Source: Candidatus Babelota bacterium
GTDB lineage: Bacteria > Babelota > Babeliae > Babelales > JABDEC01
DNA length: 64,000 nt
Direction of reading: 5' to 3'
Assembly (NCBI GenBank): GCA_013286795.1
Contig: JABDFA010000001.1
Span: 104,970-168,969 of the forward strand
Part shown: positions 1 through 64,000 of the stretch, piece after piece
Layout of the letters: every line of letters starts with the position of its first letter
Numbering within the stretch: position 1 is the stretch's first letter
Made by a program: the position numbers and the translations under genes
Notes under the pieces: model-generated
Database searches by the model: none
The model's input: only the letters and a program-made list of their open reading frames with translations
What the model was told of the DNA's origin: nothing

Positions 1-1
1 T

Positions 2-721
2 GAGCATGCTTTAGATTCTGGACACGCAACAAAGTTGGGTGTTAATATTAATGATTTAATCATTTCCCAGCCAGATTATGGGGAGCAGGCTCTAGAGATT
101 GCAGAACTTTTGATCAGGTCAAATGCTATTGATATAATAGTTATTGACTCAGTTGCTGCGCTTGTTCCAAAGGCAGAACTTGAAGGAGATATGGGTGATG
201 TTCATATGGGGCTTCAAGCCAGATTAATGTCCCAAGCATTAAGAAAGCTTACTTCAATTGTTCATAAATCAAAAACTGTTTTGATTTTTATAAATCAAAT
301 TAGGCAAAATATAAGCAGTATGGCTTTTGGAAATAAAGAGACTACCACTGGTGGAAATGCTTTGAAATTTTATTCATCATTAAGATTAGATATTCGCAAG
401 ATTGCTTCTTTGAAAAAAGAAGAGGATCACTTTGGCAATAGGGTTTCTATTAAAGTTGTAAAAAATAAGATGGCTCCTCCTTTTAAGAAAGTTGAAGTGG
501 ATCTTTTATTTAATGAAGGTATAAGTCCTGAGTTAGAGCTTTTAGATGCGGCAATTAATTATAACATTATTAGTAAATCCGGATCTTGGCTTTCTTTTAA
601 AGGAAAGCAATTGGCTCAAGGTAGAGAACAAGCTTTAATTTATTTAAAGAGTAATAAAGAAATTACACAAGAGTTGCTTGGTTTAGTTAAAAATGAAATA
701 GAATCTGTTAAGGTATTATAA
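2..721 (+). CDS. recA: Recombinase RecA, C-terminal ~240 aa (5' end lies upstream of the window)
   Basis: The frame is open from base 2 ([33 protein letters not shown]). RecA core strings are present: [62 protein letters not shown]. The TTG at 35 in the ORF track is internal, not the start. Confidence 0.95.
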
Positions 722-756
722 TTGTTAGTTAATTTTATTAGTCTAGAAGGAACTTT

Positions 757-1299
757 GTGGCATTGAAGGATAACAAATCGCCATTGGTCAACGAAAAAAT
801 TCGTGTTGACAGGTTACAATTAATTACTCATGACGGCCAAAATATAGGCGTCGTTTCAAGAAATGAAGCTCTTCAAAGAGCAAGGGAGGCTGATCTTGAT
901 CTTGTTTTGATTTCCGAACAAGGTGGAGAAGGTTTTCCTGTAGCTAAAATTCTTGATTTCGGTAAAATTTTATATTCCAAAAAAAAGAAGGCGACCGAAG
1001 CTAAAAAGAAGCAAAAAGTTATTAAAATAAAGGAAATAAAAATTAGGCCCAAAATAGGCGAACATGATTTGCAAATTAAACTTAAGCAATGCATTCAATT
1101 TTTAGCCGAAGGCAAAAGAGTTAAGTTTACTTTAAATTTTAAAGGTAGAGAGGCGGCCACAAAAAATGAGGTGGGTCCTGCTTTATTTAATAAAGTAGAT
1201 TCTGCTTTTAAAGATGCCGCATTAAAGAATTTAGAAAATGAGCCGGATTCAAAAATGGGGTCAACTTGGTCAAGAATTTATTATTTAAAAGGTAATTAA
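757..1299 (+). CDS. infC: Translation initiation factor IF-3
   Basis: INEKIRVDRLQLI..G..GVVSRNEALQRAREADLDLVLIS, then a K-rich linker and KEIKIRPKIGEHDLQIK..FLAEGKRVKF, typical of the IF-3 N and C domains. GTG start at 757 with GAAGG 6 nt upstream; a non-AUG start is usual for infC. Conserved infC-rpmI-rplT order. Confidence 0.93.
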   Translation: MALKDNKSPLVNEKIRVDRLQLITHDGQNIGVVSRNEALQRAREADLDLVLISEQGGEGFPVAKILDFGKILYSKKKKATEAKKKQKVIKIKEIKIRPKIGEHDLQIKLKQCIQFLAEGKRVKFTLNFKGREAATKNEVGPALFNKVDSAFKDAALKNLENEPDSKMGSTWSRIYYLKGN

Positions 1300-1312
1300 C
1301 GGGAATATCAAT

Positions 1313-1507
1313 ATGCCAAAAATGAGAACCAAATCTTCAGCAAAGAAAAGATTTACCAAAACAGCTTCAGGAAAGATAAAATATTCCAGGGCTTTTAGGC
1401 GTCATTTATTAACAAAAAAAACAAGGTCCAGAAAAAGAGCATTAAGGGGCGGCGGTTACATCGCTGATGTTGATCATAATAGAGTTGCCCGTTGTTTGCC
1501 ATATTAA
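1313..1507 (+). CDS. rpmI: 50S ribosomal protein L35
   Basis: 64-aa basic protein MPKMRTKSSAKKRFTKTASGKIK..RAFRRHLLTKK, lying between infC and rplT. Confidence 0.93.
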   Translation: MPKMRTKSSAKKRFTKTASGKIKYSRAFRRHLLTKKTRSRKRALRGGGYIADVDHNRVARCLPY

Positions 1508-1533
1508 TTTTTAATAAATTTGAAGGATAAATC

Positions 1534-1881
1534 ATGACAAGAATTAAACGAGGTACGTCTACCAAAAAAAGACATAAACGCGTATTTAAGCAAACAGAAG
1601 GTTTTTGGGGACAACGCAAAAATGTTTACAAGCGAGCTAAGGATACTTTAATTCGCGCTTGGGCCTTTGCTTTTAAGGGCAGAAAATTAAAAAAACGTGA
1701 CATGAGGTCACTGTTTATTGTTCGAATTAATGCTGCTTCCAGGGTCCACGGTTTATCGTATAATCAGTTTATACATGGCTTAAAACAAGCCAATGTTGAA
1801 ATTGATAGAAAAATGTTAAGCCAATTAGCTATTTTTGAACCAAATGCTTTTTCCAAATTAGCTAGTTTAGCAAAAAAATAA
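1534..1881 (+). CDS. rplT: 50S ribosomal protein L20
   Basis: MTRIKRGTSTKKRHKRVFKQTEGFWGQRKNVYKRAK...INAASRVHGLSYNQFIHGLK is a typical L20 sequence, last gene of the infC operon. Confidence 0.95.
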   Translation: MTRIKRGTSTKKRHKRVFKQTEGFWGQRKNVYKRAKDTLIRAWAFAFKGRKLKKRDMRSLFIVRINAASRVHGLSYNQFIHGLKQANVEIDRKMLSQLAIFEPNAFSKLASLAKK

Positions 1882-1910
1882 TTTTTATTGACCCAATATA
1901 TTAAAGAATA

Positions 1911-1956
1911 GTATACCTAACATTGAAGCTAAATTTAATGTTAGGTATATTTTTTA
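1911..1956 (+). terminator. Rho-independent terminator of the infC-rpmI-rplT operon
   Basis: A 13-14 bp perfect stem (1912-1924 TATACCTAACATT pairs with 1937-1949 AATGTTAGGTATA) is followed by T-run 1950-1955. It lies 30 nt after the rplT stop. Confidence 0.8.
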
Positions 1957-1968
1957 GGGAGAGTAAAA

Positions 1969-2211
1969 ATGGAACAATTAAGTATATTAGAAAAAAAGGT
2001 ATTAGAGCTTGTTGAAACAATCAAAAAACAAAAACAAGAAATTGTATTGCTGTCTGAAGAAAATATAAAGCTAAAGAATGATATAGAAAATCTTGAAACA
2101 GCTTTGCTTTCTGATCAAAATGAAGTTGGTCAAGAAAAAGAGCTAACTAAGCTTGTAGTTGAAGGTTTAATTAAGGATATAGATGCCTTAGTTTCCAGTG
2201 AGCAGAGATAA
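1969..2211 (+). CDS. Small coiled-coil protein, ZapB-like (cell-division associated) by position and composition
   Basis: 80 aa with heptad-like leucine/isoleucine spacing (LEKKVLELVETIKKQKQEIVLLSEENIKLKNDIENLE). RBS AGGGAGAG. The stop overlaps the zapA-like start (ATGA at 2208-2211). Confidence 0.45.
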   Translation: MEQLSILEKKVLELVETIKKQKQEIVLLSEENIKLKNDIENLETALLSDQNEVGQEKELTKLVVEGLIKDIDALVSSEQR

Positions 2212-2489
2212 TGATCAGTGATTCTAAAAAACATCAAATAGAAATTCTTGGGCAAAATTATACTATTATAAGTGATGAAACTGATTCTGATATAGAAAAA
2301 ATTGTTTATATGGTTAATTCTTTTTTAAAAGAAATTATTTCCAAATCTCCTCAAATAGATCACACTAAAGCAATAGTTTTTGTTGCTTTAAAATTGGCAA
2401 ATAATACAATTAAACTGGAAAATTTAATTTCTAATTATGAAGAATATAATACAAAAATCATTGGAAGAATTGAGCAGGAACTATATTAA
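2211..2489 (+). CDS. zapA: Cell division protein ZapA-like
   Basis: 92 aa. HQIEILGQNYTIISDETDSDIEKIVYMVNSFLKEI..AIVFVALKLANN matches the ZapA pattern (V.I.G..Y.i....e.yl..lA..vn). Translationally coupled to the upstream coiled-coil gene. Confidence 0.7.
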   Translation: MISDSKKHQIEILGQNYTIISDETDSDIEKIVYMVNSFLKEIISKSPQIDHTKAIVFVALKLANNTIKLENLISNYEEYNTKIIGRIEQELY

Positions 2490-2606
2490 ATAATTAATTA
2501 GGTGTTATTTTTCAACTTTTTAGTTAAAAATCATGTTCAGTACACTTTTAATATTGTATAATATAAGTTACCGAACTTATATATTTATACTTATTAGGAA
2601 ATACTC

Positions 2607-4172
2607 ATGATTGAATTAATGTATACTATAATAGGAACTTGTTTCGCTTTATTGACCCTCATAATATTATTTTTTGTCTTTTACTTGAAAAGACGTGTAA
2701 ATTATGCAAATAAACTTATATCTGAGTCCAAATCTGTTTCAGATAAAATTAAAAAAGATATAGAAGAAGAGCGTAAGGATTCCCTTGCCAAAATTAAAGA
2801 TGAAATACATAAGCGTAAAAAAGATTTTGAACTTGAGATGAAGCGTGAGCGTATTGATATTGAACGCTTGCAAAATAGATTAAACCTAAAAAATGAAGAA
2901 TTAGATCAAAAGGAAAAGCGAATTGATGGGTTAAGCAGCGATCTTCAACAAAAGGAAAGGGAACTTATTCGTACCTCTGACATGCTTAGGGTAAATGAAA
3001 ATAAATTAAAGTCTCTTTATAGTGAATATGTTACAAAATTGGAAAATGTTAGTGGCATGACAAGAGAAGAGGCTAAAGTAGATTTATTTCATTCATTAGA
3101 ATCAGAAATTCATCATTCTAATGAAAAATGGATTCAAAAAATAGAGGAAGAGGCCAGACAGGAAGCAAAGGAAAGATCTATTCAAATTATTGTTACTGCC
3201 ATGCAAAGGTATACGGCCGATCAAGTGACAGCCAACTCTTCATCTGTTGTTCATTTACCTAATGAAGAAATGAAAGGCAGAATAATAGGTAAAGAGGGTC
3301 GAAATATTAAATCTCTTGAAATGGCTACCGGTATGGAATTTATTATTGGAGAAACTCCAGAAGTTATTACTATATCAGGTTTTAATCCTATAAGAAGAGA
3401 AATCGCAAGGCGCACATTGGAGAAACTTATAGCTGATGGTAGAATTAATCCTACAAGAATTGAAGAGACCGTTGCCCAATGTGAAAAAGAAATGGATGAA
3501 ATGATTCAGGAGTTTGGTAAAGAAGTTATTATGCACTTTAATTTGCAAGGAGTAAATCCTGAAATTGTTAGTCTATTGGGTAAATTACATTTCAGAACTA
3601 GTTATACGCAAAATGTATTAGAGCACAGCAAAGAAGTAGGAATTTTTGCTAGGATGATAGCTCAAGATTTAGGACTAGATGGGGAAATAGCTTTAAGAGC
3701 AGGATTATTTCATGATATAGGCAAGGCTGTAACATCTGAAGTGGAAGGACCGCACGCATTAATTGGTGCAGATATAGCAAAAAGGTGTGGAGAGGATCCT
3801 AGAGTTGTTAATGCAATTGCTGCACATCATGAAGAAGTGCCTTTTTTATCTGTATATGCTCCTATCGTAGTTATAGCTGATACAATTTCTGCATCTAGAC
3901 CGGGTGCTCGACGTGAAACTCTTACTGCGTATGTCAAAAGATTGGAAAAACTTGAAGAGATAGGTAAATCTTTTTCCGGTGTAAAAAAAGTTTATGCTTT
4001 ACAAGCAGGGCGTGAGGTAAGAATAATAGTAGAAGAAGATTATATTGATGATGAAAAGGCAATGATTTTAGCTCGTGACATAGCAAAAAAGATAGAAAAA
4101 GAGATGACTTTTCCAGGGCAAATAAAAGTAAACGTAATTCGAGAAAAACGATCTATAGAATATGCAAGGTAA
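2607..4172 (+). CDS. rny: Ribonuclease Y (N-terminal TM helix, coiled coil, KH domain, HD domain)
   Basis: TM helix at the N-terminus. KH motif GRIIGKEGRNIKSLEMATG. HD domain LEHSKEVGIFARMIAQDLG...GLFHDIGKA...AAHHE. Ends KVNVIREKRSIEYAR, typical of RNase Y. Confidence 0.93.
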   Translation: MIELMYTIIGTCFALLTLIILFFVFYLKRRVNYANKLISESKSVSDKIKKDIEEERKDSLAKIKDEIHKRKKDFELEMKRERIDIERLQNRLNLKNEELDQKEKRIDGLSSDLQQKERELIRTSDMLRVNENKLKSLYSEYVTKLENVSGMTREEAKVDLFHSLESEIHHSNEKWIQKIEEEARQEAKERSIQIIVTAMQRYTADQVTANSSSVVHLPNEEMKGRIIGKEGRNIKSLEMATGMEFIIGETPEVITISGFNPIRREIARRTLEKLIADGRINPTRIEETVAQCEKEMDEMIQEFGKEVIMHFNLQGVNPEIVSLLGKLHFRTSYTQNVLEHSKEVGIFARMIAQDLGLDGEIALRAGLFHDIGKAVTSEVEGPHALIGADIAKRCGEDPRVVNAIAAHHEEVPFLSVYAPIVVIADTISASRPGARRETLTAYVKRLEKLEEIGKSFSGVKKVYALQAGREVRIIVEEDYIDDEKAMILARDIAKKIEKEMTFPGQIKVNVIREKRSIEYAR

Positions 4173-4178
4173 GCGTTT

Positions 4179-5009
4179 ATGAAAAAAAACATTAAGATTT
4201 TGTTTATTGGAGATGTTGTTGGTCAATTGGGTCAAGCTGTCTTTCAAAAACATATAGACCGTATTAAAAAACAGTATGATATTGATGGTATTATTGTCAA
4301 TGGTGAAAATAGTCATTCATTGGGACGCGGTATTACACCACGGATTGTAAATTTCTTTAAGCATAATGGTGTAAATGTTATAACAAGTGGAAATCATATT
4401 TGGGCCCGAAAAGAAATTATACCTTATTTAACTCAACATACTGATCTTTTGCGTCCAGCAAATTTTCCTAGCTCTTGTCCAGGTGTAGGTGTAACAACAT
4501 TTAATTGTGCCGGTATAGTTGTCGGCATAATAAATTTGCAGGGTCGCATTTTCATGAAAGAATATGTAGATTGCCCATTTCGTACCGCTGATACGCATCT
4601 GACATATTTAAAATCAAAAACAGATATTATATTAGTTGATTTTCATGCGGAAGCATCATCTGAAAAAATAGGTATAGCTTTATATCTAGATGGTAGAGTT
4701 AGCGCCGTTGTCGGCACTCATACGCATGTTCAGACAGCAGATGAAAGAGTGTTGCCAAAAGGAACAGCTTTTATAACCGATTTGGGAATGTCTGGAGCTC
4801 TGAATTCAATGATAGGCATGAAAAAAGATTCAGTGTTGCCCAATTTCTTAACACAAATGCCTTCAAAATTTGAAGTTGATATTGTCCCTCCAGCGCTTTT
4901 AAGTGGCGCTGTAATAGAAATTGATTCAGATTCCGGAAAGTCTCTCAATATTCAACGTATTAGAATTATTGATGAGAACATTCATGTTGATTCTGCAATT
5001 TCTGATTAA
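4179..5009 (+). CDS. ymdB: YmdB-family metallophosphoesterase (2',3'-cyclic-nucleotide phosphodiesterase family)
   Basis: MKKNIKILFIGDVVGQLG...IVNGENS..GRGIT...ITSGNHIW...VDFHAEASSEK...GTHTHVQTADERVLP.GTAFITDLGMSG carries the calcineurin-like metal ligands in YmdB order. It lies directly after rny, as in Firmicutes. Confidence 0.85.
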   Translation: MKKNIKILFIGDVVGQLGQAVFQKHIDRIKKQYDIDGIIVNGENSHSLGRGITPRIVNFFKHNGVNVITSGNHIWARKEIIPYLTQHTDLLRPANFPSSCPGVGVTTFNCAGIVVGIINLQGRIFMKEYVDCPFRTADTHLTYLKSKTDIILVDFHAEASSEKIGIALYLDGRVSAVVGTHTHVQTADERVLPKGTAFITDLGMSGALNSMIGMKKDSVLPNFLTQMPSKFEVDIVPPALLSGAVIEIDSDSGKSLNIQRIRIIDENIHVDSAISD

Positions 5010-5018
5010 ACTTCAAAT

Positions 5019-6203
5019 TTAACTTATTATACAACCAGATTCTTTTTGTTTAGATACTGGTTGGGTTAACCAAGATTCTTGTTCATGTTTAAACTTAATA
5101 AATTCTTCATCAGGAAGATCTAAAGACATTGCTTGATTGCTCCATATTTTTATTGAGTTATCAAACGATCCAGACGCTAATTTATTTTCTGACAGTAAAC
5201 ATAATGAAGAAACTAAACTATCATGACCTTTTAAAGTAGCTATGCATTTATGAGAAGCAAGATCCAATATTTTTATTGTTTTATCAAAGGAAGCAGCAGC
5301 TAATTTATTTCCTGATAATAAGCATATCGAATAAACTGTACTATAAAGACCTTCTAAAGTAGATATGCATTTATGAGAAGCAAGATCCCATATCTTTATT
5401 GTTCCATCTATAGAATTAGAAGCTAATCTGTTTCCTGGTAATACACATACTGAATAAACCCCACCTTTATGATCCTTAAGGGTTTGTTCACAATCGCCAG
5501 AATTTAAATCCCATATTTTTATTGTTTGGTCCCAAGAGGCAGAAGCTAATTTATTTCCTGGTAATAAACATACTGAATAAGCACAATCTTTATGACCTTT
5601 TAAGGTAGCCATACATTTATGAGAAACAAGATCCCATATTTTTATTTTATTATCAGAATCTCCAGAGGCTAATTTATTTTCCGATAATGCACATATTGAA
5701 TGAACCCTATGATTATGGCCTTTTAAAGTGTATATGCATTTGTGAGAAGTAAGATCCCATATTTTTATTGTTTGGTCCCAAGAGGCGGAAGCTAATTTAT
5801 TTTTTGGCAATAGACATATTGAATTGATCAAGTCAGTATGACCTTCCAAAGTAGCTACACATTGATTCGAATTAAGGTCCCATATTTTTATTGTTTTATC
5901 TTTAGAAGCAGAAGCTAATTTATTTCCTGGTAATGCACATACTGAACTAATGTCATGTTCATGACCTGTTAAAGTTCGTTCACATTCCCACTCATTTTTA
6001 ATCGGATCATATTCTTGCACGAGTTTAGCTAAATCAGGTATTAAATGCTCTCTTAAGCAAGCGCTGCGATACTCATTTATTCTGGTTTCTAATGCAGAAG
6101 GGGTCTCTTTTTTTTCTTTTAACTCAGCTGCATTTATGCAAAATGGCAGAGCTAGAATTAATAGTTTTATTTTTAATACTCTATCTATTTTAATATTCTC
6201 CAT
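5019..6203 (-). CDS. Exported 7-blade WD40 repeat protein with an N-terminal HLIPDLAKLVQEYDP motif and a C-terminal CaaX box (CIIS)
   Basis: Seven 42-aa repeats of the form GH....V.S.C.LP.NKLASAS.D.TIKIWDL.S..C..TL. The leader MENIKIDRVLKIKLLILALPFCINA is signal-peptide-like. I place the start at ATG 6203-6201, overlapping the upstream stop as TAATG, rather than the track start at 6221. Confidence 0.85.
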   Translation of the reverse strand: MENIKIDRVLKIKLLILALPFCINAAELKEKKETPSALETRINEYRSACLREHLIPDLAKLVQEYDPIKNEWECERTLTGHEHDISSVCALPGNKLASASKDKTIKIWDLNSNQCVATLEGHTDLINSICLLPKNKLASASWDQTIKIWDLTSHKCIYTLKGHNHRVHSICALSENKLASGDSDNKIKIWDLVSHKCMATLKGHKDCAYSVCLLPGNKLASASWDQTIKIWDLNSGDCEQTLKDHKGGVYSVCVLPGNRLASNSIDGTIKIWDLASHKCISTLEGLYSTVYSICLLSGNKLAAASFDKTIKILDLASHKCIATLKGHDSLVSSLCLLSENKLASGSFDNSIKIWSNQAMSLDLPDEEFIKFKHEQESWLTQPVSKQKESGCIIS

Positions 6204-7363
6204 TATTTTTGGGTTACCCAAGATTCTTTTTCATGCATAAATTTAAGAAATTCTTCATCTGTAGGTCCTGAAGTTATTACTGGGTTGCTCCATATTTTTA
6301 TTGTTTTATCAAAGGAAGCAGAAATTAATTTATTTTCTGGAGATGCACATAGTGATGTAGGTTGACCTTTATGACCTTCCAAAGAAGTAGTAACTTGGCG
6401 TTTATTAAGATCCCATATCTCTATTATACCACTAGTCCGATATGAAGAAGCTAATTTATTTCCTGGTAATGAACATATTTTTAAAATTAGGATAGCATCG
6501 CTTTGTAAAGCAACCTCACATTTACCAGAATCCGACTTCGCTGGAGCTTCGTCGGACAGGGTTAAATTCCATATTATTATTATCCTACCAGCACTAGAAG
6601 CTAACTTATTTCCTGGCAATACGCACATTGATTCCACACGTCCTGTACGTAGTGCAATTATACATTTATTTGAATTCAAATCCCATATTCTTATTTTTCC
6701 ATCCTGAGTAGTATAAGCTAACTTATTTCCTAGTGATACGCTACATACTGAATCAACTTGTGTATCGCTTTCTAAAACAGTTGTACATTTATTTAAAGTA
6801 AGGTCCCATATTCTTATTGTTTTATCAGCAGAAGCAGAAGCTAATTTATTTCCTGGTAATGCACATACTGAATTAACAGAATCTTCATGACCAGTAAGAG
6901 TTTGTTCACATTTGCCGGAGGTTAAATTCCATATCTTTATTATCTTTGTTGTTTCGCCCCAAGAAACAGAAGCTAATTTATTATCTGGCAATGCGCATAC
7001 TGATCGTACTTTATGATCCTCTAGCGTTTGTTCACATTTACCAGAATTGAGATCCCATATTTTGATTGTATTATCTTGAGAAGCAGAGGCTAATTTATTT
7101 CCTGGTAATAAACATACTGAAATAACACCATATGTATGACCTTCTAAAGTTCGTTCACATTCCCACTTATCTTGAATTGGATCATATTCTTGTACAAGCC
7201 TAGCCAAATTAGGAATTAAATGCTCTCTTAAACAAGCATCACGATGCTCATTTATTCTGGTGACCAAGGCAGAAGGGGTCTCTTTTTTTTCTTTTAACTC
7301 AGTTGCGTTTATGCAAAATGGCAGAGCTAGAATTAACAGGTTTATTTTTAATATTGTATTCAT
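6203..7363 (-). CDS. Exported WD40 repeat protein, a more degenerate paralog of 5019-6203, with an N-terminal HLIPNLARLVQEYDP motif
   Basis: The first ~75 aa are near-identical to the downstream paralog (LLILALPFCINATELKEKKETPSAL..RINE.R.ACLREHLIP.LA.LVQEYDPI...WECERTL.GH). WD blades with the NKLASAS.D.TI[KR]IW[DN]L pattern follow, several of them eroded. Confidence 0.85.
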   Translation of the reverse strand: MNTILKINLLILALPFCINATELKEKKETPSALVTRINEHRDACLREHLIPNLARLVQEYDPIQDKWECERTLEGHTYGVISVCLLPGNKLASASQDNTIKIWDLNSGKCEQTLEDHKVRSVCALPDNKLASVSWGETTKIIKIWNLTSGKCEQTLTGHEDSVNSVCALPGNKLASASADKTIRIWDLTLNKCTTVLESDTQVDSVCSVSLGNKLAYTTQDGKIRIWDLNSNKCIIALRTGRVESMCVLPGNKLASSAGRIIIIWNLTLSDEAPAKSDSGKCEVALQSDAILILKICSLPGNKLASSYRTSGIIEIWDLNKRQVTTSLEGHKGQPTSLCASPENKLISASFDKTIKIWSNPVITSGPTDEEFLKFMHEKESWVTQK

Positions 7364-7407
7364 TTTAATATCCTCTTAAATTAATAGAAAGCCAATTATA
7401 TAATAAT

Positions 7408-7436
7408 AAAATAACATGTTATTATCAAGTTGTCAA
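7408..7436 (-). promoter_or_regulatory. Candidate sigma70-type promoter for the WD40 gene pair
   Basis: On the minus strand: TTGACA (7436-7431), a 17-nt spacer, then TATTTT (7413-7408), about 45 nt upstream of the ATG at 7363. -10-like hexamers are common in AT-rich DNA, so this is weak evidence. Confidence 0.3.
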
Positions 7437-7484
7437 ATTATATGAAAAAAAGAGGGGGGTTTTTAGGGCACTCTCCCTTATAAA

Positions 7485-7523
7485 TGAAAAAACCACCGCA
7501 TTGACGAAACATCAATGCGATGG
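7485..7523 (-). terminator. Rho-independent terminator on the minus strand (recF 3' UTR or end of a small RNA)
   Basis: Arms 7493-7504 and 7512-7523 form a 12-bp stem with one mismatch around a 7-nt loop. On the minus strand the hairpin is followed by TTTTTT (forward A-run 7487-7492). It is GC-rich against an AT-rich background. Confidence 0.55.
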
Positions 7524-7696
7524 AAAAAAGGAGAGTAGTAATGAAGCCTAATTAAGATATAATGTAAAAAAACTCAACGCTTTGATACATTATATATTCC
7601 AGTATCTAGATATTTAGAAAAATGTCAACATTTTATTTTAACTATCTTTTTAAGGCAAAATCTCGATTTTAATTCATATAGAGTTTATTCTACTAC

Positions 7697-7780
7697 GCCA
7701 GAAAACTCAAGCTTTTAAGCTGGGATGAATGGCTTCGAAGAATTTCGCGCGAAACAACGGCTTTTAAGCCGTTGAGCGCT
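7697..7780. repeat. GC-rich cluster of short perfect palindromes immediately downstream of recF
   Basis: AGCTTTTAAGCT (7710-7721), CTTCGAAG (7733-7740), TTTCGCGCGAAA (7743-7754) and CAACGGCTTTTAAGCCGTTG (7755-7774). Read on the minus strand it contains GCGCGAAAT...TCGAAG, also present in the element at 12155-12246. Confidence 0.5.
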
Positions 7781-8869
7781 TCATTTGGGGTCATTGATGT
7801 CTATTTGAATTATCTGTGCATTTTTTGAGACCAAGAGCTCTTTTAGGTATCCATTTGATATGGGGCATGTAAATATTAACTGATTTTTTAGGCTTAATAA
7901 AGCAGTAGACAAAATTGAAATGTTCTTTTGATCTAAATCAGTTATGAAATCATCTAATAAAAATATAATATTTTGATAACCTTCTTTTTTTAATATATTA
8001 ATTTGAGCTATTTTTACTAAAAGAACTAAAAGTTTTTGTTGTCCTCGGGAGGCAAAGGCTCGAGATTTTTTATTTTTAAAATAAATATGAAAATCATCTA
8101 GATGTGATCCGAACATTGATTTTCCCAAATATTTTTCACTAGCCAATAAATTATTTTTGTTATTTAAAAAATTATCAAAAGAACTCCACGACCCTTCCTT
8201 GTCTTCATATTTTAAATTAACTAAGCAATTTTTATCTATATAAATATTTAAAAGATCATTTAGTTCTATTTCAATATTTTGTAAGATAGTCCTCCGTAAA
8301 TCACGAATAATTTGTGATTGTTCCCAAAGTTGCTTTGTCCAAATCAAGTATACCTCCTGATCAAAAACTTGATTTTGCAGTATTTTATTTCTGTTATCTA
8401 AAATTTGTTTATATTTTTTACAAGTTTGCAGAAAAGAAGCATTTGTAAGTAATATATATTGATCTAGAAAATTTCTACGATTTTCTGGACCAAGCTTAAC
8501 TAAATCTAAATCTTCTTCTGTCAGAGTAATAACTCTGTAAGAATTTAGTAATTCTTTGAAAGATAGGATAGATTTTTGATTAATTTTTACGAGTCGCTTT
8601 TTTCCAGCCAATCCTGCTTGTATCTCTGTTGTTTGTAGATCATCTTTAAAGGTAGCCTTTATAAAAAAGCTGCTTTTTTCGATTTTTATAAGTTCTTTTG
8701 CTATATGCGTTCTAAAAGATTTTAGATAGCCTAAGTAATGTAGAGCTTCTAAAATTGAAGTTTTTCCTGAACCGTTATCCCCTTCAATTAAAATAATTGG
8801 AGACTTGAAGTTAAAGATTACTTCTTCAAAACAACGAAAGTTTTTTAATTGTAAACTAACCAGTTGCAC
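7781..8869 (-). CDS. recF: DNA replication and repair protein RecF
   Basis: MQLVSLQLKNFRCFEEV.F.F...I.LIEGDNGSGKTSILEAL (Walker A). SMC-like signature GSHLDDF..YF....SRAFASRGQQKLLVLLVKIAQ. Walker B IIFLLDDF. Located downstream of dnaN. Confidence 0.9.
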   Translation of the reverse strand: MQLVSLQLKNFRCFEEVIFNFKSPIILIEGDNGSGKTSILEALHYLGYLKSFRTHIAKELIKIEKSSFFIKATFKDDLQTTEIQAGLAGKKRLVKINQKSILSFKELLNSYRVITLTEEDLDLVKLGPENRRNFLDQYILLTNASFLQTCKKYKQILDNRNKILQNQVFDQEVYLIWTKQLWEQSQIIRDLRRTILQNIEIELNDLLNIYIDKNCLVNLKYEDKEGSWSSFDNFLNNKNNLLASEKYLGKSMFGSHLDDFHIYFKNKKSRAFASRGQQKLLVLLVKIAQINILKKEGYQNIIFLLDDFITDLDQKNISILSTALLSLKNQLIFTCPISNGYLKELLVSKNAQIIQIDINDPK

Positions 8870-8888
8870 AACTCTCTCTTTTTCATGA

Positions 8889-10013
8889 TTAATTATTATA
8901 AGAAGGTGAAACAGGCATAACTAAATAAATATAATCTATATCTTTTTCATTTGATTCAAAAATTATTGGTCTATTTGAATCATTCAAATAAAAATTAACT
9001 TTATTTTGTTCAAATGCTTGTAATCCATTTAAAAGATAAGGGGTATAAAATCTGATTGTAACCTCATCTGAATTAAATTCCTCTAAAGATATTTGTTCAT
9101 GCAGTGATCCTATTTCTTTATTTGAAATAGACATTTGTAGATTTGTGTTTTCAAAATCAAACTTTGTTGCAAGGAATTGTCCTGAAAGTAAACAGGCTGA
9201 ACGCCTTAAAGATTTTAGTAGACTTGGCTTATTAATTATACCTTTTTTGAAACCGTCTTTATTTAGAATTTGTTCATATTGAGGAAACTGTTCATTTAAA
9301 ATTTTAGTAAAAAAATTAAAAGAATCGCCAGAAAACACTAATTGATTAATGCATTTGCCTAAGAAGATTGATTTATCACTAACGTTTTCTATAATTTTTT
9401 TTAATTCAAAAACTGCTCTTCTTGGTAATAACCATGATTTTGGTTCACTTAAAGAATAGTTTTTTGATATAACTTGAGCTAAGCAATGACCATCTGTAGT
9501 TGTCATTTTTATTTCTTTATTGGTTATTTCTAGCAATAAACCATTAAGTGCAGGGTTGGAATTATTTTGTGGAATAACAAAAGCGACCTTATTTAACATT
9601 TCTAGCAATAGAGCTGTATCTATTTGCATCAAATTTTCAATTCTTTCTGGAAAAGAAGGGAACTCATCTGCATTTTTTATATTTAATGATAACTGTATAG
9701 GGCCAGAATGTAATACTATTTGATTGCTTTGTATATTAAATTTAAGATCTCCATCAAGTTCTTTTACCAAATCAAAAAAACGCTTGCCGGAAACTAAAAA
9801 AGATCGAGTCTCTTCTATGTTGCTTTCTTGAGCAAAGCAACTTTGTTGCAAGCTTATTTCCAAATCTGTACTTTTTAAAATTATTTCTTTATGTCCGGTA
9901 TTAAATAATATAGAAGATGTTACATCTAATGTTGTTCGTTTTGTACAAATTGGTTGCATGGCTGACAAAATAGACGCTAAATTTTTTTGTTCTAAACTAA
10001 ATGAATGTTCCAT
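8889..10013 (-). CDS. dnaN: DNA polymerase III beta sliding clamp
   Basis: 374 aa of three-domain clamp length. Strings ILSAMQPICTKRTTLDVTSSILF, MTTTDGHCLA, LLPRRAVFELKKI, RFYTPYLLNGLQA and RPIIFES..DIDYIYLVMP are typical of DnaN. dnaN-recF order. Confidence 0.9.
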   Translation of the reverse strand: MEHSFSLEQKNLASILSAMQPICTKRTTLDVTSSILFNTGHKEIILKSTDLEISLQQSCFAQESNIEETRSFLVSGKRFFDLVKELDGDLKFNIQSNQIVLHSGPIQLSLNIKNADEFPSFPERIENLMQIDTALLLEMLNKVAFVIPQNNSNPALNGLLLEITNKEIKMTTTDGHCLAQVISKNYSLSEPKSWLLPRRAVFELKKIIENVSDKSIFLGKCINQLVFSGDSFNFFTKILNEQFPQYEQILNKDGFKKGIINKPSLLKSLRRSACLLSGQFLATKFDFENTNLQMSISNKEIGSLHEQISLEEFNSDEVTIRFYTPYLLNGLQAFEQNKVNFYLNDSNRPIIFESNEKDIDYIYLVMPVSPSYNN

Positions 10014-10070
10014 AAATTACCTTTATAATTTCATAATTTTTATTATATAAATAGTATAATAAAAATTATA

Positions 10071-10655
10071 TTATTTCAAAACAGATCCGGTCATTTTGAA
10101 CCAAATCATAAGATCAAGTTTATCCTGTGGGATATTAAATGATTTAAGAATGTTTTCAAAATCTAGATATTTTGATTTTGTTATAGTTTTCGGGATCTGA
10201 TTAATTAAATTCTGTTGTAATAAAAAACGTAGAATATGTCTGTCTATTATTGCTAAGTCATGATACCCAACATTTCTCATAAAATGGGAAGCTTCTTTGT
10301 ATCCTAAACCTTTGATATTTTCTACTAAAAAATCACGAGCTTCTTGAGAACTTGTAAATTGTGTAAGAATAGTTTTTATGTTACTAAATTTTCTCGCTTC
10401 CACTATATATTTAGCTTTATTATTATGAAATCTATGACCATGTTTTCTTATTATATCTTTAATTTCACTTTCGCTTCTATTCAAAAACCCATTTACTCCA
10501 ATCTCTTTTTGGATAGCGATAGCGCTTAATGCTTTTGAGTTAGCTGTTAATATACAAAAGCATAATTCGCTGAACCAGACAGAATCATTTTCTTGATATA
10601 TTTGCGCAAATTCTTTAAGTCTTTGTTCTATTAAGGGGCTTGTTTCTATATACAT
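10071..10655 (-). CDS. ogg: Ogg2/AGOG-like 8-oxoguanine N-glycosylase/DNA lyase (HhH-GPD superfamily)
   Basis: ~194 aa. ELCFCILTANSKA, the helix-hairpin-helix GLGYKEASHFMRNVGY and DLAIIDRHILRFL match the small Ogg2-type N-glycosylase/DNA lyase family. Confidence 0.75.
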   Translation of the reverse strand: MYIETSPLIEQRLKEFAQIYQENDSVWFSELCFCILTANSKALSAIAIQKEIGVNGFLNRSESEIKDIIRKHGHRFHNNKAKYIVEARKFSNIKTILTQFTSSQEARDFLVENIKGLGYKEASHFMRNVGYHDLAIIDRHILRFLLQQNLINQIPKTITKSKYLDFENILKSFNIPQDKLDLMIWFKMTGSVLK

Positions 10656-10701
10656 AATATTTTAATTTTTTTTAAATTAAGTATATTTTATAATATAATT
10701 A

Positions 10702-12147
10702 ATGTTTTTTCCAGAAAGTTTAAAAATGAATAACAAGCTTCCAGATATTAAAACAGATTTTGCAGCCTGGTATCAAGAGGTAGTCTATCAAGCAGAGTTA
10801 GCAGATCAATCTCCAGTTCGTGGATGTATGGTTATTCGTCCATATGGTTGGGAAATTTGGGAAAATATTAAAACAGTTTTAGATAAACGAATAAAGGAAA
10901 CAGGACATCAAAATGCAGCTTTTCCTTTGCTTATACCGGAATCATTTTTAAAAAAAGAGGCCAAGCATGTTGAAGGCTTTTCCCCAGAATTAGCTGTAGT
11001 TACCCATGCCGGTGGAAATAAACTTGAAGAGCCATTAGTTGTAAGACCAACTTCAGAAACTATTATTCATTATATGTTTGCACAATGGATAAGATCTTGG
11101 CGTGATTTACCTATGAAAATTAATCAATGGTGCAGTGTTGTAAGATGGGAAATGCGTACAAGGCCATTTTTAAGAACTACAGAATTTTTCTGGCAAGAAG
11201 GGCATACAGCACACGAAACTCAAGAAGAAGCTCTGGAAGAAGTTAAAATGATGCTTGATGAATATGTTAAATTGGCTCAAAATTATCTGGCCATACCTGT
11301 TATAACTGGAAGAAAATCTGAAAGTGAGAAATTTGCAGGCGCAGATTCCACATATACACTTGAAGGCATAATGCAAGATGGTAAAGCATTACAAATGGGA
11401 ACTTCCCATTGCATATCACAAACTTTTGCAAAAGCCTTTAATATGGCTTTTCAGGATAGAGAAGGTAAAAATAGTTATCCATATTTGACTAGTTGGGGAA
11501 TAACTACAAGATTAATAGGCGCTACTGTTATGACCCATGGGGATGAAAAGGGCTTGGTACTTCCTCCAAAAATTGCGCCTTTTCAGGTTGTTATTATCCC
11601 AATAATTTTAAAAGATAAAAAAGAGGAAGTTTTAAGGAAAGCCCAAGAAATAAAAGAACAACTTATAAAATGTGGAGTTCGAGTACATCTTGACAACGAT
11701 GAACATAAAACTCCTGGCGCTAAATTTTACCAATGGGAGCTTAAAGGCGTGCCATTAAGAATAGAAATTGGACCGAGAGATTTACAAAATGGGCAGGTAA
11801 CGTTGGTCGATCGTCTTGGAATTTTAAAACAAGCATTAACATTTGATAGCTTGTGTGATACTGTTGTAATTTCTCTAGAGAAATTACAACATGAGATGTT
11901 CTCTCGAGCAAAGCTTCGTTTAAATCAGATGTTACACAAAAAAGCTAAGTTAAATGATTTTGCAAAAGAATTAGAAGGTAATTCAGGCGCTTATCAGACA
12001 GGTTGGTGTCAATCAAGCGAATGTGAAGCTCAATTAAAACAGTATAAAGCTACAATAAGATGCTTGTTGAATGAAAAAACTTTTGAAGAATGTTTCTATT
12101 GCCATAAAAAAAATATTGTTGATATAATTGTTGCGAAAGCTTATTAA
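10702..12147 (+). CDS. proS: Prolyl-tRNA synthetase, archaeal/eukaryote-like type with a C-terminal Zn-binding domain
   Basis: F..WY.EVV..AEL.D.SPVRGCMVIRPYGWEIWENI, class II motifs (RPTSET.I, FLRT.EF.WQEGHTAH) and a C-terminal cysteine-rich tail. The true start may be the ATG at 10726 (MNNKLPD). Confidence 0.93.
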   Translation: MFFPESLKMNNKLPDIKTDFAAWYQEVVYQAELADQSPVRGCMVIRPYGWEIWENIKTVLDKRIKETGHQNAAFPLLIPESFLKKEAKHVEGFSPELAVVTHAGGNKLEEPLVVRPTSETIIHYMFAQWIRSWRDLPMKINQWCSVVRWEMRTRPFLRTTEFFWQEGHTAHETQEEALEEVKMMLDEYVKLAQNYLAIPVITGRKSESEKFAGADSTYTLEGIMQDGKALQMGTSHCISQTFAKAFNMAFQDREGKNSYPYLTSWGITTRLIGATVMTHGDEKGLVLPPKIAPFQVVIIPIILKDKKEEVLRKAQEIKEQLIKCGVRVHLDNDEHKTPGAKFYQWELKGVPLRIEIGPRDLQNGQVTLVDRLGILKQALTFDSLCDTVVISLEKLQHEMFSRAKLRLNQMLHKKAKLNDFAKELEGNSGAYQTGWCQSSECEAQLKQYKATIRCLLNEKTFEECFYCHKKNIVDIIVAKAY

Positions 12148-12154
12148 TCTAATG

Positions 12155-12246
12155 CTTCGACAAGCTCAGCATGACCGGACTTTTTCTTTCTCTCCAGTCA
12201 TCCTGAGTGAAGCGCGTAAGCGCGAAATCGAAGGACGAACCATGAA
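12155..12246. repeat. GC-rich nested inverted-repeat element in the proS-xer intergenic spacer
   Basis: Outer arms are CTTCGA (12155-12160) and TCGAAG (12228-12233). Inner arms are CTCAGCATGAC (12165-12175) and GTCATCCTGAG (12197-12207). Ends with CGAACCATGAA (12236-12246), the same 11-mer found at 38005-38015. Confidence 0.55.
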
Positions 12247-12253
12247 AGTTTAA

Positions 12254-13159
12254 ATGGATTATTTGACCAAGTTTGAGATATATTTACTTACTGAAAAGCG
12301 TGCAGCTCGTAACACTTATACAGCTTATATCACTGATATTAAAAAGTTTCTAAACTTTTTAAAGAGCCAGAATATAGATTTACTTAATGCGCAGGCACAA
12401 GAACTAAAAAAATATTTACTAATTTTGAAAAAAGAAGAAAATCTGAGTCCTCGTAGTTTGGCGAGAAATGTTTCTTCCTTAAAAGTATTTTATGGATTCT
12501 TACATAAAAATCACAATATAACCAATATCTCTACTAATTTAGTGTTTCCTAAAATAGAAAAAAGATTGCCTAATTATTTGTCTGAAGAAGAAGTTGAAAA
12601 ATTACTAGAATTTTCAAAGCAGGATTTAACTGATATTGGTATTAGAAACAAGATAATGGTATATATTCTATATGTAACTGGGATAAGAATAACAGAACTT
12701 GTAAATTTAAGGGTATCAAATATCCAATTTGATACCGGTTTTCTTTTAGTGAATGGTAAAGGAGGAAAAGATCGCTTGGTTCCTTTACCAAAAGAAGTAT
12801 CTGAAGAACTTCAAGGATATTTAAACACTACTCACTCTAAATTAATAGGCAGAGAAAAATACCATTCTACAGATTATCTTTTTCCTACACTTTATGGAAA
12901 AGTAATCAAACCTTTATCAAGACAATCATTCTGGTTGTTTTTAAAAAATTTAGCTAAACAAAGTGGTATAGAAAAAAATATTTCTCCTCATAAATTACGT
13001 CATTCTTTAGCAACCCATTTGCTCAAAAAAGGGGCCAATCTGAGATCTTTACAAATGCTTTTGGGGCATGAATCTCTTTCCACTGTTCAAATTTATACTC
13101 ATGTTGAAACGGAATTTTTAAGAAAGGTGTATGATAAGTTTCATCCTAGATCGTCTTAA
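12254..13159 (+). CDS. Tyrosine recombinase, XerC/XerD family
   Basis: N-terminal SAM-like domain (ARNTYTAYITDIKKFLNFL). Catalytic region with R (TGIRITELVNL), HKLRHSLATHLL and LLGHESLSTVQIYTHV (catalytic Tyr). ~300 aa. Confidence 0.85.
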   Translation: MDYLTKFEIYLLTEKRAARNTYTAYITDIKKFLNFLKSQNIDLLNAQAQELKKYLLILKKEENLSPRSLARNVSSLKVFYGFLHKNHNITNISTNLVFPKIEKRLPNYLSEEEVEKLLEFSKQDLTDIGIRNKIMVYILYVTGIRITELVNLRVSNIQFDTGFLLVNGKGGKDRLVPLPKEVSEELQGYLNTTHSKLIGREKYHSTDYLFPTLYGKVIKPLSRQSFWLFLKNLAKQSGIEKNISPHKLRHSLATHLLKKGANLRSLQMLLGHESLSTVQIYTHVETEFLRKVYDKFHPRSS

Positions 13160-14408
13160 CGCAATTTTATTGATATTTCTATCTACACTACTATTAAATT
13201 TGGCTTTAATCTTTCCATATCGATTTTATTTTTTAGTTTTTATTTATTTGATTCCCTTATTATATTTAAACGAAAAAAAAAAGCTTAATATGTATAAAGG
13301 GATTTTTTGGGGGATTTTTTTTTATACTATACATTTTTATTATCTATTTATATTAATATATGAAAAGGGGGAAGGGCAATTTAGACTTTTTTTTATACCA
13401 ATTATTATATTATATTTTTCTATATATTCCGGTATATGGTTTTTCTTATCATCACAATTAAGTTATCTTATAAAAAACAGGTCTCTTGGGTTAATTATAT
13501 CAACCTATTTGTACATATGGTTTATTTATAATTATATATTTTGGATTTTTCAAGAAAAGTCTGGATATGTTTTTTCTTTACCTTGTTTGCCATTAGTACA
13601 TAACAGTAGATTTTTAAGCTATTTGAGTATTTGTGGATTGGGATTTTGTATCTGTTATATATTGATATTAAATTTATTCTTATATTTTAGCACTAGAAAC
13701 AAAAAAATATTAGTCATATGTCTAATGTTTGTAATTATTTTTTTATATAATCCATTGGACCTAAGAGTTGAAGAAGATCCTTTAAAAACCTATACTTTAA
13801 AAGTAAATGCAAAAAATAAAAATCCATATGAGCTCGCCCAATCAATAAAATGGGCAATTATAGATTTAGCTAATAAAATAGATTCTGAGCCTAAAGTTAT
13901 TTTGATGCCAGAATCATCTTTTCCTTTTGCTCTTAATGATTATATCGAAGTAATAGAATGGTGGTATTATGATCTTAAAGATAAAACAATTCATATTATT
14001 TTGGGATCACATCGTAGAGAAGGGGCTTTGCTTTTTAATACCGTATATCATTTATATGAAGGCAAGATAATAAATTTTTATGATAAAACAAATTTAATGT
14101 TTTTTTCTGAAAAAATACCAACCTTATGGAAAAAATTATATATATTTAATGATCTCTTTTTAAAAGATTGCCAAGAATTTTCTTCTGGAGATAAAAATAG
14201 CTATTTTAACATTGGAGAGATTAAATCAAGTGTTTGTATTTGTTCCGATTTATTTCTCAATAAACAAATACAAACTGATTGTGATATTATTTTGCTGTTC
14301 ATGAATTATAGTTGGTTTAGATTAAAATATATAAGAAGGTTAATAGATTTTTATGTTATTTTAAAAAGAAACCAGTTAAATAGGCCTTTAATTTGTGCAA
14401 ATTTCTAA
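13131..14408 (+). CDS. lnt: Apolipoprotein N-acyltransferase-like (polytopic membrane N-domain plus CN-hydrolase domain)
   Basis: The N-terminal ~200 aa are highly hydrophobic. The C-domain has Lnt-like catalytic contexts VILMPESSFPF (Glu), YDKTNLMFFSEKIP (Lys, compare Y.K..LVPFGE) and SVCICSDLF (Cys). It is shorter than typical Lnt and the start is uncertain (29-nt overlap with xer). Confidence 0.6.
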   Translation: MISFILDRLNAILLIFLSTLLLNLALIFPYRFYFLVFIYLIPLLYLNEKKKLNMYKGIFWGIFFYTIHFYYLFILIYEKGEGQFRLFFIPIIILYFSIYSGIWFFLSSQLSYLIKNRSLGLIISTYLYIWFIYNYIFWIFQEKSGYVFSLPCLPLVHNSRFLSYLSICGLGFCICYILILNLFLYFSTRNKKILVICLMFVIIFLYNPLDLRVEEDPLKTYTLKVNAKNKNPYELAQSIKWAIIDLANKIDSEPKVILMPESSFPFALNDYIEVIEWWYYDLKDKTIHIILGSHRREGALLFNTVYHLYEGKIINFYDKTNLMFFSEKIPTLWKKLYIFNDLFLKDCQEFSSGDKNSYFNIGEIKSSVCICSDLFLNKQIQTDCDIILLFMNYSWFRLKYIRRLIDFYVILKRNQLNRPLICANF

Positions 14409-15307
14409 CTTTTGATGATGCCATGAGCAAGTTCTTCTTTATAGAATATGTAAAGACCTATTAAAAGAAAAATTGTAGTTACAAGAAAATCCCAAGAAAT
14501 TCTCTCTGCAAAAATCAACCATTGTAAAATTGCTGTAAAAATTGGAGTTAGAAAGCCACAAAAAGATAAAAAAGTCGCTGTGTACTTCTTAAGTAATGAG
14601 CCATATAAATTGTAACAGATTATATTACCAATCAATATCAACATTATAATCATAAAAGCAAAATTCTTGAAGTTATATATAGGCACTTGATTCCAATTTT
14701 CAAGTATAAGTGATGTTGCGATAGAAAATATCCCACCCAAAAACATTGTTATCCCATTAATAGTAATTAAAGAGGGGTATTTATTTAGAGATTCTTTTAT
14801 AGTTATCCATGCAAAAGAGGAACTAACAACTGACAATATTATTAATATTTCCGGAATTGATATGTGCAAAAATTCTCCGGCTAATTTTTCCATAGGAGAC
14901 TGGGATAAAATTATTGGTATAAAGCTTAAAAATCCTATAACTAAACCAACTTTTTTCTTAAAATTAATTTTTTCATTAAACATATAATAAGCAAATATTG
15001 ATGTTATAAAAGGAGATAGATTAAACAAAAGAGATGTTTTTGCAGCAGAAACGTATTCCAAGGCTAAAAATTCAAATATATATGGAATATAGATATGCAA
15101 TATGGCTAAGGGGACAAAAAGTTTAAGATCACTTTTTTTTATCTTTAAACTTTGCCTGTCAAAAAAATATAGATATAAAAGCAGAGCTAGTCCTGCCAAA
15201 ATCATTCTAATTCCAACAAAAGCTATAGGGGCTGCATATGATATTGCAGCTTTTGCAAGTATAAAAGTTATTGCAAAAAGAAAGTATAAAATAAAAATTA
15301 AAAACAT
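14405..15307 (-). CDS. EamA/DMT-family permease (10 TM)
   Basis: 300 aa with two ~140-aa hydrophobic halves of the EamA pattern (..AKAAISYAAP.AFVGIRM..AG..LL.. and a second repeat). Confidence 0.75.
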   Translation of the reverse strand: MFLIFILYFLFAITFILAKAAISYAAPIAFVGIRMILAGLALLLYLYFFDRQSLKIKKSDLKLFVPLAILHIYIPYIFEFLALEYVSAAKTSLLFNLSPFITSIFAYYMFNEKINFKKKVGLVIGFLSFIPIILSQSPMEKLAGEFLHISIPEILIILSVVSSSFAWITIKESLNKYPSLITINGITMFLGGIFSIATSLILENWNQVPIYNFKNFAFMIIMLILIGNIICYNLYGSLLKKYTATFLSFCGFLTPIFTAILQWLIFAERISWDFLVTTIFLLIGLYIFYKEELAHGIIKS

Positions 15308-15313
15308 GATTTG

Positions 15314-15967
15314 TTAAACTAAACACTTTTCTTTAGAATATTCAGTATATTCTAAAATTATATCAGCTAGTTCAGGCAATAAGCAACAGGATTCAACAAA
15401 TTCTTTGTGTAATTTTTGTCTTCTTCTTTTAGGCTCTTGCTTTATTAATTCAACCATAGCTTGTGTTTCGTTGGCCACCATTTCAGCATATCTAAAATTG
15501 GAGATCTCTAAATCAAAAGAAGCGCCTGCATATAGCAATAGCTTTGCTATAGTTATATTGCCTCTAGCCACTGCCCAATTTAGAGCAGTATCCCCTTTCC
15601 AATCTTTAATATCATAATTAGCATTGGCATCTAGAAGTAATTTCACTATTGCTTCATTTTTATTTATAGTGGCATGTATTAAAGCTGTATAACCACAGTT
15701 ACTTTGAATATCAGTGTCAGCCTCATTATCTAGCAGTAGTTTTACTATAGTTGCATAACCCTTGCTTGCAGCTTCAATTAAAGCTGTTTCATTAATCAAG
15801 TCAGGCTGATGATTTACATCTGCATACTCATCTAGAGCCTTCTGGACAAGTTTTATATTTCCTTCTTGGGCACCCCTGATGAGCATTTGATCAGGATTTT
15901 CGTCCATGCTATAAATTGATCCAATAGACCCTAGGCATATAAATGATAGTAATAATTTAAGTTTCAT
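15314..15967 (-). CDS. Leader-bearing ankyrin-repeat protein (family member 1) with C-terminal LLPELADIILEYT motif
   Basis: ANK repeats (TALIEAASKGYATIVKLLLDNEADTDIQ, YTALIHATINKNEAIVKLLLDANANYDIKD, DTALNWAVARGNITIAKLLLYAGAS). The start is set at ATG 15967-15965 (MKLKLLLSFICLGSIGSIYSM), preceded by GGAGG. The track start at 16069 adds an unsupported extension. Confidence 0.85.
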   Translation of the reverse strand: MKLKLLLSFICLGSIGSIYSMDENPDQMLIRGAQEGNIKLVQKALDEYADVNHQPDLINETALIEAASKGYATIVKLLLDNEADTDIQSNCGYTALIHATINKNEAIVKLLLDANANYDIKDWKGDTALNWAVARGNITIAKLLLYAGASFDLEISNFRYAEMVANETQAMVELIKQEPKRRRQKLHKEFVESCCLLPELADIILEYTEYSKEKCLV

Positions 15968-16146
15968 AATAAACCTCCAAAATCTATAAAAAATAAGATA
16001 TATAACTATTATTTTATAGACAAATAGTAAAAAGTCAAGTGCTAATTGTTTTGGAATTTTTATCCTCATAATTAATTTGTTGATTATTGCCCTTCTTGTT
16101 TTATATCCTAAAGAAAAGGGGAACCCTAAACATTAGGGAGAGTGGT

Positions 16147-16557
16147 ATGGAAAACTTGTCTTTGTCCTATTCTAATGAACAAAATATATTATATCTGCAA
16201 AATCAATTTTTAATAAATGGATTTCATTATTTTAAAGTTAAAAACATTTTAGATGGAAGAAAAATAATTTTAACCATGTTAAACTCTCTAAATTATTATA
16301 ATAATATTGCATGCTTAACTTCTAATAATAATGAATTTAGAGAAAATGTTTTTGATATTTATTACACTTTAACAAAAGAAAACTCTACAGAAAATATTGA
16401 TAATTTAGTAAATTTCTTTTTAGAAACTTTTGATTTCGATTTTATGTGGATAGAGGAATCAAAAGATTTTATAGAAACAAGTTGGTATAAAATCTTTAAA
16501 CAACATTTAATTGATTTTAATTTTTATAAAGTTATACCCATTATGATAATCTCTTAA
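16147..16557 (+). CDS. Hypothetical protein (no recognisable domain)
   Basis: Open frame. ATG at 16147 is preceded by GGGAGAG; the TTG at 16087 in the track is less likely. N/F/Y-rich and without a signal peptide. Confidence 0.5.
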   Translation: MENLSLSYSNEQNILYLQNQFLINGFHYFKVKNILDGRKIILTMLNSLNYYNNIACLTSNNNEFRENVFDIYYTLTKENSTENIDNLVNFFLETFDFDFMWIEESKDFIETSWYKIFKQHLIDFNFYKVIPIMIIS

Positions 16558-16571
16558 ATATTAGGATAAAA

Positions 16572-17051
16572 TTGATAATTTTAGGTATAGATCCTGGATT
16601 GCATATTTCAGGATATGCGGTTATAAAAAAAAACGGATCACAAATTATATTGATAGAGCATGGTTTTTTAAAAATGAATCCTACAAAATCAATACCAGAA
16701 CGTATTTTAGAATTTCACTCTTATTTTGATCATAAGATTAAGATTTTTGATGTTTCTGTCGTTTCACTTGAAACCCCATTTCTTGGTCGCAATGCCCAAA
16801 ATTTTTTGAAACTAGGTTACTTGAGAGGAATATTATACCTTTTGTCAAAACAGAATGATTTAAAAATTCATGAGTTTTCACCCAGACAAATCAAGCAATC
16901 TATCACAGGTTTTGGGGGGGCAGGAAAAGATCAAGTAGCACGAGTTATCTTACAATTTTTTCCAGCATTGCAGATGCCAAAAAAATTGGATGTTACAGAT
17001 GCCATAGCTATAACTTTATGTGGTGTCTGGAAGTCAAATCTAAGATTATAG
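16572..17051 (+). CDS. ruvC: Crossover junction endodeoxyribonuclease RuvC
   Basis: (M)IILGIDPGLHISGYAVIKK... , ..LETPFLGRNAQNFLKLGYLRG.., GFGGAGKDQV and DVTDAIAIT carry the RuvC acidic catalytic residues. TTG start. Confidence 0.9.
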   Translation: MIILGIDPGLHISGYAVIKKNGSQIILIEHGFLKMNPTKSIPERILEFHSYFDHKIKIFDVSVVSLETPFLGRNAQNFLKLGYLRGILYLLSKQNDLKIHEFSPRQIKQSITGFGGAGKDQVARVILQFFPALQMPKKLDVTDAIAITLCGVWKSNLRL

Positions 17052-17651
17052 TTTTGATCTTAATTCTGGAGCAATAGTTATTGGATTTTGATCTTTATTA
17101 TTTTTATCAAGTTTAATAAAGGGTATAGGATTATAGTTAGAACCTTCTGTCATATATTTGTAACAATTGAAGTAGTAATTAATTATTTTTATTTTAATTT
17201 CTGATTTAGCTTTATCTACTTTTTCTTTATAAGCTTTTGCTATTTTAATTTGATCTGAACTATAGTTATTGGTTAAGATGACTTTTTCTGCATCACTTTT
17301 AGCTTTAGAAAGAGCATTCAAATAAGCAATAGATAGTTTTTTGTATTCATCGCAAGATTCTTGAGTGATTTTATCGAATTTATTATCATAGTCTCTATTG
17401 GCCACGTCTACGAATAGTACATTTATTGATTTAATTAAATTTTTTATTTTTTCTTTAGACTCTTCAGGTAATATTGAGTTTAAAGGAGGCTCATAAATTG
17501 TTTTAGGATTTACCTCTAATAAAAATAAATTTAATATTTCTTCTACAGCTCGTTTTTTTTCTTTATAATCAAATGTCTGAAATTCTTTTTTCCAATCAGC
17601 ACAATATAAGTTAGTAGTAAATGTTATAAATATTAAAACCTTTTTGATCAT
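17046..17651 (-). CDS. Hypothetical exported protein
   Basis: N-terminal signal-like MIKKVLIFITFTTNLYCADW; the remainder is K/E-rich and probably helical. No family recognised. Confidence 0.5.
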   Translation of the reverse strand: MIKKVLIFITFTTNLYCADWKKEFQTFDYKEKKRAVEEILNLFLLEVNPKTIYEPPLNSILPEESKEKIKNLIKSINVLFVDVANRDYDNKFDKITQESCDEYKKLSIAYLNALSKAKSDAEKVILTNNYSSDQIKIAKAYKEKVDKAKSEIKIKIINYYFNCYKYMTEGSNYNPIPFIKLDKNNKDQNPITIAPELRSKL

Positions 17652-17710
17652 ATTTTCCCAAATTTAAATATGTCTGATAATGTGTATTATGTAAAAAGAA
17701 CTACTGTTTT

Positions 17711-18748
17711 TTAAAAACTAAAAAATTGATTCTTGAAATCATTTAAATCAAGTTTATTGTTATCCCTAAAAAGGTTACCATAATAAATTTTGTTTTCAAA
17801 GAGCTTAGGAGAAAAAAATATCTGCATATATTTAGCTGATGTCTTTTTATGTATAATTTTTTTTAACACATCAAAGCAATATATGTCAATATTTAAATTA
17901 TTTTGGTCATAATTGCAAAAAAAGATCTTTTTTGAAAGAAAAAGAGGCAAAAATGGCAAAATTGACATTTCAGATTCCTTGACAAGCAAAGGCAAGGCAA
18001 AGGTAAAAATCTTTTCACTATACCAATCCTCGCCCTCTTTTTTTAATCTATGGCAAAAGAAATTTATTGTATTTGCAAATTCATCTATATTTTTTTCATA
18101 TTCAATTACAAATCCTTCATCTGGGCCAATCATATTCAGAAAAAATATTGGGGTTTTTTCAAAGTTATAAACCAGTTTTTTTACTTTATGATTCATAACA
18201 AATATTTTATAAAAGCTTTTATGTTTTCTAAATTTAGTATCAGTATATTTACTTATATAAAAATATTGAGAATCAACTTTCTGTGGAAAAAAAATTTCTT
18301 CTTCTTCATCTTCCAAAACAGTTTCAATGCAATTATTATCGATATTCATTAATGCTATAAAACTCTTATTGCCTTTTTTTGCGCTAAAATAAAATTCATT
18401 TTTATTGATCCAGTTGATAAAGCTTATATTATATATTGGCTCAGAGAAATTAATTTTATTTAAAATATTATTCTCTAGGCTTCCTATCCTTATTATTCCA
18501 TTATCTTGAAAACTAAAATTTTGCGTATCAGGTATAACTTTGAAATCCCAAAAATTTATTTTACTTCTATTTATTATTTCTTGAATTTTATTATCATTTG
18601 GATTATAAACTAACAATTCTGATTGATTTTTATAGGTATGAACTAAAAAGATATATTTAGTTTTACTATCTATAGCTACTGGGTGCACAAATTCGCATGA
18701 AAGGGTTATATTAGTGTAAAAGAAGAAAAAAGTTATTATTTTAATCAC
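17711..18748 (-). CDS. Hypothetical exported protein (345 aa)
   Basis: Hydrophobic N-terminus MIKIITFFFFYTNITLSCEF. An N/F/K-rich body with beta-strand-like periodicity. No family recognised. Confidence 0.5.
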   Translation of the reverse strand: MIKIITFFFFYTNITLSCEFVHPVAIDSKTKYIFLVHTYKNQSELLVYNPNDNKIQEIINRSKINFWDFKVIPDTQNFSFQDNGIIRIGSLENNILNKINFSEPIYNISFINWINKNEFYFSAKKGNKSFIALMNIDNNCIETVLEDEEEEIFFPQKVDSQYFYISKYTDTKFRKHKSFYKIFVMNHKVKKLVYNFEKTPIFFLNMIGPDEGFVIEYEKNIDEFANTINFFCHRLKKEGEDWYSEKIFTFALPLLVKESEMSILPFLPLFLSKKIFFCNYDQNNLNIDIYCFDVLKKIIHKKTSAKYMQIFFSPKLFENKIYYGNLFRDNNKLDLNDFKNQFFSF

Positions 18749-18843
18749 TATTTACTCAATCTAAAATTTCTACTTCTTTTACTTATACATCAAAACAATT
18801 ATTTCATCTACAACACAAAAATACGAACTAATTCTGGCAGCAA

Positions 18844-19695
18844 CTATAAAGTTTGTTGTTTTTCTTTTGGACAAACAGCATACTCTGAAACTATCTCAGC
18901 CAATTCTGGCAATAAATATTCAGATTCAACAATTTTTTTAACATCTTGTCTTAATTTCTCTCTTTTTTCATATTCTTTTTTTATTAAGTCTTCTATAGAT
19001 TTATGTTTTACTATTTTTGCTATACCTAAAGCTGTTTGACCTCTATAATTTGTTAAATATAAAGAAGCTCCAGCTTCTAATAATAACTTTACTATGGCTT
19101 CTTGATTAGATACCGCAGCGAGCATTAAAGCTGTGTAGTCTCCATCATTTTGAATATCAGGATCAGCGCCATTTTCTAATAATACCTTTATTATATTTTC
19201 ACTATCTTTTATTATTACAGCCATTATTAAAGCTGTATCACCTCTTTTATTTTTATAATTTATATCTGCATTTCTCTGAATAGCACCAAGAACCAAAGAT
19301 ATATCTCCATTGGATGCGCCACTGAAAAGCATTTTATTTGCTTCATGATGCTGTCTTCCTTTTTTATATTCGTTTTCTATTAACAGTTTTATAGGAGCTG
19401 TTTTTGCTAAATCTAAAGCCGTTTTGCCCTTATTATTTTTTAAATCTAGAGAGACTCCAGAAGCTAATAATAGCTTTACCATGGCTTCATAAGAACTAAT
19501 TACAGCTTCCATTAAAGCTGTATAACCGTTTCCATCTGCAGTATTTATATCTGCGTTTTGCGCAAGAGCTTCTTGAACAAGTTTTAGATCGCCGCTTCTA
19601 GCACCTTTAATAAGCATTTTATCAGCATCGCTCATGCTATAAATTGCCCCAATAAATCCCAAGCAAATAAATGTGAATAATAATTTAAATTTCAT
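18844..19695 (-). CDS. Leader-bearing ankyrin-repeat protein (family member 2), two ANK blocks, C-terminal module ...KKEYEKREKLRQDVKKIVESEYLLPELAEIVSEYAVCPKEKQQTL
   Basis: Leader MKFKLLFTFICLGFIGAIYSM. Repeated G.TALM.AV......VKLLLE.GA..D. units. GGAGG RBS in the 9-bp spacer to the upstream gene. Confidence 0.9.
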   Translation of the reverse strand: MKFKLLFTFICLGFIGAIYSMSDADKMLIKGARSGDLKLVQEALAQNADINTADGNGYTALMEAVISSYEAMVKLLLASGVSLDLKNNKGKTALDLAKTAPIKLLIENEYKKGRQHHEANKMLFSGASNGDISLVLGAIQRNADINYKNKRGDTALIMAVIIKDSENIIKVLLENGADPDIQNDGDYTALMLAAVSNQEAIVKLLLEAGASLYLTNYRGQTALGIAKIVKHKSIEDLIKKEYEKREKLRQDVKKIVESEYLLPELAEIVSEYAVCPKEKQQTL

Positions 19696-19704
19696 GTCAA
19701 CCTC

Positions 19705-20331
19705 CTACAAAGTTCGTTTTTCTTTTGGACAAACAGCATACTCTGAAACTATCTCAGCCAATTCTAGAACTATATCAGCTAAATCTGGCAATAGATATTT
19801 GTCAGTAATTTCTTTATAAACATCATTTCTGAATTTTTCTCTTCTTGCATGTTCATTTTCTATTAGATCTATCATAGCAAGATATCTTCTTCTAGATCTA
19901 TATCTATATTCTTCTTTTTTTACTATATCTAAAGCTGTTTCTCCCTCACTATTTTTTAAATCTAAAGAAGCGTCATTTTCTAACAACAGCTTTGCTATAT
20001 CTTCTTTGGCAAAGAATGCAGCATTCATCAAAGCTGTATCGCCATTGTTATCTTGAATATCAGGATTAGCGCCATTATTTAATAACAACTTTACTATATA
20101 TACAGAACCATTAACTATAGCTTTATGTAAGGCTGTATAACCGTATCTATTTTGATAGTTTACATCAGCCTTATTTTTAAGGGCCTTTAGAACAAGTCTG
20201 ATGTCGCCTTCCTCAGCACCCATAATGAGCATTTCATTAGGAGTTTCATGTATGATGAATGTTTCTTCCATTGTATAAAGTGACCCAATAAACCCCAAAG
20301 ACAAAATTGAGAATAATAATTTAAATTTCAT
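19705..20331 (-). CDS. Leader-bearing ankyrin-repeat protein (family member 3) with a chimeric, partly duplicated C-terminal motif LLPDLADIVLE-LAEIVSEYAVCPKEKRTL
   Basis: Leader MKFKLLFSILSLGFIGSLYTM. ANK repeats (YTALHKAIVNGSVYIVKLLLNNGANPDIQD, DTALMNAAFFAKEDIAKLLLENDASLDLKN). The tail DNA at 19705-19765 is identical to the tail of 20482-21252 except one base. Confidence 0.9.
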   Translation of the reverse strand: MKFKLLFSILSLGFIGSLYTMEETFIIHETPNEMLIMGAEEGDIRLVLKALKNKADVNYQNRYGYTALHKAIVNGSVYIVKLLLNNGANPDIQDNNGDTALMNAAFFAKEDIAKLLLENDASLDLKNSEGETALDIVKKEEYRYRSRRRYLAMIDLIENEHARREKFRNDVYKEITDKYLLPDLADIVLELAEIVSEYAVCPKEKRTL

Positions 20332-20340
20332 GTTAACCTC

Positions 20341-20472
20341 CTATAAAATTTCTTTAGATATATCTCCATTGGATGCGCCCAAAATAAGCATTTTATTAGG
20401 AGCCTGACCCATGCTATAAATTGCCCCAATAAATCCCAAGCAAATAAATGTGAATAATAATTTAAATTTCAT
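20341..20472 (-). pseudogene. 43-codon remnant of an ANK-family gene (leader plus first half-repeat, then stop)
   Basis: The minus strand reads MKFKLLFTFICLGFIGAIYSMGQAPNKMLILGASNGDISKEIL*. The leader DNA is identical to that of 18844-19695, and GASNGDIS matches the internal string of that gene. It keeps the same GGAGG spacer but is too short for an ANK fold. Confidence 0.7.
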
Positions 20473-20481
20473 GTCAACCTC

Positions 20482-21252
20482 CTACAAAGTTCGTTTTTCT
20501 TTTGAACAAACAGCATACTCTGAAACTATCTCAGCCAATTCTGGCAATAAATATCCAGATTCAACAATTTTTTTAACATCTTGTCTTAATTTCTCTCTTT
20601 TTTCATATTCTTTTTTTATTAAGTCTGCTATAGATTTATATTTTTTTCTTTTTGCTATATCTAAAGCAGCTTCCCCCTTATTATTTTTTAAATCTAAAGA
20701 GACGCCAGCTTCTAATAATAGTTTTACTATTAGTGGATAATTATTATATACAGCCCACATTAAAGCTGTGTCACCTGTTTTGTCTTTAATATCAAGATTA
20801 ACGCCTCTATGCAGTAGTAGCTCCACAATAGATTTACAATTATCAGGTATAGCCCACATTAAAGCCGTAGCGTTGTTTTCACCGCCTTTAATATCAGGGT
20901 TGGCACCTCCGTCTAACAATAGTTCCACTATATTGTCATGGCGACACCTATGAGATGCAGCTAAAATTAAAGCTGTGTCGTCTTCATCATTTTGAAGATC
21001 AGGATCAGCGCCATTTTCTAGTAATAGTTTTACTATGGATTCATGACCATTATCTGCAGCTATCATTAAAGCTGTAAAGCCATATATATTTTTATAATTT
21101 ACATCAGCTTTCTCTTTAAGGGCTTCTTGAACAAGTTTGATGTCGCCTTCCCCCTCGGCGCCTCTAATGAGCATTTCATTGGGATCCTGCATACTGTAAA
21201 TTGACCCAATGAATACTAAAGATAGAAGCGATATTAATAATTTAATTTTCAC
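20482..21252 (-). CDS. Leader-bearing ankyrin-repeat protein (family member 4) with C-terminal LLPELAEIVSEYAVCSKEKRTL
   Basis: Leader MKIKLLISLLSLVFIGSIYSM. Five to six ANK units (FTALMIAADNGHESIVKLLLENGADPDLQN and others). The 3' 134 bp is near-identical to 18871-19004. Confidence 0.9.
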   Translation of the reverse strand: MKIKLLISLLSLVFIGSIYSMQDPNEMLIRGAEGEGDIKLVQEALKEKADVNYKNIYGFTALMIAADNGHESIVKLLLENGADPDLQNDEDDTALILAASHRCRHDNIVELLLDGGANPDIKGGENNATALMWAIPDNCKSIVELLLHRGVNLDIKDKTGDTALMWAVYNNYPLIVKLLLEAGVSLDLKNNKGEAALDIAKRKKYKSIADLIKKEYEKREKLRQDVKKIVESGYLLPELAEIVSEYAVCSKEKRTL

Positions 21253-21323
21253 AATAACCTCCCTATATTAGTAGAATCATATATATATAATATTATCAAA
21301 TAGAAAATGTACAGTCAAGGCTG

Positions 21324-22691
21324 TTATTCATTGTCTATAAACTTAGTAAGTTCTTTCTGGAATTCTAAATAAAGTGTACCTGTAGGACCATTACGTTGTT
21401 TACCTATTATTAATTCTGCCATAGATGGGTTTTCTGTATCTTGATTATAAACAACATCTCTGTATAAAAACATTATTAAATCAGCGTCTTGCTCAATAGC
21501 ACCTGATTCTCTTAAATCAGAAAGCATGGGTCTTTTATCCATACGAGCATCTACGGCCCTAGAAAGTTGTGAAAGAGCTACAATGGGTATTTTTAATTCT
21601 TTTGCCAACCCTTTTAAGGCCCTAGAAATCTCTGATACCTCCTGATGTCTATTTTCATGCTTTTTGGTTGAATGTAATAATTGAAGATAATCTATCACTA
21701 ATAACTGTAAATTGTGATCAACTTTTAACTTTCTAGCTTTGGCCCTAAGATCCATTATACTCAAGGCTGGGGTATCATCAATAAATAATTTATAGTTTGC
21801 TAATTTAGCAGCTACACTTGTAAGTTCGATCCATTCATCTGAAGATATTGTCGCATTTCTTATTTTATGCAAGGAAATATTTGATTCTGTCGACAATAAC
21901 CTCAAGGTTAATTGTTCTGCTGACATTTCAAGAGAAAATACTCCTACCGTAATACCATTAAGAGCTGCATTGGTTGCAATATTTAAGGCTAGGGAAGTTT
22001 TTCCCATAGAGGGTCTTGCTGCTAATATTATAAGATCCCCATTTTGCATACCCGAGGTAATTTCATCTAATTTTTTAAATCCAGAAGAGATCCCGGTTAT
22101 TCCTCTACTGTGAGCCTTAATATCTGAAAGATGAGAGAACGTCTTTTTTAACCATATATTTAATTGAACAAAAGACTGATTAGAACGCTTGTTGGAAATT
22201 CTAAATATTATTTTTTCTGCTGTATCTAGTACCGAGTCAATTTCTTCATCATTCTGAGAATAACAATTAGATATGATCTCGGTGGCTGATCCAATCAATT
22301 CTCTTAAAACAGACTTTTCTTTGATGATTTTTGCATGTTGCTCTACAAGACCAGATAAATGAATATCTTCTTGCAAAGAGATTAGATATACTAGCCCACC
22401 AACGAAATCTATTTGTTTTTTTTTTTCTAATTCGTCTTGCAATGTAACAAAATCAATTCTTTTCCCCTTTTGCGATAATTCTAACATAATTTCATATATT
22501 ATTTTATGACTTATATTATAAAAATCTAAAGGCAAGAGAATTTCGCCAACTTGATTAAAATTAGAATCATTTAATAAAATGGCACCTAAAACAGCTTTTT
22601 CTGCATCAACATTTGATGGAAGTTGTTTGCCCAAAACAGACTCTATTACATCGTTAGAGTTATTTTTTTTTGGATGAAATGTTTTAAGCAT
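21324..22691 (-). CDS. dnaB: Replicative DNA helicase DnaB
   Basis: LPSNVDAEKAVLGAILL (N-domain), Walker A AARPSMGKTSLALN, Walker B LLVIDYLQLL, then SRALKGLAKELKIPIVALSQLSR..E.R.DKRPMLSDLRESGAIEQDAD. Confidence 0.95.
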   Translation of the reverse strand: MLKTFHPKKNNSNDVIESVLGKQLPSNVDAEKAVLGAILLNDSNFNQVGEILLPLDFYNISHKIIYEIMLELSQKGKRIDFVTLQDELEKKKQIDFVGGLVYLISLQEDIHLSGLVEQHAKIIKEKSVLRELIGSATEIISNCYSQNDEEIDSVLDTAEKIIFRISNKRSNQSFVQLNIWLKKTFSHLSDIKAHSRGITGISSGFKKLDEITSGMQNGDLIILAARPSMGKTSLALNIATNAALNGITVGVFSLEMSAEQLTLRLLSTESNISLHKIRNATISSDEWIELTSVAAKLANYKLFIDDTPALSIMDLRAKARKLKVDHNLQLLVIDYLQLLHSTKKHENRHQEVSEISRALKGLAKELKIPIVALSQLSRAVDARMDKRPMLSDLRESGAIEQDADLIMFLYRDVVYNQDTENPSMAELIIGKQRNGPTGTLYLEFQKELTKFIDNE

Positions 22692-22696
22692 TCTTT

Positions 22697-23140
22697 TTAT
22701 TCTGAAATAACTTTAAGTAAAAATTTAGGTTTCAATTGGTTAGATAACTTTACAGTAACCTCAAATGAGCCTTGTTTTTTTATAGGCTTTTCTAGTTCAA
22801 CTTGATTTTTGGATATTTTTATTCCTTCTGTATCCAATAAATTTACTATGTCAGAAGAATTAATGGCACCATACAACTTTTCTTTATCATGCATTTTTCG
22901 CTTTAATGTTATCTTTAATGCTTTTATTTTTTCTGCAAGCATAGAAGTTTTGGTTGCTACTGCTTCTTTTCTATTTTCAATAGTTTTGACTTTATTAAGA
23001 TAAAGTTGCTCATTTTCATTTGTAATTACTACACCTAGTTTTTTTGGAACTAAAAAATTGGTGGCGTAACCTTCTTTAACTTTTATAATTTCTCCGGGTA
23101 TGCCTACTCTTTCTACATCTTTTAATAAAAATACTTTCAT
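22697..23140 (-). CDS. rplI: 50S ribosomal protein L9
   Basis: MKVFLLKDVERVGIPGEIIKVKEGYATNFLVPKKLG is the canonical L9 N-domain. 147 aa, directly upstream of dnaB. Confidence 0.9.
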   Translation of the reverse strand: MKVFLLKDVERVGIPGEIIKVKEGYATNFLVPKKLGVVITNENEQLYLNKVKTIENRKEAVATKTSMLAEKIKALKITLKRKMHDKEKLYGAINSSDIVNLLDTEGIKISKNQVELEKPIKKQGSFEVTVKLSNQLKPKFLLKVISE

Positions 23141-23224
23141 GGTTATCCTATAATTAATAATTTAATTAATTATAGTATACTCAAAAAAAGCAATTTTTTA
23201 AAATTTATACTAATTTATTCTAGG

Positions 23225-24337
23225 TTATTTTTGTTTTGGACAAACTGCATACTCTGAAACTATATTAGCTAAATCTGAAGGTAGATACTTATCAACAATT
23301 TTTTTAACATCTTGTCTTAATTTCTCTCTTTTTTTATATTCATTTTCTATTAGTTCTATGTTATATTCATTTCCTATACCTCTCGCATAATCTAATGCGG
23401 TTTTACCATCTTTATCTTTTAAATCTAAATCAGCACCAGCTTCTAACAAGAGTTCTACTATGACTTTATTATATTTATTAGCAGCCAACATTAAAGCTGT
23501 ATCTCCTCGATTGCTTTTAATATTAGGATTAGCACCATTTTCTAATAAAAAATTCACCATTTTATTATCTTGACTTCTTGTAGCATACATCAAAGCTGTC
23601 CACCCACTTTCGTCTTGATAATTTATATTTGTTTGATAATTTATATTTGCAGCAATTTTTTTATTACCAAACATAGCACTTTTAACTGAAGTCAATATTG
23701 AAGCTATATAACCCTCTTTATAATCCTCTTTTTTTTGTCCAATAGATTCTCGAACCTGTTCAAAATTCCTTGTTGATGCACCACCCAAGAGCATTTCATG
23801 CTGTCTTCTGTATCTTAGATATTCACGAGCTGTTTTTCCCTCTTTATTTGGTAAATCTAAATTAGCGCCTTTATGTATCAATAATTCTCTTATATCTTCA
23901 TGATTCATAATTGCAGCATACATTAAAGCTGTATAACCTTCATTATTTTGAATATTAGGGTTAGCGCCATTTTCTAATAATAGTTTTGCTGTACTATAGG
24001 CTACATCACAGCCTATATAATAGCCCTTATAAGGCCTTGATGCGACATACATTAAAGCTGTATAACCTTGATTATTTTGAATATCAGGATTAGCACCCCT
24101 ATCTAATAGTAGTTTTACTATTCCTGTATTGTATTTAAGACCACTCCACATTAAAGCTGTCCAACCATGTCTATCTTTATAATTTATATCTGCTTTTTGC
24201 TCAAGAGCTTCTTGGACAAGTTTGATATCATCAATTTCTGAACCTCTAATGAGCATTTCATTGGGTGATTCACTCATGGTATAAAGTGATCCAATAAATC
24301 CCAAAGATGTAAGCGATATCAATAATTTAAATTTCAT
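23225..24337 (-). CDS. Leader-bearing ankyrin-repeat protein (family member 5, 370 aa) with C-terminal LPSDLANIVSEYAVCPKQK
   Basis: Leader MKFKLLISLTSLGFIGSLYTM. Two ANK blocks separated by a non-ANK linker. C-terminal module ENEYKKREKLRQDVKKIVDKYLPSDLANIVSEYA. Confidence 0.9.
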   Translation of the reverse strand: MKFKLLISLTSLGFIGSLYTMSESPNEMLIRGSEIDDIKLVQEALEQKADINYKDRHGWTALMWSGLKYNTGIVKLLLDRGANPDIQNNQGYTALMYVASRPYKGYYIGCDVAYSTAKLLLENGANPNIQNNEGYTALMYAAIMNHEDIRELLIHKGANLDLPNKEGKTAREYLRYRRQHEMLLGGASTRNFEQVRESIGQKKEDYKEGYIASILTSVKSAMFGNKKIAANINYQTNINYQDESGWTALMYATRSQDNKMVNFLLENGANPNIKSNRGDTALMLAANKYNKVIVELLLEAGADLDLKDKDGKTALDYARGIGNEYNIELIENEYKKREKLRQDVKKIVDKYLPSDLANIVSEYAVCPKQK

Positions 24338-24346
24338 ATTAACCTC

Positions 24347-25276
24347 CTATGAAAGTTTTTTTTCTATTAGATCTACTATAGATTTATTTTCTTTTTCTAT
24401 TGCTATATCTAAAGCTGTGTGACCATATTGATTTGTTAAATATAAAGCAGCACCAGCTTCTAATAACAGCTTTGTTGTGTCTACTTGACTAAATGCAACT
24501 GCCAACATTAAAGCTGTATAACCTTGATTATTTTGAATATTAAGATTGGCACCATTCTTCAATAATAACTTTAATATATCTCCTTGAGCAAGCATTAAAG
24601 CCGTCAAACCATTTTTATCTTTATAATTTACATCTGCACCATCTTGAAGAGCTTTTTGAACGAGTATTATATTATTATCTTGCGCACCCTTTAAAAGCAG
24701 CTGATTTGAAGGATCTTTTTGTTTTGAATAATTTGCATATTCTAGAACTATATTAGCCAAATCTGGCAATAGATATTTGTCAGTAATTTCTTTATGAACA
24801 TTCTGTCTGAATTTCTCTCTTTTTTCATATTCTTTTTTTATTAAATCTTCTAAAGATTTATATTTTTCTTTTTTTGCAATATCTAAAGCTGTTTGACCAT
24901 ATTGATTTGTTAAATCTAAAGAAGCACCAGATTCTAACAACAGTTTTACTATAGTTTCTCGAGAAAGAGATGCAGCGAACATTAAAGCTGTATAGCCATT
25001 ATTATTTTGAATATCAGGATCAGCGCCATTATTTAATAACAACTTTGTCATATATAAATTTGCAGCACTCATTAAAGCTGTATTACCATATATATTTTTA
25101 TAATTTACATCAGCTTTCTTTTTAAGGGCTTCTTGAACAAGTTTCATATCACCATTTTCAGCGCCCCTAACAAGCATTTCATTAGGAGTTTCATATCGGA
25201 TGAATGTTTCTTCCAGTGTATAAATTGACCCAATAAATCCCAAACAAATAAATATGAATAATAATTTAAATTTCAT
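24347..25276 (-). CDS. Two-module ankyrin-repeat protein (family member 6): a complete leader-ANK-motif unit fused in frame to a second, leaderless and motif-less ANK unit
   Basis: Leader MKFKLLFIFICLGFIGSIYTL. The internal module KKEYEKREKFRQNVHKEITDKYLLPDLANIVLEYANYSKQK (motif at nt 24734-24772) is followed by DPSNQLLLKGAQDNNIILVQKALQDGADVNY, which resembles the mature N-terminus of other members. The protein ends DLIEKKLS. Confidence 0.9.
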   Translation of the reverse strand: MKFKLLFIFICLGFIGSIYTLEETFIRYETPNEMLVRGAENGDMKLVQEALKKKADVNYKNIYGNTALMSAANLYMTKLLLNNGADPDIQNNNGYTALMFAASLSRETIVKLLLESGASLDLTNQYGQTALDIAKKEKYKSLEDLIKKEYEKREKFRQNVHKEITDKYLLPDLANIVLEYANYSKQKDPSNQLLLKGAQDNNIILVQKALQDGADVNYKDKNGLTALMLAQGDILKLLLKNGANLNIQNNQGYTALMLAVAFSQVDTTKLLLEAGAALYLTNQYGHTALDIAIEKENKSIVDLIEKKLS

Positions 25277-25324
25277 GTCAACCTCCCCATTAACTTTATA
25301 TTAAAAATTCATAATAGTAAATAT

Positions 25325-25354
25325 ATTATACCCTAGCAAGATAAAAAGAAGCAA
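25325..25354 (-). promoter_or_regulatory. Candidate promoter for the ANK6-ANK5(-rplI-dnaB) transcription unit
   Basis: On the minus strand: TTGCTT (25354-25349), an 18-nt spacer, then perfect TATAAT (25330-25325), ~50 nt upstream of ATG 25276. The -35 element is weak. Confidence 0.3.
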
Positions 25355-25441
25355 GAATCTAATTATTATTTCAGAACAATTACATAGGTTACCCTGAAAA
25401 AGAGGAGTTTTTTTTTATTTTTGTATTTATAACCCTTCACA

Positions 25442-25888
25442 TCAATTGCTAATTATAAACTTTTGCAAAGGCTTATTTTGTTCAAAAACTAACTCTCTAT
25501 GAATATTCGTTTTAATTATTATTTCATTCTCGCTACCTGATTCTACCGTTAATGCTTCAATAGATAGCTCCGGATCATTTTTCTTTAATTTCAAAAGAGC
25601 ATCGTAATTTATTATATCACCATCCGGCCAATTTCCCTTAAAAATCACTTTTTCTGAATGATTTTCATATTTTTCTATGAGTGCATAATTATTTATACAA
25701 AAGTATGTACCAAACTTACAAAGAGCTTCTGTGGCCCTATATTGTTTTTCATATGTATATTTTTTTGCAACAGAATCCTGTAAAAGTGCTATATTTTGCC
25801 AATAATTAATAAAATATAGAGATATTATCGACAATACAAGTACTAAAACCAAAACTACAAAACCTTCTTTGTTTTTCATAATATTCAC
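25442..25888 (-). CDS. Hypothetical membrane-anchored protein, possibly a degenerate pseudopilin (last gene of the minor-pilin cluster)
   Basis: N-terminus MNIMKNKEGFVVLVLVLVLSIISLYF has a G-F-hydrophobic stretch but lacks the Glu/Asp at +5. The call rests mainly on context with the two upstream prepilin-like genes. Confidence 0.35.
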   Translation of the reverse strand: MNIMKNKEGFVVLVLVLVLSIISLYFINYWQNIALLQDSVAKKYTYEKQYRATEALCKFGTYFCINNYALIEKYENHSEKVIFKGNWPDGDIINYDALLKLKKNDPELSIEALTVESGSENEIIIKTNIHRELVFEQNKPLQKFIISN

Positions 25889-25917
25889 ATTCTAAAAATT
25901 CTAAGACTATGTTAGCT

Positions 25918-26412
25918 TTATATAGAAATAAGAAATACTTCTGATCTAGTAGACACAAGATTTTCAATTTTTTGCAAAAAGTTGTTTATTTTAAATTCTA
26001 TAGTTGTTTTTAAGAGCTTTTGATTTTCACTGACCCTAAATTCTAATCTATGTATATCTTTAGCGACCAGACTTTCGGTTTTATCTGCCCAGGTATCATT
26101 CATGGGATTATATTTTCCTATAGTTCTATACAGTCTATCTTGATCTAACTTCCAACCCACTTCATGATCTTTAGTTGAAAAAATTATTTCCTCCCTTTGT
26201 TGTTTTTTATAGCCATGATATAAACATTGGCGAATATCGTTATCTAAGAGATCAAGAGCTGTCCAGTACATTGTTTTTTGTGTGCAATTTTTGTATTTCG
26301 AGCCGTATTTACTATAGTTTTGTGCAGCAAACTGAAATATGGTCAAAATTAATAGCGAAGAAAGAAATATATATATTAATGTTTCTATTAATGTAAATCC
26401 TAAAGATTTCAT
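25918..26412 (-). CDS. Prepilin-type N-terminal cleavage/methylation domain protein (minor pseudopilin, GspJ/PilW-like size)
   Basis: MKSLGFTLIETLIYIFLSSLLILTIF is the canonical G|FTLIE prepilin peptidase motif followed by a hydrophobic helix. 164 aa. Confidence 0.7.
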   Translation of the reverse strand: MKSLGFTLIETLIYIFLSSLLILTIFQFAAQNYSKYGSKYKNCTQKTMYWTALDLLDNDIRQCLYHGYKKQQREEIIFSTKDHEVGWKLDQDRLYRTIGKYNPMNDTWADKTESLVAKDIHRLEFRVSENQKLLKTTIEFKINNFLQKIENLVSTRSEVFLISI

Positions 26413-26771
26413 ATTATTATTGCTGTTATCATACTTATTTGATGCTCTTTTTCTGTTTTCCAGTATGTGTTTATTTTTAGAACAATGAACTTATTTATGG
26501 TATTTTTCAAAATCTCAATTTTTATAGTAAAAATATCTACTTTTATCTCTTTTCTATCATATATTTTTATTTTACTGCCATTAATCTCTTCTATTATATT
26601 GTTTGAGATGTTTAACGCTCTTCTAAATAAATCTATCTCTTTCTCTTGTTTTATAAGTTGCCAGTTAGCGCAGGCCATAGATAAACAGATTATTGAAAAT
26701 ATTCCAATTGAAATTACTAGATCTATTAATAAAAATCCGCTATAATTATAAATATGATTATTGTTATACAT
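26409..26771 (-). CDS. Pseudopilin-like protein (GspI/PilV-like size) with a degenerate prepilin motif
   Basis: ...YSGFLLIDLVISIGIFSII: G-F-L-L-I-D, with Asp in place of Glu at +5, followed by a hydrophobic helix. 120 aa, with a 4-nt overlap with the downstream pseudopilin gene. Confidence 0.5.
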   Translation of the reverse strand: MYNNNHIYNYSGFLLIDLVISIGIFSIICLSMACANWQLIKQEKEIDLFRRALNISNNIIEEINGSKIKIYDRKEIKVDIFTIKIEILKNTINKFIVLKINTYWKTEKEHQISMITAIII

Positions 26772-26831
26772 AAATTATTGTTATTTCTTTAAAACTTTAT
26801 TTATACATAACATAAAGAGAAAGGATATTAA

Positions 26832-28712
26832 ATGAGATTTTTTAAATTTTTATTTATTTTATTTTTTTGCATTTTAAATGCTTCAAATAATTTATTTTCT
26901 TTGGACCCTTTTCATTTGTCTCCAGAAGATGCCAAATTTATTGATGAAATCTTAGGAACGATCCCTCCGGAAGAAAGAGATCAAATTAAAGGTCAGATTT
27001 TTGAAGAAGTTAATCGCTTTCAACAGATGACTCCACAAGATCAGGATCTTTATCTTCAAAATAAATTCAAAGAAATGGAAACCCTTACAACTAGTCCACA
27101 ATCTCCACAAGCGCCAAATCTTGGTCCAAATGAAAATGCTGAACCCATTAGTACAAAATTTCAAGAGACAGAATCAATCGCACCCGAATCTATATCTATA
27201 ACGCCTAAGATCGCAACCTCAAAAGCTGATACAAATTTATTAACTATTTTAGAATCATTATCTGATTCAATAGATTTATTGTTAATTAAGGTTAAAGCTC
27301 TGCCCAGAGTATCACAACAAAGAAAAGTTGAAAAAGAGTGGCTCAAGTTAAAAGCAGATTTACATGATCTAGAATCTTATCTTCGCATTGTTATATTTCA
27401 AAAAAAGGCATTGAAAGCTTTGTCATCAGATGAGTATAAAAATTTAAAAAATAATTTGAAAACTCTAGAAAGTAATCTTTCTGGCTTAGTTGAGAACTTG
27501 AGTATTTATTTACCAGATACAGCCGGACTAACTATTTCTTTTGGAGAAGAGGATTTTAGTGTCGAAAAAAAGAATGAAAGCAAGGCACAAAAAATATTAT
27601 CAGACATTATGTCATTACTAACAAATAACCTTGAAAGCAAAAATATTAATGAAGATCTAAAATCTTTATTAAAAAAACATGCCCCTGAAGAATTAAAAAA
27701 GAAAGAATTACCATTGGCTCCAGAACCGTATATGTCAGCTCAACGTAGTTACACCTCCCCTTCTTTTGGTGGTGGCGGTGGCTATGATTACAACCCAGGC
27801 TATTACCCTTACCGCCCTTCTTTTGGCGATGGTGCCGGTTCTACTCCATCAACACAGGGCGCTACCAAGTCAGGTTTAGAAACAAAAGATGAATCTAAAA
27901 AAGATAAAGGTGGTACTAGTGGTGGTGGTGGTGGCAAAGGCAAAGGTGCCTCAGGCGTTCCAGACAAGGATAAAGATAAGGACAAATCCAAAGACAAAAA
28001 AGAGGATAAAGACAAAGAAAAAGATAAAGACAAAAAAGAAGATAAAAAAGATAGTAAAGATAAGGTAAAAAAGAAAACAAGATCTGCTGCACAGAAAAAA
28101 AGATCTAAGTATGGCAATCCTGAAATAGAGGCATTTTTAAGAAAGCTAGAGGATTATTTAGTTGAATTTTCAAATTTAGTAGACAAAGACTCTGTAGACA
28201 TTTTACTTAAAGGTGAAGATAAAAAAATAAAAGATGATTTCAAAAAAGCAGCTGGTCTATATGATAATCATATACTAAAGTTATCAAGCCATATAGGAAA
28301 ACACTTAGGAAATCTACATAAAGACGCTAAACCTTTATTAATGAAGTCTATCAAGGAAATTTATGATGATCCTGATTACGAGCTTGAAAAGACTTACAAA
28401 AAAATTAAGACTTCTTTATTAATTCTTGAAGGTCAAGATTTAAAGGGTGACCAAAAAGAACAAAAGCGTATCTTAGAAGATCTTAATGCTAAGATGATTC
28501 GACTCAAACAGGATCTAGGTTTAGAGCCTAAGCAAAATGTTGCAACTCAACAACAATTTGGTAGTCCGGTTACAAGCAACCCTGACCTAGCTCAAGGTAA
28601 TACAGATGTTGAATATGAAGTCGAAGGTGATGGTCCAATGTTTGATAATGATGGCAACGCTTATTTCTCTAATTTGGATCAGGATAAAATATCAGATAAA
28701 CTAGGAGCGTAG
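26832..28712 (+). CDS. Large exported low-complexity protein (626 aa) with a G/Y/P-rich segment and a (K/D/E)n tract
   Basis: Signal-like MRFFKFLFILFFCILNASNN. Central FGGGGGYDYNPGYYPYRPSFGDGAGS, then GGGGGKGKGASGVPDKDKDKDKSKDKKEDKDKEKDKDKKEDKKDSKDK. No family recognised. Confidence 0.6.
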   Translation: MRFFKFLFILFFCILNASNNLFSLDPFHLSPEDAKFIDEILGTIPPEERDQIKGQIFEEVNRFQQMTPQDQDLYLQNKFKEMETLTTSPQSPQAPNLGPNENAEPISTKFQETESIAPESISITPKIATSKADTNLLTILESLSDSIDLLLIKVKALPRVSQQRKVEKEWLKLKADLHDLESYLRIVIFQKKALKALSSDEYKNLKNNLKTLESNLSGLVENLSIYLPDTAGLTISFGEEDFSVEKKNESKAQKILSDIMSLLTNNLESKNINEDLKSLLKKHAPEELKKKELPLAPEPYMSAQRSYTSPSFGGGGGYDYNPGYYPYRPSFGDGAGSTPSTQGATKSGLETKDESKKDKGGTSGGGGGKGKGASGVPDKDKDKDKSKDKKEDKDKEKDKDKKEDKKDSKDKVKKKTRSAAQKKRSKYGNPEIEAFLRKLEDYLVEFSNLVDKDSVDILLKGEDKKIKDDFKKAAGLYDNHILKLSSHIGKHLGNLHKDAKPLLMKSIKEIYDDPDYELEKTYKKIKTSLLILEGQDLKGDQKEQKRILEDLNAKMIRLKQDLGLEPKQNVATQQQFGSPVTSNPDLAQGNTDVEYEVEGDGPMFDNDGNAYFSNLDQDKISDKLGA

Positions 28713-28912
28713 GCTGCCAAAAAATTTACCCTGTAATACCTCCTTTTTAAAAATTTTTTAAAGCCGGAGCCTTGCGACGCCTATAAGAAGTTTACATGAA
28801 GCGTGCTTTAACGTTATGCGACAATCAACTCTATAAGCCCTCCCGGTTTTAGTCAAGATGCTCATTATGCGACATTAATCGCATTATTTCGAATCCTGCG
28901 GCTGACTCTTGC

Positions 28913-28941
28913 TTGACTATTTCTGCATTACATGCTATAAT
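28913..28941 (+). promoter_or_regulatory. Near-consensus sigma70 promoter for the ANK gene at 28981
   Basis: TTGACT (28913-28918), a 17-nt spacer, then TATAAT (28936-28941), 40 nt upstream of the GTG start, which is preceded by GGAGGG. Confidence 0.6.
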
Positions 28942-28980
28942 TGCTATTAGATAATTAGATCTGTAAAATATGGAGGGCTT

Positions 28981-29784
28981 GTGAAAAAATTAATTTTAAC
29001 TTTATCATTAATCGCTTTATCAACGTCGTTATTTACAATGGAGGAACAACCTGCAAAAAAACACAAGGGCTGCTTATCAAGAATTCTAAATTTTAGACAA
29101 AATCAAAGAGAACTAAAAGATATAAAAAAAGAGTTAGCTAACTTAAAATTAGCTGCAGCTAAAACAGTAGAAGAAGCTCAAGCAGCAATTAAAGAAGGAG
29201 CAGATATCAATAAAAAAGAAAATGGCCGCACTCCATTAAGTTTCGCATTAATTCGTTGCGAACCACAAGTAGCAGAATTTTTAATAAATATGGGCGCAGA
29301 TATACATAGCAAAGATGAAAATGGCAACTCATTTGTAACTAATGCATTACATGGAGAATGTTATGACGTAGCTCGTTTGCTTATTAAAAAAGGTGTTGAT
29401 GTCAAAAATGTATCAACTCTAAACACTGCAGTCAATAGCGAACAGATAGATCTAGTAAAAATGATATTAGACAAAGGAGTAAACATTAACTCACAAAATG
29501 AATATGGTATAACACCTCTTATGAATGCTATAAAACAAGGAAATTTAGAAATGGTTAAGTTTCTTGTTAATAACGGGGCTGAAATTGATATTAAAGATAA
29601 AAATGGCAAAACAGCCCTAGATTATGCAAGACAAAGCGATAATCAAGAGATTATAGAATTTTTAGATAATACATATCGACCATTTTTAACAAGCAAAATT
29701 TTAGAAGTTACAAATTTAATACCAGATGTTGCCAATATAGCTTCAGACTATTGGTCCAGCACTCCTGAAGAAATAACTATTTAG
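28981..29784 (+). CDS. Leader-bearing ankyrin-repeat protein (divergent family member 7) with C-terminal LIPDVANIASDYW motif
   Basis: GTG start after GGAGGG. Leader (M)KKLILTLSLIALSTSLFTMEEQP. ANK units (RTPLSFALIRCEPQVAEFLINMGADIHSKD, ITPLMNAIKQGNLEMVKFLVNNGAEIDIKD, KTALDYARQSDNQEIIEFL). Confidence 0.85.
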   Translation: MKKLILTLSLIALSTSLFTMEEQPAKKHKGCLSRILNFRQNQRELKDIKKELANLKLAAAKTVEEAQAAIKEGADINKKENGRTPLSFALIRCEPQVAEFLINMGADIHSKDENGNSFVTNALHGECYDVARLLIKKGVDVKNVSTLNTAVNSEQIDLVKMILDKGVNINSQNEYGITPLMNAIKQGNLEMVKFLVNNGAEIDIKDKNGKTALDYARQSDNQEIIEFLDNTYRPFLTSKILEVTNLIPDVANIASDYWSSTPEEITI

Positions 29785-29864
29785 AACAAGAATGTTGATT
29801 TTTCTATTTGTATTTGATATCATATATTATAGTAAGTATAAAATATAAAAAATATGGAGGATTT

Positions 29865-30323
29865 ATGAAAAATTTAAAGTTAACTATTTTAACAATTACT
29901 CTATTAATCTACATACCTTCAGTATTTACAATAGATATGGATGTAGATGAACAAACAGAACAGACAAAAAAAGAAATATTAAACAAATTAGAATCAGGTG
30001 GCCTGTATACCGACCTATCAAATATAATTCTAGATTATGTTGGCAGCATAGAAGACCTGATATTAAATGCCATGCTTTTAGATGCTGCAAGAAATCTTGA
30101 TACCAAGCTTATTTATAAAGCTGTTAAATTAGGCGCAGATGTTAATGCTAAAGATGCAAAAAATTATACGGCGTATGATTATATTGAGAAGGCTTATAAA
30201 AAGTTATATGGTAATGGTTCGCATATAAATCCAAATGATATAGATGCATTAACTGAATACTCTAATTTAATGCCATTTTTAAAACCCAAAAAACCCGTAG
30301 AATACGAAAGCATTTGGTATTAA
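29865..30323 (+). CDS. Small leader-bearing protein with an N-terminal LYTDLSNIILDYV motif followed by one or two ANK-like repeats (family member 8)
   Basis: ATG 29865 is preceded by GGAGG (the track start at 29808 is unsupported). Leader MKNLKLTILTITLLIYIPSVFT. LLDAARNLDTKLIYKAVKLGADVNAKD is ANK-like. Confidence 0.65.
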   Translation: MKNLKLTILTITLLIYIPSVFTIDMDVDEQTEQTKKEILNKLESGGLYTDLSNIILDYVGSIEDLILNAMLLDAARNLDTKLIYKAVKLGADVNAKDAKNYTAYDYIEKAYKKLYGNGSHINPNDIDALTEYSNLMPFLKPKKPVEYESIWY

Positions 30324-30337
30324 AATATATAAAACTG

Positions 30338-30688
30338 TCATTTTATTTTATGAGTACCAAGCTTATGTTTAGCTAGTGCGCCCATATGTTGAAATTTGCA
30401 TCCACAATCACAGACACAACTTCCTGAAACTAAGTGGTACTTTTCATGTCTTTGAACATTTGATTTTAAATTCGAAGAATATTGATACCCATTAATACAA
30501 TATCTACATTTAAATTTCTTTTCAGAAATAGCTGCTGCAGAAACTTTAGATTTAATATAGCGTTTAATAAGATCACTTTTTATTTTTTTACTCTTATCTA
30601 AAGTTTTAGCTTTAACTTGAGCAAACTCTTCCATGCCAAAAATAGTTAAGTGAAAATTTAATAACAAAAAAAACAGTTTAATTTTCAT
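30338..30688 (-). CDS. Leader-bearing protein with two C2H2-type zinc fingers
   Basis: Leader MKIKLFFLLLNFHLTIFGMEE. Finger 1 is CRYC-INGY-QYSSN-L-KSNVQR-H-EKY-H. Finger 2 is C-G-C-K-F-QHMGA-L-AK-H-KLGT-H, with the aromatic-x5-Leu-x2-His spacing of classical C2H2 fingers. Confidence 0.7.
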   Translation of the reverse strand: MKIKLFFLLLNFHLTIFGMEEFAQVKAKTLDKSKKIKSDLIKRYIKSKVSAAAISEKKFKCRYCINGYQYSSNLKSNVQRHEKYHLVSGSCVCDCGCKFQHMGALAKHKLGTHKIK

Positions 30689-31052
30689 TTTTATTAACCT
30701 CTTGTTTAATTGAATTTAATACATCAGTAAGTTCTGAATCGCTAAGCGTATACAATGGATAAATTTTATTATGTGTAACAAAATTTTGATGCTGTTCGAT
30801 AAGATTATATAATTTTTTTATTTGAATAAGCCTGTCAGGATTATGCTTAGAATGCAATTGAAGACAATATGAATAAATTTTATTAAGTTGGCCTCCAGAA
30901 TATTTTCTATCAAAGCGCTTTAAGCCAAAAAAATTATAAGCTAATTCTTTTTCAGAACCAGAGCTAAAAGATCTTAAAAATGTTCTTTGCATGCCAGTTA
31001 AGGGGATAAAAAAGTTTAAGAAAATTAAATTTAAAATGAAAATCTTTTGCAT
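30678..31052 (-). CDS. Small leader-bearing hypothetical protein with weak J-domain-like similarity
   Basis: Leader MQKIFILNLIFLNFFIPLTGMQ. AYNFFGLKRFDRKYSGGQLNKIYSYCLQLHSKHNPDR loosely follows the J-domain pattern YY..LGl......eIkkAYrkLa.kyHPDk, but with HNPD instead of HPD and extra residues. Confidence 0.5.
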   Translation of the reverse strand: MQKIFILNLIFLNFFIPLTGMQRTFLRSFSSGSEKELAYNFFGLKRFDRKYSGGQLNKIYSYCLQLHSKHNPDRLIQIKKLYNLIEQHQNFVTHNKIYPLYTLSDSELTDVLNSIKQEVNKNEN

Positions 31053-31115
31053 TTTGTCCTTAATATATAAATATAAATTTAATTTAAAGAGTAAGACATT
31101 TGTAAAAAAAGTAAA

Positions 31116-32222
31116 TTAAGAATTATTTTTAACAAAATTCAAGATTAGACCAATCATAGTCATACTGCAAATCAGAGAAGATAGGCCGTAACTAACAAAA
31201 GGTAACCCAACGCCTTTAGTAGGCAAAAGACCAGTAACAACGCAAAAATTAATTAATGCTTGTAAACTAATAAGAATTATAAAACCTAATCCTGCAAAAA
31301 GAGAAAAATTATCTTCTAACTTAAGAATAATGCGTAAACCAAAATACAAAAACAAGATAAATAATAATATTAATAGAAGAGAGCCCAGAAAGCCTGTTTC
31401 TTCAGCAATAATTGAAAAAATAAAATCTGTATGTTGCATAGGAAGATAAAAGAATTTCTGTCGAGAATTTGAAATACCTACGCCCCAAAAATTGCCAGAA
31501 CCTATAGCAATCAATGATTGAATTATTTGAAATCCGGACCCTAAAGGGTCCTTCCAGGGATCTAAAAAAGTAAGAACACGTTTAAATCTATATGGTTTAT
31601 ACAAAATTAATACAATGGATCCTAAAAATGCCATAAATACTGTTAATATCAAATATTTAATTTGATAATTCGCTATAAATAATAAAGAAAAAATTGTAAC
31701 ATAAAGAGCTGCAGTTAAACCAAAATCAGGTTGTCTTAGAAGTATTAATGCAGTGATTCCCAAAATTAATAAAAGAGGCAGAAAGTTTTTAAAGAAAGAA
31801 CCATATTTGTATAGCTTTTTATCAAGAAAATATGCCGTGTACATCATTAAACCTATTTTTATTAATTCACTAGGCTGGAAGGCAATACCTCCCAATGAAA
31901 GCCATCGATTAGAGCCATGTATCTTTAAAGAAAATTGAGGAATAAGAGTAAGGGAAGTTAAAAGTAAAGAAAATAGAAAAAAAGCAGGTGTGAATTTTTT
32001 TATGAAATTTAAAGGCAAATTAATTGTTATAAATATAGCAAATAAGCCTAATATAAATCCTAAAAATTGTTTTCTAACAAAAAAGGAAGCTTGTCCCATT
32101 TTTTCTAAAGCAAAAACAGAGCTGGATGAATATATAAAAATAAAGCCCACTAATATTAAGAGCAGTATAATTGCTAGAAAAATTTTCAAATCAAAGGCTA
32201 ATTTCTTTTTCTCCAATAACAC
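31116..32222 (-). CDS. ftsW: SEDS-family peptidoglycan polymerase FtsW/RodA (FtsW by dcw context)
   Basis: Ten-TM profile. GS.RW...G.I.FQPSE..K, LRQPDFG and the P..HTDFIFS.I.EE.G..G motif. Located directly downstream of murD. Confidence 0.88.
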   Translation of the reverse strand: MLLEKKKLAFDLKIFLAIILLLILVGFIFIYSSSSVFALEKMGQASFFVRKQFLGFILGLFAIFITINLPLNFIKKFTPAFFLFSLLLTSLTLIPQFSLKIHGSNRWLSLGGIAFQPSELIKIGLMMYTAYFLDKKLYKYGSFFKNFLPLLLILGITALILLRQPDFGLTAALYVTIFSLLFIANYQIKYLILTVFMAFLGSIVLILYKPYRFKRVLTFLDPWKDPLGSGFQIIQSLIAIGSGNFWGVGISNSRQKFFYLPMQHTDFIFSIIAEETGFLGSLLLILLFILFLYFGLRIILKLEDNFSLFAGLGFIILISLQALINFCVVTGLLPTKGVGLPFVSYGLSSLICSMTMIGLILNFVKNNS

Positions 32223-33591
32223 TACTTTTTTCCTTTTTTATTTTTTCTACAACTAATCTTTTGAAACTTGAACCTCTCTGATCATAATTGGCAAACAAAT
32301 CAAAGCTAGAACCTGCCGGTGAAAATAAAACTTGATCACCTGATTTAATTAATCCAAAACAAATGTCTATTGCATTTTGCAAATTACCACTACTATATGA
32401 TTCAATATTATTCTTTTCACACCAAAATTTTAATTTTTCAGCCTCGGCTCCAAAGCATATTATTTTTGTTACTTTATTTTTTAAACTACCTATAAAATTA
32501 GATCTATCTACCCCTTTAGATAGGCCACCTAGAAATAAAATTGTAGGTTTAGAACAAAGTTTGTTAACAGCTGCCATTGTAGAATTGGCAAGTGTTGATT
32601 TTGAGTCATTATAGAAATCAACATTAGAATATGTAATAAATTTTTCTAATCTATGTTCAGGCAATATCAAATTTGTAAAATCTATATTACTTAAATCAAT
32701 TTTATATAAATACAAAGTTGAAGCTATAGCTAACCAATTTTCATCAAATGTTATTTTAGGAAATTCAAAAGAAGATACGAATGTAATCTCATCTCCTTTC
32801 AGTTTAAGCAAATATCCATCTTCTACAAAGAAAAGTTTATCTTCGGGCCCCATTAATTTTAATTTATCATCTTCAGGCTTATTTAGAGAAAGAAAATTTA
32901 AACTACTTTTTACATTTCTTTGTGATATATTTCCAATTATTTCAAAAGGTAATAATGACAATTGTGCTTGAGATTGATTTTTTAAAATTTTAAACTTAGC
33001 ATCAAAATATGACTCTCTATCACCATGCCTATCCAAATGATTATCATGAAAATTGGTCCAGACAGAAATTTCAGGAGCAAATCTTTTACAATACTCAAGT
33101 TGAAAACTTGAAACTTCAATTAAAGCAACATCTATTTCATCCTGCTTTAAAATTAAATCACACATGCCAATACCAATATTACCTGCGGCAACAGCACGTA
33201 TATTTTTTAATTTTAAAATCTCACAAATCAAATGGGTTATTGTTGTTTTTCCAAGCGAGCCGGTTACAGCAATTATTGGTTTTTTAAAGTTATCAAAAAA
33301 CAGATCCAATTCAGATAAAAATTTATCACTAAAATTAGGGGCCAATTTTAAATCCACCCCGGGACTAGGCACTATTAAATCATTTTTTGCAAGAAATTTT
33401 TCTAAATCTTTGTCTTGGTGCAAAAAATTTATCTTGCTAGAAAAGTTTAAAGATTCAACTTTGGAAATAACTTTGCTGTCTAAAATCTCAAAATCTATTT
33501 TATTTGCTGCAAAGTAATTTGCGATCGATTTGCCAACTACGCCAAATCCCCATATTCCTATTTTTTTATTAAATAAATCTGCTAGATTCAT
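32191..33591 (-). CDS. murD: UDP-N-acetylmuramoyl-L-alanine--D-glutamate ligase
   Basis: N-terminal Rossmann IGIWGFGVVGKSIA. Mur ligase P-loop IIAVTGSLGKTT. EVSSFQLE. C-terminal domain with LFSPAGSSFD.F.NY..RG..F. Confidence 0.92.
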   Translation of the reverse strand: MNLADLFNKKIGIWGFGVVGKSIANYFAANKIDFEILDSKVISKVESLNFSSKINFLHQDKDLEKFLAKNDLIVPSPGVDLKLAPNFSDKFLSELDLFFDNFKKPIIAVTGSLGKTTITHLICEILKLKNIRAVAAGNIGIGMCDLILKQDEIDVALIEVSSFQLEYCKRFAPEISVWTNFHDNHLDRHGDRESYFDAKFKILKNQSQAQLSLLPFEIIGNISQRNVKSSLNFLSLNKPEDDKLKLMGPEDKLFFVEDGYLLKLKGDEITFVSSFEFPKITFDENWLAIASTLYLYKIDLSNIDFTNLILPEHRLEKFITYSNVDFYNDSKSTLANSTMAAVNKLCSKPTILFLGGLSKGVDRSNFIGSLKNKVTKIICFGAEAEKLKFWCEKNNIESYSSGNLQNAIDICFGLIKSGDQVLFSPAGSSFDLFANYDQRGSSFKRLVVEKIKKEKSSVIGEKEISL

Positions 33592-33601
33592 TTTTTTAAC
33601 T

Positions 33602-35149
33602 CTATTTCCAGTTCATTGCAAGTTCAACGAGTAATCTAACCCCTGCTCCTGTTCCAGAATGATTTCTATAATAAGATATATCTGGCACATTGAATGCAGT
33701 ACCTGCTATATCAAGATGTACCCAAGGAACTTCTCCAACAAAATTTTGTAAAAAACATGCAGCTGTTGTACCGCCTGCCATATATCTTCGATTTGAATCA
33801 TTGCTTAAATCTGCAACCTCACTTTTAACTGCAATCTTATAATCATCCGTAAGTGGCAGTCTCCATACATAATCACCTGACAAATGCGCTGCTTCTTCAA
33901 CTTTTACAGCAAATTCATCATGTTCACTAAACAAACCAGAAAAGAATGGTCCAAGAGCATAAGCACATGCACCTGTCAAGGTTGCCAAGTCAATCATAAA
34001 ATCCGGTTTATAATGTTTAACTGCATAAGAAAGGGCATCTGCCAAGATCAATCTTCCTTCAGCATCTGTATTTTTAACTTCTGCCGTTTTGCCATTGTAG
34101 AAAGTTATTATATCTCCTGGTCTAGTAGCCGAACCACTTGGCATATTTTCAGTTATTGGAGTTATAGCCACAATATTAACTTTAGGTTTCAATTTAGCAA
34201 GAGCTGACATAGCAGAAATAACAGCAGCCGATCCTGACATGTCCTCCTTCATTGTTTCCATAGAACCTGAAGGTTTTATGCTAAGTCCGCCAGAGTCAAA
34301 AGTTATACCTTTGCCAACAAAGCAAATTGTTGGCGCTGTTTTTTCAGTTTTATATTCTAAAATAACAAATTTACATTCTTCTTCTGAACCCTTTGTTACT
34401 GCAGCCAAACCTCCCATACCCATTTTAATTATTTCAGATTCACTAAAAATTGTGCATTTCAAACCATGATCGATTGATATTTTCTGTGCATAATTTGCAA
34501 GATCTGTCGGAGAAAGTAAATTAGCTGGTAAATCGACCCAAGTTCTGGCTTGATTTACAGCATTAGATATAACAATACCATCATCTACAGCTTTTTTTAT
34601 TTTATCAATATCTCTATTTACAACAATTTTTATATCAGCATCTGACTCTAATTTAGATATTCTAGTCTTATCTGTAATCAATTGATCAAAAACATAATTC
34701 GCCATATTAATTATAATTGCAGTGTTCTTTGCAACATATTCTATATCAAAACCAAACAGATCTGCTTCAGGCAATTCTAGAGCAATAGATTTAATATTAA
34801 ATTGTGGCAAGGTTCTTATTAAACTACCTAAAGATCTTCTATAACTTTCAAAATTAAAAATATTTTTTTTATTTTTTTTACCCAAACCTACAAAAACCAA
34901 ATATGAATGATTTATATTAGCGACTACAGAAGCTACAAAAACTGACCCACTTTTACCTACAAATTTCTTATCTCGCATTAATATTTCTAAATGTGGACAG
35001 TTCTCTTTTGCTAAATCATGAAATTTTTTAAAATCAAAATCCTGTTCAACAAAAAAAATGACAGCATTAACCTTATTTTCTAAAAGCTTAGTTTGGGTAA
35101 CTGAAATATTTAATGACATAAATTCTCCACAAATAATCTGTATGCACAA
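33602..35149 (-). CDS. pepA: Leucyl aminopeptidase (M17 family)
   Basis: VGKGITFDSGGLSIKP, MKEDMSGSAAV and the signature NTDAEGRLILADAL, then DLATLTGA. The true start is probably MSLNISV at 35119. Confidence 0.93.
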   Translation of the reverse strand: MCIQIICGEFMSLNISVTQTKLLENKVNAVIFFVEQDFDFKKFHDLAKENCPHLEILMRDKKFVGKSGSVFVASVVANINHSYLVFVGLGKKNKKNIFNFESYRRSLGSLIRTLPQFNIKSIALELPEADLFGFDIEYVAKNTAIIINMANYVFDQLITDKTRISKLESDADIKIVVNRDIDKIKKAVDDGIVISNAVNQARTWVDLPANLLSPTDLANYAQKISIDHGLKCTIFSESEIIKMGMGGLAAVTKGSEEECKFVILEYKTEKTAPTICFVGKGITFDSGGLSIKPSGSMETMKEDMSGSAAVISAMSALAKLKPKVNIVAITPITENMPSGSATRPGDIITFYNGKTAEVKNTDAEGRLILADALSYAVKHYKPDFMIDLATLTGACAYALGPFFSGLFSEHDEFAVKVEEAAHLSGDYVWRLPLTDDYKIAVKSEVADLSNDSNRRYMAGGTTAACFLQNFVGEVPWVHLDIAGTAFNVPDISYYRNHSGTGAGVRLLVELAMNWK

Positions 35150-35219
35150 TATGTTACATCATTTAATATTACCAACTACACCCTTAAAAACAAGACTTGA
35201 AAAAAAAATCTCAGTAGTG

Positions 35220-36254
35220 TTAATCAGGACTGCGAGTAACAAGAGATTTTGGTTGTTTAAAAATGGTTTTATTTAAAACGCTTTTAAAAAAAGCATTAAC
35301 AGTATACATATATCTTTCTGGATCAGAAAAGACTGAATCACAATGATCCCTACCCCCGGTTATCCATAACCTCTTATAACCAGCAGCATTATTAAAAATT
35401 TCAGTAACAGCTTCAACAGTAATTTTTGCATCATTTTTGCAAACAACAAAATAACACGGAACCGTCACTTCTTTTATAGATTCAACAGGCTCTATAGGTT
35501 TTACAAAAGTTTGTATAGGAGAAGACATTCCCGCCCCTTTTAATAAGAACATAATAAGAGGTTGCACGTAAGGATTAAATGCATATTCTTGTAACCAACC
35601 CGTACCTGGAATATAAAATTCATAACCAAATAAACCTAATTTTACTTTTTCCATACCCCTACGTAGTACATCTTTACTAGAAGAAAATGGCGCATCTAAA
35701 AACATTGCTTCAAACAAATTAGGAGTATTCGCTTCTTTAATAGCAGAATATTGTTCTTTGAAATCATTATATTGAGCTTGTGCTTCAATCGCTGTAGCAG
35801 CACCCATTGAATGAGCAAAAACAAATAAAGGTTTATTTTTAAAATCTTCTAAAGATCTTAAATAATCTACTGCTGCAAAAACATCCAAAATTTCATCTGA
35901 CCCTACTGTGCTAAGTTGATCTTCTTTATTTTCACCATGAGCCCTAAAATCAAAAGACATACAATTAAAATCTTTTAAGAACAAGCTAAATGGACCAACA
36001 TCAAATTTATCTCTTCCATAACCATGCAATACTAGAATAGTAGCAGGGGCTTTTCTGTCTGCTAGAATACCCTTACGCGCTATATACTCATTAGATTCTA
36101 AATTCTTTTTAACATAAAAAACAACTTCTCTGGTCCCTTTACCTTTTTTTATACTAGATTTTTTTTCCTTTGAAATAATTAAATTACTATTAAATAAAAA
36201 ACAAAATAATAAAAAAAGTCTAAAAAAATAATGATTTTTTAATAACATGTCCAT
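35220..36254 (-). CDS. Exported alpha/beta-fold hydrolase
   Basis: Hydrophobic leader. HGYGRDKFD, the nucleophile elbow FAHSMGAA, and late D (KND) and H (GGRDHCD) candidates for the catalytic triad. Confidence 0.7.
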   Translation of the reverse strand: MDMLLKNHYFFRLFLLFCFLFNSNLIISKEKKSSIKKGKGTREVVFYVKKNLESNEYIARKGILADRKAPATILVLHGYGRDKFDVGPFSLFLKDFNCMSFDFRAHGENKEDQLSTVGSDEILDVFAAVDYLRSLEDFKNKPLFVFAHSMGAATAIEAQAQYNDFKEQYSAIKEANTPNLFEAMFLDAPFSSSKDVLRRGMEKVKLGLFGYEFYIPGTGWLQEYAFNPYVQPLIMFLLKGAGMSSPIQTFVKPIEPVESIKEVTVPCYFVVCKNDAKITVEAVTEIFNNAAGYKRLWITGGRDHCDSVFSDPERYMYTVNAFFKSVLNKTIFKQPKSLVTRSPD

Positions 36255-36328
36255 GTTATCCCCCTTAAAATACAGTGAAATTTACGAAAAATTATATCTA
36301 ATTATTAATATTACAAATTTAGTAATTA

Positions 36329-37786
36329 TTAATCAATAAATTGTCCAAAGAAAGATTCCATTTGTTGCTTTTGCATGACATCATTATAGCGTGCAACAAT
36401 TTGGCCACCTTTAAATACAATGAAAGAGGGTACTTTGAGTATATATAATTCTTTTACCAATTCTGGCGCTTTATCAATATCAACTTTTATAAATTTCATT
36501 TTACCTGAAAACTTTTTAGATAAAGACTCAAATGAAGGAAGCATTTGCTTACATGTAGGACAATGATTGGCCCAAAAATCTAAAACTACCGGAATTTCGC
36601 TTTCAAGAACCTCTTTTTTATATTCATCCAAAGAACTTATACTAGTAACTTTAGAGGGACCTATTTCACTGATTTCAAAATACTTATTTTGAATTTTATT
36701 GGCTACTTCAGGGGAAAAGCCAATTTCTTGCAAAAATCTAGATGCATCCAAAGCTGCCTTAATGCCCGAACCTGATGCAACGCCCGCCTGTTTATAGACA
36801 TGGTCCTCTACGTCTCCTGCTGCAAAAACAGCTTCAACTGATGTTTTTTGACTACGGCCCTCTAATTCTAGATACCCCATTTTATCCATCTTTAATTTAT
36901 CTTTAAAAATTTGAGTATTCGGCTCATGACCTATAGCTAAAAAGACCCCGTCTATATCCATATTAATTTCTTTATTTTGTTTATTATCCCAAAGAACAAT
37001 AGATGTTACATGGGAATCATCACCTATAATTTTTTTCAGATCTTGATTATATAAGATAGCTAAACTCTTAACATTTTTTAAGTGATTAATCATGGCCTGC
37101 GAAGCTCTTAAAGCACTACCTCTGACAAGCATAGTTATTTTATTAACATAAGGATTAAGTTGTAAAACTTCCTCAGCTGCAGAATCACCCCCACCTACGA
37201 CTACAACATTTTTATTTTTAAAGAATGGAGCATCACATACAGCGCAAGTAGTAACTCCTTTCCCCCAATATTCCTTTTCGCCAGGTATGCCTAAAACTCT
37301 TGGATTAGAACCTGTTGCTACTATTACAGTTAGGGCATTAATTTTCAGTCCATCTGATGTTATAACTTCAAATGGCCATTTTGCAAGATCAACAGATACC
37401 ACTGTATCTTGTAAAAAAGAGACTCCTAATTTTTGATTCTGTTCCTTTAAATCCTCCATCAACTTTGGCCCCATAATACGTTGTATACTTGGCCAATTTT
37501 CTACATAAGTGGTTCCTGTTAGTTGTCCACCCGGCTTTTCCCCTTCTATAATTAGAGTTTTAAAACCTAATCTAGAAGCATATATACCTGCACTCATTCC
37601 TGCTGAGCCTGATCCTAAAATAACAACAGGCATTATATTCTCTTTTTTTGTAATCTCATTTATATTTATATTTAAATGTTTACAAAAGTTACAGCCTGTT
37701 TTTTTATAAAACAAAACTAATGAAGAAGTAATAAATACAGTAAATAAAAGAATTAAAAAACGAGTAGATTGATTAATCACTAACAT
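36329..37786 (-). CDS. trxB: Thioredoxin reductase fused to a C-terminal thioredoxin domain (NTRC-like), with an N-terminal TM helix
   Basis: FAD motif VVILGSGSAGMSAG, redox CAVC (TTCAVCDAPFF), NADPH motif VVVVGGGDSAAEE, and FAAGDV. C-terminal Trx fold with WANHCPTCK. The ATG at 37786 is preceded by GGAG at 5-nt spacing, which supports the TM extension MLVINQSTRFLILLFTVFITSSLVLFY. Confidence 0.88.
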   Translation of the reverse strand: MLVINQSTRFLILLFTVFITSSLVLFYKKTGCNFCKHLNININEITKKENIMPVVILGSGSAGMSAGIYASRLGFKTLIIEGEKPGGQLTGTTYVENWPSIQRIMGPKLMEDLKEQNQKLGVSFLQDTVVSVDLAKWPFEVITSDGLKINALTVIVATGSNPRVLGIPGEKEYWGKGVTTCAVCDAPFFKNKNVVVVGGGDSAAEEVLQLNPYVNKITMLVRGSALRASQAMINHLKNVKSLAILYNQDLKKIIGDDSHVTSIVLWDNKQNKEINMDIDGVFLAIGHEPNTQIFKDKLKMDKMGYLELEGRSQKTSVEAVFAAGDVEDHVYKQAGVASGSGIKAALDASRFLQEIGFSPEVANKIQNKYFEISEIGPSKVTSISSLDEYKKEVLESEIPVVLDFWANHCPTCKQMLPSFESLSKKFSGKMKFIKVDIDKAPELVKELYILKVPSFIVFKGGQIVARYNDVMQKQQMESFFGQFID

Positions 37787-37964
37787 ACTAACTCCAAAAA
37801 TGTATACATAAAAGTTTCAACTAACAAGCTACATTTAATTCTTAATAAATTCAAATAAATCTTGCTATTAAATAAGTTTAATTTTATTTTGAATAATACA
37901 CGAACCCAATAATTAATTTATATATTAAAATTAATATCCTTGTTTTTGAGCTAAATAAATATAG

Positions 37965-38016
37965 CCCGTTCGTGGTGAGTGTTTTTGCGCCAGCAAAAAT
38001 ATATCGAACCATGAAC
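37965..38016. repeat. GC-rich nested inverted-repeat element (same family as 12155-12246)
   Basis: Outer arms are GTTCGTGGT (37968-37976) and ACCATGAAC (38008-38016), with 1 mismatch. Inner arms are TTTTTGC (37982-37988) and GCAAAAA (37993-37999). Contains CGAACCATGAA (38005-38015). Confidence 0.5.
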
Positions 38017-38068
38017 ACAAATAAAATACGGTTTTAATAATTTTAATTCTCTAAAAAGTAAGGAAAGT

Positions 38069-38377
38069 ATGAAAAAATTGTATTTCTCATTGATTTTAGT
38101 TTCTTTATCAACTTCAGTTTTAGCAAAAAAAGATTCAGTAAAAAAAACTGTTAAAACAGAAGATCAAGTTGAAGAAAAAATAGAACCGGTAGATATGAAT
38201 ACAGATTCAGCAAGTTTATCTTGGCAACATCCAGAACAATGCAGCAAAGAATTAGGAAGCAATGTAGTAGATGATTCTAAATGCAAAAACATTAAATCTT
38301 TAGGTGACAAGCCAGCTGATGGTTTTGCTTGCTGTGCTGATGTGATTAGTGAAGGTGAAAACCCTTACGTAGACTAA
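38069..38377 (+). CDS. Small exported acidic protein with six Cys (hypothetical)
   Basis: Signal peptide MKKLYFSLILVSLSTSVLAKK. RBS AAGGAAAG. No family recognised. Confidence 0.5.
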   Translation: MKKLYFSLILVSLSTSVLAKKDSVKKTVKTEDQVEEKIEPVDMNTDSASLSWQHPEQCSKELGSNVVDDSKCKNIKSLGDKPADGFACCADVISEGENPYVD

Positions 38378-38417
38378 ATATACAAATCATAGATACCATT
38401 CTTTTATCTTGCTTATG

Positions 38418-38446
38418 AAATTGTCCAACAGCTTGTTGGACAATTT
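38418..38446 (+). terminator. 13-bp perfect hairpin downstream of 38069-38377 (probable terminator, weak T tail)
   Basis: AAATTGTCCAACA (38418-38430), loop GCT, TGTTGGACAATTT (38434-38446). The sequence is related to the hairpin at 38495-38513. Confidence 0.45.
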
Positions 38447-38485
38447 GAAGAACTTCTCATATTTAGTATTTTCTCCAGGGTGCTT

Positions 38486-38513
38486 ATAAAAAAAGTCCAG
38501 CAACCTGCTGGAC
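38486..38513 (-). terminator. Rho-independent terminator of ileS
   Basis: The minus strand reads GTCCAGCA-GGT-TGCTGGAC (38513-38495) followed by TTTTTTT (forward A-run 38488-38494), ~100 nt after the ileS stop. Confidence 0.75.
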
Positions 38514-38616
38514 AATTTATTTGTTCAGACACGAAAAATCATATTTAGATTAAAATGTATAATAAATTAGAGCCACTTTTACATGGCCTTTATAATATTT
38601 AAGCAACTTGAGTATA

Positions 38617-41475
38617 TTAAGAGACAATTTTTTCACATCTCTTACAAAGCTTATCTACATTTTGAGTAAAGCCCCATTGCCAGCATCTTGGGCATTTTTC
38701 ACCTAAAGCTTTTTCAACTTTGGTATAAATTCCAGGATATTCAGTTTGTTTAAGGCCAGCAGCAGTTTCAACTATTTCAAATTGGGAAACAATTAAAAAA
38801 TCTTTGAAAAAACTAGGAATATCTTGACCGGAAGATTCAACTTCTTTAAAGAATTTAGTTAAATATTGAATGTCTGAGCTTCTTGGGTCAAAAAAGACTT
38901 CCATTCTTACTTCCAATGGATGCTTGATTAACCCTTTTTCTCTTTGCTCTTCTATTGCTTTCAGAAAAGCAGAACGTACATCTTTTAGTATTTCGATCTG
39001 TTTTTTTCGATCAACTTTAAAGTCCTGATTAAATTTATTTAAAGAAATACAAAGATTGTCTAGATTAGCAAAATTTTGTAAATGAATAGATTTAGATTTA
39101 TTTTTTTGATAATAATCAGAAATCTGTTCTGATGTAAAAGAAAGAATGGGTGCCATAAGTTTAGTCATTGTATCAAGTATATACCAACAAGCAGTTTGCG
39201 CTGATCTTCTTGCCAGCCCATCAGATTGTTCTACATACAATCTATCTTTAATAATATCTAAATAAAATGAACTAAGTTCCACAGAACAATAGTCACCAAA
39301 TTTATGAAATACATTTGTGAATTCATAATTTTCATAATTATTAATAATGTTTTGGTTTACTTGGCAAAGTTGCTCTAGAGCTAGTCTATCTATAGGAAGC
39401 ATTTTTTCTACAGGAACAGCATCTTTTGCAATATCAAAATCATACAAGTTAGATATTAAGAATCTACAAGTGTTTCTAACTTTTCTAAACACTTCTTGAA
39501 TATTACGCAATAATATAGGAGAAACTACAGCTTCACCTTCTATATCTATACTTGAGGCCCACATACGTAATCCATCAGTACCTAATTGATCAGCCATTTG
39601 ATCAGGAGAAACAACATTACCCAAAGATTTAGACATTTTCTTTCCCGATTCATCAACAGTGAAACCATGAGTAACAATAATTTTCATACAAGCTTTTTTA
39701 TTTAAAGCCAAACTAGTCAAAAGTGAACTCTGGAACCATCCACGATGTTGATCCTTGCCTTCTAGATACATATCTGCTGGAAACGCTAAATTTTTATTTT
39801 GTTTAAGAACAGCATAATGACTCACTCCAGAATCAAACCAGACATCTAAAATATCTGTTTCCTTTTTGAAATCATTTGAAGAACAGTTTGAGCAAATTTG
39901 TCCATTAAGTAATGTTTTTGGGTCAACAGAATCCCAAAACTCTATTCCTTCATTTTCAACATTAGATGCAACTTTATCTATTAAATTTTTATTAGTAAAA
40001 GTAGTTTCACATTTTATACAAGTTAAAGCCGGAATTGGAACTCCCCAAATACGTTGTCTTGATATGCACCATTCTAACCTACCTTCTATAGAAGCTTTCA
40101 ATCTATTGTTAGATTTATCGGGCAACATTTTTATTCCATCAATTGCATCCAAAACAGAAAGTCTTAAATTATTTTTTGAAAGATCCAAAAACCATTGCGT
40201 TGTAGCTCTAAAGATTAATCCATTACGACATCTCCAGCAATGTGGATATGAGTGTTTAATACTTGTTTTAAAAAATAATCTATCGAGTTCAGCAAGCTTC
40301 TTTATTACCCAAATTTGACCATCAGCAACAGGCATGCCTTCTAGTTCTTTAGGATCAATTCCTACAACATATTTGCCTGAAGCACTTATAGGAGAAAAAA
40401 TTTCTAAGTTATTTCTAATACCAACATCATAATCTTCAGGACCACATCCAGGCGCACAGTGCACAACAGCTGTTCCATCTTGCAAAGAAACAGATGGCTC
40501 CAATAATATTGGAACCTGTAAATTTGAAATAAACGGATGCCCTACTTTTAATCCCACAAATTTGTCTGCATGAATTTGAGCTATAATTTCTTTCTTTACC
40601 CCTAATAACGTACAAATATTATCAGCCAAATCTCTTGCAACTATTATATTTTTACCATTTATTTTTAATAACACATATTCTGCATCAGGCTTTAAAAGAA
40701 CCGCTCTATTGAGAGGCAAGGTCCAAGGAGTGGTTGTCCAAATTAAAAGATTAACCTGCTCGCCATTAAGTTCAGGAAATAATTTTCCTGATACTTTAGA
40801 ATCAAAGGGAAAAAGTACATATATTGAGGGATCTTTACGTTCAATATATTCAATCTCTGCTATAGCAAGAACAGTTTGACAAGAAGCGCACCAAGGTACT
40901 GTTTTATTTTTTCTTTCTATATAACCATCACTTACAAATTGTCCAAAAGCTCTTAATATAGATGCCTCATAAGAAAAATTCATTGTTAAATACGGATTTT
41001 GCCAATCCATTAACACTCCAAGTTTTTTAAACTCTTTGCGCTGAATATTGATCCATTTATTAGCATATTCCCGACATGCTTTCTTTAAATCTTGTGCTGG
41101 AAGACCCGGATTTTCTTGTGTTACCTTTAATTCTATAGGCAAACCATGACAATCCCAACCTGGAGTTACAGGAACATGCTTGCCCAACATGCGTTGTACT
41201 TTTGTAACAATATCTTTAAGAATTTTATTATATGCATGACCTAGATGAATGTTGCCATTTGCATAAGGAGGACCATCATGTAATATATACTTTTGTTCGC
41301 CTGAATTGTGCTCAAATGATTTCTTATATAAGTCTTCATGCTCCCATTTTTCTAAAATTTTAGGATCTTCTATTTTGGGGTTAGCTCGTATAGGAAAATC
41401 AGTTCTTGGTAAATTTAGGGTATCTTTAAAACTTTTTTTTTCTGATGAATTTTCCATGGTCATTACATTCCTCAT
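38617..41475 (-). CDS. ileS: Isoleucyl-tRNA synthetase
   Basis: PPYANGNIHLGHAYNKILKD (HIGH), KMSKSLGNV (KMSKS), the CP1 editing region, and a C-terminal Zn finger CPRCW...CKRC. 952 aa; the start could be the internal MENSSEKK. Confidence 0.96.
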   Translation of the reverse strand: MRNVMTMENSSEKKSFKDTLNLPRTDFPIRANPKIEDPKILEKWEHEDLYKKSFEHNSGEQKYILHDGPPYANGNIHLGHAYNKILKDIVTKVQRMLGKHVPVTPGWDCHGLPIELKVTQENPGLPAQDLKKACREYANKWINIQRKEFKKLGVLMDWQNPYLTMNFSYEASILRAFGQFVSDGYIERKNKTVPWCASCQTVLAIAEIEYIERKDPSIYVLFPFDSKVSGKLFPELNGEQVNLLIWTTTPWTLPLNRAVLLKPDAEYVLLKINGKNIIVARDLADNICTLLGVKKEIIAQIHADKFVGLKVGHPFISNLQVPILLEPSVSLQDGTAVVHCAPGCGPEDYDVGIRNNLEIFSPISASGKYVVGIDPKELEGMPVADGQIWVIKKLAELDRLFFKTSIKHSYPHCWRCRNGLIFRATTQWFLDLSKNNLRLSVLDAIDGIKMLPDKSNNRLKASIEGRLEWCISRQRIWGVPIPALTCIKCETTFTNKNLIDKVASNVENEGIEFWDSVDPKTLLNGQICSNCSSNDFKKETDILDVWFDSGVSHYAVLKQNKNLAFPADMYLEGKDQHRGWFQSSLLTSLALNKKACMKIIVTHGFTVDESGKKMSKSLGNVVSPDQMADQLGTDGLRMWASSIDIEGEAVVSPILLRNIQEVFRKVRNTCRFLISNLYDFDIAKDAVPVEKMLPIDRLALEQLCQVNQNIINNYENYEFTNVFHKFGDYCSVELSSFYLDIIKDRLYVEQSDGLARRSAQTACWYILDTMTKLMAPILSFTSEQISDYYQKNKSKSIHLQNFANLDNLCISLNKFNQDFKVDRKKQIEILKDVRSAFLKAIEEQREKGLIKHPLEVRMEVFFDPRSSDIQYLTKFFKEVESSGQDIPSFFKDFLIVSQFEIVETAAGLKQTEYPGIYTKVEKALGEKCPRCWQWGFTQNVDKLCKRCEKIVS

Positions 41476-41536
41476 CTAGATAGGGGATTATTATTTGTAA
41501 TTATATATGTTTAATAGGCTTTTGGCAAAAAATTAA

Positions 41537-42604
41537 CTAAAAAAGACTCGGATTAGTAACTGATTCAAAATATTTCTGACCTTGTGCAAATCCAGGCATA
41601 TAAGATAAGTTAAATTTTTTATAGAAAGTATGTATGGTTTGCTCATAATTTTTCTTATCTTCTGGATCATCTAGCATATAATTTAAATGGGTAGAGTTTT
41701 TCAAAACTAATAAATATGTATTTTTATGACCGGAAGTTTTTAAAGCTGTATACAAGTTAACAACACACTGAAAAGGTACAATCTCATCTTTTAATGATGT
41801 AATTAAAAGAATAGGTATATCAGGAATTTTATTTACACTAACAATAGGAGATGGGCCATCTTTTTTAAACATAGTAAATGTTTCTATAAACTTAAGTGCA
41901 GCTTTTTGCAAAAATGGAAATCTATAACCCAATAGGCTTGGTATAGAATCAAAACAACTTTCACATACAACAGCTTTAACTTCTGCCAAGTTATTTTCTG
42001 AAATAAAATTTAAAATTGTGGCAGCGCCTCTAGAAACTCCAAAAAGAACTATTTCATTTGCTAATTTTGGATAATCTTTGGATGTATTAATAATATGTCG
42101 ATCATATAGATTGGCAAAAATTTGCATATCTGCATTCTGTCCAAAGTTTAACTTTGAAGAATTAATACATTTTTTGAATAGCGTAAGATTCACATCCAAG
42201 TTAGGATTAAAACCAGAGTTAGGCTGTAAAACTAATTGTGAATTTTGATAAATCGAAATCATACATAAAAGCTGTTTTAAACTTCCAGATGCCCAACTTA
42301 AAGGATTTATATAATTTAAAAAAGAGCTGATTTTAGAATCAACTTTTAATTCGGGAAATTCACATGTAGCAATAGGGTTTTTTAAAACTTCAATTCCATT
42401 AGGGCAAGATACAAATTGACCTGAAGATGTAACAATTTGGGAACAATATTTTCCCATCTGAATCTCTGTTGAAAATAGTTCTGGAACATAAACAAAACTT
42501 GTTATTGTATCTTTTTTTGATTCTACCCATTTTGCATAACTAGGTAAGATAAATATAAATAAAAAAAATAAAATATTAATCTTCATGCCTTTTTTCCACA
42601 ACAT
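41537..42604 (-). CDS. Exported alpha/beta-hydrolase-like protein
   Basis: The leader MKINILFFLFIFILPSYA probably starts at ATG 42586. Nucleophile elbow LFGVSRGAAT. The late D (SLKDEIVP) and H (NSTHLNY) fit a Ser-Asp-His triad order. Confidence 0.55.
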   Translation of the reverse strand: MLWKKGMKINILFFLFIFILPSYAKWVESKKDTITSFVYVPELFSTEIQMGKYCSQIVTSSGQFVSCPNGIEVLKNPIATCEFPELKVDSKISSFLNYINPLSWASGSLKQLLCMISIYQNSQLVLQPNSGFNPNLDVNLTLFKKCINSSKLNFGQNADMQIFANLYDRHIINTSKDYPKLANEIVLFGVSRGAATILNFISENNLAEVKAVVCESCFDSIPSLLGYRFPFLQKAALKFIETFTMFKKDGPSPIVSVNKIPDIPILLITSLKDEIVPFQCVVNLYTALKTSGHKNTYLLVLKNSTHLNYMLDDPEDKKNYEQTIHTFYKKFNLSYMPGFAQGQKYFESVTNPSLF

Positions 42605-43610
42605 AACAAAGATGATGAGATCTTTCCCAGGCCCTTAAAAAATCCTCAAGGTCATATTTATGTAGAACTTTATCATCAGAATCAAATGCAGGGTCATGAC
42701 ATATAATTTTTTTAGCTTTAGGATCCCATCCACAAATTAAAATCAAATGACCACTCTCATATTCTTTTGCGGCTGTAAGCAATTTACCCCTAACACTTAC
42801 AACAACTGGAAGGCCTTTAATGAGATATGAGTATAATTCTGAGAACGAGTTTAATCTTATAACACGGAAAAAATGGGACGGGCAAGCTTCAAAAGCGCAG
42901 GCTGTATTAAACGGCCAACTTCCATATGAACCTAAACCATGATCATAAACTTTATTTGCAAAATCTATAGGATCTACATTCTTTTTAGATAAATATTCAA
43001 TCAACATAGAAGTAGAGGTAGGCGAACACATTTCCTTTCCGTCATCGTGATTAAGAAGCATTTGAGAACGTTTAGGTATATTCTTTATATATACAGGAGA
43101 AAACTTTAAAAGCTGAGAATCTACATTTGTAGATTTAAATTTGGAAAAATCAGATATGCTTACACCTAAAAGTCTCAAATTAGATAAATCTGCATCACCT
43201 TGAGATTCAACTTTAAATTTAAAGCCATCGGCAAGTTTATCTTTTGGCAATTCGAGTCTTACATGATTATAGCTGGCACCTTCTTTGCGTTTTATAGAAT
43301 TAGATTTTTGAACTCCACCAGCACCCCATTCAAGCATTTTGAACCATTCTCCCCATTTCTTGGTAATAGAATCTCTAGATTGGACATAAAAAACAAAATG
43401 ACCTTTGATTGGCCTAAAGGCGTTCCAACAAAAAATTAATTGATTAAAATTAGGAACAGGAACTTTTGAAAAGACTATATTAGGTTTTTTTGCAAGCTCT
43501 TTTGCTTCATTTATAGTAAATTTTTTTTTATAGGACCAGGTCCAATCTTCACCAAAAAGATTCAAGGTGAAAAATATAGATAAAATAAAATTTTTAATTA
43601 AAAATCTCAT
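42576..43610 (-). CDS. Exported papain-fold cysteine peptidase, C39-like (Peptidase_C39_2-like) with an N-terminal accessory domain
   Basis: The start is set at ATG 43610, preceded by GGAGGG (leader MRFLIKNFILSIFFTLNLFG). Catalytic contexts are EMCSPTSTSMLIEYL (Cys) and ESGHLILICGWD (His). Confidence 0.55.
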   Translation of the reverse strand: MRFLIKNFILSIFFTLNLFGEDWTWSYKKKFTINEAKELAKKPNIVFSKVPVPNFNQLIFCWNAFRPIKGHFVFYVQSRDSITKKWGEWFKMLEWGAGGVQKSNSIKRKEGASYNHVRLELPKDKLADGFKFKVESQGDADLSNLRLLGVSISDFSKFKSTNVDSQLLKFSPVYIKNIPKRSQMLLNHDDGKEMCSPTSTSMLIEYLSKKNVDPIDFANKVYDHGLGSYGSWPFNTACAFEACPSHFFRVIRLNSFSELYSYLIKGLPVVVSVRGKLLTAAKEYESGHLILICGWDPKAKKIICHDPAFDSDDKVLHKYDLEDFLRAWERSHHLCYVVEKRHED

Positions 43611-43811
43611 CGCACCCTCCAACACCCTATCCCTTTTTGGATAATCTTCATATATAGAATAAATTATGCTAACTAACAAAAACAACTGTTTGATTATAAA
43701 TTCATTAATTCTCATCTTTTTTAAAGTTATTTTAGAAAATATTAATTTTAAAATTAAAAATAATGTAAACTTAAATTGTTTAATTAAAGTTATATAGGGA
43801 TAAATAAAATT

Positions 43812-45035
43812 ATGAAATATTTTTATATTGTTTTGTTAACATTGGCCCATTTTCAAATTCATTCACAGGACCAATATGCTATAGTTATAGAACCTGTTGT
43901 TGATCTACTTGGTCAATCTATGAAAAAAACTCATAAAGGACTCGATTATTACCAAAACATACCTGTTAGCTCAGTTAACTCTTTAGACGGAATTTCTTGT
44001 CCTAGAATACATCAGTTATTATTTAATGAGACCGTTAAAGTAATCAACGAAACCGGAAAAGAAGCGTTAATTGAGGTACCCAATATTTTTTATCAAAAAT
44101 ATGGATGCCCAATTAAAAAAAATATATTTTGGATACTCAAAAGTAACTTAGTTTCTCTAAATAAATTAAAAAAATTAAAAATTGATATATCAAAATTTCC
44201 AGAACCTATAGATTTTAAAAAAGATATAAATAATAAAAAAATTATAACTTTAGTTGAACCTTATTATGATAAATCAACCCAAATGACATATTCAGCAGGA
44301 ACAAGATTCGTATATAAAGATGAATCCCCTAACAATTATATTGTTTATATTTTTGATTTTAAAAAATTAGAATTTAAATTAATTGAAATTCCTAAAAATA
44401 TTTGCATATTGAATACGAATAAATCAATAAATAATAAGATAAAAAACTTCATAAAATTATTAAAAAAATGGACCTTATTAGAAAATAGATTCATTCCTTA
44501 TGTATGGGGTGGTTCGAGTTTTTGTAATATATGTTATGATAATACTTTTGATACAATTAATATGAAAAAAAAAGGTCAGCAAATCAATTACTTTCAACTA
44601 CCTTCCTATTTAGATAAAATAAAAACAGGATTTGATTGTTCAGGACTAATATTAAGAGCTGCTCAGATATGTGAAATTCCATTCTATTTCAAAAATACAA
44701 TAACAATGGCCCAAAACTTAGATGTATTATCAAAAACAGATAAAATTGAAAATGGAGACTTAATTTGGATCCCTGGTCACATCATAGCGATAGTTGATGT
44801 TGAAAATAATTTATGTGTAGAAGCTGCTGATTATTCAAGAGGATATGGCAAAGTACAAAAAATAGAATTATATAAAATGTTCAAAGACATAAACAATTTT
44901 AAAGATTTAAAAAGATGTTACTTACGAAAACAAAAAATTAAACGTCTAAATTCTGAAAGTAAAATTATCGCAGAAATACCCTTCAAAATCTTGAAGCTAA
45001 AATCTGCTTGGCGCGAAAATAACAACCCTTCGTAA
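43812..45035 (+). CDS. NlpC/P60 (C40) family cell-wall peptidase with an N-terminal SH3-like region
   Basis: YVWGGSS...GFDCSGLILRAAQ (catalytic Cys), GDLIWIPGHIIAIV (His), and a signal-like N-terminus MKYFYIVLLTLAHFQIHS. Confidence 0.8.
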   Translation: MKYFYIVLLTLAHFQIHSQDQYAIVIEPVVDLLGQSMKKTHKGLDYYQNIPVSSVNSLDGISCPRIHQLLFNETVKVINETGKEALIEVPNIFYQKYGCPIKKNIFWILKSNLVSLNKLKKLKIDISKFPEPIDFKKDINNKKIITLVEPYYDKSTQMTYSAGTRFVYKDESPNNYIVYIFDFKKLEFKLIEIPKNICILNTNKSINNKIKNFIKLLKKWTLLENRFIPYVWGGSSFCNICYDNTFDTINMKKKGQQINYFQLPSYLDKIKTGFDCSGLILRAAQICEIPFYFKNTITMAQNLDVLSKTDKIENGDLIWIPGHIIAIVDVENNLCVEAADYSRGYGKVQKIELYKMFKDINNFKDLKRCYLRKQKIKRLNSESKIIAEIPFKILKLKSAWRENNNPS

Positions 45036-45738
45036 ACCCACTTAATATATATAAAAATGGAATTAGTAAAAAAAAGGGATATCTCAAAAGAATACACAAT
45101 AATCCAACTATTAAAAATGGCAAAATAGCCACTCTAGAAGACTTGTTCTTAAAGGTAGGAAACTTAATTTTTGAGACCATTAAAAAAGAAATTAAAACTA
45201 CAAAAACAAAAAGAACATTTTTTTCAAGCAACAGATGAGCGACTTTATTTTGGCTTATCCAATCATGGTATAATACTATATTAGTTAAAAAAAAAGCTGC
45301 TATAGGTGTAGGCAATCCCAAAAAAAAGTTACTTTGATCTTTTGAAATAATATTAAATTTAGCTAATCTGAACAATCCAGCACAGAGATATACAGCTAAA
45401 ACAATGAATCCCAAAGTTCCAAAATCTTGTAGCTCCCAACTATAAAGTAACACGACTGGTGCAACACAAAAAGATATAGCATCACTTAGAGAATCAAGCT
45501 CCATACCTAAAACTGTGCATGAATTTAAAGCTCTAGCTAATCTACCATCTAATCCATCCATAAAAGCGGCAAGAAGTATACAATAAGCAGCTACTGCATA
45601 TTCAGAATTTAAAGTTTTAAAAACAGACATAAGACCTAAAATTGCATTTGCAAATGTGAAGAAAAACGGTATTAGAAATAGATTTCTTCCAAAACTTATT
45701 ACAATTTTATTTAAAAATCCGTTAATTTTCATACCCAC
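44983..45738 (-). CDS. pssA: CDP-diacylglycerol--serine O-phosphatidyltransferase
   Basis: CDP-alcohol phosphotransferase motif DGLDGRLARALNSCTVLGMELDSLSDAISF (D-G-x2-A-R-x8-G-x3-D-x3-D). Multi-TM, located downstream of psd. Confidence 0.88.
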   Translation of the reverse strand: MGMKINGFLNKIVISFGRNLFLIPFFFTFANAILGLMSVFKTLNSEYAVAAYCILLAAFMDGLDGRLARALNSCTVLGMELDSLSDAISFCVAPVVLLYSWELQDFGTLGFIVLAVYLCAGLFRLAKFNIISKDQSNFFLGLPTPIAAFFLTNIVLYHDWISQNKVAHLLLEKNVLFVFVVLISFLMVSKIKFPTFKNKSSRVAILPFLIVGLLCILLRYPFFLLIPFLYILSGFTKGCYFRAKQILASRF

Positions 45739-46373
45739 CTTGCTAAAACAGTTTGACCACCCTTAACTCTTTGACCAACCTCTATTTCTATTTTAACATT
45801 TTCAGGTAAAAAAACATCCACTCTGGAACCAAATCTGATCATACCAATTTTTTGTCCAGCAAATAACTCTTCTTCTGGTCCCACCCAACAACAGATTCTT
45901 CTTGCTACTATTCCGGCAATTTGTCTAACCAAAATAGTTTTACCATTTTTACATTTAATAAATATATCATTTCTTTCATTGATATCAGAACTTTTTGGAG
46001 CATAGGCAACAATAAATTTCCCTGGTCTATAACAAACTTTTTGAACAACACCTTCTTCAGGTGACCAGTTTACGTGAACATCTAATGGAGACAAAAATAT
46101 AGAAACTTTCTTTTTATATCCTTCAAAATCACCTTCAGAAATATCTACTATTTTCCCATCAGCTGGACAGATCAAAACAGAATTATCTTGTAGTTTTTCA
46201 ATACAAACTCTTTTTGGATTCCTAAAAAAATAGAGACAAAATATAAGTACTGGTATAAACAAAATCAATAAATATTTGTACCAATAAAAAGAAAGGGATA
46301 TCGCTATTAATAGCAATATCCCTATAAATTTACCATCGAACCACAAAAGATTATTTTGTAAAAAATCAATCAT
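45729..46373 (-). CDS. psd: Phosphatidylserine decarboxylase proenzyme (short form)
   Basis: FFRNP.R, SPADG, N.R and the self-cleavage motif FGSRVDVFLP (G-S). 214 aa, with a 10-nt overlap with pssA. Confidence 0.88.
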   Translation of the reverse strand: MIDFLQNNLLWFDGKFIGILLLIAISLSFYWYKYLLILFIPVLIFCLYFFRNPKRVCIEKLQDNSVLICPADGKIVDISEGDFEGYKKKVSIFLSPLDVHVNWSPEEGVVQKVCYRPGKFIVAYAPKSSDINERNDIFIKCKNGKTILVRQIAGIVARRICCWVGPEEELFAGQKIGMIRFGSRVDVFLPENVKIEIEVGQRVKGGQTVLARWV

Positions 46374-46405
46374 TTTATATCAATTCGATTAATTAATTAT
46401 CTATA

Positions 46406-48184
46406 TTAAACCCAAACGTATCGAGCTCCATCTTCTTTATTTTCTTTTTCTTCTTTCTCACTTTTTTCATCAGCATCTTTCTTTCTAGAATCCCTTAAAG
46501 GGTTATGCCCATCACCCTTTGGTGCAGGAGCAGGAGCTGGTGCAGCAGGCGTTGGCTTAGAATCATTCAAAGCTTCGTCTAATCCTTTGATGATATATTC
46601 CATACTGCCCTGCCACGCTTCAAGTCTTTCAAGATCTTCTTTTAGACTATCATTTTCTTCAAAAACTTTTCTTTCTTTCTTTTCTTGTTTTCTACGATAA
46701 TGTTCATCATCCTCATCTTCTGCATATGGATTAAATTTATTATTCAATTTAAGAATTATAGCAAGATCTTCCCCTATTGCTTTAACTCGATCATAAGCTT
46801 CAATGATCGATTGTAAATGATCTGCACGAGGTTCCTCGGTGAGAATTAATAAAGCAGATCTTGATTTTCTAACAACTTTATCTAAAGCATCAAAATCTGT
46901 TCTAAACTTTGCTCTTAAATCTCTTGTTTCCTTAATCTTCTTTAAAACCTTTTCACAATTTTCTTTAGCTTTCAAAACAAAGTTTTCATCTTTTTTATTG
47001 TCTTTTTTCTGATCGCCAGAAAGAGGTTTTAGCTGAGCGCTAACGATTTCTCTAATCGCCATCAAACGACCATATATCTTTTGAATTTCAAAATAAACTG
47101 AAGCAGCTTTTTTGCATATACCCTTACAGTTTGCTTCTTTATCCATAAACCAAGATAAGGGTTGATTTCCACACATCCAATCAATCATCCCTGATTCTTC
47201 AGGAACAGAAGGCAAGTAAGACAAAATACCCGTACCAATTTTAGAACGCAACTTATGATCATTAAATTTACGAGTAAAGATATCTTTCAAAGCATCAAGT
47301 TTATCTTCTCTAAAAAATCTCATACCACTTACAACTGTCTTACCTGTAAATCTATTAGCATCTGCGCCTCTATTAAGATCATCTTGTAGTTCATCCTTAA
47401 AAATCTCGAGGAGCTCTTCTTCAAAGATATCAATACAGTTACCTCCCACCAAATCATTTAAGGTATCTTGCATTTCTTCAAGCTTTTCTAACTCAGATTC
47501 CATCTGATCTTGAATAACTCTCAAAGTTTCTTGTGTTAAAACATCTGGTTTGTCTTTTTCAAAAACAGGAAATACTATTTTATTACCTTTACTAAGTAAA
47601 TAAAGTTTGCCATCAATCTTTGCATCACTAACTAAACATTTTAAAACTTCATTATCTTTAGCTGGTTTATCTTTAAATGCATCTACAATGTTGCCATTTC
47701 TAAAGAACCTTCCATCTTCATCATAATTTTTTCTCCATCCCCAGAAATGCCATTTTTTAGAAATTTCTTCAGGTTTTTTTCTATCACTAGCCTTAACGAC
47801 TTTGTTATCATAAGACTCTTCAATTTCTTCTAAGGCTTTAATTGCACTATTTCTTGAATAGATTTTATATAAAATTCCAGCAGCGCCTATTCCAGCTGCT
47901 CCAAATAATTTTGTATAGGTACCAAATTCTTTAATATAATTTTTTGTTGCAATAGCTTTGTTCCAAAGAAAAGCTCTTTTATACCCAGCAAGACCAAGAG
48001 CTGTTCCAGCTATTATAGTTTTTTTAACCTTGCCTTCAGACTCCCAAAACTTTTTAACGGAGCCTGTTATAACATCTACCGTACCTGAACCTAATTTTTT
48101 AAACCCACGAGTAACTTCAGCTGAATTTATTGATCCAACAACAAGAAAAGAAAATAAGAATAATGATTTTGTTTGAATTTTCAT
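46406..48184 (-). CDS. Large exported/membrane hypothetical protein with an acidic and Pro-Ala-rich C-terminus
   Basis: The ATG at 48184 is preceded by GGAG (leader MKIQTKSLFLFSFLVVGSINSAE); the track start at 48199 has no RBS. Two further hydrophobic segments, long helical regions, and TPAAPAPAPAPKGD near the end. Confidence 0.55.
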   Translation of the reverse strand: MKIQTKSLFLFSFLVVGSINSAEVTRGFKKLGSGTVDVITGSVKKFWESEGKVKKTIIAGTALGLAGYKRAFLWNKAIATKNYIKEFGTYTKLFGAAGIGAAGILYKIYSRNSAIKALEEIEESYDNKVVKASDRKKPEEISKKWHFWGWRKNYDEDGRFFRNGNIVDAFKDKPAKDNEVLKCLVSDAKIDGKLYLLSKGNKIVFPVFEKDKPDVLTQETLRVIQDQMESELEKLEEMQDTLNDLVGGNCIDIFEEELLEIFKDELQDDLNRGADANRFTGKTVVSGMRFFREDKLDALKDIFTRKFNDHKLRSKIGTGILSYLPSVPEESGMIDWMCGNQPLSWFMDKEANCKGICKKAASVYFEIQKIYGRLMAIREIVSAQLKPLSGDQKKDNKKDENFVLKAKENCEKVLKKIKETRDLRAKFRTDFDALDKVVRKSRSALLILTEEPRADHLQSIIEAYDRVKAIGEDLAIILKLNNKFNPYAEDEDDEHYRRKQEKKERKVFEENDSLKEDLERLEAWQGSMEYIIKGLDEALNDSKPTPAAPAPAPAPKGDGHNPLRDSRKKDADEKSEKEEKENKEDGARYVWV

Positions 48185-48316
48185 AAGACTCCAAAACATT
48201 GAACATTTCTATTAAATAATTAGATAAAAATAGACCCTACATGCTCAATAATACTACATTTATAATAAAAGACAATAAGAAAAAATTTGCTTGCCCTACG
48301 AAGCCTTGGCGAAGTA

Positions 48317-48393
48317 TGGTGCGTCCGACAGGGATCGAACCTGCGGCCTGCAGATTAGGAATCTACCGCTCTATCCAACTGAGCTACGGACGC
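48317..48393 (-). tRNA. tRNA-Arg (anticodon CCT), CCA encoded
   Basis: The minus strand reads GCGTCCG-TA-GCTC-AGTTGGATA-GAGC-G-GTAGA-TTCCTAA-TCTGC-AGGCC-GCAGG-TTCGATC-CCTGT-CGGACGC-A-CCA. This is a full cloverleaf with a GTTCGATCC T-arm. Confidence 0.93.
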
Positions 48394-48556
48394 AAAAAAT
48401 TTATTTAATTTTCCTATGCAAATTAAATAATAAATTTATATAATATCAAAAACATCAAGAATCCTGCTGGTCATTTGTTTCACAAGTGACTGGCCCTACT
48501 ACGCTACTAACGTAGCTACGAAGGGCTGGCCTGCCATACGAAGCCTTGGCGAAGTA

Positions 48557-48632
<76 letters not shown>

Positions 48633-48676
48633 ATGGTAATATATTTTATATTAAATAGAGGAGAAAAAGTAGTACA

Positions 48677-49174
48677 ATGTTAAAAAATATTAAAAAATTT
48701 AGCTTCTTCCAAGCTTTTTCAATCGCATTATTTCTCTTTGCAATATCAACACCCGAGACAAGCTGCAATAATGCACAAGTGAATTTAAAAGCATCTGAAA
48801 AAAATGATTCTAAAGAAAATTATGTATTGGAAAAAATTAAAATAATAGAAGAACAAATTTCTCAAACTAAAGAATTTATAAAAGATCAAAGTGAAGTAAA
48901 AAAAATAAATCAAATTCAAAAAGAAATTGGGAATTTAAAATTAGATTGCGAAAAACAACAATCTTCAACCGCCATGTTTATTCTAGGGCCCTTAGAAACT
49001 GTATATTCTGTAGCCAAAGATAGAGATTTTAAATATAAATTATTACAAGTAAGTAATAAATTGACAGCTGTTCTAGAATTCAAAGATGGAATTATAAAAA
49101 AAGAAGTCTCTTCTAATTTAAATAAAAGTATTAAAAGAAATGGGGAACTTATTATAAAATTAACAAAAAAGTAA
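48677..49174 (+). CDS. Hypothetical exported protein (165 aa)
   Basis: Signal-like MLKNIKKFSFFQAFSIALFLFAISTPETS and a K/E-rich body. No family recognised. Confidence 0.5.
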   Translation: MLKNIKKFSFFQAFSIALFLFAISTPETSCNNAQVNLKASEKNDSKENYVLEKIKIIEEQISQTKEFIKDQSEVKKINQIQKEIGNLKLDCEKQQSSTAMFILGPLETVYSVAKDRDFKYKLLQVSNKLTAVLEFKDGIIKKEVSSNLNKSIKRNGELIIKLTKK

Positions 49175-49242
49175 AAGATTATTGTATAATAGGTAATAAT
49201 ATTTATATTATATGAATAAACTTTCTATAGGGGATATTACTT

Positions 49243-51615
49243 ATGAATAAACTTTCTATAATTTTAAGTATCTTTATAGCTTTTTTCATAAATATAATAA
49301 GATCACAAGAATTTGAAGAGAAACTAATTCAAGAAGCAATGAGGTTAAGTTTAGAAACAGCTGAACAAGAGCAAAAATCACGCGAAAAAATCGAACAAAG
49401 TCGTCTTGAGTCTATTGAAAATCAAAGAAGATTGTTTGAAAAATTATCACAGCTTAAAAAACCACAAACAGACATCGAAAAAAGTAGAAGATTGCAAGAA
49501 GAAAAGGTTATAGAAGAGAGCAGACATGCTGCAATTGCAAAGCAACAAAAATTACTTGATAAATTTAGGGGCAATAAAAGCAAGCTAGATCAGTTGGCTT
49601 CTGCAGACAAAGATAACAAACCTTTACAAGAAATCGCACAAACTTTTTCAACATTAGCCGAAGACAAAGAGGCCGAAGAAGCAAAATTAAATTATGAAAC
49701 AGAACAAGCACTGCAACAAAGTATAGCCCTAGAAGCAGCAAAACTAGAAATTCAAATGGATGAGGCCGCTAAAAAGCAAAAAGGTATTGAGATAAAACCT
49801 AAAGCTGTCAGTCAAAAAAAAGAACCTGCATCCCCTAAACCCCTACTAAATCTTATCATTACATTAGACGATACAGAAACGTATGACAAACCAATTATAA
49901 CTGGTGAACTTGCAGTTGCTTGTTGCCAAGCCCAAAACCCAATAATTACATTAGGCTATAGTCTACGAGTGTTATTAGATTGGCAACAAAATGATGAATA
50001 TTTAAGAAATAAACCTTTAATTTCAGATGAAATATGGAATTATTATAAAGTACAAAACAGTGATTTCTATCTGCTTATACCAAAAGAATATTCAAGAGAG
50101 ATTTATTATAATTTCAGACCCTTAGATTTCAAAATCGATCATGGAGACCTGGATCCATATGAAGCCCTAATAGGTTTTAAAATCAATACTGAATCAATAT
50201 TAAAAAAAATTACAGCGGATGAAATTAAAAAAACAGTCAATCTAGAATCTTATAATAGAGACATTAAAATTGAACCTTTATCTAATATTTTTGTTCATGG
50301 TCAAGATGATTTCTTTAGACTTTGGAATATTTATTTAACTGGACATGGGGTAGCTGCCAAAAAAATATCTGATATTTCTGATAAAACATATTCAAATTTT
50401 GTAAAAGAAGTAGATATTAAAAATGCAAGAATATGTAATTTATCTATAGAAGAATTTAGAAAACTAATATCATTTTTTAATGAAAAAATAAGAGTTAACT
50501 TTTTTTATTATGTATCTTGCTATGCTGGTGGATATAATAGAATATTGCCCTATATAACAAATATTATTAATTCTAGAGGTAATATTACAAGTAATAACAA
50601 GCCAAAATTTACAATAGCAACAAATTCAACAACCGATGCAGTAGTTCCTATTTTTTTTAATCTATCAAAACAATGCGTCAAAAAACCTAATCAAATAGAA
50701 AAGGGATTTTTTGATTATTTAACATTTTTTGATCAATTATATCAACTTAGCTCTGGTATAAAATCAACTATTTTTAATGATGAAGAGTTAAAAAAAATAT
50801 TAGCGCCAATATCTTTTATGGGAGAATTAGCCAAAGAAGCAATTCCTCTAGAATCTTTACCTCAAGTAATGTCACCTGAAACCGAAGTATTTAGAGTAGT
50901 GCCTCTTGAAAGTGACATTGAAATCATATCAAATGTATCTTTAAATAAAAATATTTTAGAAAAAAAACCAATAAATTCAGAAAATAAGCGTGCTATTTTA
51001 ATATATCCACAAGATATTCCTATAGAAATTAACATAAAATGTAAAGCATTTGATAATTTTCCTATTATAATTTCTATGACCCCAGGAATTGGACTAACAA
51101 AATTGGAAAGCTTAAATATAAATACCAGCTTAACAAATTTGATAAAGTCACTAACTTATGGAAAATCAGTTTTCGAAAAATATTTTTATATCAAAAAATT
51201 AAATATTATTAATGAGCTCAGAGGACTCTCTGATATTGGAAGAAAAACTAATTTATACAATGTCTTATTTTATATTAAATATAATAAACCTAGAGTTTAC
51301 AGAAGAGAAGCGCTACCTGAAGATATATCCGCATTTGTTATTTTTGTAGATGATAATAATGACATGTATTTCTTTGATTTTAAAACCAATAGGTTAAAAA
51401 AAATAAAACAAGTAAATAAAAAACTTGAATTTCCTAATATGCTGGTTCCATATTTTACTTCAAAAGAAGGGCCTTATGCACTTGTAAGTAATCAAATAGA
51501 AGATATAAATAAAGCATTTAATTTCAAAGCCCTAGTAAGAACTTTATCAACTAAAGATGAATTTGATTATATAGAAAAATTGGTTAAATATATTGAAGAC
51601 ACACTAGAGAGTTAA
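49243..51615 (+). CDS. Large exported protein with two N-terminal UIM-like motifs and a central clan-CD (legumain/caspase-like) His-Gly...Cys dyad candidate
   Basis: Leader MNKLSIILSIFIAFFINIIRS. EEKLIQEAMRLSLETAEQE (aa 25-43) and ETEQALQQSIALEAAK (aa 152-167) fit the UIM core acidic-x-hydrophobic-x2-A-x3-S-x2-acidic. FRLWNIYLTGHG (His368, nt 50344-50346) and VNFFYYVSCYAGG (Cys426, nt 50518-50520) resemble legumain IYFTDHG / FYIEACESG. Confidence 0.6.
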   Translation: MNKLSIILSIFIAFFINIIRSQEFEEKLIQEAMRLSLETAEQEQKSREKIEQSRLESIENQRRLFEKLSQLKKPQTDIEKSRRLQEEKVIEESRHAAIAKQQKLLDKFRGNKSKLDQLASADKDNKPLQEIAQTFSTLAEDKEAEEAKLNYETEQALQQSIALEAAKLEIQMDEAAKKQKGIEIKPKAVSQKKEPASPKPLLNLIITLDDTETYDKPIITGELAVACCQAQNPIITLGYSLRVLLDWQQNDEYLRNKPLISDEIWNYYKVQNSDFYLLIPKEYSREIYYNFRPLDFKIDHGDLDPYEALIGFKINTESILKKITADEIKKTVNLESYNRDIKIEPLSNIFVHGQDDFFRLWNIYLTGHGVAAKKISDISDKTYSNFVKEVDIKNARICNLSIEEFRKLISFFNEKIRVNFFYYVSCYAGGYNRILPYITNIINSRGNITSNNKPKFTIATNSTTDAVVPIFFNLSKQCVKKPNQIEKGFFDYLTFFDQLYQLSSGIKSTIFNDEELKKILAPISFMGELAKEAIPLESLPQVMSPETEVFRVVPLESDIEIISNVSLNKNILEKKPINSENKRAILIYPQDIPIEINIKCKAFDNFPIIISMTPGIGLTKLESLNINTSLTNLIKSLTYGKSVFEKYFYIKKLNIINELRGLSDIGRKTNLYNVLFYIKYNKPRVYRREALPEDISAFVIFVDDNNDMYFFDFKTNRLKKIKQVNKKLEFPNMLVPYFTSKEGPYALVSNQIEDINKAFNFKALVRTLSTKDEFDYIEKLVKYIEDTLES

Positions 51616-52340
51616 ATTTTTTGAAAATAAGCTAAAAACTCCTTGTTGCCGGATGATCCAAGTATAGGTGAATCTGTATAACCAATAAGCTTAAAGTCAG
51701 ATTTAGCTATACCTTCGGTCACTCGCTTTATCACTTCAGTATGAATTCTAGGATCGCTTACAATTCCACCTCTGCCAACCTGTTCTCTTCCTGCTTCAAA
51801 TTGTGGTTTTATCAGAACTATCAATAATCCATTATCTTTTAATAAATTATAAACACTTTGTATAACTTTTAAAATAGATATAAATGAAAGATCTAAAGTT
51901 ATCAGATCAACTTTTTCTGGCAAATTTTCAAGTTCACGTAAATTAGTTCGTTCATATAAAATTACTCGCGAATCATTTCTAATTTTTTCATGTACTTGGC
52001 CATATCCAACATCAACACCATAGATTTTATTAACACCATGTTGTAAAAGACAATCAGAAAATCCACCTGTTGATATACCAGCATCCATAACAATCAAATC
52101 TTTTACGTTTATATTAAAATGATTTAAAGCCTTTTCTAACTTAAATCCCGCCCTGCTGACATATTTAGGCTCCTCAAAATCAAAATTCAATATAGCATCT
52201 TCTTTGAACAATGACCCAGCTTTAGTAATAACAACCCCATCTACTTTAACTTTTCCCTGAACAATCAAACTTGAAATCTTGTTTCTACTAATCTGTGGAA
52301 AATTATCTTTAAGCAATTGATCCAGTCTCTTTTTTGCCAT
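51612..52340 (-). CDS. tlyA: TlyA-family rRNA 2'-O-methyltransferase (S4 domain plus FtsJ-like MTase)
   Basis: KKRLDQLL..... SR.K...LI..G.V.V.G (S4 domain). VSRAGFKLEKAL, the SAM motif VMDAGISTGGFSDCLLQHG, and LDLSFISL-like LITLDLSFISILKV. Confidence 0.88.
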   Translation of the reverse strand: MAKKRLDQLLKDNFPQISRNKISSLIVQGKVKVDGVVITKAGSLFKEDAILNFDFEEPKYVSRAGFKLEKALNHFNINVKDLIVMDAGISTGGFSDCLLQHGVNKIYGVDVGYGQVHEKIRNDSRVILYERTNLRELENLPEKVDLITLDLSFISILKVIQSVYNLLKDNGLLIVLIKPQFEAGREQVGRGGIVSDPRIHTEVIKRVTEGIAKSDFKLIGYTDSPILGSSGNKEFLAYFQKI

Positions 52341-53970
52341 TCTTCTCTAACTGTTTTTTTATTAATGCTTGTACTTCTTGTGATAATGGATATTTATAAA
52401 CTTGTGATAACTTAATCTCATCTTGCAAAACTTTTTCAAAAGGCAATACGGTCAAAACATCATCAAACGTTTTTATAATTAAAAAATTAGTAAGAGAGCT
52501 TTTATTTATAGCTTTTTTAAAATCTTGCAAGGTTTTGACTTCTATATCATTGATTTTTTTAATTCTTTTACCAGGCGCAATGCTACGAGATCTATATGCC
52601 TGCGAATCAGGTAAAACATGGGATATAACAAGCACAGGTTCAATCTGATTTTTTATTTCTTCATAAATAATTAAATCAGGAGAATGTGTAATTAACAATG
52701 GAAGGTGATTCAATGATAATTGCATCACTACAATACCACCTATAACAGTATAATCTATTTTTTCATAATCTGGATACATAACTCTAATCTCAGGCAGTTT
52801 AGATTGAGTAAAGTTAAAATTAAATTCTTTACGTTTGCCATTTCTATATACTACAAGTTTTATTTTAGAACCTAATGGTATTAAAGAAATATACTCAACT
52901 AAAGACATTTTATCTTCACAACCTTCAATATATACTTCCCCATATGCATCAACTGTATTTTCATTGATTTCATATATCATATCTCCAGCTTGCACTCCGG
53001 CTTTATCAAGTATGCTATCCTTAAATACATCTGTAAGATAGCTGCCACCAGGTTCAGGATTGTTTAAAAATTTAGTAATTATTTTTGCACTTCCAGGATT
53101 AATAAATACCCCCATGAAAGGTTTTCGCAAAACTTTGTCTACTGGAGGATTTTGAATATCTTTTAAAATAAGTTTTAACTCATTTATGGGTATTATATAT
53201 CCAACATTTTGAGCAGATGGTATCCCTGCAGTAGAAATACCTATTACTTGACCTAATTTATCTAATACAGGACCACCGGAATTTCCAGGATTGATTGCAG
53301 CATCAATTTGAATAAATTGGCGCCTCATAACACTTTCACGTCCACTGACCACACCCTTTGTACTTTTCAATGACATCATTCCTAAAGGATATCCTAAGGC
53401 AACAACCTCATCTGTCCTACGAACCGAATCTGAATTTCCAAAAGTTAAAAATGGTATTTTACCTAATTCCTTTTTTACTGTTTCAATTTCTGAATCTTGA
53501 ATTTTCAAAAGAGCTATATCTCTGACTGGATCAACTCCTACTACTTCTACATCTACAAGCTCTTTGCCCATTGAAGGAATCTGTATACTTATAACTCGAG
53601 CCTGATTAATTACATGAAAATTTGTTATTAAATATCCTTTATCATTAATAAAGAAACCAGAACCGGAACCTCCCAACTGATTTGGGGTTTTATATGGTTC
53701 TAACCAATTAAATTCTGCAACCTGAGAAAAAACTTGTACAACAGTATCCTTAATTTTAGGTTGTATTTGCGCCCAAGAAAGTTTTTCTGTAGAACATATA
53801 GTTTCATTTTGATCTTTGGAAGATTGATCAGAAATTGCTTCTAAAGATTGATTAGATTTCATGACTTCAAGTAAATTTTTCTGTCCTTGGTATAATCTAT
53901 AAACTGAAAAACCTAAAAAGAAAAATAAAGATGTTATAATTGCTAAAATTACACCACGTATCTCGTTCAT
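52309..53970 (-). CDS. Membrane-anchored S1C (HtrA/DegP-like) serine protease with PDZ-like C-terminal domains
   Basis: N-terminal TM helix. Catalytic contexts TNFHVI (His), DIALLKI (Asp) and GNSGGPVLD (Ser). ~250 aa of C-terminal PDZ-like sequence. Confidence 0.85.
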   Translation of the reverse strand: MNEIRGVILAIITSLFFFLGFSVYRLYQGQKNLLEVMKSNQSLEAISDQSSKDQNETICSTEKLSWAQIQPKIKDTVVQVFSQVAEFNWLEPYKTPNQLGGSGSGFFINDKGYLITNFHVINQARVISIQIPSMGKELVDVEVVGVDPVRDIALLKIQDSEIETVKKELGKIPFLTFGNSDSVRRTDEVVALGYPLGMMSLKSTKGVVSGRESVMRRQFIQIDAAINPGNSGGPVLDKLGQVIGISTAGIPSAQNVGYIIPINELKLILKDIQNPPVDKVLRKPFMGVFINPGSAKIITKFLNNPEPGGSYLTDVFKDSILDKAGVQAGDMIYEINENTVDAYGEVYIEGCEDKMSLVEYISLIPLGSKIKLVVYRNGKRKEFNFNFTQSKLPEIRVMYPDYEKIDYTVIGGIVVMQLSLNHLPLLITHSPDLIIYEEIKNQIEPVLVISHVLPDSQAYRSRSIAPGKRIKKINDIEVKTLQDFKKAINKSSLTNFLIIKTFDDVLTVLPFEKVLQDEIKLSQVYKYPLSQEVQALIKKQLEKNGKKETGSIA

Positions 53971-54117
53971 TATACAAAGCCTTTCAATAGTCTTAATTTG
54001 TAGATCTTATCACTAGTTTAATAAAATATAAAAAAAATAATAGATCTTAAGTGTTGACAATATAATTTAGTTCTTAATATTTTGGATTAATAAATATTTT
54101 AAAATAAAAGGATTATA

Positions 54118-54318
54118 ATGAAATTATTAAAAAAATTAACTCCTGAACAATTAGGGTTATTATTTATAATACTAGGATTAGTTCTATTATCAGGCATGTT
54201 TACACAAATTTTATATTATTTAATAATAATTTGTTCAATTTTTTTAATTGTATACGGAATTTTCCTTGGAGATTTTGGTACAAAATTGGTAAATGCTATT
54301 AAAAGACTTAAGCGCTAA
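54118..54318 (+). CDS. Small two-TM membrane protein (hypothetical)
   Basis: 66 aa with two hydrophobic helices and a basic tail. RBS AAAGGA. A possible TTGACA (54054-54059) -18- TATTTT promoter lies upstream. Confidence 0.4.
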   Translation: MKLLKKLTPEQLGLLFIILGLVLLSGMFTQILYYLIIICSIFLIVYGIFLGDFGTKLVNAIKRLKR

Positions 54319-54319
54319 T

Positions 54320-55213
54320 TTAGTTGAATTTCCAGCCAACATTTAGAGCAAATAAATAAGTATTATGATTCTGAACACCAAACAAATGTTGAAAAACCGT
54401 ACCCTGGAGACCTATTTGGAAAATTAATTTTTCATTAGAAGCAAAAAAAGATGGTCCAAAAAATATTACATTTCCACCAGAATTTGAGTTTATTGCACCA
54501 GTAATTTTATCCCGCTGGGTATAAATACCATTAAATTCACAGCCCAACGCAAATATCCAACCAGGTCTCAAATCTCCCAAATTCACACTTCCTCCAAATT
54601 GATAAATATAAGAGCTTCCAAATTTGGTTTTATTATTATTAGTAGTAGTTTGATTAGTACCAATTGAGCCGAAACAATAAAATCTTTGAGTCCAGTGGGC
54701 AAAAGTAAAACCTAGAAAAAAAGCTGAAGATCCAAAACCTGTATTAGGTATTTTAGTGTCAGAACCTACTGCTAAGGTAACGCCACCAACAACTGTAAAT
54801 TGAGTATAAGTTTTTTTTGTTGGCTTTGTATAATAAGCATATTCCAATACAGGCAAGATATCACCAATTCCGGAAGAATGTAAATCATTATATTTGGATT
54901 TTACAAAAACCGGTACATTTACCAGAAATGACAAATCATCGGTTATGCCATACAAAGCGTAAGGATCAACTATAATTGTATTTTTTTTTCTGCCTCTTAG
55001 TTGAGTCGTAAAAGCCTCCAATAAGAAATCACCTTTTTCTACAACGTGTTGCCCAAAACCAAAGAGACATCCTGGCTGTTGAGAAATAGGTAACGAGAAA
55101 TTACCAATAGGATCCGGTTCAATAACTTGAGGACAAATATCTGCTTTAAAAGTTATATTAAACGTTAATAAATAATATAATATTAATAAATAAAAGTTTT
55201 TTTTGAAATACAT
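54320..55213 (-). CDS. Putative outer-membrane beta-barrel protein
   Basis: Signal-like N-terminus. Alternating hydrophobic/G-rich beta-strand pattern throughout, with an aromatic C-terminus ...NVGWKFN. It resembles the small 'MetA-pathway/transporter' barrel family, recalled from memory only. Confidence 0.45.
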   Translation of the reverse strand: MYFKKNFYLLILYYLLTFNITFKADICPQVIEPDPIGNFSLPISQQPGCLFGFGQHVVEKGDFLLEAFTTQLRGRKKNTIIVDPYALYGITDDLSFLVNVPVFVKSKYNDLHSSGIGDILPVLEYAYYTKPTKKTYTQFTVVGGVTLAVGSDTKIPNTGFGSSAFFLGFTFAHWTQRFYCFGSIGTNQTTTNNNKTKFGSSYIYQFGGSVNLGDLRPGWIFALGCEFNGIYTQRDKITGAINSNSGGNVIFFGPSFFASNEKLIFQIGLQGTVFQHLFGVQNHNTYLFALNVGWKFN

Positions 55214-55360
55214 CAGTCACATCTCCCATATTTATAACACAATATTATTTTTTAATAAGCTTAAACAAGTATTTGATCACAGATTCAGCAAAATTTGCAA
55301 AATATAAGCATTTAAATTATCATTTTCATATAGTAATTTACCTAAAAAAATAGAGATTAT

Positions 55361-56671
55361 ATGTCAAAACAAAATCAAGTTACTTTAGAAAAAATAGTAT
55401 CTTTATGTAAACGCAGAGGGTTAGTTTATCCTTCAGCAGAAATATATGGCGGCATTAATGGTGTTTATGATTTTGGACACTTAGGTACCCTAATAAAAAG
55501 AAATATAAGAAACGCTTGGTTAAAATCACTACAAAAATCATTTGAAGATATACTTTTTTTTGAAGGTTCATTGTTAGCACCTAGTCCCGTATGGGAAGCT
55601 TCAGGTCATGTACAAAATTTCAGCGATCCAATGGTTGATTGTTTAAATTGCAAACACAGATTTAGAGCAGATGAACTTGATTTAAAAAAGCCATGTCCAA
55701 ACTGCGGACAGACCAAATGGACAGAGGTACGTCAATTTAATTTAATGTTCCAAACTAATGTAGGGGCAATACAAGATAAATCATCAATAGCTTATTTAAG
55801 ACCAGAAACAGCACAAGCTATTTTTATTAATTTTAAAAATATAATATCAACAAATAGAGTAAAGATTCCCTTTGGTGTATCTCAAATTGGTAAAGCTTTC
55901 AGAAACGAGATAACTCCAAAGCAATTCTTATTTAGAAGTAGAGAATTTGAACAAATGGAAATCGAATGGTTTTGCAATCCTGAAAATGCCATAAATGATT
56001 TTAATCTTTGGTGCAAAGCAAGAAAAGAGTTTTATGCATCTCTAGGACTTAATATGAATAAAATCAGACTAAGGGAACATGGCAAAGATGAACTTGCCCA
56101 TTATTCAATAAGTTGCACTGATGTAGAATATGAATTTCCATTTGGGTGGAAAGAAATAGAGGGCATTGCAAATAGAGGAAACTACGATTTGACTCAACAT
56201 AGTAAGCATTCTGGAAAAGATTTAGGAGTATTTGATGAAGAAACTAAGCAATCATATATACCACATGTTATAGAATGCTCAGTAGGCAGCGATAGATTAT
56301 TTTTAACAATATTATGCGATGCCTACACAGAAGATTTGATTGATTCAGAAGAACGCATAGTTTTAAAATTAAGTCCAGAAATAGCTCCAATTAAAGCAGC
56401 CTTTCTCCCATTGGTAAAAAAATTAAATGAACCAATGTATAAAATCTATCAAGATATTAGATTACTAGGTTATGAAATTGAATTTGATGAATCAGGATCT
56501 ATAGGTAAAAGATACAGAAGGCAGGATGAAATCGGCACACCTTTATGTTTTACATATGATTTTGAAAGTATAAATGACAATTGCGTAACCGTACGCCACA
56601 GAGATACAACAAATCAGGAAAGAATTAGCATAGATAAGATAAAAGAATACCTGAAAAACTCATTAAAATAA
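55361..56671 (+). CDS. glyQS: Glycyl-tRNA synthetase, dimeric (alpha2) type
   Basis: MSKQNQVTLEKIVSLCKRRGLVYPSAEIYGG..G.YD.G.LG, YLRPETAQ, RNEI.P...LFR.REFEQME.E.F, the SVG.DRL motif 3 region, and a C-terminal anticodon-binding domain. Confidence 0.93.
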   Translation: MSKQNQVTLEKIVSLCKRRGLVYPSAEIYGGINGVYDFGHLGTLIKRNIRNAWLKSLQKSFEDILFFEGSLLAPSPVWEASGHVQNFSDPMVDCLNCKHRFRADELDLKKPCPNCGQTKWTEVRQFNLMFQTNVGAIQDKSSIAYLRPETAQAIFINFKNIISTNRVKIPFGVSQIGKAFRNEITPKQFLFRSREFEQMEIEWFCNPENAINDFNLWCKARKEFYASLGLNMNKIRLREHGKDELAHYSISCTDVEYEFPFGWKEIEGIANRGNYDLTQHSKHSGKDLGVFDEETKQSYIPHVIECSVGSDRLFLTILCDAYTEDLIDSEERIVLKLSPEIAPIKAAFLPLVKKLNEPMYKIYQDIRLLGYEIEFDESGSIGKRYRRQDEIGTPLCFTYDFESINDNCVTVRHRDTTNQERISIDKIKEYLKNSLK

Positions 56672-56686
56672 ACTAAAAATAATATA

Positions 56687-56716
56687 TTGACACTTGCCGC
56701 ACCTTTGTGCTATCAT
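56687..56716 (+). promoter_or_regulatory. Candidate promoter of the yerC-like/ABC transporter operon
   Basis: TTGACA (56687-56692), an 18-nt spacer, then TGC-TATCAT (extended -10, 56711-56716), ~40 nt upstream of ATG 56758. Confidence 0.4.
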
Positions 56717-56757
56717 AATAATACAGTGATACAAATATAAAAAATGGAAAGGTACAA

Positions 56758-57048
56758 ATGGAACAGAATAAAAATGCAATCCAAGAGCTCTATCAAGCTT
56801 TATTATTAGTTAAAAACACTCAAGAAATGGAAGCTTTCTTAAAAGACCTTTGCACACCAGCAGAAATAAGGGCATTGGCGGAACGTTGGCGAGTTTGCAA
56901 AATCTTGAATGAAGAAAAACTCTCATATCGTGAAATTAATAAAGAAACAGGGGCCAGTTTGGCAACCATAGGAAGAGTCGCAAGATTTTTAAAAGACGAA
57001 CCATACAATGGATACAGGCTTATACTTAAACGAATATACAAAAAATAG
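56758..57048 (+). CDS. TrpR-like YerC/YecD family DNA-binding protein
   Basis: 96 aa. ...FLKDLCTPAEIRALAERWRVCKILNEEKLSYREINKETGASLATIGRVARFLK matches the YerC/YecD (Trp-repressor-fold) family. Confidence 0.75.
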   Translation: MEQNKNAIQELYQALLLVKNTQEMEAFLKDLCTPAEIRALAERWRVCKILNEEKLSYREINKETGASLATIGRVARFLKDEPYNGYRLILKRIYKK

Positions 57049-57060
57049 AAAGGGATAAAC

Positions 57061-57843
57061 ATGAATTTCAAAACAATAATGCTTACTATATTACTTTTAA
57101 TTTTAGCTATAACTAGCTTTATATTTTTAAAAAAGTCTCACATAAGACAAAAAAATAGTGATACTTTTATTGTTGGAACAACAGCAGGTTACGCGCCATT
57201 TGTAAGCATTAACTCACAAGGTGAGTATGAAGGTTTTGATATTGACATATCCAATGTGCTTGCAAAGGAAATGAACAAAAAATTAACCATTAAAGATTTA
57301 GGATCAATGACTTCTCTTCTGACTGCTCTAGAACAAGGTAGCATTGATGCAATTATTTGGGGAATGTCTATCACTCAGGACCGCCTTAAAAAAGTAGCCA
57401 TGATACATTATCAGGGTGAAACAACAACTTCTTACCCCTTAATTTTTTGGCAAACAATTCCTACAACAATAAAATCTATTTCAGACATGCAAGGCAAAAC
57501 TATATGTGTTGAACCTGCATCATCTCAAGATGCAGTTTTAAATAAATATTCTAAAATTAATAAACTTCCTGTAGAAAAAATAGATGATGCTCTTTTAAAC
57601 ATACAATATGGCAAAGCTGATGCTGCTTTAACAGAACCCGCAATAGCCAAAAAATTTAAAAATAAATACCCAGAAATTCAAATTTTAAATGTACCTTTGG
57701 CCCAAGAAGATCAAGTAGAAGGTATTGGCATAGTTTTAAAAAAAGAGAATGCAACACTTATAGATAAAATAGAACAGGCTGTTAAAAATTTAAAAAATTC
57801 AGGAATAATTACACAGCTCGAACAAAAATGGGATATATCATAA
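57061..57843 (+). CDS. Polar amino-acid ABC transporter substrate-binding protein
   Basis: TM/signal N-terminus, then FIVGTTAGYAPFVSI...GEYEGFDIDI....AKEMN......D..W..L..AL..G.IDAII.GMSIT..R is the family-3 SBP pattern. Confidence 0.85.
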   Translation: MNFKTIMLTILLLILAITSFIFLKKSHIRQKNSDTFIVGTTAGYAPFVSINSQGEYEGFDIDISNVLAKEMNKKLTIKDLGSMTSLLTALEQGSIDAIIWGMSITQDRLKKVAMIHYQGETTTSYPLIFWQTIPTTIKSISDMQGKTICVEPASSQDAVLNKYSKINKLPVEKIDDALLNIQYGKADAALTEPAIAKKFKNKYPEIQILNVPLAQEDQVEGIGIVLKKENATLIDKIEQAVKNLKNSGIITQLEQKWDIS

Positions 57844-58496
57844 TGAATATTTTAGATTATTTACCACTACTATTAAAAGGTAGTTTAATAACAATAATTG
57901 CTTGGATAATCTCTGCAATTTTAAGCCTTACAATTGGTACTTTACTAGGAATCGCCAGCTGTCATCATTTAACATCAACTTTTGCAAAAACAGCTATAAG
58001 ATGTTACACATTTATAGCAAAAGGTATACCAGCATATGTACAAATTTTAATTGCTTATTTTGTCATACCAGCTGCATTAGGAATCAACATTCCTAGTTTT
58101 GTAGCAGCAATAGGAGCTTTAGCTTTTTGTTCAAGTGGATATGTTACTGAAATTGTTCGATCAGGTATTAATAGTATACCCCAAGGTCAATGGGATGCTT
58201 GTTTTGCATTAGGTTATCCCATAAAAGATACTTTATTGCGTATAATATTGCCACAGACTTTGAAAAATATATTACCAAGTTTATTTGGAGAGTTTGAACA
58301 GTTGCTTAAAAGTACATCTTTATTAGCAACAATTGGTATTACAGAATTAACAAGAACAGGTATGAATATTATTTCACGTGAATTAAATCCAATACCAATT
58401 TACTTACTTATTGCATCTATTTACTTACTATTTTCTGCACTATTACAAATAATTATTATCTACACAGAAAAAAGGAGCCATCATGGTAATCGTTAA
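57843..58496 (+). CDS. Polar amino-acid ABC transporter permease
   Basis: The start ATG overlaps the SBP stop (TAATG at 57841-57845). HisM/GlnP-type permease with the EAA-loop-like SSGYVTEIVRSGINSIPQGQWDACFALG. Confidence 0.88.
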   Translation: MNILDYLPLLLKGSLITIIAWIISAILSLTIGTLLGIASCHHLTSTFAKTAIRCYTFIAKGIPAYVQILIAYFVIPAALGINIPSFVAAIGALAFCSSGYVTEIVRSGINSIPQGQWDACFALGYPIKDTLLRIILPQTLKNILPSLFGEFEQLLKSTSLLATIGITELTRTGMNIISRELNPIPIYLLIASIYLLFSALLQIIIIYTEKRSHHGNR

Positions 58497-59178
58497 TAAT
58501 CTTACAATAAAATTAAAAAATGAAACTATTCTTAAATCTATCTCCTGTTCTTTACTTCCAGGTAGAATAACAACATTAATTGGACAAAGTGGTGCCGGAA
58601 AAACTTCATTACTAAAATCATTTATAGGTCTTATGCCAATTACTGATGGAAAGATCACTATTAATGACAAAAAAATTAATAGTTTATCTTCAAAACAAAG
58701 ATCTGAAGAAATTGGATACGTATTTCAAGAATTTAATCTTTTTGCAAATTTAACAGTATTGCAAAATTGTATTGACCCACTAATAGTACATGGCTTAAAT
58801 AAATCTCAAGCAGAAAAACGTGCACTTGAAATATTACAAGAGCTTGAAATGCAAAATTTTGCAAATAAATACCCATCTGAGCTTTCTGGAGGACAACAAC
58901 AACGTATTGCTATAGCCAGAGCACTTTGTTTAAAACCAAAAGTTCTTCTATTAGATGAACCAACAGCATCCCTGGACCCTTTAAACACCACTATCCTTGT
59001 TAATATATTAAAAAAATTAGCAGCGCAAGGTTTAACAATTTGCCTTTCAAGCCAAGATATGGGTTTCGTTAAACAAATTTTTGATCGTGTTTATTATATT
59101 AAATCCGGAGAAATCGCAGAATTTTGTGACAGCAACCAACAAATTTCCAGCTGCCCTCTCATTTCTAAATTTATTTAA
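58483..59178 (+). CDS. Amino-acid ABC transporter ATP-binding protein
   Basis: Walker A GQSGAGKTS, Q-loop, signature LSGGQQQRIAIARAL, Walker B LLLDEPTASLD. Confidence 0.93.
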   Translation: MVIVNNLTIKLKNETILKSISCSLLPGRITTLIGQSGAGKTSLLKSFIGLMPITDGKITINDKKINSLSSKQRSEEIGYVFQEFNLFANLTVLQNCIDPLIVHGLNKSQAEKRALEILQELEMQNFANKYPSELSGGQQQRIAIARALCLKPKVLLLDEPTASLDPLNTTILVNILKKLAAQGLTICLSSQDMGFVKQIFDRVYYIKSGEIAEFCDSNQQISSCPLISKFI

Positions 59179-59201
59179 ATAAGATCTTGTATTTTTAGTG
59201 A

Positions 59202-60272
59202 TTAAAAATCAAATTCACTAGACAAAGAATATTTTCTTGCTTTTTTCGAAGTGTTAGCAATTATCAAAAAGCCGGATTTAACCCAATTTTGGGCTAAGTT
59301 TCTAATAGTTCTTGGATTCAATTTTAATAACCTTTGTATATCTGAAGAGGTTATAAAAGCCTTTGATTTAAATAAAGATAAAACTTTCTTTTGATTATTA
59401 TCAAGCAACTTAATTTGTTTAGACAAATCTTTTTTACCAATCTTTTGAGCTTTAATAGCATGTTTTTTTACATTTCTAAAACTTTCTACCATTTTAGAAC
59501 AAAAATACTCTAACCATGAAGTTATATCCGCATCAGCTCTATCTGTATAGTAATTATGGGAGCCAATAGTTAAAGCTTCATAATAAGCTGGCAAATTTTG
59601 CGCATAATATTCATCAAGGGAATATATACCTTTAAGACCATACCCTTTTAATTGCAACAAATATGTAGCCAACAAACGAGCAGTGCGTCCATTGCCATCA
59701 TAATACGGATGTATAGTTGCAAATTGATAATGCAAAATAGCAGCTTGCAATGGAACCGGTATCTTATTTTTATCTGAATTATTCAACCAATCTATTAAAT
59801 CCTTCATTAAAGTTGGTACATCTTTTGCCTCAGGTGGCAAATAAACTATTTTTCCGGTTGCGCCATCTCTAATAACGTTTTGACCATCACGATATGGTGT
59901 AGGCTTTGGCACCCTTCCACCAGCCATAACAATTGCATGTATTTGCTTAACTGTTTTTTCTTCAATAGCATTACCTTTATCTATTTGAGTCTTTAACCAT
60001 GCAAATGCTTTTTCATATCCTTTAACTTCTTTTTCATCTCTTTCTTTGGCAAATGTTTTATCATTCAACAAAACCTCTTTAACTTGATGCAAAGTAAGTC
60101 TATTGCCTTCAATCATTGTAGAATAATGTATAGATTCAATTTTAGATGTTTCTCTTAGACTATTTAATACAGAAACAGAAATTGGCAAAAGGTCTATTTC
60201 CTTGCGAAGAGATTCTAAAGTTATAAGATAATCAATCAATTCATTAGTTACTCTATAATTTGGTTTAAACAT
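59202..60272 (-). CDS. Fic-domain protein (putative AMPylase) with an N-terminal autoinhibitory motif and a C-terminal winged-helix-like domain
   Basis: Fic motif HPYYDGNGRTARLL (H-x-[FY]-x-D-G-N-G-R-x-x-R). The N-terminal IHYSTMIEGN contains S-x-x-x-E-G. The C-terminal ~90 aa (LSLFKSKAFITSSDIQRLLKLNPRTIRNLAQNWVKSGFL) look like a wHTH. Confidence 0.88.
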   Translation of the reverse strand: MFKPNYRVTNELIDYLITLESLRKEIDLLPISVSVLNSLRETSKIESIHYSTMIEGNRLTLHQVKEVLLNDKTFAKERDEKEVKGYEKAFAWLKTQIDKGNAIEEKTVKQIHAIVMAGGRVPKPTPYRDGQNVIRDGATGKIVYLPPEAKDVPTLMKDLIDWLNNSDKNKIPVPLQAAILHYQFATIHPYYDGNGRTARLLATYLLQLKGYGLKGIYSLDEYYAQNLPAYYEALTIGSHNYYTDRADADITSWLEYFCSKMVESFRNVKKHAIKAQKIGKKDLSKQIKLLDNNQKKVLSLFKSKAFITSSDIQRLLKLNPRTIRNLAQNWVKSGFLIIANTSKKARKYSLSSEFDF

Positions 60273-60288
60273 ATTTTCTCCTGATAAT

Positions 60289-60343
60289 TTGCCATTATCT
60301 TGCCATTAAATTGCCGTTAATTTGCCATTATTATACCATTAAT
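60289..60343. repeat. Five tandem direct repeats with an exact 11-bp period (TTGCCATTA core) between fic and the divergent DUF488 gene
   Basis: Cores start at 60289, 60300, 60311, 60322 and 60333: TTGCCATTA, TTGCCATTA, TTGCCGTTA, TTGCCATTA, ATACCATTA. The array starts 17 nt upstream of the fic ATG (60272). A minus-strand TATAAT (60335-60330) overlaps copy 5. Confidence 0.85.
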
Positions 60344-60432
60344 TAAGATAAAAAATATACAAAATGTATAAATAAAGTTATAAGATAGAGATATCATAAT
60401 ATAAGTAAGTAAATTTATTTAAGTAATATTTT

Positions 60433-60975
60433 ATGAAAACAGAGTTATGTATATTTACAATCGGTCACTCAAATAGGACAATAGAAGACTTTTTAGATAT
60501 TCTTAAACATTATCATATCATAGAGCTTGTTGATATTCGAACAATTCCAAAATCTCGTCATAACCCCCAATTTAACAGTGAAGATTTAGCCCATGTATTA
60601 AGAAATCACCACATTGGTTATCGTCATCAAAAAAATTTAGGTGGCTTACGACACACACATACTAATTCAATTAATACTGCTTGGCATAATGCTTCATTTA
60701 GAGGATTTGCAGATTATATGCAAACAGAAGAATTTAAAGATGGACTACAAGAACTTATTAAAATCGCTGATAAAAAAACAGTAGCCATTATGTGTGCCGA
60801 AGCTGTTCCATGGAGATGCCATAGATCCTTGATTGGTGATGCATTACTTGTACATGGAATTCAAGTTGAAGATATTTATAGTATATCATCTCTTAAACCA
60901 CATACATTAACTCCTTGGGCAGTGGTCCATGGAACATCTATAACATATCCAGCTACAGAAGATAAAAAGAGTTAA
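60433..60975 (+). CDS. DUF488-family protein
   Basis: IFTIGHSNRTIEDFLDILKHYHIIELVDIRTIPKSRHNPQFN....L and ...MCAEAVPWRCHRSLI match the DUF488 pattern (TiGhs.. / vDvR..P.Sr / CaE..p..CHR). Confidence 0.75.
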   Translation: MKTELCIFTIGHSNRTIEDFLDILKHYHIIELVDIRTIPKSRHNPQFNSEDLAHVLRNHHIGYRHQKNLGGLRHTHTNSINTAWHNASFRGFADYMQTEEFKDGLQELIKIADKKTVAIMCAEAVPWRCHRSLIGDALLVHGIQVEDIYSISSLKPHTLTPWAVVHGTSITYPATEDKKS

Positions 60976-62147
60976 TATTTACTTAACGGCTGAACATCTT
61001 CTTCAAAATATTTATGAAATTCTACAGGCAATTTTCTGTAATCAACAGATTTAGTTAAACATGAATAATCAATGCCACAAAATGTATTCCAAAACAAAAC
61101 AGTCTCATCTTTAATAACACCATTTGCTATATCATCCATAATAGCAGCAATTGGTTTAGAACTATAAGTTCCTTCCAGTTTAACTTCTTCAATCTTGTTC
61201 ACCAAACGCATTGCATCAGACGCTTCTTTAGTAACCAACCCATACTGTATCCCAGCAAATTTCTTATTAACAATTAATTTATCTTCAGGAAAAGATTCTA
61301 TTTTAAAAGATTCATCAAGAGAGTTTAGATATTTGTTAGATTTATCAAACAATTCTTTTGTTTTCAAATAAAATTCATCTTCAACTTCTTCTGGCTCAAC
61401 TGCAACAGCAACAACTTTAGATTTAAGACCTATAGACTGAATACCTAAAAGTAACCCAGTCGTTGTAGCGCAACTTCCAATTGGTATATAAATAAAATCT
61501 GGTTCTTTAATTAATCCTTGCTTAATCTGCTCTGCTAATTCAAACACAGCATTTACAAAACCAATAGCTCCAATTTCGTTTGAACCCCCAGTTGGAATCA
61601 AATAGGCTTCTTGATCATTTTTCAAAATTTCTTCTGTAGCTAAACTACGTTCTTTATTATTCGGAAAAAATCTTAACTCAGCTCCAATATAGTAATCTAG
61701 TAATAAATTATGTCTAACTATTGGTGAATTCGGTTGATCTTTCAACATTAAAATACATCTTTTAAAGCCCATTTCTTTTGCATACACAGCTGTTGCTAAT
61801 GCATGCTGGGAGCCCGCACAACCATAAGTAATAATAGTTTCTTTCCCTTTATTGCGAGCATCTGCTAAAAGAAATTCTAATTTTCGAGGCTTATTGCCAC
61901 CATATAAATGTGATCCATCAGATTCTTTTTTTCCTGTTAAATAATCAGCTTTCATAAAAAGATTTTTACAGCCTATGCTATTACCTAATTTTTCAAGCTT
62001 GACTATAGGAGTAGGTAAGTCACAAAATTTAATATATGGCAATTTAGATTGTAAGGTTTCATATTTTTTAAATAAAGATAACTCAGAAACAGCTGCATTA
62101 ACAACATTATAAATCACCAGAAATATAAATAAAAATTTTCTTATCAT
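60972..62147 (-). CDS. Leader-bearing PLP-dependent enzyme of the ACC-deaminase/D-cysteine desulfhydrase family
   Basis: GGNKPRKLEFLLADA (PLP-Lys context G-G-N-K-x-R-K-L-E-F), IITYGCAGSQHALATA, TGGSNEIGAIGF. The N-terminal MIRKFLFIFLVIYNVVNA looks like a signal peptide. Confidence 0.8.
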   Translation of the reverse strand: MIRKFLFIFLVIYNVVNAAVSELSLFKKYETLQSKLPYIKFCDLPTPIVKLEKLGNSIGCKNLFMKADYLTGKKESDGSHLYGGNKPRKLEFLLADARNKGKETIITYGCAGSQHALATAVYAKEMGFKRCILMLKDQPNSPIVRHNLLLDYYIGAELRFFPNNKERSLATEEILKNDQEAYLIPTGGSNEIGAIGFVNAVFELAEQIKQGLIKEPDFIYIPIGSCATTTGLLLGIQSIGLKSKVVAVAVEPEEVEDEFYLKTKELFDKSNKYLNSLDESFKIESFPEDKLIVNKKFAGIQYGLVTKEASDAMRLVNKIEEVKLEGTYSSKPIAAIMDDIANGVIKDETVLFWNTFCGIDYSCLTKSVDYRKLPVEFHKYFEEDVQPLSKY

Positions 62148-62183
62148 CTTCCCTGCTCAACCTTACAATTTAAATATATTTGT

Positions 62184-62972
62184 TTATTCAACTACAAAGT
62201 TAAAATAACTATCGTCTTTATCTGCAGGAAATGGTTCATTTTTTAAAGTAAAATGCCACCATTCTTCAGTGACACCTTTAAATCCAAATTCTTCCATTAC
62301 ATTTTTTAAATAAGTTCTCAATTTTTTAAATTTATCTTTAATAAGATTGTTCTCATAATGTGAGGCTGCATCAAATAAATCAAATGATGATCCCATATCA
62401 ATAGTTCCATCATCTAAAATTTTGACAGTATAACCATCAAGCAGTTTACGATTTCTTTCTTTAATCTCATGTAAAGACTTACTATCTTTAATAAGACTCA
62501 AATCTACAGTACTCCCTCTGCTGTGACCTGAGCGTTTAGCTACATAACCTAAATCAAATACATCTGCTTTATTTACGCGTGGATAATATTGAGTTTTTTT
62601 TAATTGATCATTAACATCTTCACTCCATCTTACAAAATGATCAACAGCTTGTTGAGGGCGATAAGCATCATACACAACCAAACTATATCCATCTTTTTTA
62701 ACTCTATCTTGAACCTTTTTTAAAGCCTCAGCTGCTCGCTTAGTCATAATAGCAACTGGCTTTTTATATCCATCAACTGGTTTGCCTACAAAATTTTCAT
62801 TTGTTGCATAACGTAAAGAAACAATAATCGTCGGATCTACTTCATTAAGATACACAAAACCTTTAGAATGAGCTTCTTCAGGTATAGAGAAGCATAATTG
62901 AAAACAAATAATAAAATTAAACACAAAAAATAAAATTGTTTTTGTTTGTTTGAACATAGATCTACCTTTCAT
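62184..62972 (-). CDS. Leader-bearing D-alanyl-D-alanine dipeptidase (VanX/DdpX, M15D)
   Basis: VYDAYRPQQAVDHF, SGHSRGSTVDLSL (Zn ligands H/D) and EEWWHFTL (Zn His). Hydrophobic leader TILFFVFNFIICFQLCFS. The start is 62972 or 62957. Confidence 0.85.
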   Translation of the reverse strand: MKGRSMFKQTKTILFFVFNFIICFQLCFSIPEEAHSKGFVYLNEVDPTIIVSLRYATNENFVGKPVDGYKKPVAIMTKRAAEALKKVQDRVKKDGYSLVVYDAYRPQQAVDHFVRWSEDVNDQLKKTQYYPRVNKADVFDLGYVAKRSGHSRGSTVDLSLIKDSKSLHEIKERNRKLLDGYTVKILDDGTIDMGSSFDLFDAASHYENNLIKDKFKKLRTYLKNVMEEFGFKGVTEEWWHFTLKNEPFPADKDDSYFNFVVE

Positions 62973-63112
62973 AATTAAAGCATCCTTTTCAATCTTACTT
63001 CTTTTTTACAACATTAAAAATAAATTTTAATTGTTATTATTTTATTCATAGATAATACTTGGTATAAGTACTTTAGACTCTTGGCTTATTATAAAGAAAA
63101 TAGGAAATTATT

Positions 63113-63337
63113 ATGGAAGAAGCAATTATTCTAGAAGCAAAAGCAAAAAAAGGTGTTATTCAAGCTACGATACCAAATAAATATCAGAACTTATTACCAG
63201 AAAAATTAAAGATTATTATTATATTAGAAGAAAATTTAGAAAAACAACCAAAGAAAAAAAGAAAAAAATTCAGTTCGGCAAATATTGATACAAAGAATAT
63301 AAAATTTAATCGTGAAGATTTATATGATCGAGACTAA
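63113..63337 (+). CDS. Putative antitoxin paired with the downstream PIN toxin
   Basis: 74 aa overlapping the PIN gene. A small beta-rich N-terminus and a basic middle. The C-terminal ...KNIKFNREDLYDRD resembles tails seen on antitoxins of VapC-type toxins (from memory; weak). Confidence 0.45.
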   Translation: MEEAIILEAKAKKGVIQATIPNKYQNLLPEKLKIIIILEENLEKQPKKKRKKFSSANIDTKNIKFNREDLYDRD

Positions 63338-63737
63338 CAAGTATTTTTTAGATACCAATATTTTGCTATACCTCCATTCTAAAACCGATCTTAATAAAAA
63401 ATCTAAAGTCGAGAACTTATTAAGTAAAAATAATGAGTTTTTTATCAGCACTCAGATATTATTTGAATTCATACGCGCTCTCAATAAAAAATATAAGATT
63501 GAATTTGAAATAATAGAAAAGTTTGTAAATGAGTTTTTAGAAGCATTCAATCTTTTGATAATTACTGATTCTACTTTGAAATTAGCAATGAACATAGCAT
63601 TAAAGTATAAATACAGCTTTACTGATAGTCTTGTAATTGCTGCAGCTGTTGAAAATAAATGCACCATTTTATTTTCAGAGGATATGCATCATGGACAAAA
63701 AATAGAAAATTTTTTAACTATAACTAATCCATTTTAA
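63324..63737 (+). CDS. vapC: PIN-domain ribonuclease toxin (VapC-like)
   Basis: YFLDTNILLY (first acidic residue), Q.LFEF and TDSLVIAAAVENKCTILFSEDM show the conserved PIN D/E/D pattern. The start is ATG 63324 (or GTG 63312), overlapping the upstream small gene. Confidence 0.8.
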   Translation: MIETNKYFLDTNILLYLHSKTDLNKKSKVENLLSKNNEFFISTQILFEFIRALNKKYKIEFEIIEKFVNEFLEAFNLLIITDSTLKLAMNIALKYKYSFTDSLVIAAAVENKCTILFSEDMHHGQKIENFLTITNPF

Positions 63738-63863
63738 ACATAATTATTTTTATAATAGATTCGCCTTTCATAATCAATACCACCCCGTTGTATACTTTTT
63801 TAAATGCATGTAAACTTATAATATCTTACAAAACATCACATTAAAAGTAGGGATTATTCTAAA

Positions 63864-64000
63864 ATGTTAAAAACCATCTTAAAGCAACAAATAATTGGTA
63901 TAATTAATTTATCGATTCCAGTTATTATTTTATATCAGATTTATCCGGCAATTTTGCTTAGCACCAGTGGCAAAATAGTATGTTCCCTGTTAATAGGGAT
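63864..64000 (+). CDS. 5' end of a hydrophobic (membrane) protein running off the window
   Basis: ATG 63864 opens MLKTILKQQIIGIINLSIPVIILYQIYPAILLSTSGKIVCSLLIG with no stop before base 64000. The RBS is weak and only 45 codons are visible. Confidence 0.25.
   Translation, partial: MLKTILKQQIIGIINLSIPVIILYQIYPAILLSTSGKIVCSLLIG

Follow-up and report, generated by a model that had tools for sequence, protein, structure and literature searches.

Probable gene conversion and illegitimate recombination at the gene joints of a tandem ankyrin-repeat array in a Babeliales genome

Introduction

How did two joints between neighbouring genes of one array come to be almost identical, when the bodies of these genes share only about 72% of their nucleotides? 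The question is raised by a 64,000-nt stretch of DNA from a Candidatus Babelota bacterium (the window, in which all coordinates below are positions) that carries a series of ankyrin-repeat (ANK) genes. The original prediction had taken near-identical segments, a composite tail and a 43-codon remnant in this series as the outcome of unequal crossing-over or gene conversion that is actively reshuffling leaders, repeat blocks and tails.

Results

Architecture of the array

At this locus a Babeliales (Dependentiae) genome encodes, in tandem, a lineage-specific family of ankyrin-repeat proteins with putative Sec leaders; the named best matches of DnaB all belong to Candidatus Babeliales or Dependentiae, and the synteny of the backbone agrees. 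Every ANK gene of the array lies on the minus strand (Table 1) and follows one plan, in which a Sec-type leader precedes the ankyrin repeats and a lineage-specific two-helix tail. All six are complete, each with its own ribosome-binding site, start codon, leader and tail, and the reading frames and spacers are intact across the array. The repeats match the Pfam families Ank_2, Ank and Ank_4 at E-values of 1e-18 to 1e-44, and AF2 models the stacks at pLDDT > 90 and the N-terminus as a low-confidence helix followed by a linker. On inspection the leaders open with a conserved MKFK and continue into a hydrophobic run of ~15 residues; a lipoprotein reading was dropped, the leaders of ANK3, ANK4 and ANK5 having no cysteine. 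The proteins probably act as secreted effectors in interaction with the host.

Short spacers of 9 nt chain neighbouring genes to one another, with the stop codon TAG overlapping the ribosome-binding site GGAGGT, and spacers equivalent to that between ANK3 and ANK2 lie at 20332-20340, 20473-20481 and 24338-24346. Tail, spacer and leader are far more similar among paralogs than the gene bodies are (leaders 71-90% identical, bodies ~72%). The tail family is limited to 19 cluster representatives among 1.84 billion, with the tail motif conserved in all 19. A search of the whole window with Rfam returned two tRNAs only and no known RNA element at the joint, and promoter-like and terminator-like matches were no more frequent than in shuffled sequence. 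RuvC is encoded within the window. The first module of ANK2 ends in ...LIENEYKKGRQHHE, after which a second N-cap, ANKMLFSGASNGDIS, comes next, and the two modules look like a fusion. A further string, TGCCAGAATT, occurs three times in the window (ANK2 tail, ANK4 tail and the relic behind ANK2) versus 0.21 occurrences expected.

Table 1. Features of the ankyrin-repeat array, in window coordinates
Feature	Position	Strand	Description
LLPEL-coding relic	18826..18843	-	In frame, directly after the ANK2 stop; from translation
ANK2	18844..19695	-	283 aa, two-module gene
Block B, ANK2 tail copy	18871..19004	-	Similarity runs on across 18858-19095
Block A, copy 2	19633..19765	-	ANK3 tail end, 9-nt spacer and ANK2 leader
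9-nt spacer	19696..19704	-	GAGGTTGAC (gene strand); chains ANK3 to ANK2; TAG stop overlaps GGAGGT
ANK3	19705..20331	-	208 aa; chimeric tail, LLPDLADIVLE joined to LAEIVSEYAVCPKEKRTL
21 extra nt in ANK3	19753..19773	-	7 codons, from the out-of-register join; MAFFT tail alignment
REM, in-frame remnant	20341..20472	-	Complete leader, N-cap start (GQAPNKMLILGASNGDIS), then KEIL and stop
Block A, copy 1	20410..20542	-	ANK4 tail end (61 nt including stop), 9-nt spacer and REM leader (63 nt)
ANK4	20482..21252	-	256 aa, GTG start; ORF of a secreted-type ankyrin gene; Pfam Ank families only
Block B, ANK4 tail copy	20506..20639	-	Similarity runs on across 20493-20730
ANK6 internal 'type II' tail	24739..24848	-	KEITDKYLLPDLANIVLEYANYSKQK; tail type of the ANK3 left part, 88% over 110 nt
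ANK6 leader and ribosome-binding region	25219..25286	-	Third copy of the ANK2/REM leader type

Near-identical blocks stand out from the paralog background

Both near-identities of the original prediction were reproduced. The copies of block A agree at 132 of 133 positions at a constant offset of 777 (the sole mismatch being 19728 G versus 20505 A), with a longest exact match of 95 nt at 19633-19727, and divide as described into 61 nt of upstream gene tail, the 9-nt spacer and 63 nt of leader. Those of block B are 132/134 identical (18920 T/20555 C and 18992 T/20627 G) within a wider similarity of 91% over 238 nt. The ANK4 tail is the hub that matches the tails of both ANK2 and ANK3; the AF2 model of ANK4 (pLDDT 87.9) shows the ANK stack followed by a long helix (206-231) and a short one (237-248). 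The background against which these values stand is a median identity of 72% and a 99th percentile of 81% among matches of at least 100 nt between 15 and 26 kb. A permutation test of the GENECONV type, in which polymorphic sites are shuffled, rejected chance: the run of 44 concordant sites in block A was reached in none of 5000 shuffles, and the run of 48 between the ANK2 and ANK4 tails in none of 2000.

The ANK6 leader region is 65/68 identical to both 19638-19705 and 20415-20482. Further significant tracts link ANK2 with ANK5, ANK4 with ANK5 and ANK2 with ANK3. A tract of 76 nt is also shared by ANK4 and ANK6. Given these tracts, mosaicism is general in the family.

Comparison with relatives

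Near-identity could also arise by purifying selection on the nucleotides with no recent exchange, if the needs of, for example, translational coupling, a ribosome-binding site, a signal peptide or a tail motif held the sequence in place. The nearest relative, Ga0207097, bears on this, since its housekeeping flanks are 88-91% identical in nucleotides and it carries the same ANK family with the same 9-13-nt spacers. The whole blocks are not equally conserved there, its junctions reaching at best 83.7% identity to the first (block A) and 82.3% to the second (block B). Likewise, block A is matched at only 55-84% by the other joints of the same genome (ANK6 to ANK5 and REM to ANK3) and by every joint of the relative. 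Identity within the blocks extends to synonymous sites and to the variable end of the tail, and the three differences inside blocks A and B are all non-synonymous.

The gene ends are nevertheless conserved to some degree, as is seen in the excess similarity of leaders over gene bodies and in the tail motif kept by all 19 cluster representatives. A 47-nt tail core within the blocks is identical in the relative, and the ANK3 leader matches that of its ortholog at 63/63 positions, in an N-terminal region (L008 10151-10524) that is 94.7% identical overall. Evolution at the gene ends is therefore slow, conservation accounts for part of the identity, and any dating of the exchange as 'recent' is approximate, more so for the leader part. 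Even so, the blocks hold 3 differences in 267 nt where 14.3 would be expected from the rate of the ANK3 ortholog (P = 4e-4). As the relative is only 82-84% identical over the blocks apart from the core, selection on the sequence cannot explain 99% identity, nor can it produce the out-of-register chimeric tail described below. Purifying selection as the sole cause is largely refuted, and we consider it very improbable.

The order of the array also differs in the relative, where the ANK3 ortholog stands behind another gene, beside pseudopilin genes. Since the ortholog occupies a different array, ANK3 appears to have moved between arrays. In more distant Babeliales the pseudopilin-L9-DnaB backbone is retained but lacks these ANK genes, which are lineage-specific insertions. 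For ANK2 and ANK4, no ortholog above 53% identity was found outside this genome in the searched collections; P0013 of the relative was dropped as an ANK4 ortholog, being only 71-79% identical in nucleotides, and a contig scan of the GTDB species genomes for close relatives yielded only unrelated ANK proteins (29-39% identity). In the relative (L011), 756 bp are repeated perfectly in tandem; this repeat was set aside as independent proof of unequal crossing-over, as it runs into a contig end and may be an assembly loop.

The chimeric tail of ANK3 and the remnant gene

The tail of ANK3 is, as had been proposed, a joint of two tail types. One part (19761-19817) matches the internal tail of ANK6 (24739-24795) at 55/57 positions, including an exact 37-mer, and the identity to ANK4 stops at 19765. 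In a three-way comparison, ATTCT at 19761-19765 is a 5-nt microhomology common to ANK3, ANK4 and the internal tail of ANK6. The ANK6-type tail is also present in P0014 of a third organism and is therefore a genuine conserved type. The join is shifted in register by 21 nt, which gives the terminal helix of ANK3 one heptad more; AF2 models this helix as lengthened (residues 182-199) and the chimeric tail as continuous. With few shared bases and no homologous register, the junction fits illegitimate (microhomology) recombination.

Between ANK4 and ANK3, the predicted 43-codon remnant proved to be a real open reading frame. Its leader is identical to that of ANK2 (63/63), and its GASNGDIS stretch matches internal ANK2 DNA at 37/42 positions (19297-19338 versus 20356-20397), with an exact run of 24 nt. 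It gave no match in a Pfam search. We conclude that REM is an internally deleted gene whose frame was kept.

The assembly as a possible source of the joints

Repeats of this kind invite the objection that a short-read assembly joined paralogs wrongly or collapsed them. Independent Logan contigs (k=31) of SRR8433578 break exactly where 30-mers start repeating (18887 = 18858+29, 21080 and 23321 = 23292+29), and the relative's contigs likewise end inside ANK arrays. Independent contigs with ANK2, ANK3, ANK4 or REM are not on record, the Logan contigs being flanking ones only. What is known of the junctions, and of how often the 777-bp unit occurs, comes from a single assembly, and the sequence itself does not give the number of these units. 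However, the repeat copies differ at one and two positions and so are not collapsed, the longest exact repeat of 95 nt can be spanned by ordinary reads, and a k-mer graph cannot mis-join at a 5-nt microhomology such as that of the chimeric junction. The independent Logan assembly reproduces the unique parts at 100% identity, and no reading frame or spacer is broken. Moreover, given two copies of block A, the assembled path would be the only one that uses each unique segment once. An artefact is accordingly improbable.

Discussion

We favour the view, at a probability of about three in four, that gene conversion between paralogs together with illegitimate recombination shaped these joints. The exact matches of 30-95 nt in tail, spacer and leader would suffice for homologous recombination. 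A non-reciprocal exchange (gene conversion) may have copied the 133-nt joint between ANK4 and a gene X onto the joint between ANK3 and ANK2, or the reverse. One end of this exchange would have been resolved in register where the leader ends, and the other illegitimately, at the 5-nt microhomology and 21 nt out of register, thereby replacing the end of ANK3's original ANK6-type tail and extending the last helix by one heptad. A second tract would have homogenised the tails of ANK2 and ANK4, and an internal in-frame deletion would have shrunk gene X to the 43-codon remnant. We infer the direction, order and number of these events from the sequence.

Conversion that closes out of register at one end is a less neat account than insertion by one template switch would be, and we also considered a history in which ANK4 once lay directly before ANK2 and one insertion or duplication, by a replication template switch or unequal sister-chromatid exchange, produced the present order. 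Synthesis would have left the array at codon 21 of the ANK2 leader, taken ~644 bp from another array (the remainder of a remnant gene, then the spacer, then ANK3 as far as ...IVLE) and re-entered the ANK4 tail at an AGAAT microhomology 133 bp upstream, so that the insert came to be flanked by 133-bp direct repeats. Such a path accounts for both copies of block A in one event, for a structure that is exactly R-X-R at a 777-bp offset, and for boundaries made of conserved leader homology and a 5-nt microhomology; the ANK3 ortholog in a different array of the relative fits as well. It requires, however, a donor locus that already carried a 22-codon stub upstream of ANK3, whereas the known proteins of the genome include no near-identical source of ANK3 (the best, ANK6, is 64% identical), and it leaves block B and the other mosaic tracts unexplained. 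We regard this history as possible but doubtful.

Of 'unequal crossing-over or gene conversion', then, the second part is upheld by the permutation results and by near-identity against a 72% background. Tandem duplication is not: the 777-bp period has 1.17 copies, forming only R-X-R, and the tail-side flanks of the two R copies are non-homologous. Gene ends have moved, but the flagged tracts contain no movement of repeat blocks. Shuffling of the latter has support only in two side observations, the 76-nt ANK4/ANK6 tract and a one-repeat indel between P0014 and P0160, and 'active' reshuffling would be a reading of footprints.

The stop codon and the 9-nt spacer add up to 12 nt, which places adjacent genes in one reading frame. 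It is conceivable, although unlikely, that the tail-TAG/GGAGGT-leader joint is a portable in-frame recombination module maintained as such. Were this so, exchanges, fusions (ANK6, ANK2, ANK5) and deletions (REM) would mostly remain translatable and exportable, a bacterial analogue of exon shuffling by which a parasite with a reduced genome could quickly diversify its secreted ankyrin repertoire.

The array is a real yet fairly ordinary case of effector-family evolution in a parasite-type bacterium. Its value lies in a base-resolved example of turnover in the large secreted ankyrin repertoires of Dependentiae: gene ends appear to be converted or joined at microhomologies, genes to be fused or partly deleted in frame, and genes to move between arrays that flank essential genes. 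The narrow, uncharacterised C-terminal tail module that marks the family could be a targeting or secretion determinant. As such arrays break short-read assemblies, effector counts from metagenome-assembled genomes are unreliable.

Among known systems, the closest by lineage are two members of the same phylum. According to the accessible portions of the published accounts, Babela massiliensis has 126 ANK proteins, 79 with a signal peptide, and 37 tandem duplications, and Chromulinavorax destructans has 98 ANK proteins, 78% with a signal peptide. Our locus shares with them the tandem arrangement, type II secretion or pilus genes and, putatively, a signal peptide ahead of ANK repeats, while the C-terminal tail, the 9-nt chaining and the recombination footprints do not figure in those portions. 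The ANK-PRANC/F-box proteins of poxviruses, Orientia and Wolbachia resemble our family in their short, conserved helical C-terminal module with an LP-x-L/E...I motif; here, by contrast, Pfam finds no F-box or PRANC match in the tail at E-values up to 10, AF2 gives ~12 residues of helix after the LP motif, and an N-terminal leader is present.

Bacterial multigene families such as the tuf and rrn copies undergo gene conversion and concerted evolution. They would share with our locus non-reciprocal copying between paralogs that leaves near-identical tracts bounded by diverged sequence, whereas here only short end-modules are homogenised, the bodies standing at ~72%, and one tract end appears illegitimate. 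In Anaplasma msp2/p44, Borrelia vlsE and Neisseria pilE/pilS, as here, conserved flanks guide recombination among host-interaction paralogs. Programmed variation of that cassette type, with an expression site and silent donors as in msp2/p44 or pilE/pilS, would agree with conserved ends around variable middles, with the evidence of segmental conversion and with one truncated copy (REM). Yet there is no expression-site/silent-cassette layout: a ribosome-binding site, a start codon, a leader and a tail are present at every gene, promoterless truncated cassettes are absent except for the 43-codon relic, which lacks a variable region, and the converted tracts are the conserved ends and not a hypervariable core. 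The window holds no evidence of programmed switching at the array, and we find this reading barely credible.

The nearest parallel in process is the ANK family of Wolbachia, an intracellular bacterium in which paralogs undergo homologous and illegitimate recombination (Siozios et al. 2013, PMC3563639). Geneconv/RDP-type tests were used there too, and chimeric repeats, remnants and short direct repeats at deletion and duplication junctions were described (PMC3563639). Our array resembles this process, with recombination among ANK paralogs that is apparently both homologous and illegitimate, and opens no new class of mechanism. It differs in belonging to a Dependentiae bacterium, in its putative Sec-type leaders and in its lack of prophage association. 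Moreover, what is exchanged here is the non-ANK portion at the gene ends (tail, spacer and leader), in genes chained one behind another.

Architecture of the ankyrin-repeat genes

The tandem ankyrin-repeat (ANK) paralogs of the window, with a remnant (REM) between two of them, share a common anatomy. Array proteins begin with MKFKLLF and a hydrophobic run, by inspection a putative Sec-type leader, followed by an N-cap (PNEMLIRGA..GDIKLVQEAL), ankyrin repeats (the only Pfam matches) and a conserved closing tail (...DLIKKEYEKREKLRQDVKKIVESGYLLPELAEIVSEYAVCPKEK..). AlphaFold2 models the ankyrin stack confidently and gives the tail two helices, one long and one short, with a disordered basic end. 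The tail matches no F-box or PRANC profile. Among 1.84 billion representatives, a profile of the tail picked out just 19 proteins, all with the tail at the C-terminus except the ANK6 fusion. Adjacent array genes are separated by exactly 9 nt, and the TAG stop overlaps the ribosome-binding site (TAGGAGGTTGACATG) at these joints; successive genes therefore lie in the same frame. ANK2, ANK5 and ANK6 each look like two neighbouring genes fused in frame, with a complete internal tail in ANK6 leading directly into an N-cap without leader. A ...RQH(H)E... linker before the second N-cap is common to ANK2 and ANK5.

Positions of the ankyrin-repeat genes and intervening genes in the window
Feature	Position	Strand
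A15	15314-15967	minus
ANK2	18844-19695	minus
ANK3	19705-20331	minus
Remnant (REM), 43 codons	20341-20472	minus
ANK4, GTG start	20482-21252	minus
L9 and DnaB	21324-23140	minus
ANK5	23225-24337	minus
ANK6	24347-25276	minus
Eighth ANK gene, divergent	28981-29784	plus

The eighth gene has a signal-peptide-like N-terminus and a divergent tail version (...LIPDVANIASDYW...), like the tails of distant members such as P0165. A 14-mer, ATATATTTACTATT, lies ~35-50 nt upstream of the first gene in three separate ANK arrays of two genomes (window 25313-25326, minus strand; about 9240-9253 and 9140-9153 on contigs L008 and L011 of the nearest relative); in the window it overlaps a promoter-like match at 25339-25311, and it is a possible promoter element of the family. 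Three small pseudopilin-like genes (25442-26771, minus strand) lie immediately upstream of the ANK6 array, and their order relative to L9-DnaB is kept in distant Babeliales; in one of them an N-terminal methylation motif scores weakly (19.6 bits, below cutoff). Other repeats in the window include 18/36/48-bp units at 27962-28060, coding a Lys/Asp/Glu-rich stretch in a 626-aa protein (26832-28712) with no Pfam match. Side by side at 5019-7363 (minus strand), two WD40 beta-propeller genes of 400 and 386 aa contain a 123-bp tandem repeat array (5142-5975) and exact 30-43-mers common to both; they form a second eukaryote-like repeat family with signs of internal exchange.

Near-identical blocks between paralogs

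All sequence statements of the original prediction, which proposed recent recombination among these paralogs, proved accurate. Block A (19633-19765 and 20410-20542) matches at 132/133 bases with a constant offset of 777, the sole difference being 19728 G versus 20505 A; given the gene anatomy, it therefore comprises the last 61 nt of the upstream tail, the 9-nt spacer and the following gene's 63-nt leader. Block B (18871-19004 and 20506-20639, in the ANK2 and ANK4 tails) matches at 132 of 134 bases, and the similarity goes on at a weaker 91% over 238 nt. In self-comparison of 15-26 kb, paralog matches of at least 100 nt have a median identity of 72% and a 99th percentile of 81%, so both blocks greatly exceed the identity usual in the family. 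Apart from the leader type, which recurs in a third copy at ANK6 (65/68), the window has no further repeat of appreciable length with at least 95% identity.

Over 12214-18887 and 21080-23321 the window is matched at 100% identity by independent Logan (k=31) contigs from run SRR8433578, which end at the exact onset of repeated 30-mers (18858+29, 21080 and 23292+29). The repeats are thus present in the read graph, the contigs covering the flanks rather than the inner joints. An assembly artefact from mis-joined paralogs is unlikely: the block copies differ at one and two sites, no exact repeat exceeds 95 nt, every reading frame is intact, and the chimeric junction described below is a 5-nt microhomology that no k-mer graph would bridge.

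Chance was assessed by aligning joints and tails from the window and the relative and permuting polymorphic columns only, in the manner of GENECONV. Between the ANK4-REM and ANK3-ANK2 joints, 44 concordant polymorphic sites form a run, a length reached in 0/5000 permutations (largest 34); the ANK2 and ANK4 tails give a run of 48, reached in none of 2000. Significance extends to ANK2-ANK3, ANK2-ANK5 and ANK4-ANK5. In the first ankyrin repeat of ANK4 and ANK6, a 76-nt tract (21063-21138 versus 25069-25144) is 94.7% identical and holds an exact 34-mer (21080-21113 = 25086-25119) at which a Logan contig breaks. The family is thus mosaic in general. A repeat-number polymorphism separates P0014 and P0160, near-identical family members on ENA contigs from a third organism, which differ by exactly one ankyrin repeat of 33 residues (SLDKDGNTVLMWTARCGHETTVKLLLNKGAKLD).

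A chimeric tail and a remnant gene

Alignment bore out the proposal that the ANK3 tail joins two tail types. Its left part is of the ANK6-internal type (KEITDKYLLPDLA.IVLEY...), 19761-19817 matching 24739-24795 at 55/57 with an exact 37-mer, and from 19765 downward it is of the ANK4 type. The break lies in ATTCT (19761-19765), common to ANK3, ANK4 and the ANK6 internal tail. The join is 7 codons out of register, giving ...LADIVLE/LAEIVSEY... and 21 extra nucleotides in the tail alignment; AlphaFold2, at modest confidence, predicts an unbroken helix that exceeds that of ANK4 by about seven residues. The ANK6-type tail is a genuine family variant and recurs in P0014.

The remnant is likewise real, a complete leader (63/63 identical to that of ANK2) on ANK2-like internal DNA. 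The start of its N-cap matches the second-module N-cap inside ANK2 at 37/42 nt, and its last five codons (KEIL and stop) resemble a tail end; it can be read as a gene internally deleted with its frame kept.

An in-frame LLPEL-coding relic (18826-18843) immediately follows the ANK2 stop codon, 72 nt downstream of the LLPEL in ANK2; its core, TGCCAGAATT, occurs only three times in the window versus 0.21 expected. The relic and the chimeric junction of ANK3 break at the same motif, C(C/T)AGAATT.

Comparison with relatives

DnaB (best non-self match 78% identical) places the organism in Babeliales/Dependentiae, and the window proteins, encoded on a contig of 177,881 bp present in both NCBI and JGI/IMG, are singleton 90% clusters. 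The nearest relative, in JGI metagenome 3300020829 (contigs Ga0207097_*), has 88-91% DNA identity in the housekeeping flanks and the same ANK family, with leaders, tails and 9-13-nt spacers. The original prediction had set recent exchange against purifying selection, under which the tracts would be similarly conserved in distant relatives. The relative's best identity is 83.7% to block A and 82.3% to block B, and the blocks are therefore not equally conserved there; the 47-nt tail core, their longest exact match, is. We consider purifying selection alone unlikely.

One ortholog pair alone is clear, ANK3 and L008 10151-10524, which differ at 20 of 374 nt. At this rate the two blocks (267 nt) would carry 14.3 differences and show 3 (P = 4e-4), although the clock is unreliable for the leader part because leaders evolve slowly (63/63 identical between ANK3 and its ortholog). 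Along this pair (ANK3 19971-20344), 16 codons differ, 14 non-synonymously, and nine of these fall within codons 60-72, in the first ankyrin repeat, a pattern that suggests diversifying selection or else a short patch of conversion.

The relative has its ANK3 ortholog after a 290-aa ANK gene beside the pseudopilin genes; in the window, ANK3 is on the other side of L9-DnaB. More distant Babeliales keep the pseudopilin-L9-DnaB backbone and the proximity of DnaB to RuvC but have no member of the family; the arrays therefore occupy variable slots and are specific to the lineage. Between two of its pseudopilin genes the relative also has an inserted ANK gene of 460 aa and ~12 repeats (L008 7207-8589), where the window counterpart (25889-25917) is only a 29-nt gap. 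A perfect 756-bp tandem repeat of a whole ANK gene and spacer (L011 10016-11564) reaches the contig end; it represents a tandem duplication of very recent date or else an assembly loop.

Origin of the shared tracts

The best-supported explanation is that the conserved gene ends seed recombination between paralogs (probability about three in four), with the tract excess in permutation, the out-of-register join and the lack of equal conservation in the relative all in its favour, subject to the caveats noted. Such recombination would involve homologous non-reciprocal exchange (gene conversion), combined with illegitimate resolution at microhomology, and in-frame deletions would also contribute; RuvC is encoded nearby. 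A single template-switch or unequal-exchange insertion of a 644-bp segment carrying ANK3, flanked by the 133-bp duplication, would explain block A as neatly and also fit the relocation of ANK3, but no source copy is known and block B is left unexplained; as the specific path for block A, this account is judged less likely than not. That a programmed cassette system drives paralog recombination here we think unlikely.

Signal-peptide ANK expansions and tandem duplications are documented in Babela massiliensis and Chromulinavorax destructans, and recombination, chimeric repeats and remnants in Wolbachia ANK genes (PMC3563639). The present locus is set apart by genes chained in frame, by a chimeric tail that preserves the heptad, and by a narrow and uncharacterised tail module.

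Follow-up and report, generated by a model that had tools for sequence, protein, structure and literature searches.

The 116-aa open reading frame at 30338-30688 of the window, by which we mean the whole 64,000-nt stretch of DNA analysed here, is a real gene under purifying selection in the genome of a bacterium of the amoeba-parasite type, phylum Dependentiae (TM6/Babelota), and homology identifies residues 58-116 of its product as two eukaryote-type C2H2 zinc fingers. Compared with the other leader-bearing C2H2 proteins of Dependentiae, with which we group it, the protein is shortened and diverged, and it is the most degenerate of the set. The initial annotation had described a minus-strand, ATG-initiated frame of this position and length, which we confirmed in the open reading frame list and the sequence; its central claim, that a leader is joined to two eukaryote-type C2H2 fingers, is upheld by relatives of the same architecture with canonical fingers in other Dependentiae. 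The gene and its parts are:

30338-30688, minus strand: coding sequence of the leader and two-finger C2H2 protein, 116 aa, stop included, ATG start (open reading frame list and sequence)
30698-30703, minus strand: AAGAGG, a Shine-Dalgarno-like hexamer 9 nt 5′ of the ATG at 30688, within the 3′ end of the upstream gene
30635-30688, minus strand: predicted Sec-type leader, residues 1-18, MKIKLFFLLLNFHLTIFG; the n-region is basic and the hydrophobic core 14 residues long, with Ile -3 and Gly -1 (hydropathy profile)
30626-30634, minus strand: Met19-Glu20-Glu21, a conserved Met-Glu/Gln motif and proposed mature N-terminus (survey of leader-end motifs)
30518-30625, minus strand: lysine-rich linker, residues 22-57, pI 10.2; its K(K/R)x(K/R) motifs are KKIK at residue 34 and KKFK at residue 57, the latter continuing into finger 1 (composition)
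30434-30514, minus strand: finger 1, residues 59-85, F-K-C61-x2-C64-(INGY insertion)-Q-Y70-x7-V78-x2-H81-x3-H85 (alignments to the L019 protein, P0045-49 and the final L018 finger; AF2)
30419-30433, minus strand: inter-finger linker LVSGS, residues 86-90, aligned with HTGEKPF of P0045-49 and of eukaryotic fingers, that is, at the TGEKP-linker position
30350-30418, minus strand: finger 2, residues 91-113, C91/F-x-C93-x-C95-G-C97-K-F99-x5-L105-x2-H108-x4-H113 (alignments; AF2)

Three independent assemblies each contain the zinc-finger gene, flanked by the same bacterial genes, and the GC content of 0.28-0.31 in 2-kb windows around it matches the 30% of the window. Its start overlaps the 3′ end of the upstream gene by 11 nt, and the AAGAGG hexamer precedes Met1, which supports initiation there rather than at Met19, before which inspection of the sequence found no Shine-Dalgarno-like hexamer. 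In a scan at the gene, promoter-type matches were no commoner than in shuffled sequence and no terminator was found. Public collections hold the identical protein and one 89%-identical allele from a sibling strain. Measured against that allele, dN/dS was 0.12 for the whole gene, 0.089 in the finger region, where dS is 0.73, and 0.056 in the leader; for the same strain pair, the housekeeping genes for FtsW and MurD gave 0.067 and 0.10. Searches of 5.8 billion proteins and of JGI metagenomes found no close homologs beyond this one sibling strain, and a protein word-index search, a genome-contig scan and two metagenome scans (the first with leader peptides as its sole patterns) returned, among the matches listed, only the gene itself and the sibling strain. 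Function can therefore not be transferred from an ortholog.

The surroundings of the gene agree with the earlier description of it as one of several leader-bearing genes of host-interaction type:

31116-32222, minus strand: ftsW, the synteny anchor (Pfam FTSW_RODA_SPOVE); one gene separates it from the zinc-finger gene, which lies downstream on this strand
30678-31052, minus strand: upstream leader-bearing gene, 124 aa, with the 11-nt overlap; conserved in the sibling strain only
29865-30323, plus strand: leader-bearing gene, 152 aa, weakly ankyrin-like, convergent with the zinc-finger gene; missing in the sibling strain
28981-29784, plus strand: leader-bearing ankyrin-repeat gene, 267 aa (Pfam Ank_2, 2.5e-41); missing in the sibling strain (L002)

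The upstream 124-aa gene and the zinc-finger gene are probably co-transcribed. We rejected a J domain for the upstream product, which had been called J-like, since neither Pfam nor the PDB gave a DnaJ match and its motif reads HNPD rather than HPD.

By inspection, the leader has the features of a Sec-type (SPase I) signal, with the n-region MKIK, the h-region LFFLLLNFHLTIFG and Ile -3/Gly -1 before Met19; the Kyte-Doolittle mean is 1.4-1.9 across residues 1-19 and drops afterwards, and the leader contains no lipobox Cys. The same leader type is found on five ankyrin paralogs and other open reading frames within the window, and across Dependentiae loci. The combination of leader and Met-Glu/Gln motif was present in 16 of 793 Dependentiae open reading frames versus 3 of 2641 from other phyla, those three being unconvincing, and on this survey the leader type occurs throughout the phylum and has its end immediately before Met-Glu/Gln. 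The leader held in common with the ankyrin paralogs, taken with the SignalP and Phobius predictions that have been published for ankyrin proteins of Dependentiae (PMC4378268, PMC6561590), suggests that the protein is exported and its leader cleaved. A signal peptide was reported for 79 of the 126 ankyrin proteins of Babela and for 78% of those of Chromulinavorax, and secretion into the host cytoplasm was proposed for the Babela proteins (PMC4378268, PMC6561590); the T2SS was the sole secretion system found in Babela (PMC4378268). In the window, pseudopilin-like genes are present at 25442-26771. We know of no Dependentiae protein for which export to the host, as opposed to the periplasm only, has been demonstrated.

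The fingers were missed by standard family models and recovered when both were compared together. No Pfam C2H2 model reached its gathering cutoff (the best was PF13909, with E 0.16 and 12 bits against a cutoff of 27; PF00096 was unreported), and the zf-C2H2 profile match that the initial annotation had expected thus formally failed; a single-finger HMM built from Dependentiae fingers scored -5 bits on the protein, for which neither NCBIfam nor Pfam holds a curated bacterial family. Pfam and the single-finger HMM both miss the fingers because each carries one indel, bias correction also contributing to the failure of the HMM, which we replaced by two-finger pairwise and profile tests with shuffles. 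A phmmer search of the PDB placed residues 55-109 on tandem fingers and matched C2H2 proteins only (PRDM9, 1.9e-7; HIC2, 1.3e-3), and an exhaustive HMMER search of 1.84 billion representatives gave 43 matches, all through residues ~55-110, with poly-C2H2 architecture by Pfam in all nine that were checked. BLASTP against the bona fide 2-finger Dependentiae protein encoded at L019:3514-4098 gave E 6e-7, and hhalign gave a probability of 93.7% (E 1.9e-7). Against four bona fide Dependentiae C2H2 proteins, residues 51-116 scored 38.1 bits by BLASTP, a score reached by none of 1000 composition-preserving shuffles and by none of 1000 in which Cys and His were held fixed. A regular expression for tandem C2H2 fingers matched 10 of the 6664 open reading frames in 1.5 Mb, versus 0.2 expected from shuffles; nine of the ten are either bona fide C2H2 genes or the zinc-finger gene and its copies. 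A regular-expression match in L005 was rejected as an antisense open reading frame with a spurious Cys/His pattern.

Alignment to these relatives also revised the finger register. Each finger is one indel from canonical. Finger 1 (C-x2-C-x16-H-x3-H) departs from the canonical C-x2-4-C-x12-H-x3-5-H by a four-residue insertion, I65-Y68, which homology places directly after the CxxC knuckle. The register proposed earlier for this finger, Y68-x5-L74-x6-H, gives way to Y70-x7-V78-x2-H81-x3-H85, and what had been taken for a longer helix is an insertion in the hairpin loop. Finger 1 and the final finger of the L018 protein are 50% identical over 32 aa, the second Cys of the latter aligning with Tyr68. 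Finger 2 (C-x1-C-x12-H-x4-H) also departs from the canonical spacing, its knuckle being one residue short. C93 and C95 give the classical register (C-x-C-x3-F99-x5-L105-x2-H108-x4-H113), and the earlier choice of C95 and C97 is probably wrong. Alternative pairs are C91/C95, with C91 not conserved, and C93/C97; in the sibling strain C93, C95 and C97 are kept and C91 is replaced by Phe, and the ligand set of finger 2 stays ambiguous because C97 is conserved too. The eight proposed ligands (C61, C64, H81, H85, C93, C95, H108 and H113), together with L105, are invariant in a 16-sequence alignment, in line with the Cys/His conservation among homologs that the initial annotation had anticipated, and the hydrophobic core is conserved in both fingers (Y70, V78 and H81; F99, L105 and H108). 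At position -1 of the recognition helix of finger 1, inspection of the alignment shows Leu in the window protein and Arg in the L019 protein. Given the ligand-spacing deviations in both fingers, zinc binding by one or both could be lost.

With the 16-sequence alignment, which is made of zinc-finger proteins and makes the test partly circular, AF2 predicted a beta-beta-alpha fold twice at pLDDT 80, with strands 59-60 and 71-72 and helix 75-86 in finger 1 and strands 91-92 and 98-99 and helix 102-113 in finger 2. A 2-sequence alignment gave pLDDT 57 and finger 1 was not formed; the beta-beta-alpha fold, whose absence the initial annotation had named as counter-evidence, appeared only with the zinc-finger alignment. 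The top 50 PDB matches in Foldseek were all tandem C2H2 structures (E 0.12-2). AF2 also placed a helix in the linker, at low confidence. The mature protein is calculated at 11.2 kDa and pI 9.8, with 22 Lys and Arg versus 7 Asp and Glu. K(K/R)x(K/R) occurs at 2.0 per 100 aa, versus 0.2 in the housekeeping open reading frames of the window, the motif being simple and a weak indicator. Lysine-rich motifs come cheaply at 30% GC.

Bona fide leader-bearing C2H2 proteins with 2-7 fingers, several with TGEKP-type linkers, were found in three other Dependentiae lineages, and one metagenome-assembled genome holds at least five leader-C2H2 paralogs at three loci. All of the following have leaders and score above the Pfam PF00096 cutoff:

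L019:3514-4098: 2-finger leader-C2H2 gene, 194 aa, ~2 kb from ftsW; grouped with P0045-P0049
L018:678-1721: 5-finger leader-C2H2 gene, 347 aa, directly downstream of ftsW; grouped with P0086, P0087, P0096 and P0188
L033:463-1269 and 1278-1832: leader-C2H2 genes, 268 and 184 aa

Like the window protein, these relatives combine an N-terminal leader of the same type, a linker and a C-terminal C2H2 array, and lie on low-GC contigs. The L019 protein has the finger 1 motif KSN[VI][QE]RH in common with it, and the L018 protein, whose gene also lies by ftsW, the motif FKC[RK]Y..G..YS.N. The relatives differ in having canonical fingers, often joined by TGEKP-type linkers and usually preceded by an acidic low-complexity linker, whereas in the window protein the linker is basic, each finger has one indel and TGEKP is absent. 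Outside the phylum, Endozoicomonas sp. 4G carries a similar expanded set (P0090, P0095 and ~20 others, named "C2H2-type zinc finger protein" at NCBI). What they have in common with the Dependentiae proteins is an N-terminus that looks like a signal peptide, followed by an acidic region and arrayed C-x4-C fingers (CDHEGCNYST...LKRHKQTH), which are similar to those of L018 and, at a greater distance, to finger 1 of the window protein; they differ in belonging to a gammaproteobacterial animal symbiont with a 6-Mb genome, and in having 7-8 fingers by a strict pattern and a basic KRKK C-terminal tail. A review of the family Endozoicomonadaceae notes in passing an enrichment of zinc-finger proteins in the related genus Kistimonas (PMC12491435). 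The Dependentiae relatives are annotated as hypothetical proteins only, our literature search found no description of leader-bearing C2H2 proteins of Dependentiae, TM6 or Babela or of bacterial C2H2 nucleomodulins, and zinc fingers are mentioned in neither PMC4378268 nor PMC6561590.

Our best reading, which we put at about an even chance, is a very basic small protein that is exported by Sec and the T2SS and binds host nucleic acid. Architecture, charge and analogy with the Dependentiae signal-peptide ankyrin proteins and the fungal MoHTR effectors suggest a secreted nucleomodulin that binds host DNA or RNA; export past the inner membrane, the cleavage site, zinc binding, host or nuclear location and DNA as the ligand are the steps that we infer. 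The protein, comprising the 18-residue leader, the lysine-rich linker and the two fingers with one indel each, would be translated from Met1, probably from a transcript that includes the upstream leader-bearing gene. It would be exported unfolded via Sec, its leader cut just before Met19, and the 11-kDa mature protein (pI 9.8) would fold around two zinc ions. Nuclear entry could be by diffusion or via the K(K/R)x(K/R) patches, after which binding of nucleic acid, most likely host DNA, would alter host gene expression.

C2H2 fingers can also mediate protein and RNA contacts, and two fingers alone confer weak DNA specificity. An exported zinc-finger fold that has no part in nuclear DNA binding, and instead binds a host or bacterial protein, RNA or lipid or acts in the periplasm or on the surface, is a possible though rather unlikely alternative: only two fingers are present, both atypical, position -1 of finger 1 is Leu and not the Arg of the L019 protein, and the leader-bearing neighbours are of the protein-binding ankyrin-repeat kind. 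Set against it are the strongly basic mature protein (pI 9.8, 22 Lys and Arg versus 7 Asp and Glu), the resemblance of the relatives' canonical arrays with TGEKP linkers to DNA-binding arrays, and the action of the fungal analogue MoHTR2 in the host nucleus (PMC12488382). We think it improbable that the protein is the decaying remnant of a multi-finger ancestor, having lost zinc binding and now being kept as a small basic protein for some other use or being lost altogether. Such decay would fit the indels at ligand-spacing positions in both fingers and the failure of Pfam, the position of the protein as the shortest member (two fingers versus five in its positional counterpart, the L018 protein), the loss of the TGEKP linker and the alignment of the second Cys of the last L018 finger with Tyr68; it fits poorly with a finger-region dN/dS of 0.089, as low as for FtsW and MurD, and with the retention of all proposed ligands and core residues, both in the sibling and across the 16 aligned sequences, despite a dS of 0.73 in this region.

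There is only a slight chance, in our estimate, that the hydrophobic stretch is an uncleaved anchor or is bypassed by a start at Met19, leaving a regulator inside the bacterium or at its membrane. Met19 falls exactly at the end of the leader, which makes a leaderless isoform formally possible, and prokaryotic C2H2 regulators, Ros/MucR, do exist (cited in PMC12491435). The protein has no Ros/MucR match, however; the Shine-Dalgarno-like hexamer stands before Met1 and none before Met19, the leader is itself under purifying selection (dN/dS 0.056), a hydrophobic core of only 14 residues behind a basic N-terminus would turn the C-terminal domain outward, and the same leader is carried by ankyrin proteins that are implausible in the bacterial cytoplasm. 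An artefact, whether a chance Cys/His pattern in a spurious open reading frame or a mis-assembled eukaryotic fragment, would account for the lack of Pfam recognition and is essentially refuted by the three independent assemblies with the same flanking bacterial genes, the overlap with the upstream gene, a local GC content that matches the window, purifying selection, the significant shuffle tests of regular expression and alignment, and the presence of a Dependentiae-type leader.

Ankyrin, F-box and SET-domain proteins are among the eukaryote-like proteins that intracellular bacteria are known to deliver to their hosts. Dependentiae repeatedly join an export-type leader to C2H2 arrays, and the leader-bearing C2H2 proteins seem to form a host-directed class of bacterial proteins that has yet to be described, with a function that we infer. 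As a tentative generalization, which we consider possible but on balance doubtful, Dependentiae, and Endozoicomonas independently or by transfer, may deploy Sec-leader C2H2 arrays, acquired from eukaryotes and diversified by gain and loss of fingers, as secreted DNA-binding proteins that reprogram host transcription, with the window gene as a minimal version that has two fingers and is retained in a slot by ftsW. If this is true, these proteins would be a bacterial counterpart of the fungal MoHTR effectors, a functional parallel to TAL effectors and the first bacterial effectors on the eukaryotic C2H2 fold. The literature searched contained no characterised bacterial effector built on a classical C2H2 finger. 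Were the leader-bearing C2H2 proteins to enter the host nucleus, they would act as sequence-reading effectors, the composition of their fingers could serve to predict their targets, and they would offer a handle on host control by uncultured protist parasites. The canonical relatives are the better experimental entry points because the window gene is the most degenerate member.

Among known systems, the prokaryotic regulators Ros/MucR are alike in being bacterial and DNA-binding with a Cys2His2 zinc site, but they are cytoplasmic, lack a leader and have a single finger of other spacing in a larger globular domain (~58 residues). We rejected membership in this family, as Pfam ROS_MUCR gave no match at E up to 10 and the window protein has two tandem units and a leader. 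The classical C2H2 finger is the commonest eukaryotic DNA-reading module, and the eukaryotic Krueppel-type factors (PRDM9, HIC2, Zif268) resemble the window protein in two-finger similarity, in the core of aromatic residue, aliphatic residue and His-x3-4-His and in the predicted beta-beta-alpha fold; the window protein differs in being bacterial, in its export leader, in having two fingers only, in its C-x2-C-x16-H and C-x-C spacings and in LVSGS in place of TGEKP. The signal-peptide ankyrin proteins of the Dependentiae Babela massiliensis and Chromulinavorax destructans have the same leader type, the same proposed Sec and T2SS route and a cargo of eukaryote-like domains, though the cargo of the window protein is a fold of nucleic-acid-binding type and not a protein-binding repeat. 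A functional analogue, with no specific sequence relationship claimed, is found in MoHTR1 and MoHTR2, which are fungal, take the eukaryotic ER secretion route and have been validated experimentally in rice. MoHTR2 of Magnaporthe oryzae is a host-nuclear effector of 110 aa with a signal peptide and a C2H2 part (PMC12488382), and both proteins are secreted by an intracellular or biotrophic pathogen and act on transcription in the host nucleus (PMC12488382).

The zinc-finger gene overlaps its upstream neighbour and has purifying selection acting on it.

30338-30688, minus strand: zinc-finger gene, 116 codons with an ATG start

The ORF sequence quoted in the initial annotation matched the window sequence, and public collections hold the identical protein and one sibling (117 aa, 89% identity), with the same bacterial genes flanking the gene in 3 assemblies. 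Word-indexed protein, exhaustive HMMER and JGI metagenome scans found no close relatives beyond that one sibling strain. Against the sibling allele, dN/dS (Nei-Gojobori) was 0.12 overall, lowest in the leader (0.056) and highest in the linker (0.29), with the fingers at 0.089; the same comparison gave 0.067 for FtsW and 0.10 for MurD. The ORF is a real gene. An AAGAGG hexamer lies 9 nt 5′ of the ATG, within the final codons of an upstream 124-aa gene (30678-31052) that overlaps the zinc-finger gene by 11 nt, so co-transcription of the two is probable and translation likely begins at Met1 rather than Met19. The upstream product, previously called J-like, has HNPD instead of HPD, and neither Pfam nor PDB returned a DnaJ match for it; its sole homolog found is in the sibling strain.

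When a tandem-C2H2 regular expression was run over 6664 ORFs (1.5 Mb) in loci that had been fetched around IleRS, 10 ORFs matched versus 0.2 expected from shuffles, nine of them being the zinc-finger gene, its copies, or genes from three other Dependentiae lineages. The tenth, an antisense ORF, was rejected as spurious. Two comparison loci carry the following members.

L019:3514-4098: leader-C2H2 gene, 194 aa, with leader MKKLVLSFLVVFGSLYSFEEG, acidic linker, KKTVKVKKK patch and two canonical fingers
L018:678-1721: leader-C2H2 gene, 347 aa, with leader MKKLLLVLLLSTGLYASQEE and five fingers

The L019 protein, whose two fingers are joined by HTGEKPF, scores 41 bits against PF00096 (cutoff 25) and has five orthologs. 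The L018 gene lies directly 3′ of ftsW on the same strand, the window gene being second 3′ of ftsW, and in the L018 MAG (GCA_964433415.1) three loci together encode five or more leader-C2H2 paralogs. A third locus, L033, holds two to three tandem paralogs with 3-7 fingers beside a tyrosine-recombinase-like ORF, and may be mobile or recombination-prone; by eye, the 315-aa neighbour ORF has a C-terminal R...HxLRH...Y-type motif (L033:1-1832 and L033:1909-2856). In this family comparison, no other member of the recurrent leader-C2H2 architecture is as short or as diverged as the window protein. Gene order at 31116-41475 (IleRS ... PepA-MurD-FtsW on one strand) is unlike that of other Dependentiae (L004-L025), most of which have MurD-FtsW upstream of and divergent from IleRS, with variable small leader-bearing ORFs in the slot beside ftsW.

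The window has a GC content of 30%, and its IleRS shares 52-63% identity with MAGs labelled Dependentiae, Babeliales or TM6; with other phyla the identity does not exceed 47%. Four records titled "uncultured Pseudomonadota bacterium" in GTDB or ENA (L018, L033, L006 and L021) are probably mislabelled, because their IleRS groups with Dependentiae (56-63% identity), as does FtsW for three of the four (L006, L018 and L021; 56-60%), and a GC of 31-35% among such records fits that grouping (31-34% for L018 and L033; L006 has 37%).

The two C2H2 fingers proposed in the initial annotation held up in homology and ligand conservation, but the Pfam cutoff was missed and the register of finger 1 was wrong. 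Methods that tolerate one indel per finger all support C2H2 identity, whereas curated profiles do not: the suggested zf-C2H2 search gave no significant match in Pfam (best PF13909, E 0.16), NCBIfam returned nothing relevant, and a single-finger HMM built from bona fide Dependentiae fingers scored -5 bits. With phmmer, tandem fingers in PDB aligned to residues 55-109, including PRDM9 (1.9e-7 summed over repeats, individual stretches at E 0.15-0.5) and HIC2 (1.3e-3). When 1.84 billion representatives were scanned exhaustively with HMMER, 43 matched at E <=1e-3, all long multi-stretch proteins aligned via residues ~55-110, and the nine checked by Pfam were all poly-C2H2. BLASTP against the L019 protein gave 31% identity over residues 59-116 (E 6e-7), and hhalign of the window-protein family against a second small family gave 93.7% probability (E 1.9e-7). 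Residues 51-116 reached 38.1 bits in BLASTP against four bona fide Dependentiae C2H2 proteins, a score attained by none of 1000 composition-preserving shuffles and none of 1000 with every Cys and His fixed, so the similarity exceeds mere ligand spacing. The proposed ligands C61, C64, H81, H85, C93, C95, H108 and H113 are invariant in a 16-sequence alignment, as is L105. With that alignment, AF2 modelled residues 51-116 as strand-strand-helix twice (pLDDT 80), a partly circular result because the input consists of zinc-finger proteins; a 2-sequence alignment gave a poor model. Foldseek's top 50 matches in PDB were tandem C2H2 structures without exception, although their E values (0.12-2) are not significant.

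Finger 1 reads F59-K-C61-x2-C64-[I65 N G Y68]-Q-Y70-S-S-N-L-K-S-N-V78-Q-R-H81-x3-H85. Its 13 residues QYSSNLKSNVQRH align by BLASTP with PFSTNRKSNIERH of the L019 protein, making Y70 the conserved aromatic and V78 the core aliphatic, and placing the four extra residues in the post-knuckle loop, not in a longer helix as first described. Finger 1 shares 50% identity over 32 residues with the last L018 finger (SEKKFKCRYCINGYQYSSNLKSNVQRH-EKYH against NEKLFKCKY--EGCNYSTNYRQNLKRHTEKLH), where a C-x4-C knuckle has its second Cys opposite Tyr68; the alignment suggests that this ligand may have shifted to position 64 as the sequences diverged. Finger 2 reads C91/F-x-C93-D-C95-G-C97-K-F99-x5-L105-x2-H108-x4-H113. 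Because C95-G-x-x-F fits the classical C-G-x-x-F pattern, C93 and C95 are the candidate first and second ligands, an assignment kept as a candidate since C97 is conserved as well. The C93-x-C95 knuckle is one residue too short; the sibling has Phe at position 91, and F-T-C there is a classical aromatic-x-Cys start. LVSGS stands where relatives have a TGEKP linker.

The leader, MKIKLFFLLLNFHLTIFG followed by MEE, has a basic n-region, a 14-residue hydrophobic core, Ile at -3, Gly at -1 and no lipobox. Within the window, the upstream 124-aa gene shares this ending, as do the ankyrin gene at 28981 and the five paralogs at 18844-25276. Leaders of this phylum-wide type, ending before Met-Glu/Gln (examples ...GSLYTMEE, ...TIFGMEE and ...LPLIGMEEE), were located as follows.

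Window: 18844-25276, 28981-29784, 30338-31052
Other loci: L006:7004-7345, L007:4134-5886, L010:2213-3394
Other loci: L014:8573-11166, L025:4636-4965, L033:5348-6127

A leader plus M-[EQ]-x was found in 16 of 793 Dependentiae ORFs versus 3 of 2641 (unconvincing) in other phyla, and 24% of leader-x[EQ]x cases have Met at that position. Such an ending might mark where SPase cuts, act as a second sorting motif or provide an alternative start. Nearby genes include the following.

18844-25276: five paralogous leader-bearing genes, near-identical leaders MKFKLL..GFIGS[IL]Y[TS]M..
25442-26771: three small genes, two with prepilin-type N-termini (MKSLGFTLIETLIY..., ...YSGFLLIDLVISIG...)
26832-28712: 626-aa leader-bearing protein with Gly-rich and KDKDK low-complexity segments

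Both of the five paralogs checked by Pfam are ankyrin-repeat proteins; ORFs 21324-22691 and 22697-23140 are interleaved among them. The genes at 25442-26771, between this array and the leader-protein cluster, are probably minor pseudopilins of a T2SS or type IV pilus (N_methyl 19.6 bits, slightly below the 21.2 cutoff). Pfam found no domain in the 626-aa protein, which is kept in the sibling and weakly similar to products of three other Dependentiae loci. Two leader-bearing ankyrin or ankyrin-like genes adjoining the zinc-finger gene (28713-30337) are missing from the 89-92%-identical sibling (L002:10355-10544), where 190 bp follow the zinc-finger gene before a 621-aa protein; the difference is a recent indel within an island of effector-type genes.

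For the window protein we infer export, zinc binding, localisation and DNA binding from sequence and analogy. The unfolded chain would be exported by Sec, with predicted cleavage before Met19, released into the host cell by a T2SS (beside which we cite the pseudopilin-like genes at 25442-26771) or vesicles, and folded there around zinc. The mature protein (11.2 kDa, pI 9.8) has 22 Lys or Arg versus 7 Asp or Glu and two K(K/R)x(K/R) motifs, a density ~10x that of the window's housekeeping ORFs; this small size, charge and motif content make nuclear access and nucleic-acid binding plausible.

Alternatively, the exported protein might bind protein or RNA, or work in the envelope, which we consider unlikely yet worth bearing in mind. 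The atypical finger spacings could mean that metal binding is reduced or lost; that the protein is a decaying remnant is nonetheless improbable, as the low dN/dS speaks against it. That the leader is an uncleaved anchor, or that a Met19 isoform works inside the bacterium, is more doubtful still, with Met1 the likely start, and an artefactual ORF is scarcely credible. The host-directed function that we favour is a directly testable hypothesis, and the family-level finding is of more interest than this degenerate member.

Eukaryote-like proteins with signal peptides are an established theme in Dependentiae. The source organism is uncultured; cultured members are obligate intracellular protist parasites, signal peptides occur on 44% of Chromulinavorax CDSs and on 78% of its ankyrin proteins, and in Babela, where 79 of 126 ankyrin proteins carry them and secretion into the host cytoplasm was proposed, type II is the sole secretion system found (PMC6561590, PMC4378268). 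Databases already hold eukaryote-type C2H2 domains in bacterial proteins; our literature search found no published account of C2H2 proteins in Dependentiae and no characterised bacterial C2H2 effector. Outside Dependentiae, the L018 query matched about twenty Endozoicomonas proteins (P0090-P0183), from Endozoicomonas sp. 4G (6.0-Mb chromosome) and, for P0122, Endozoicomonas euniceicola; NCBI calls some of the 4G proteins "C2H2-type zinc finger protein". The two inspected from strain 4G (P0090 and P0095) combine a signal-peptide-like N-terminus with an acidic region and 7-8 fingers of the CDHEGCNYST type, joined by HLPADQRPKKPK linkers. Endozoicomonas proteins outrank named eukaryotic proteins in this search, a ranking that hints at bacterium-to-bacterium transfer or a common donor; a 2025 review remarks in passing on zinc-finger protein enrichment in Kistimonas, another genus of Endozoicomonadaceae (PMC12491435). 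By its signal peptide and C2H2 architecture, the closest functional precedent for the window protein is Magnaporthe MoHTR2, a 110-aa protein that acts in the host nucleus (PMC12488382).
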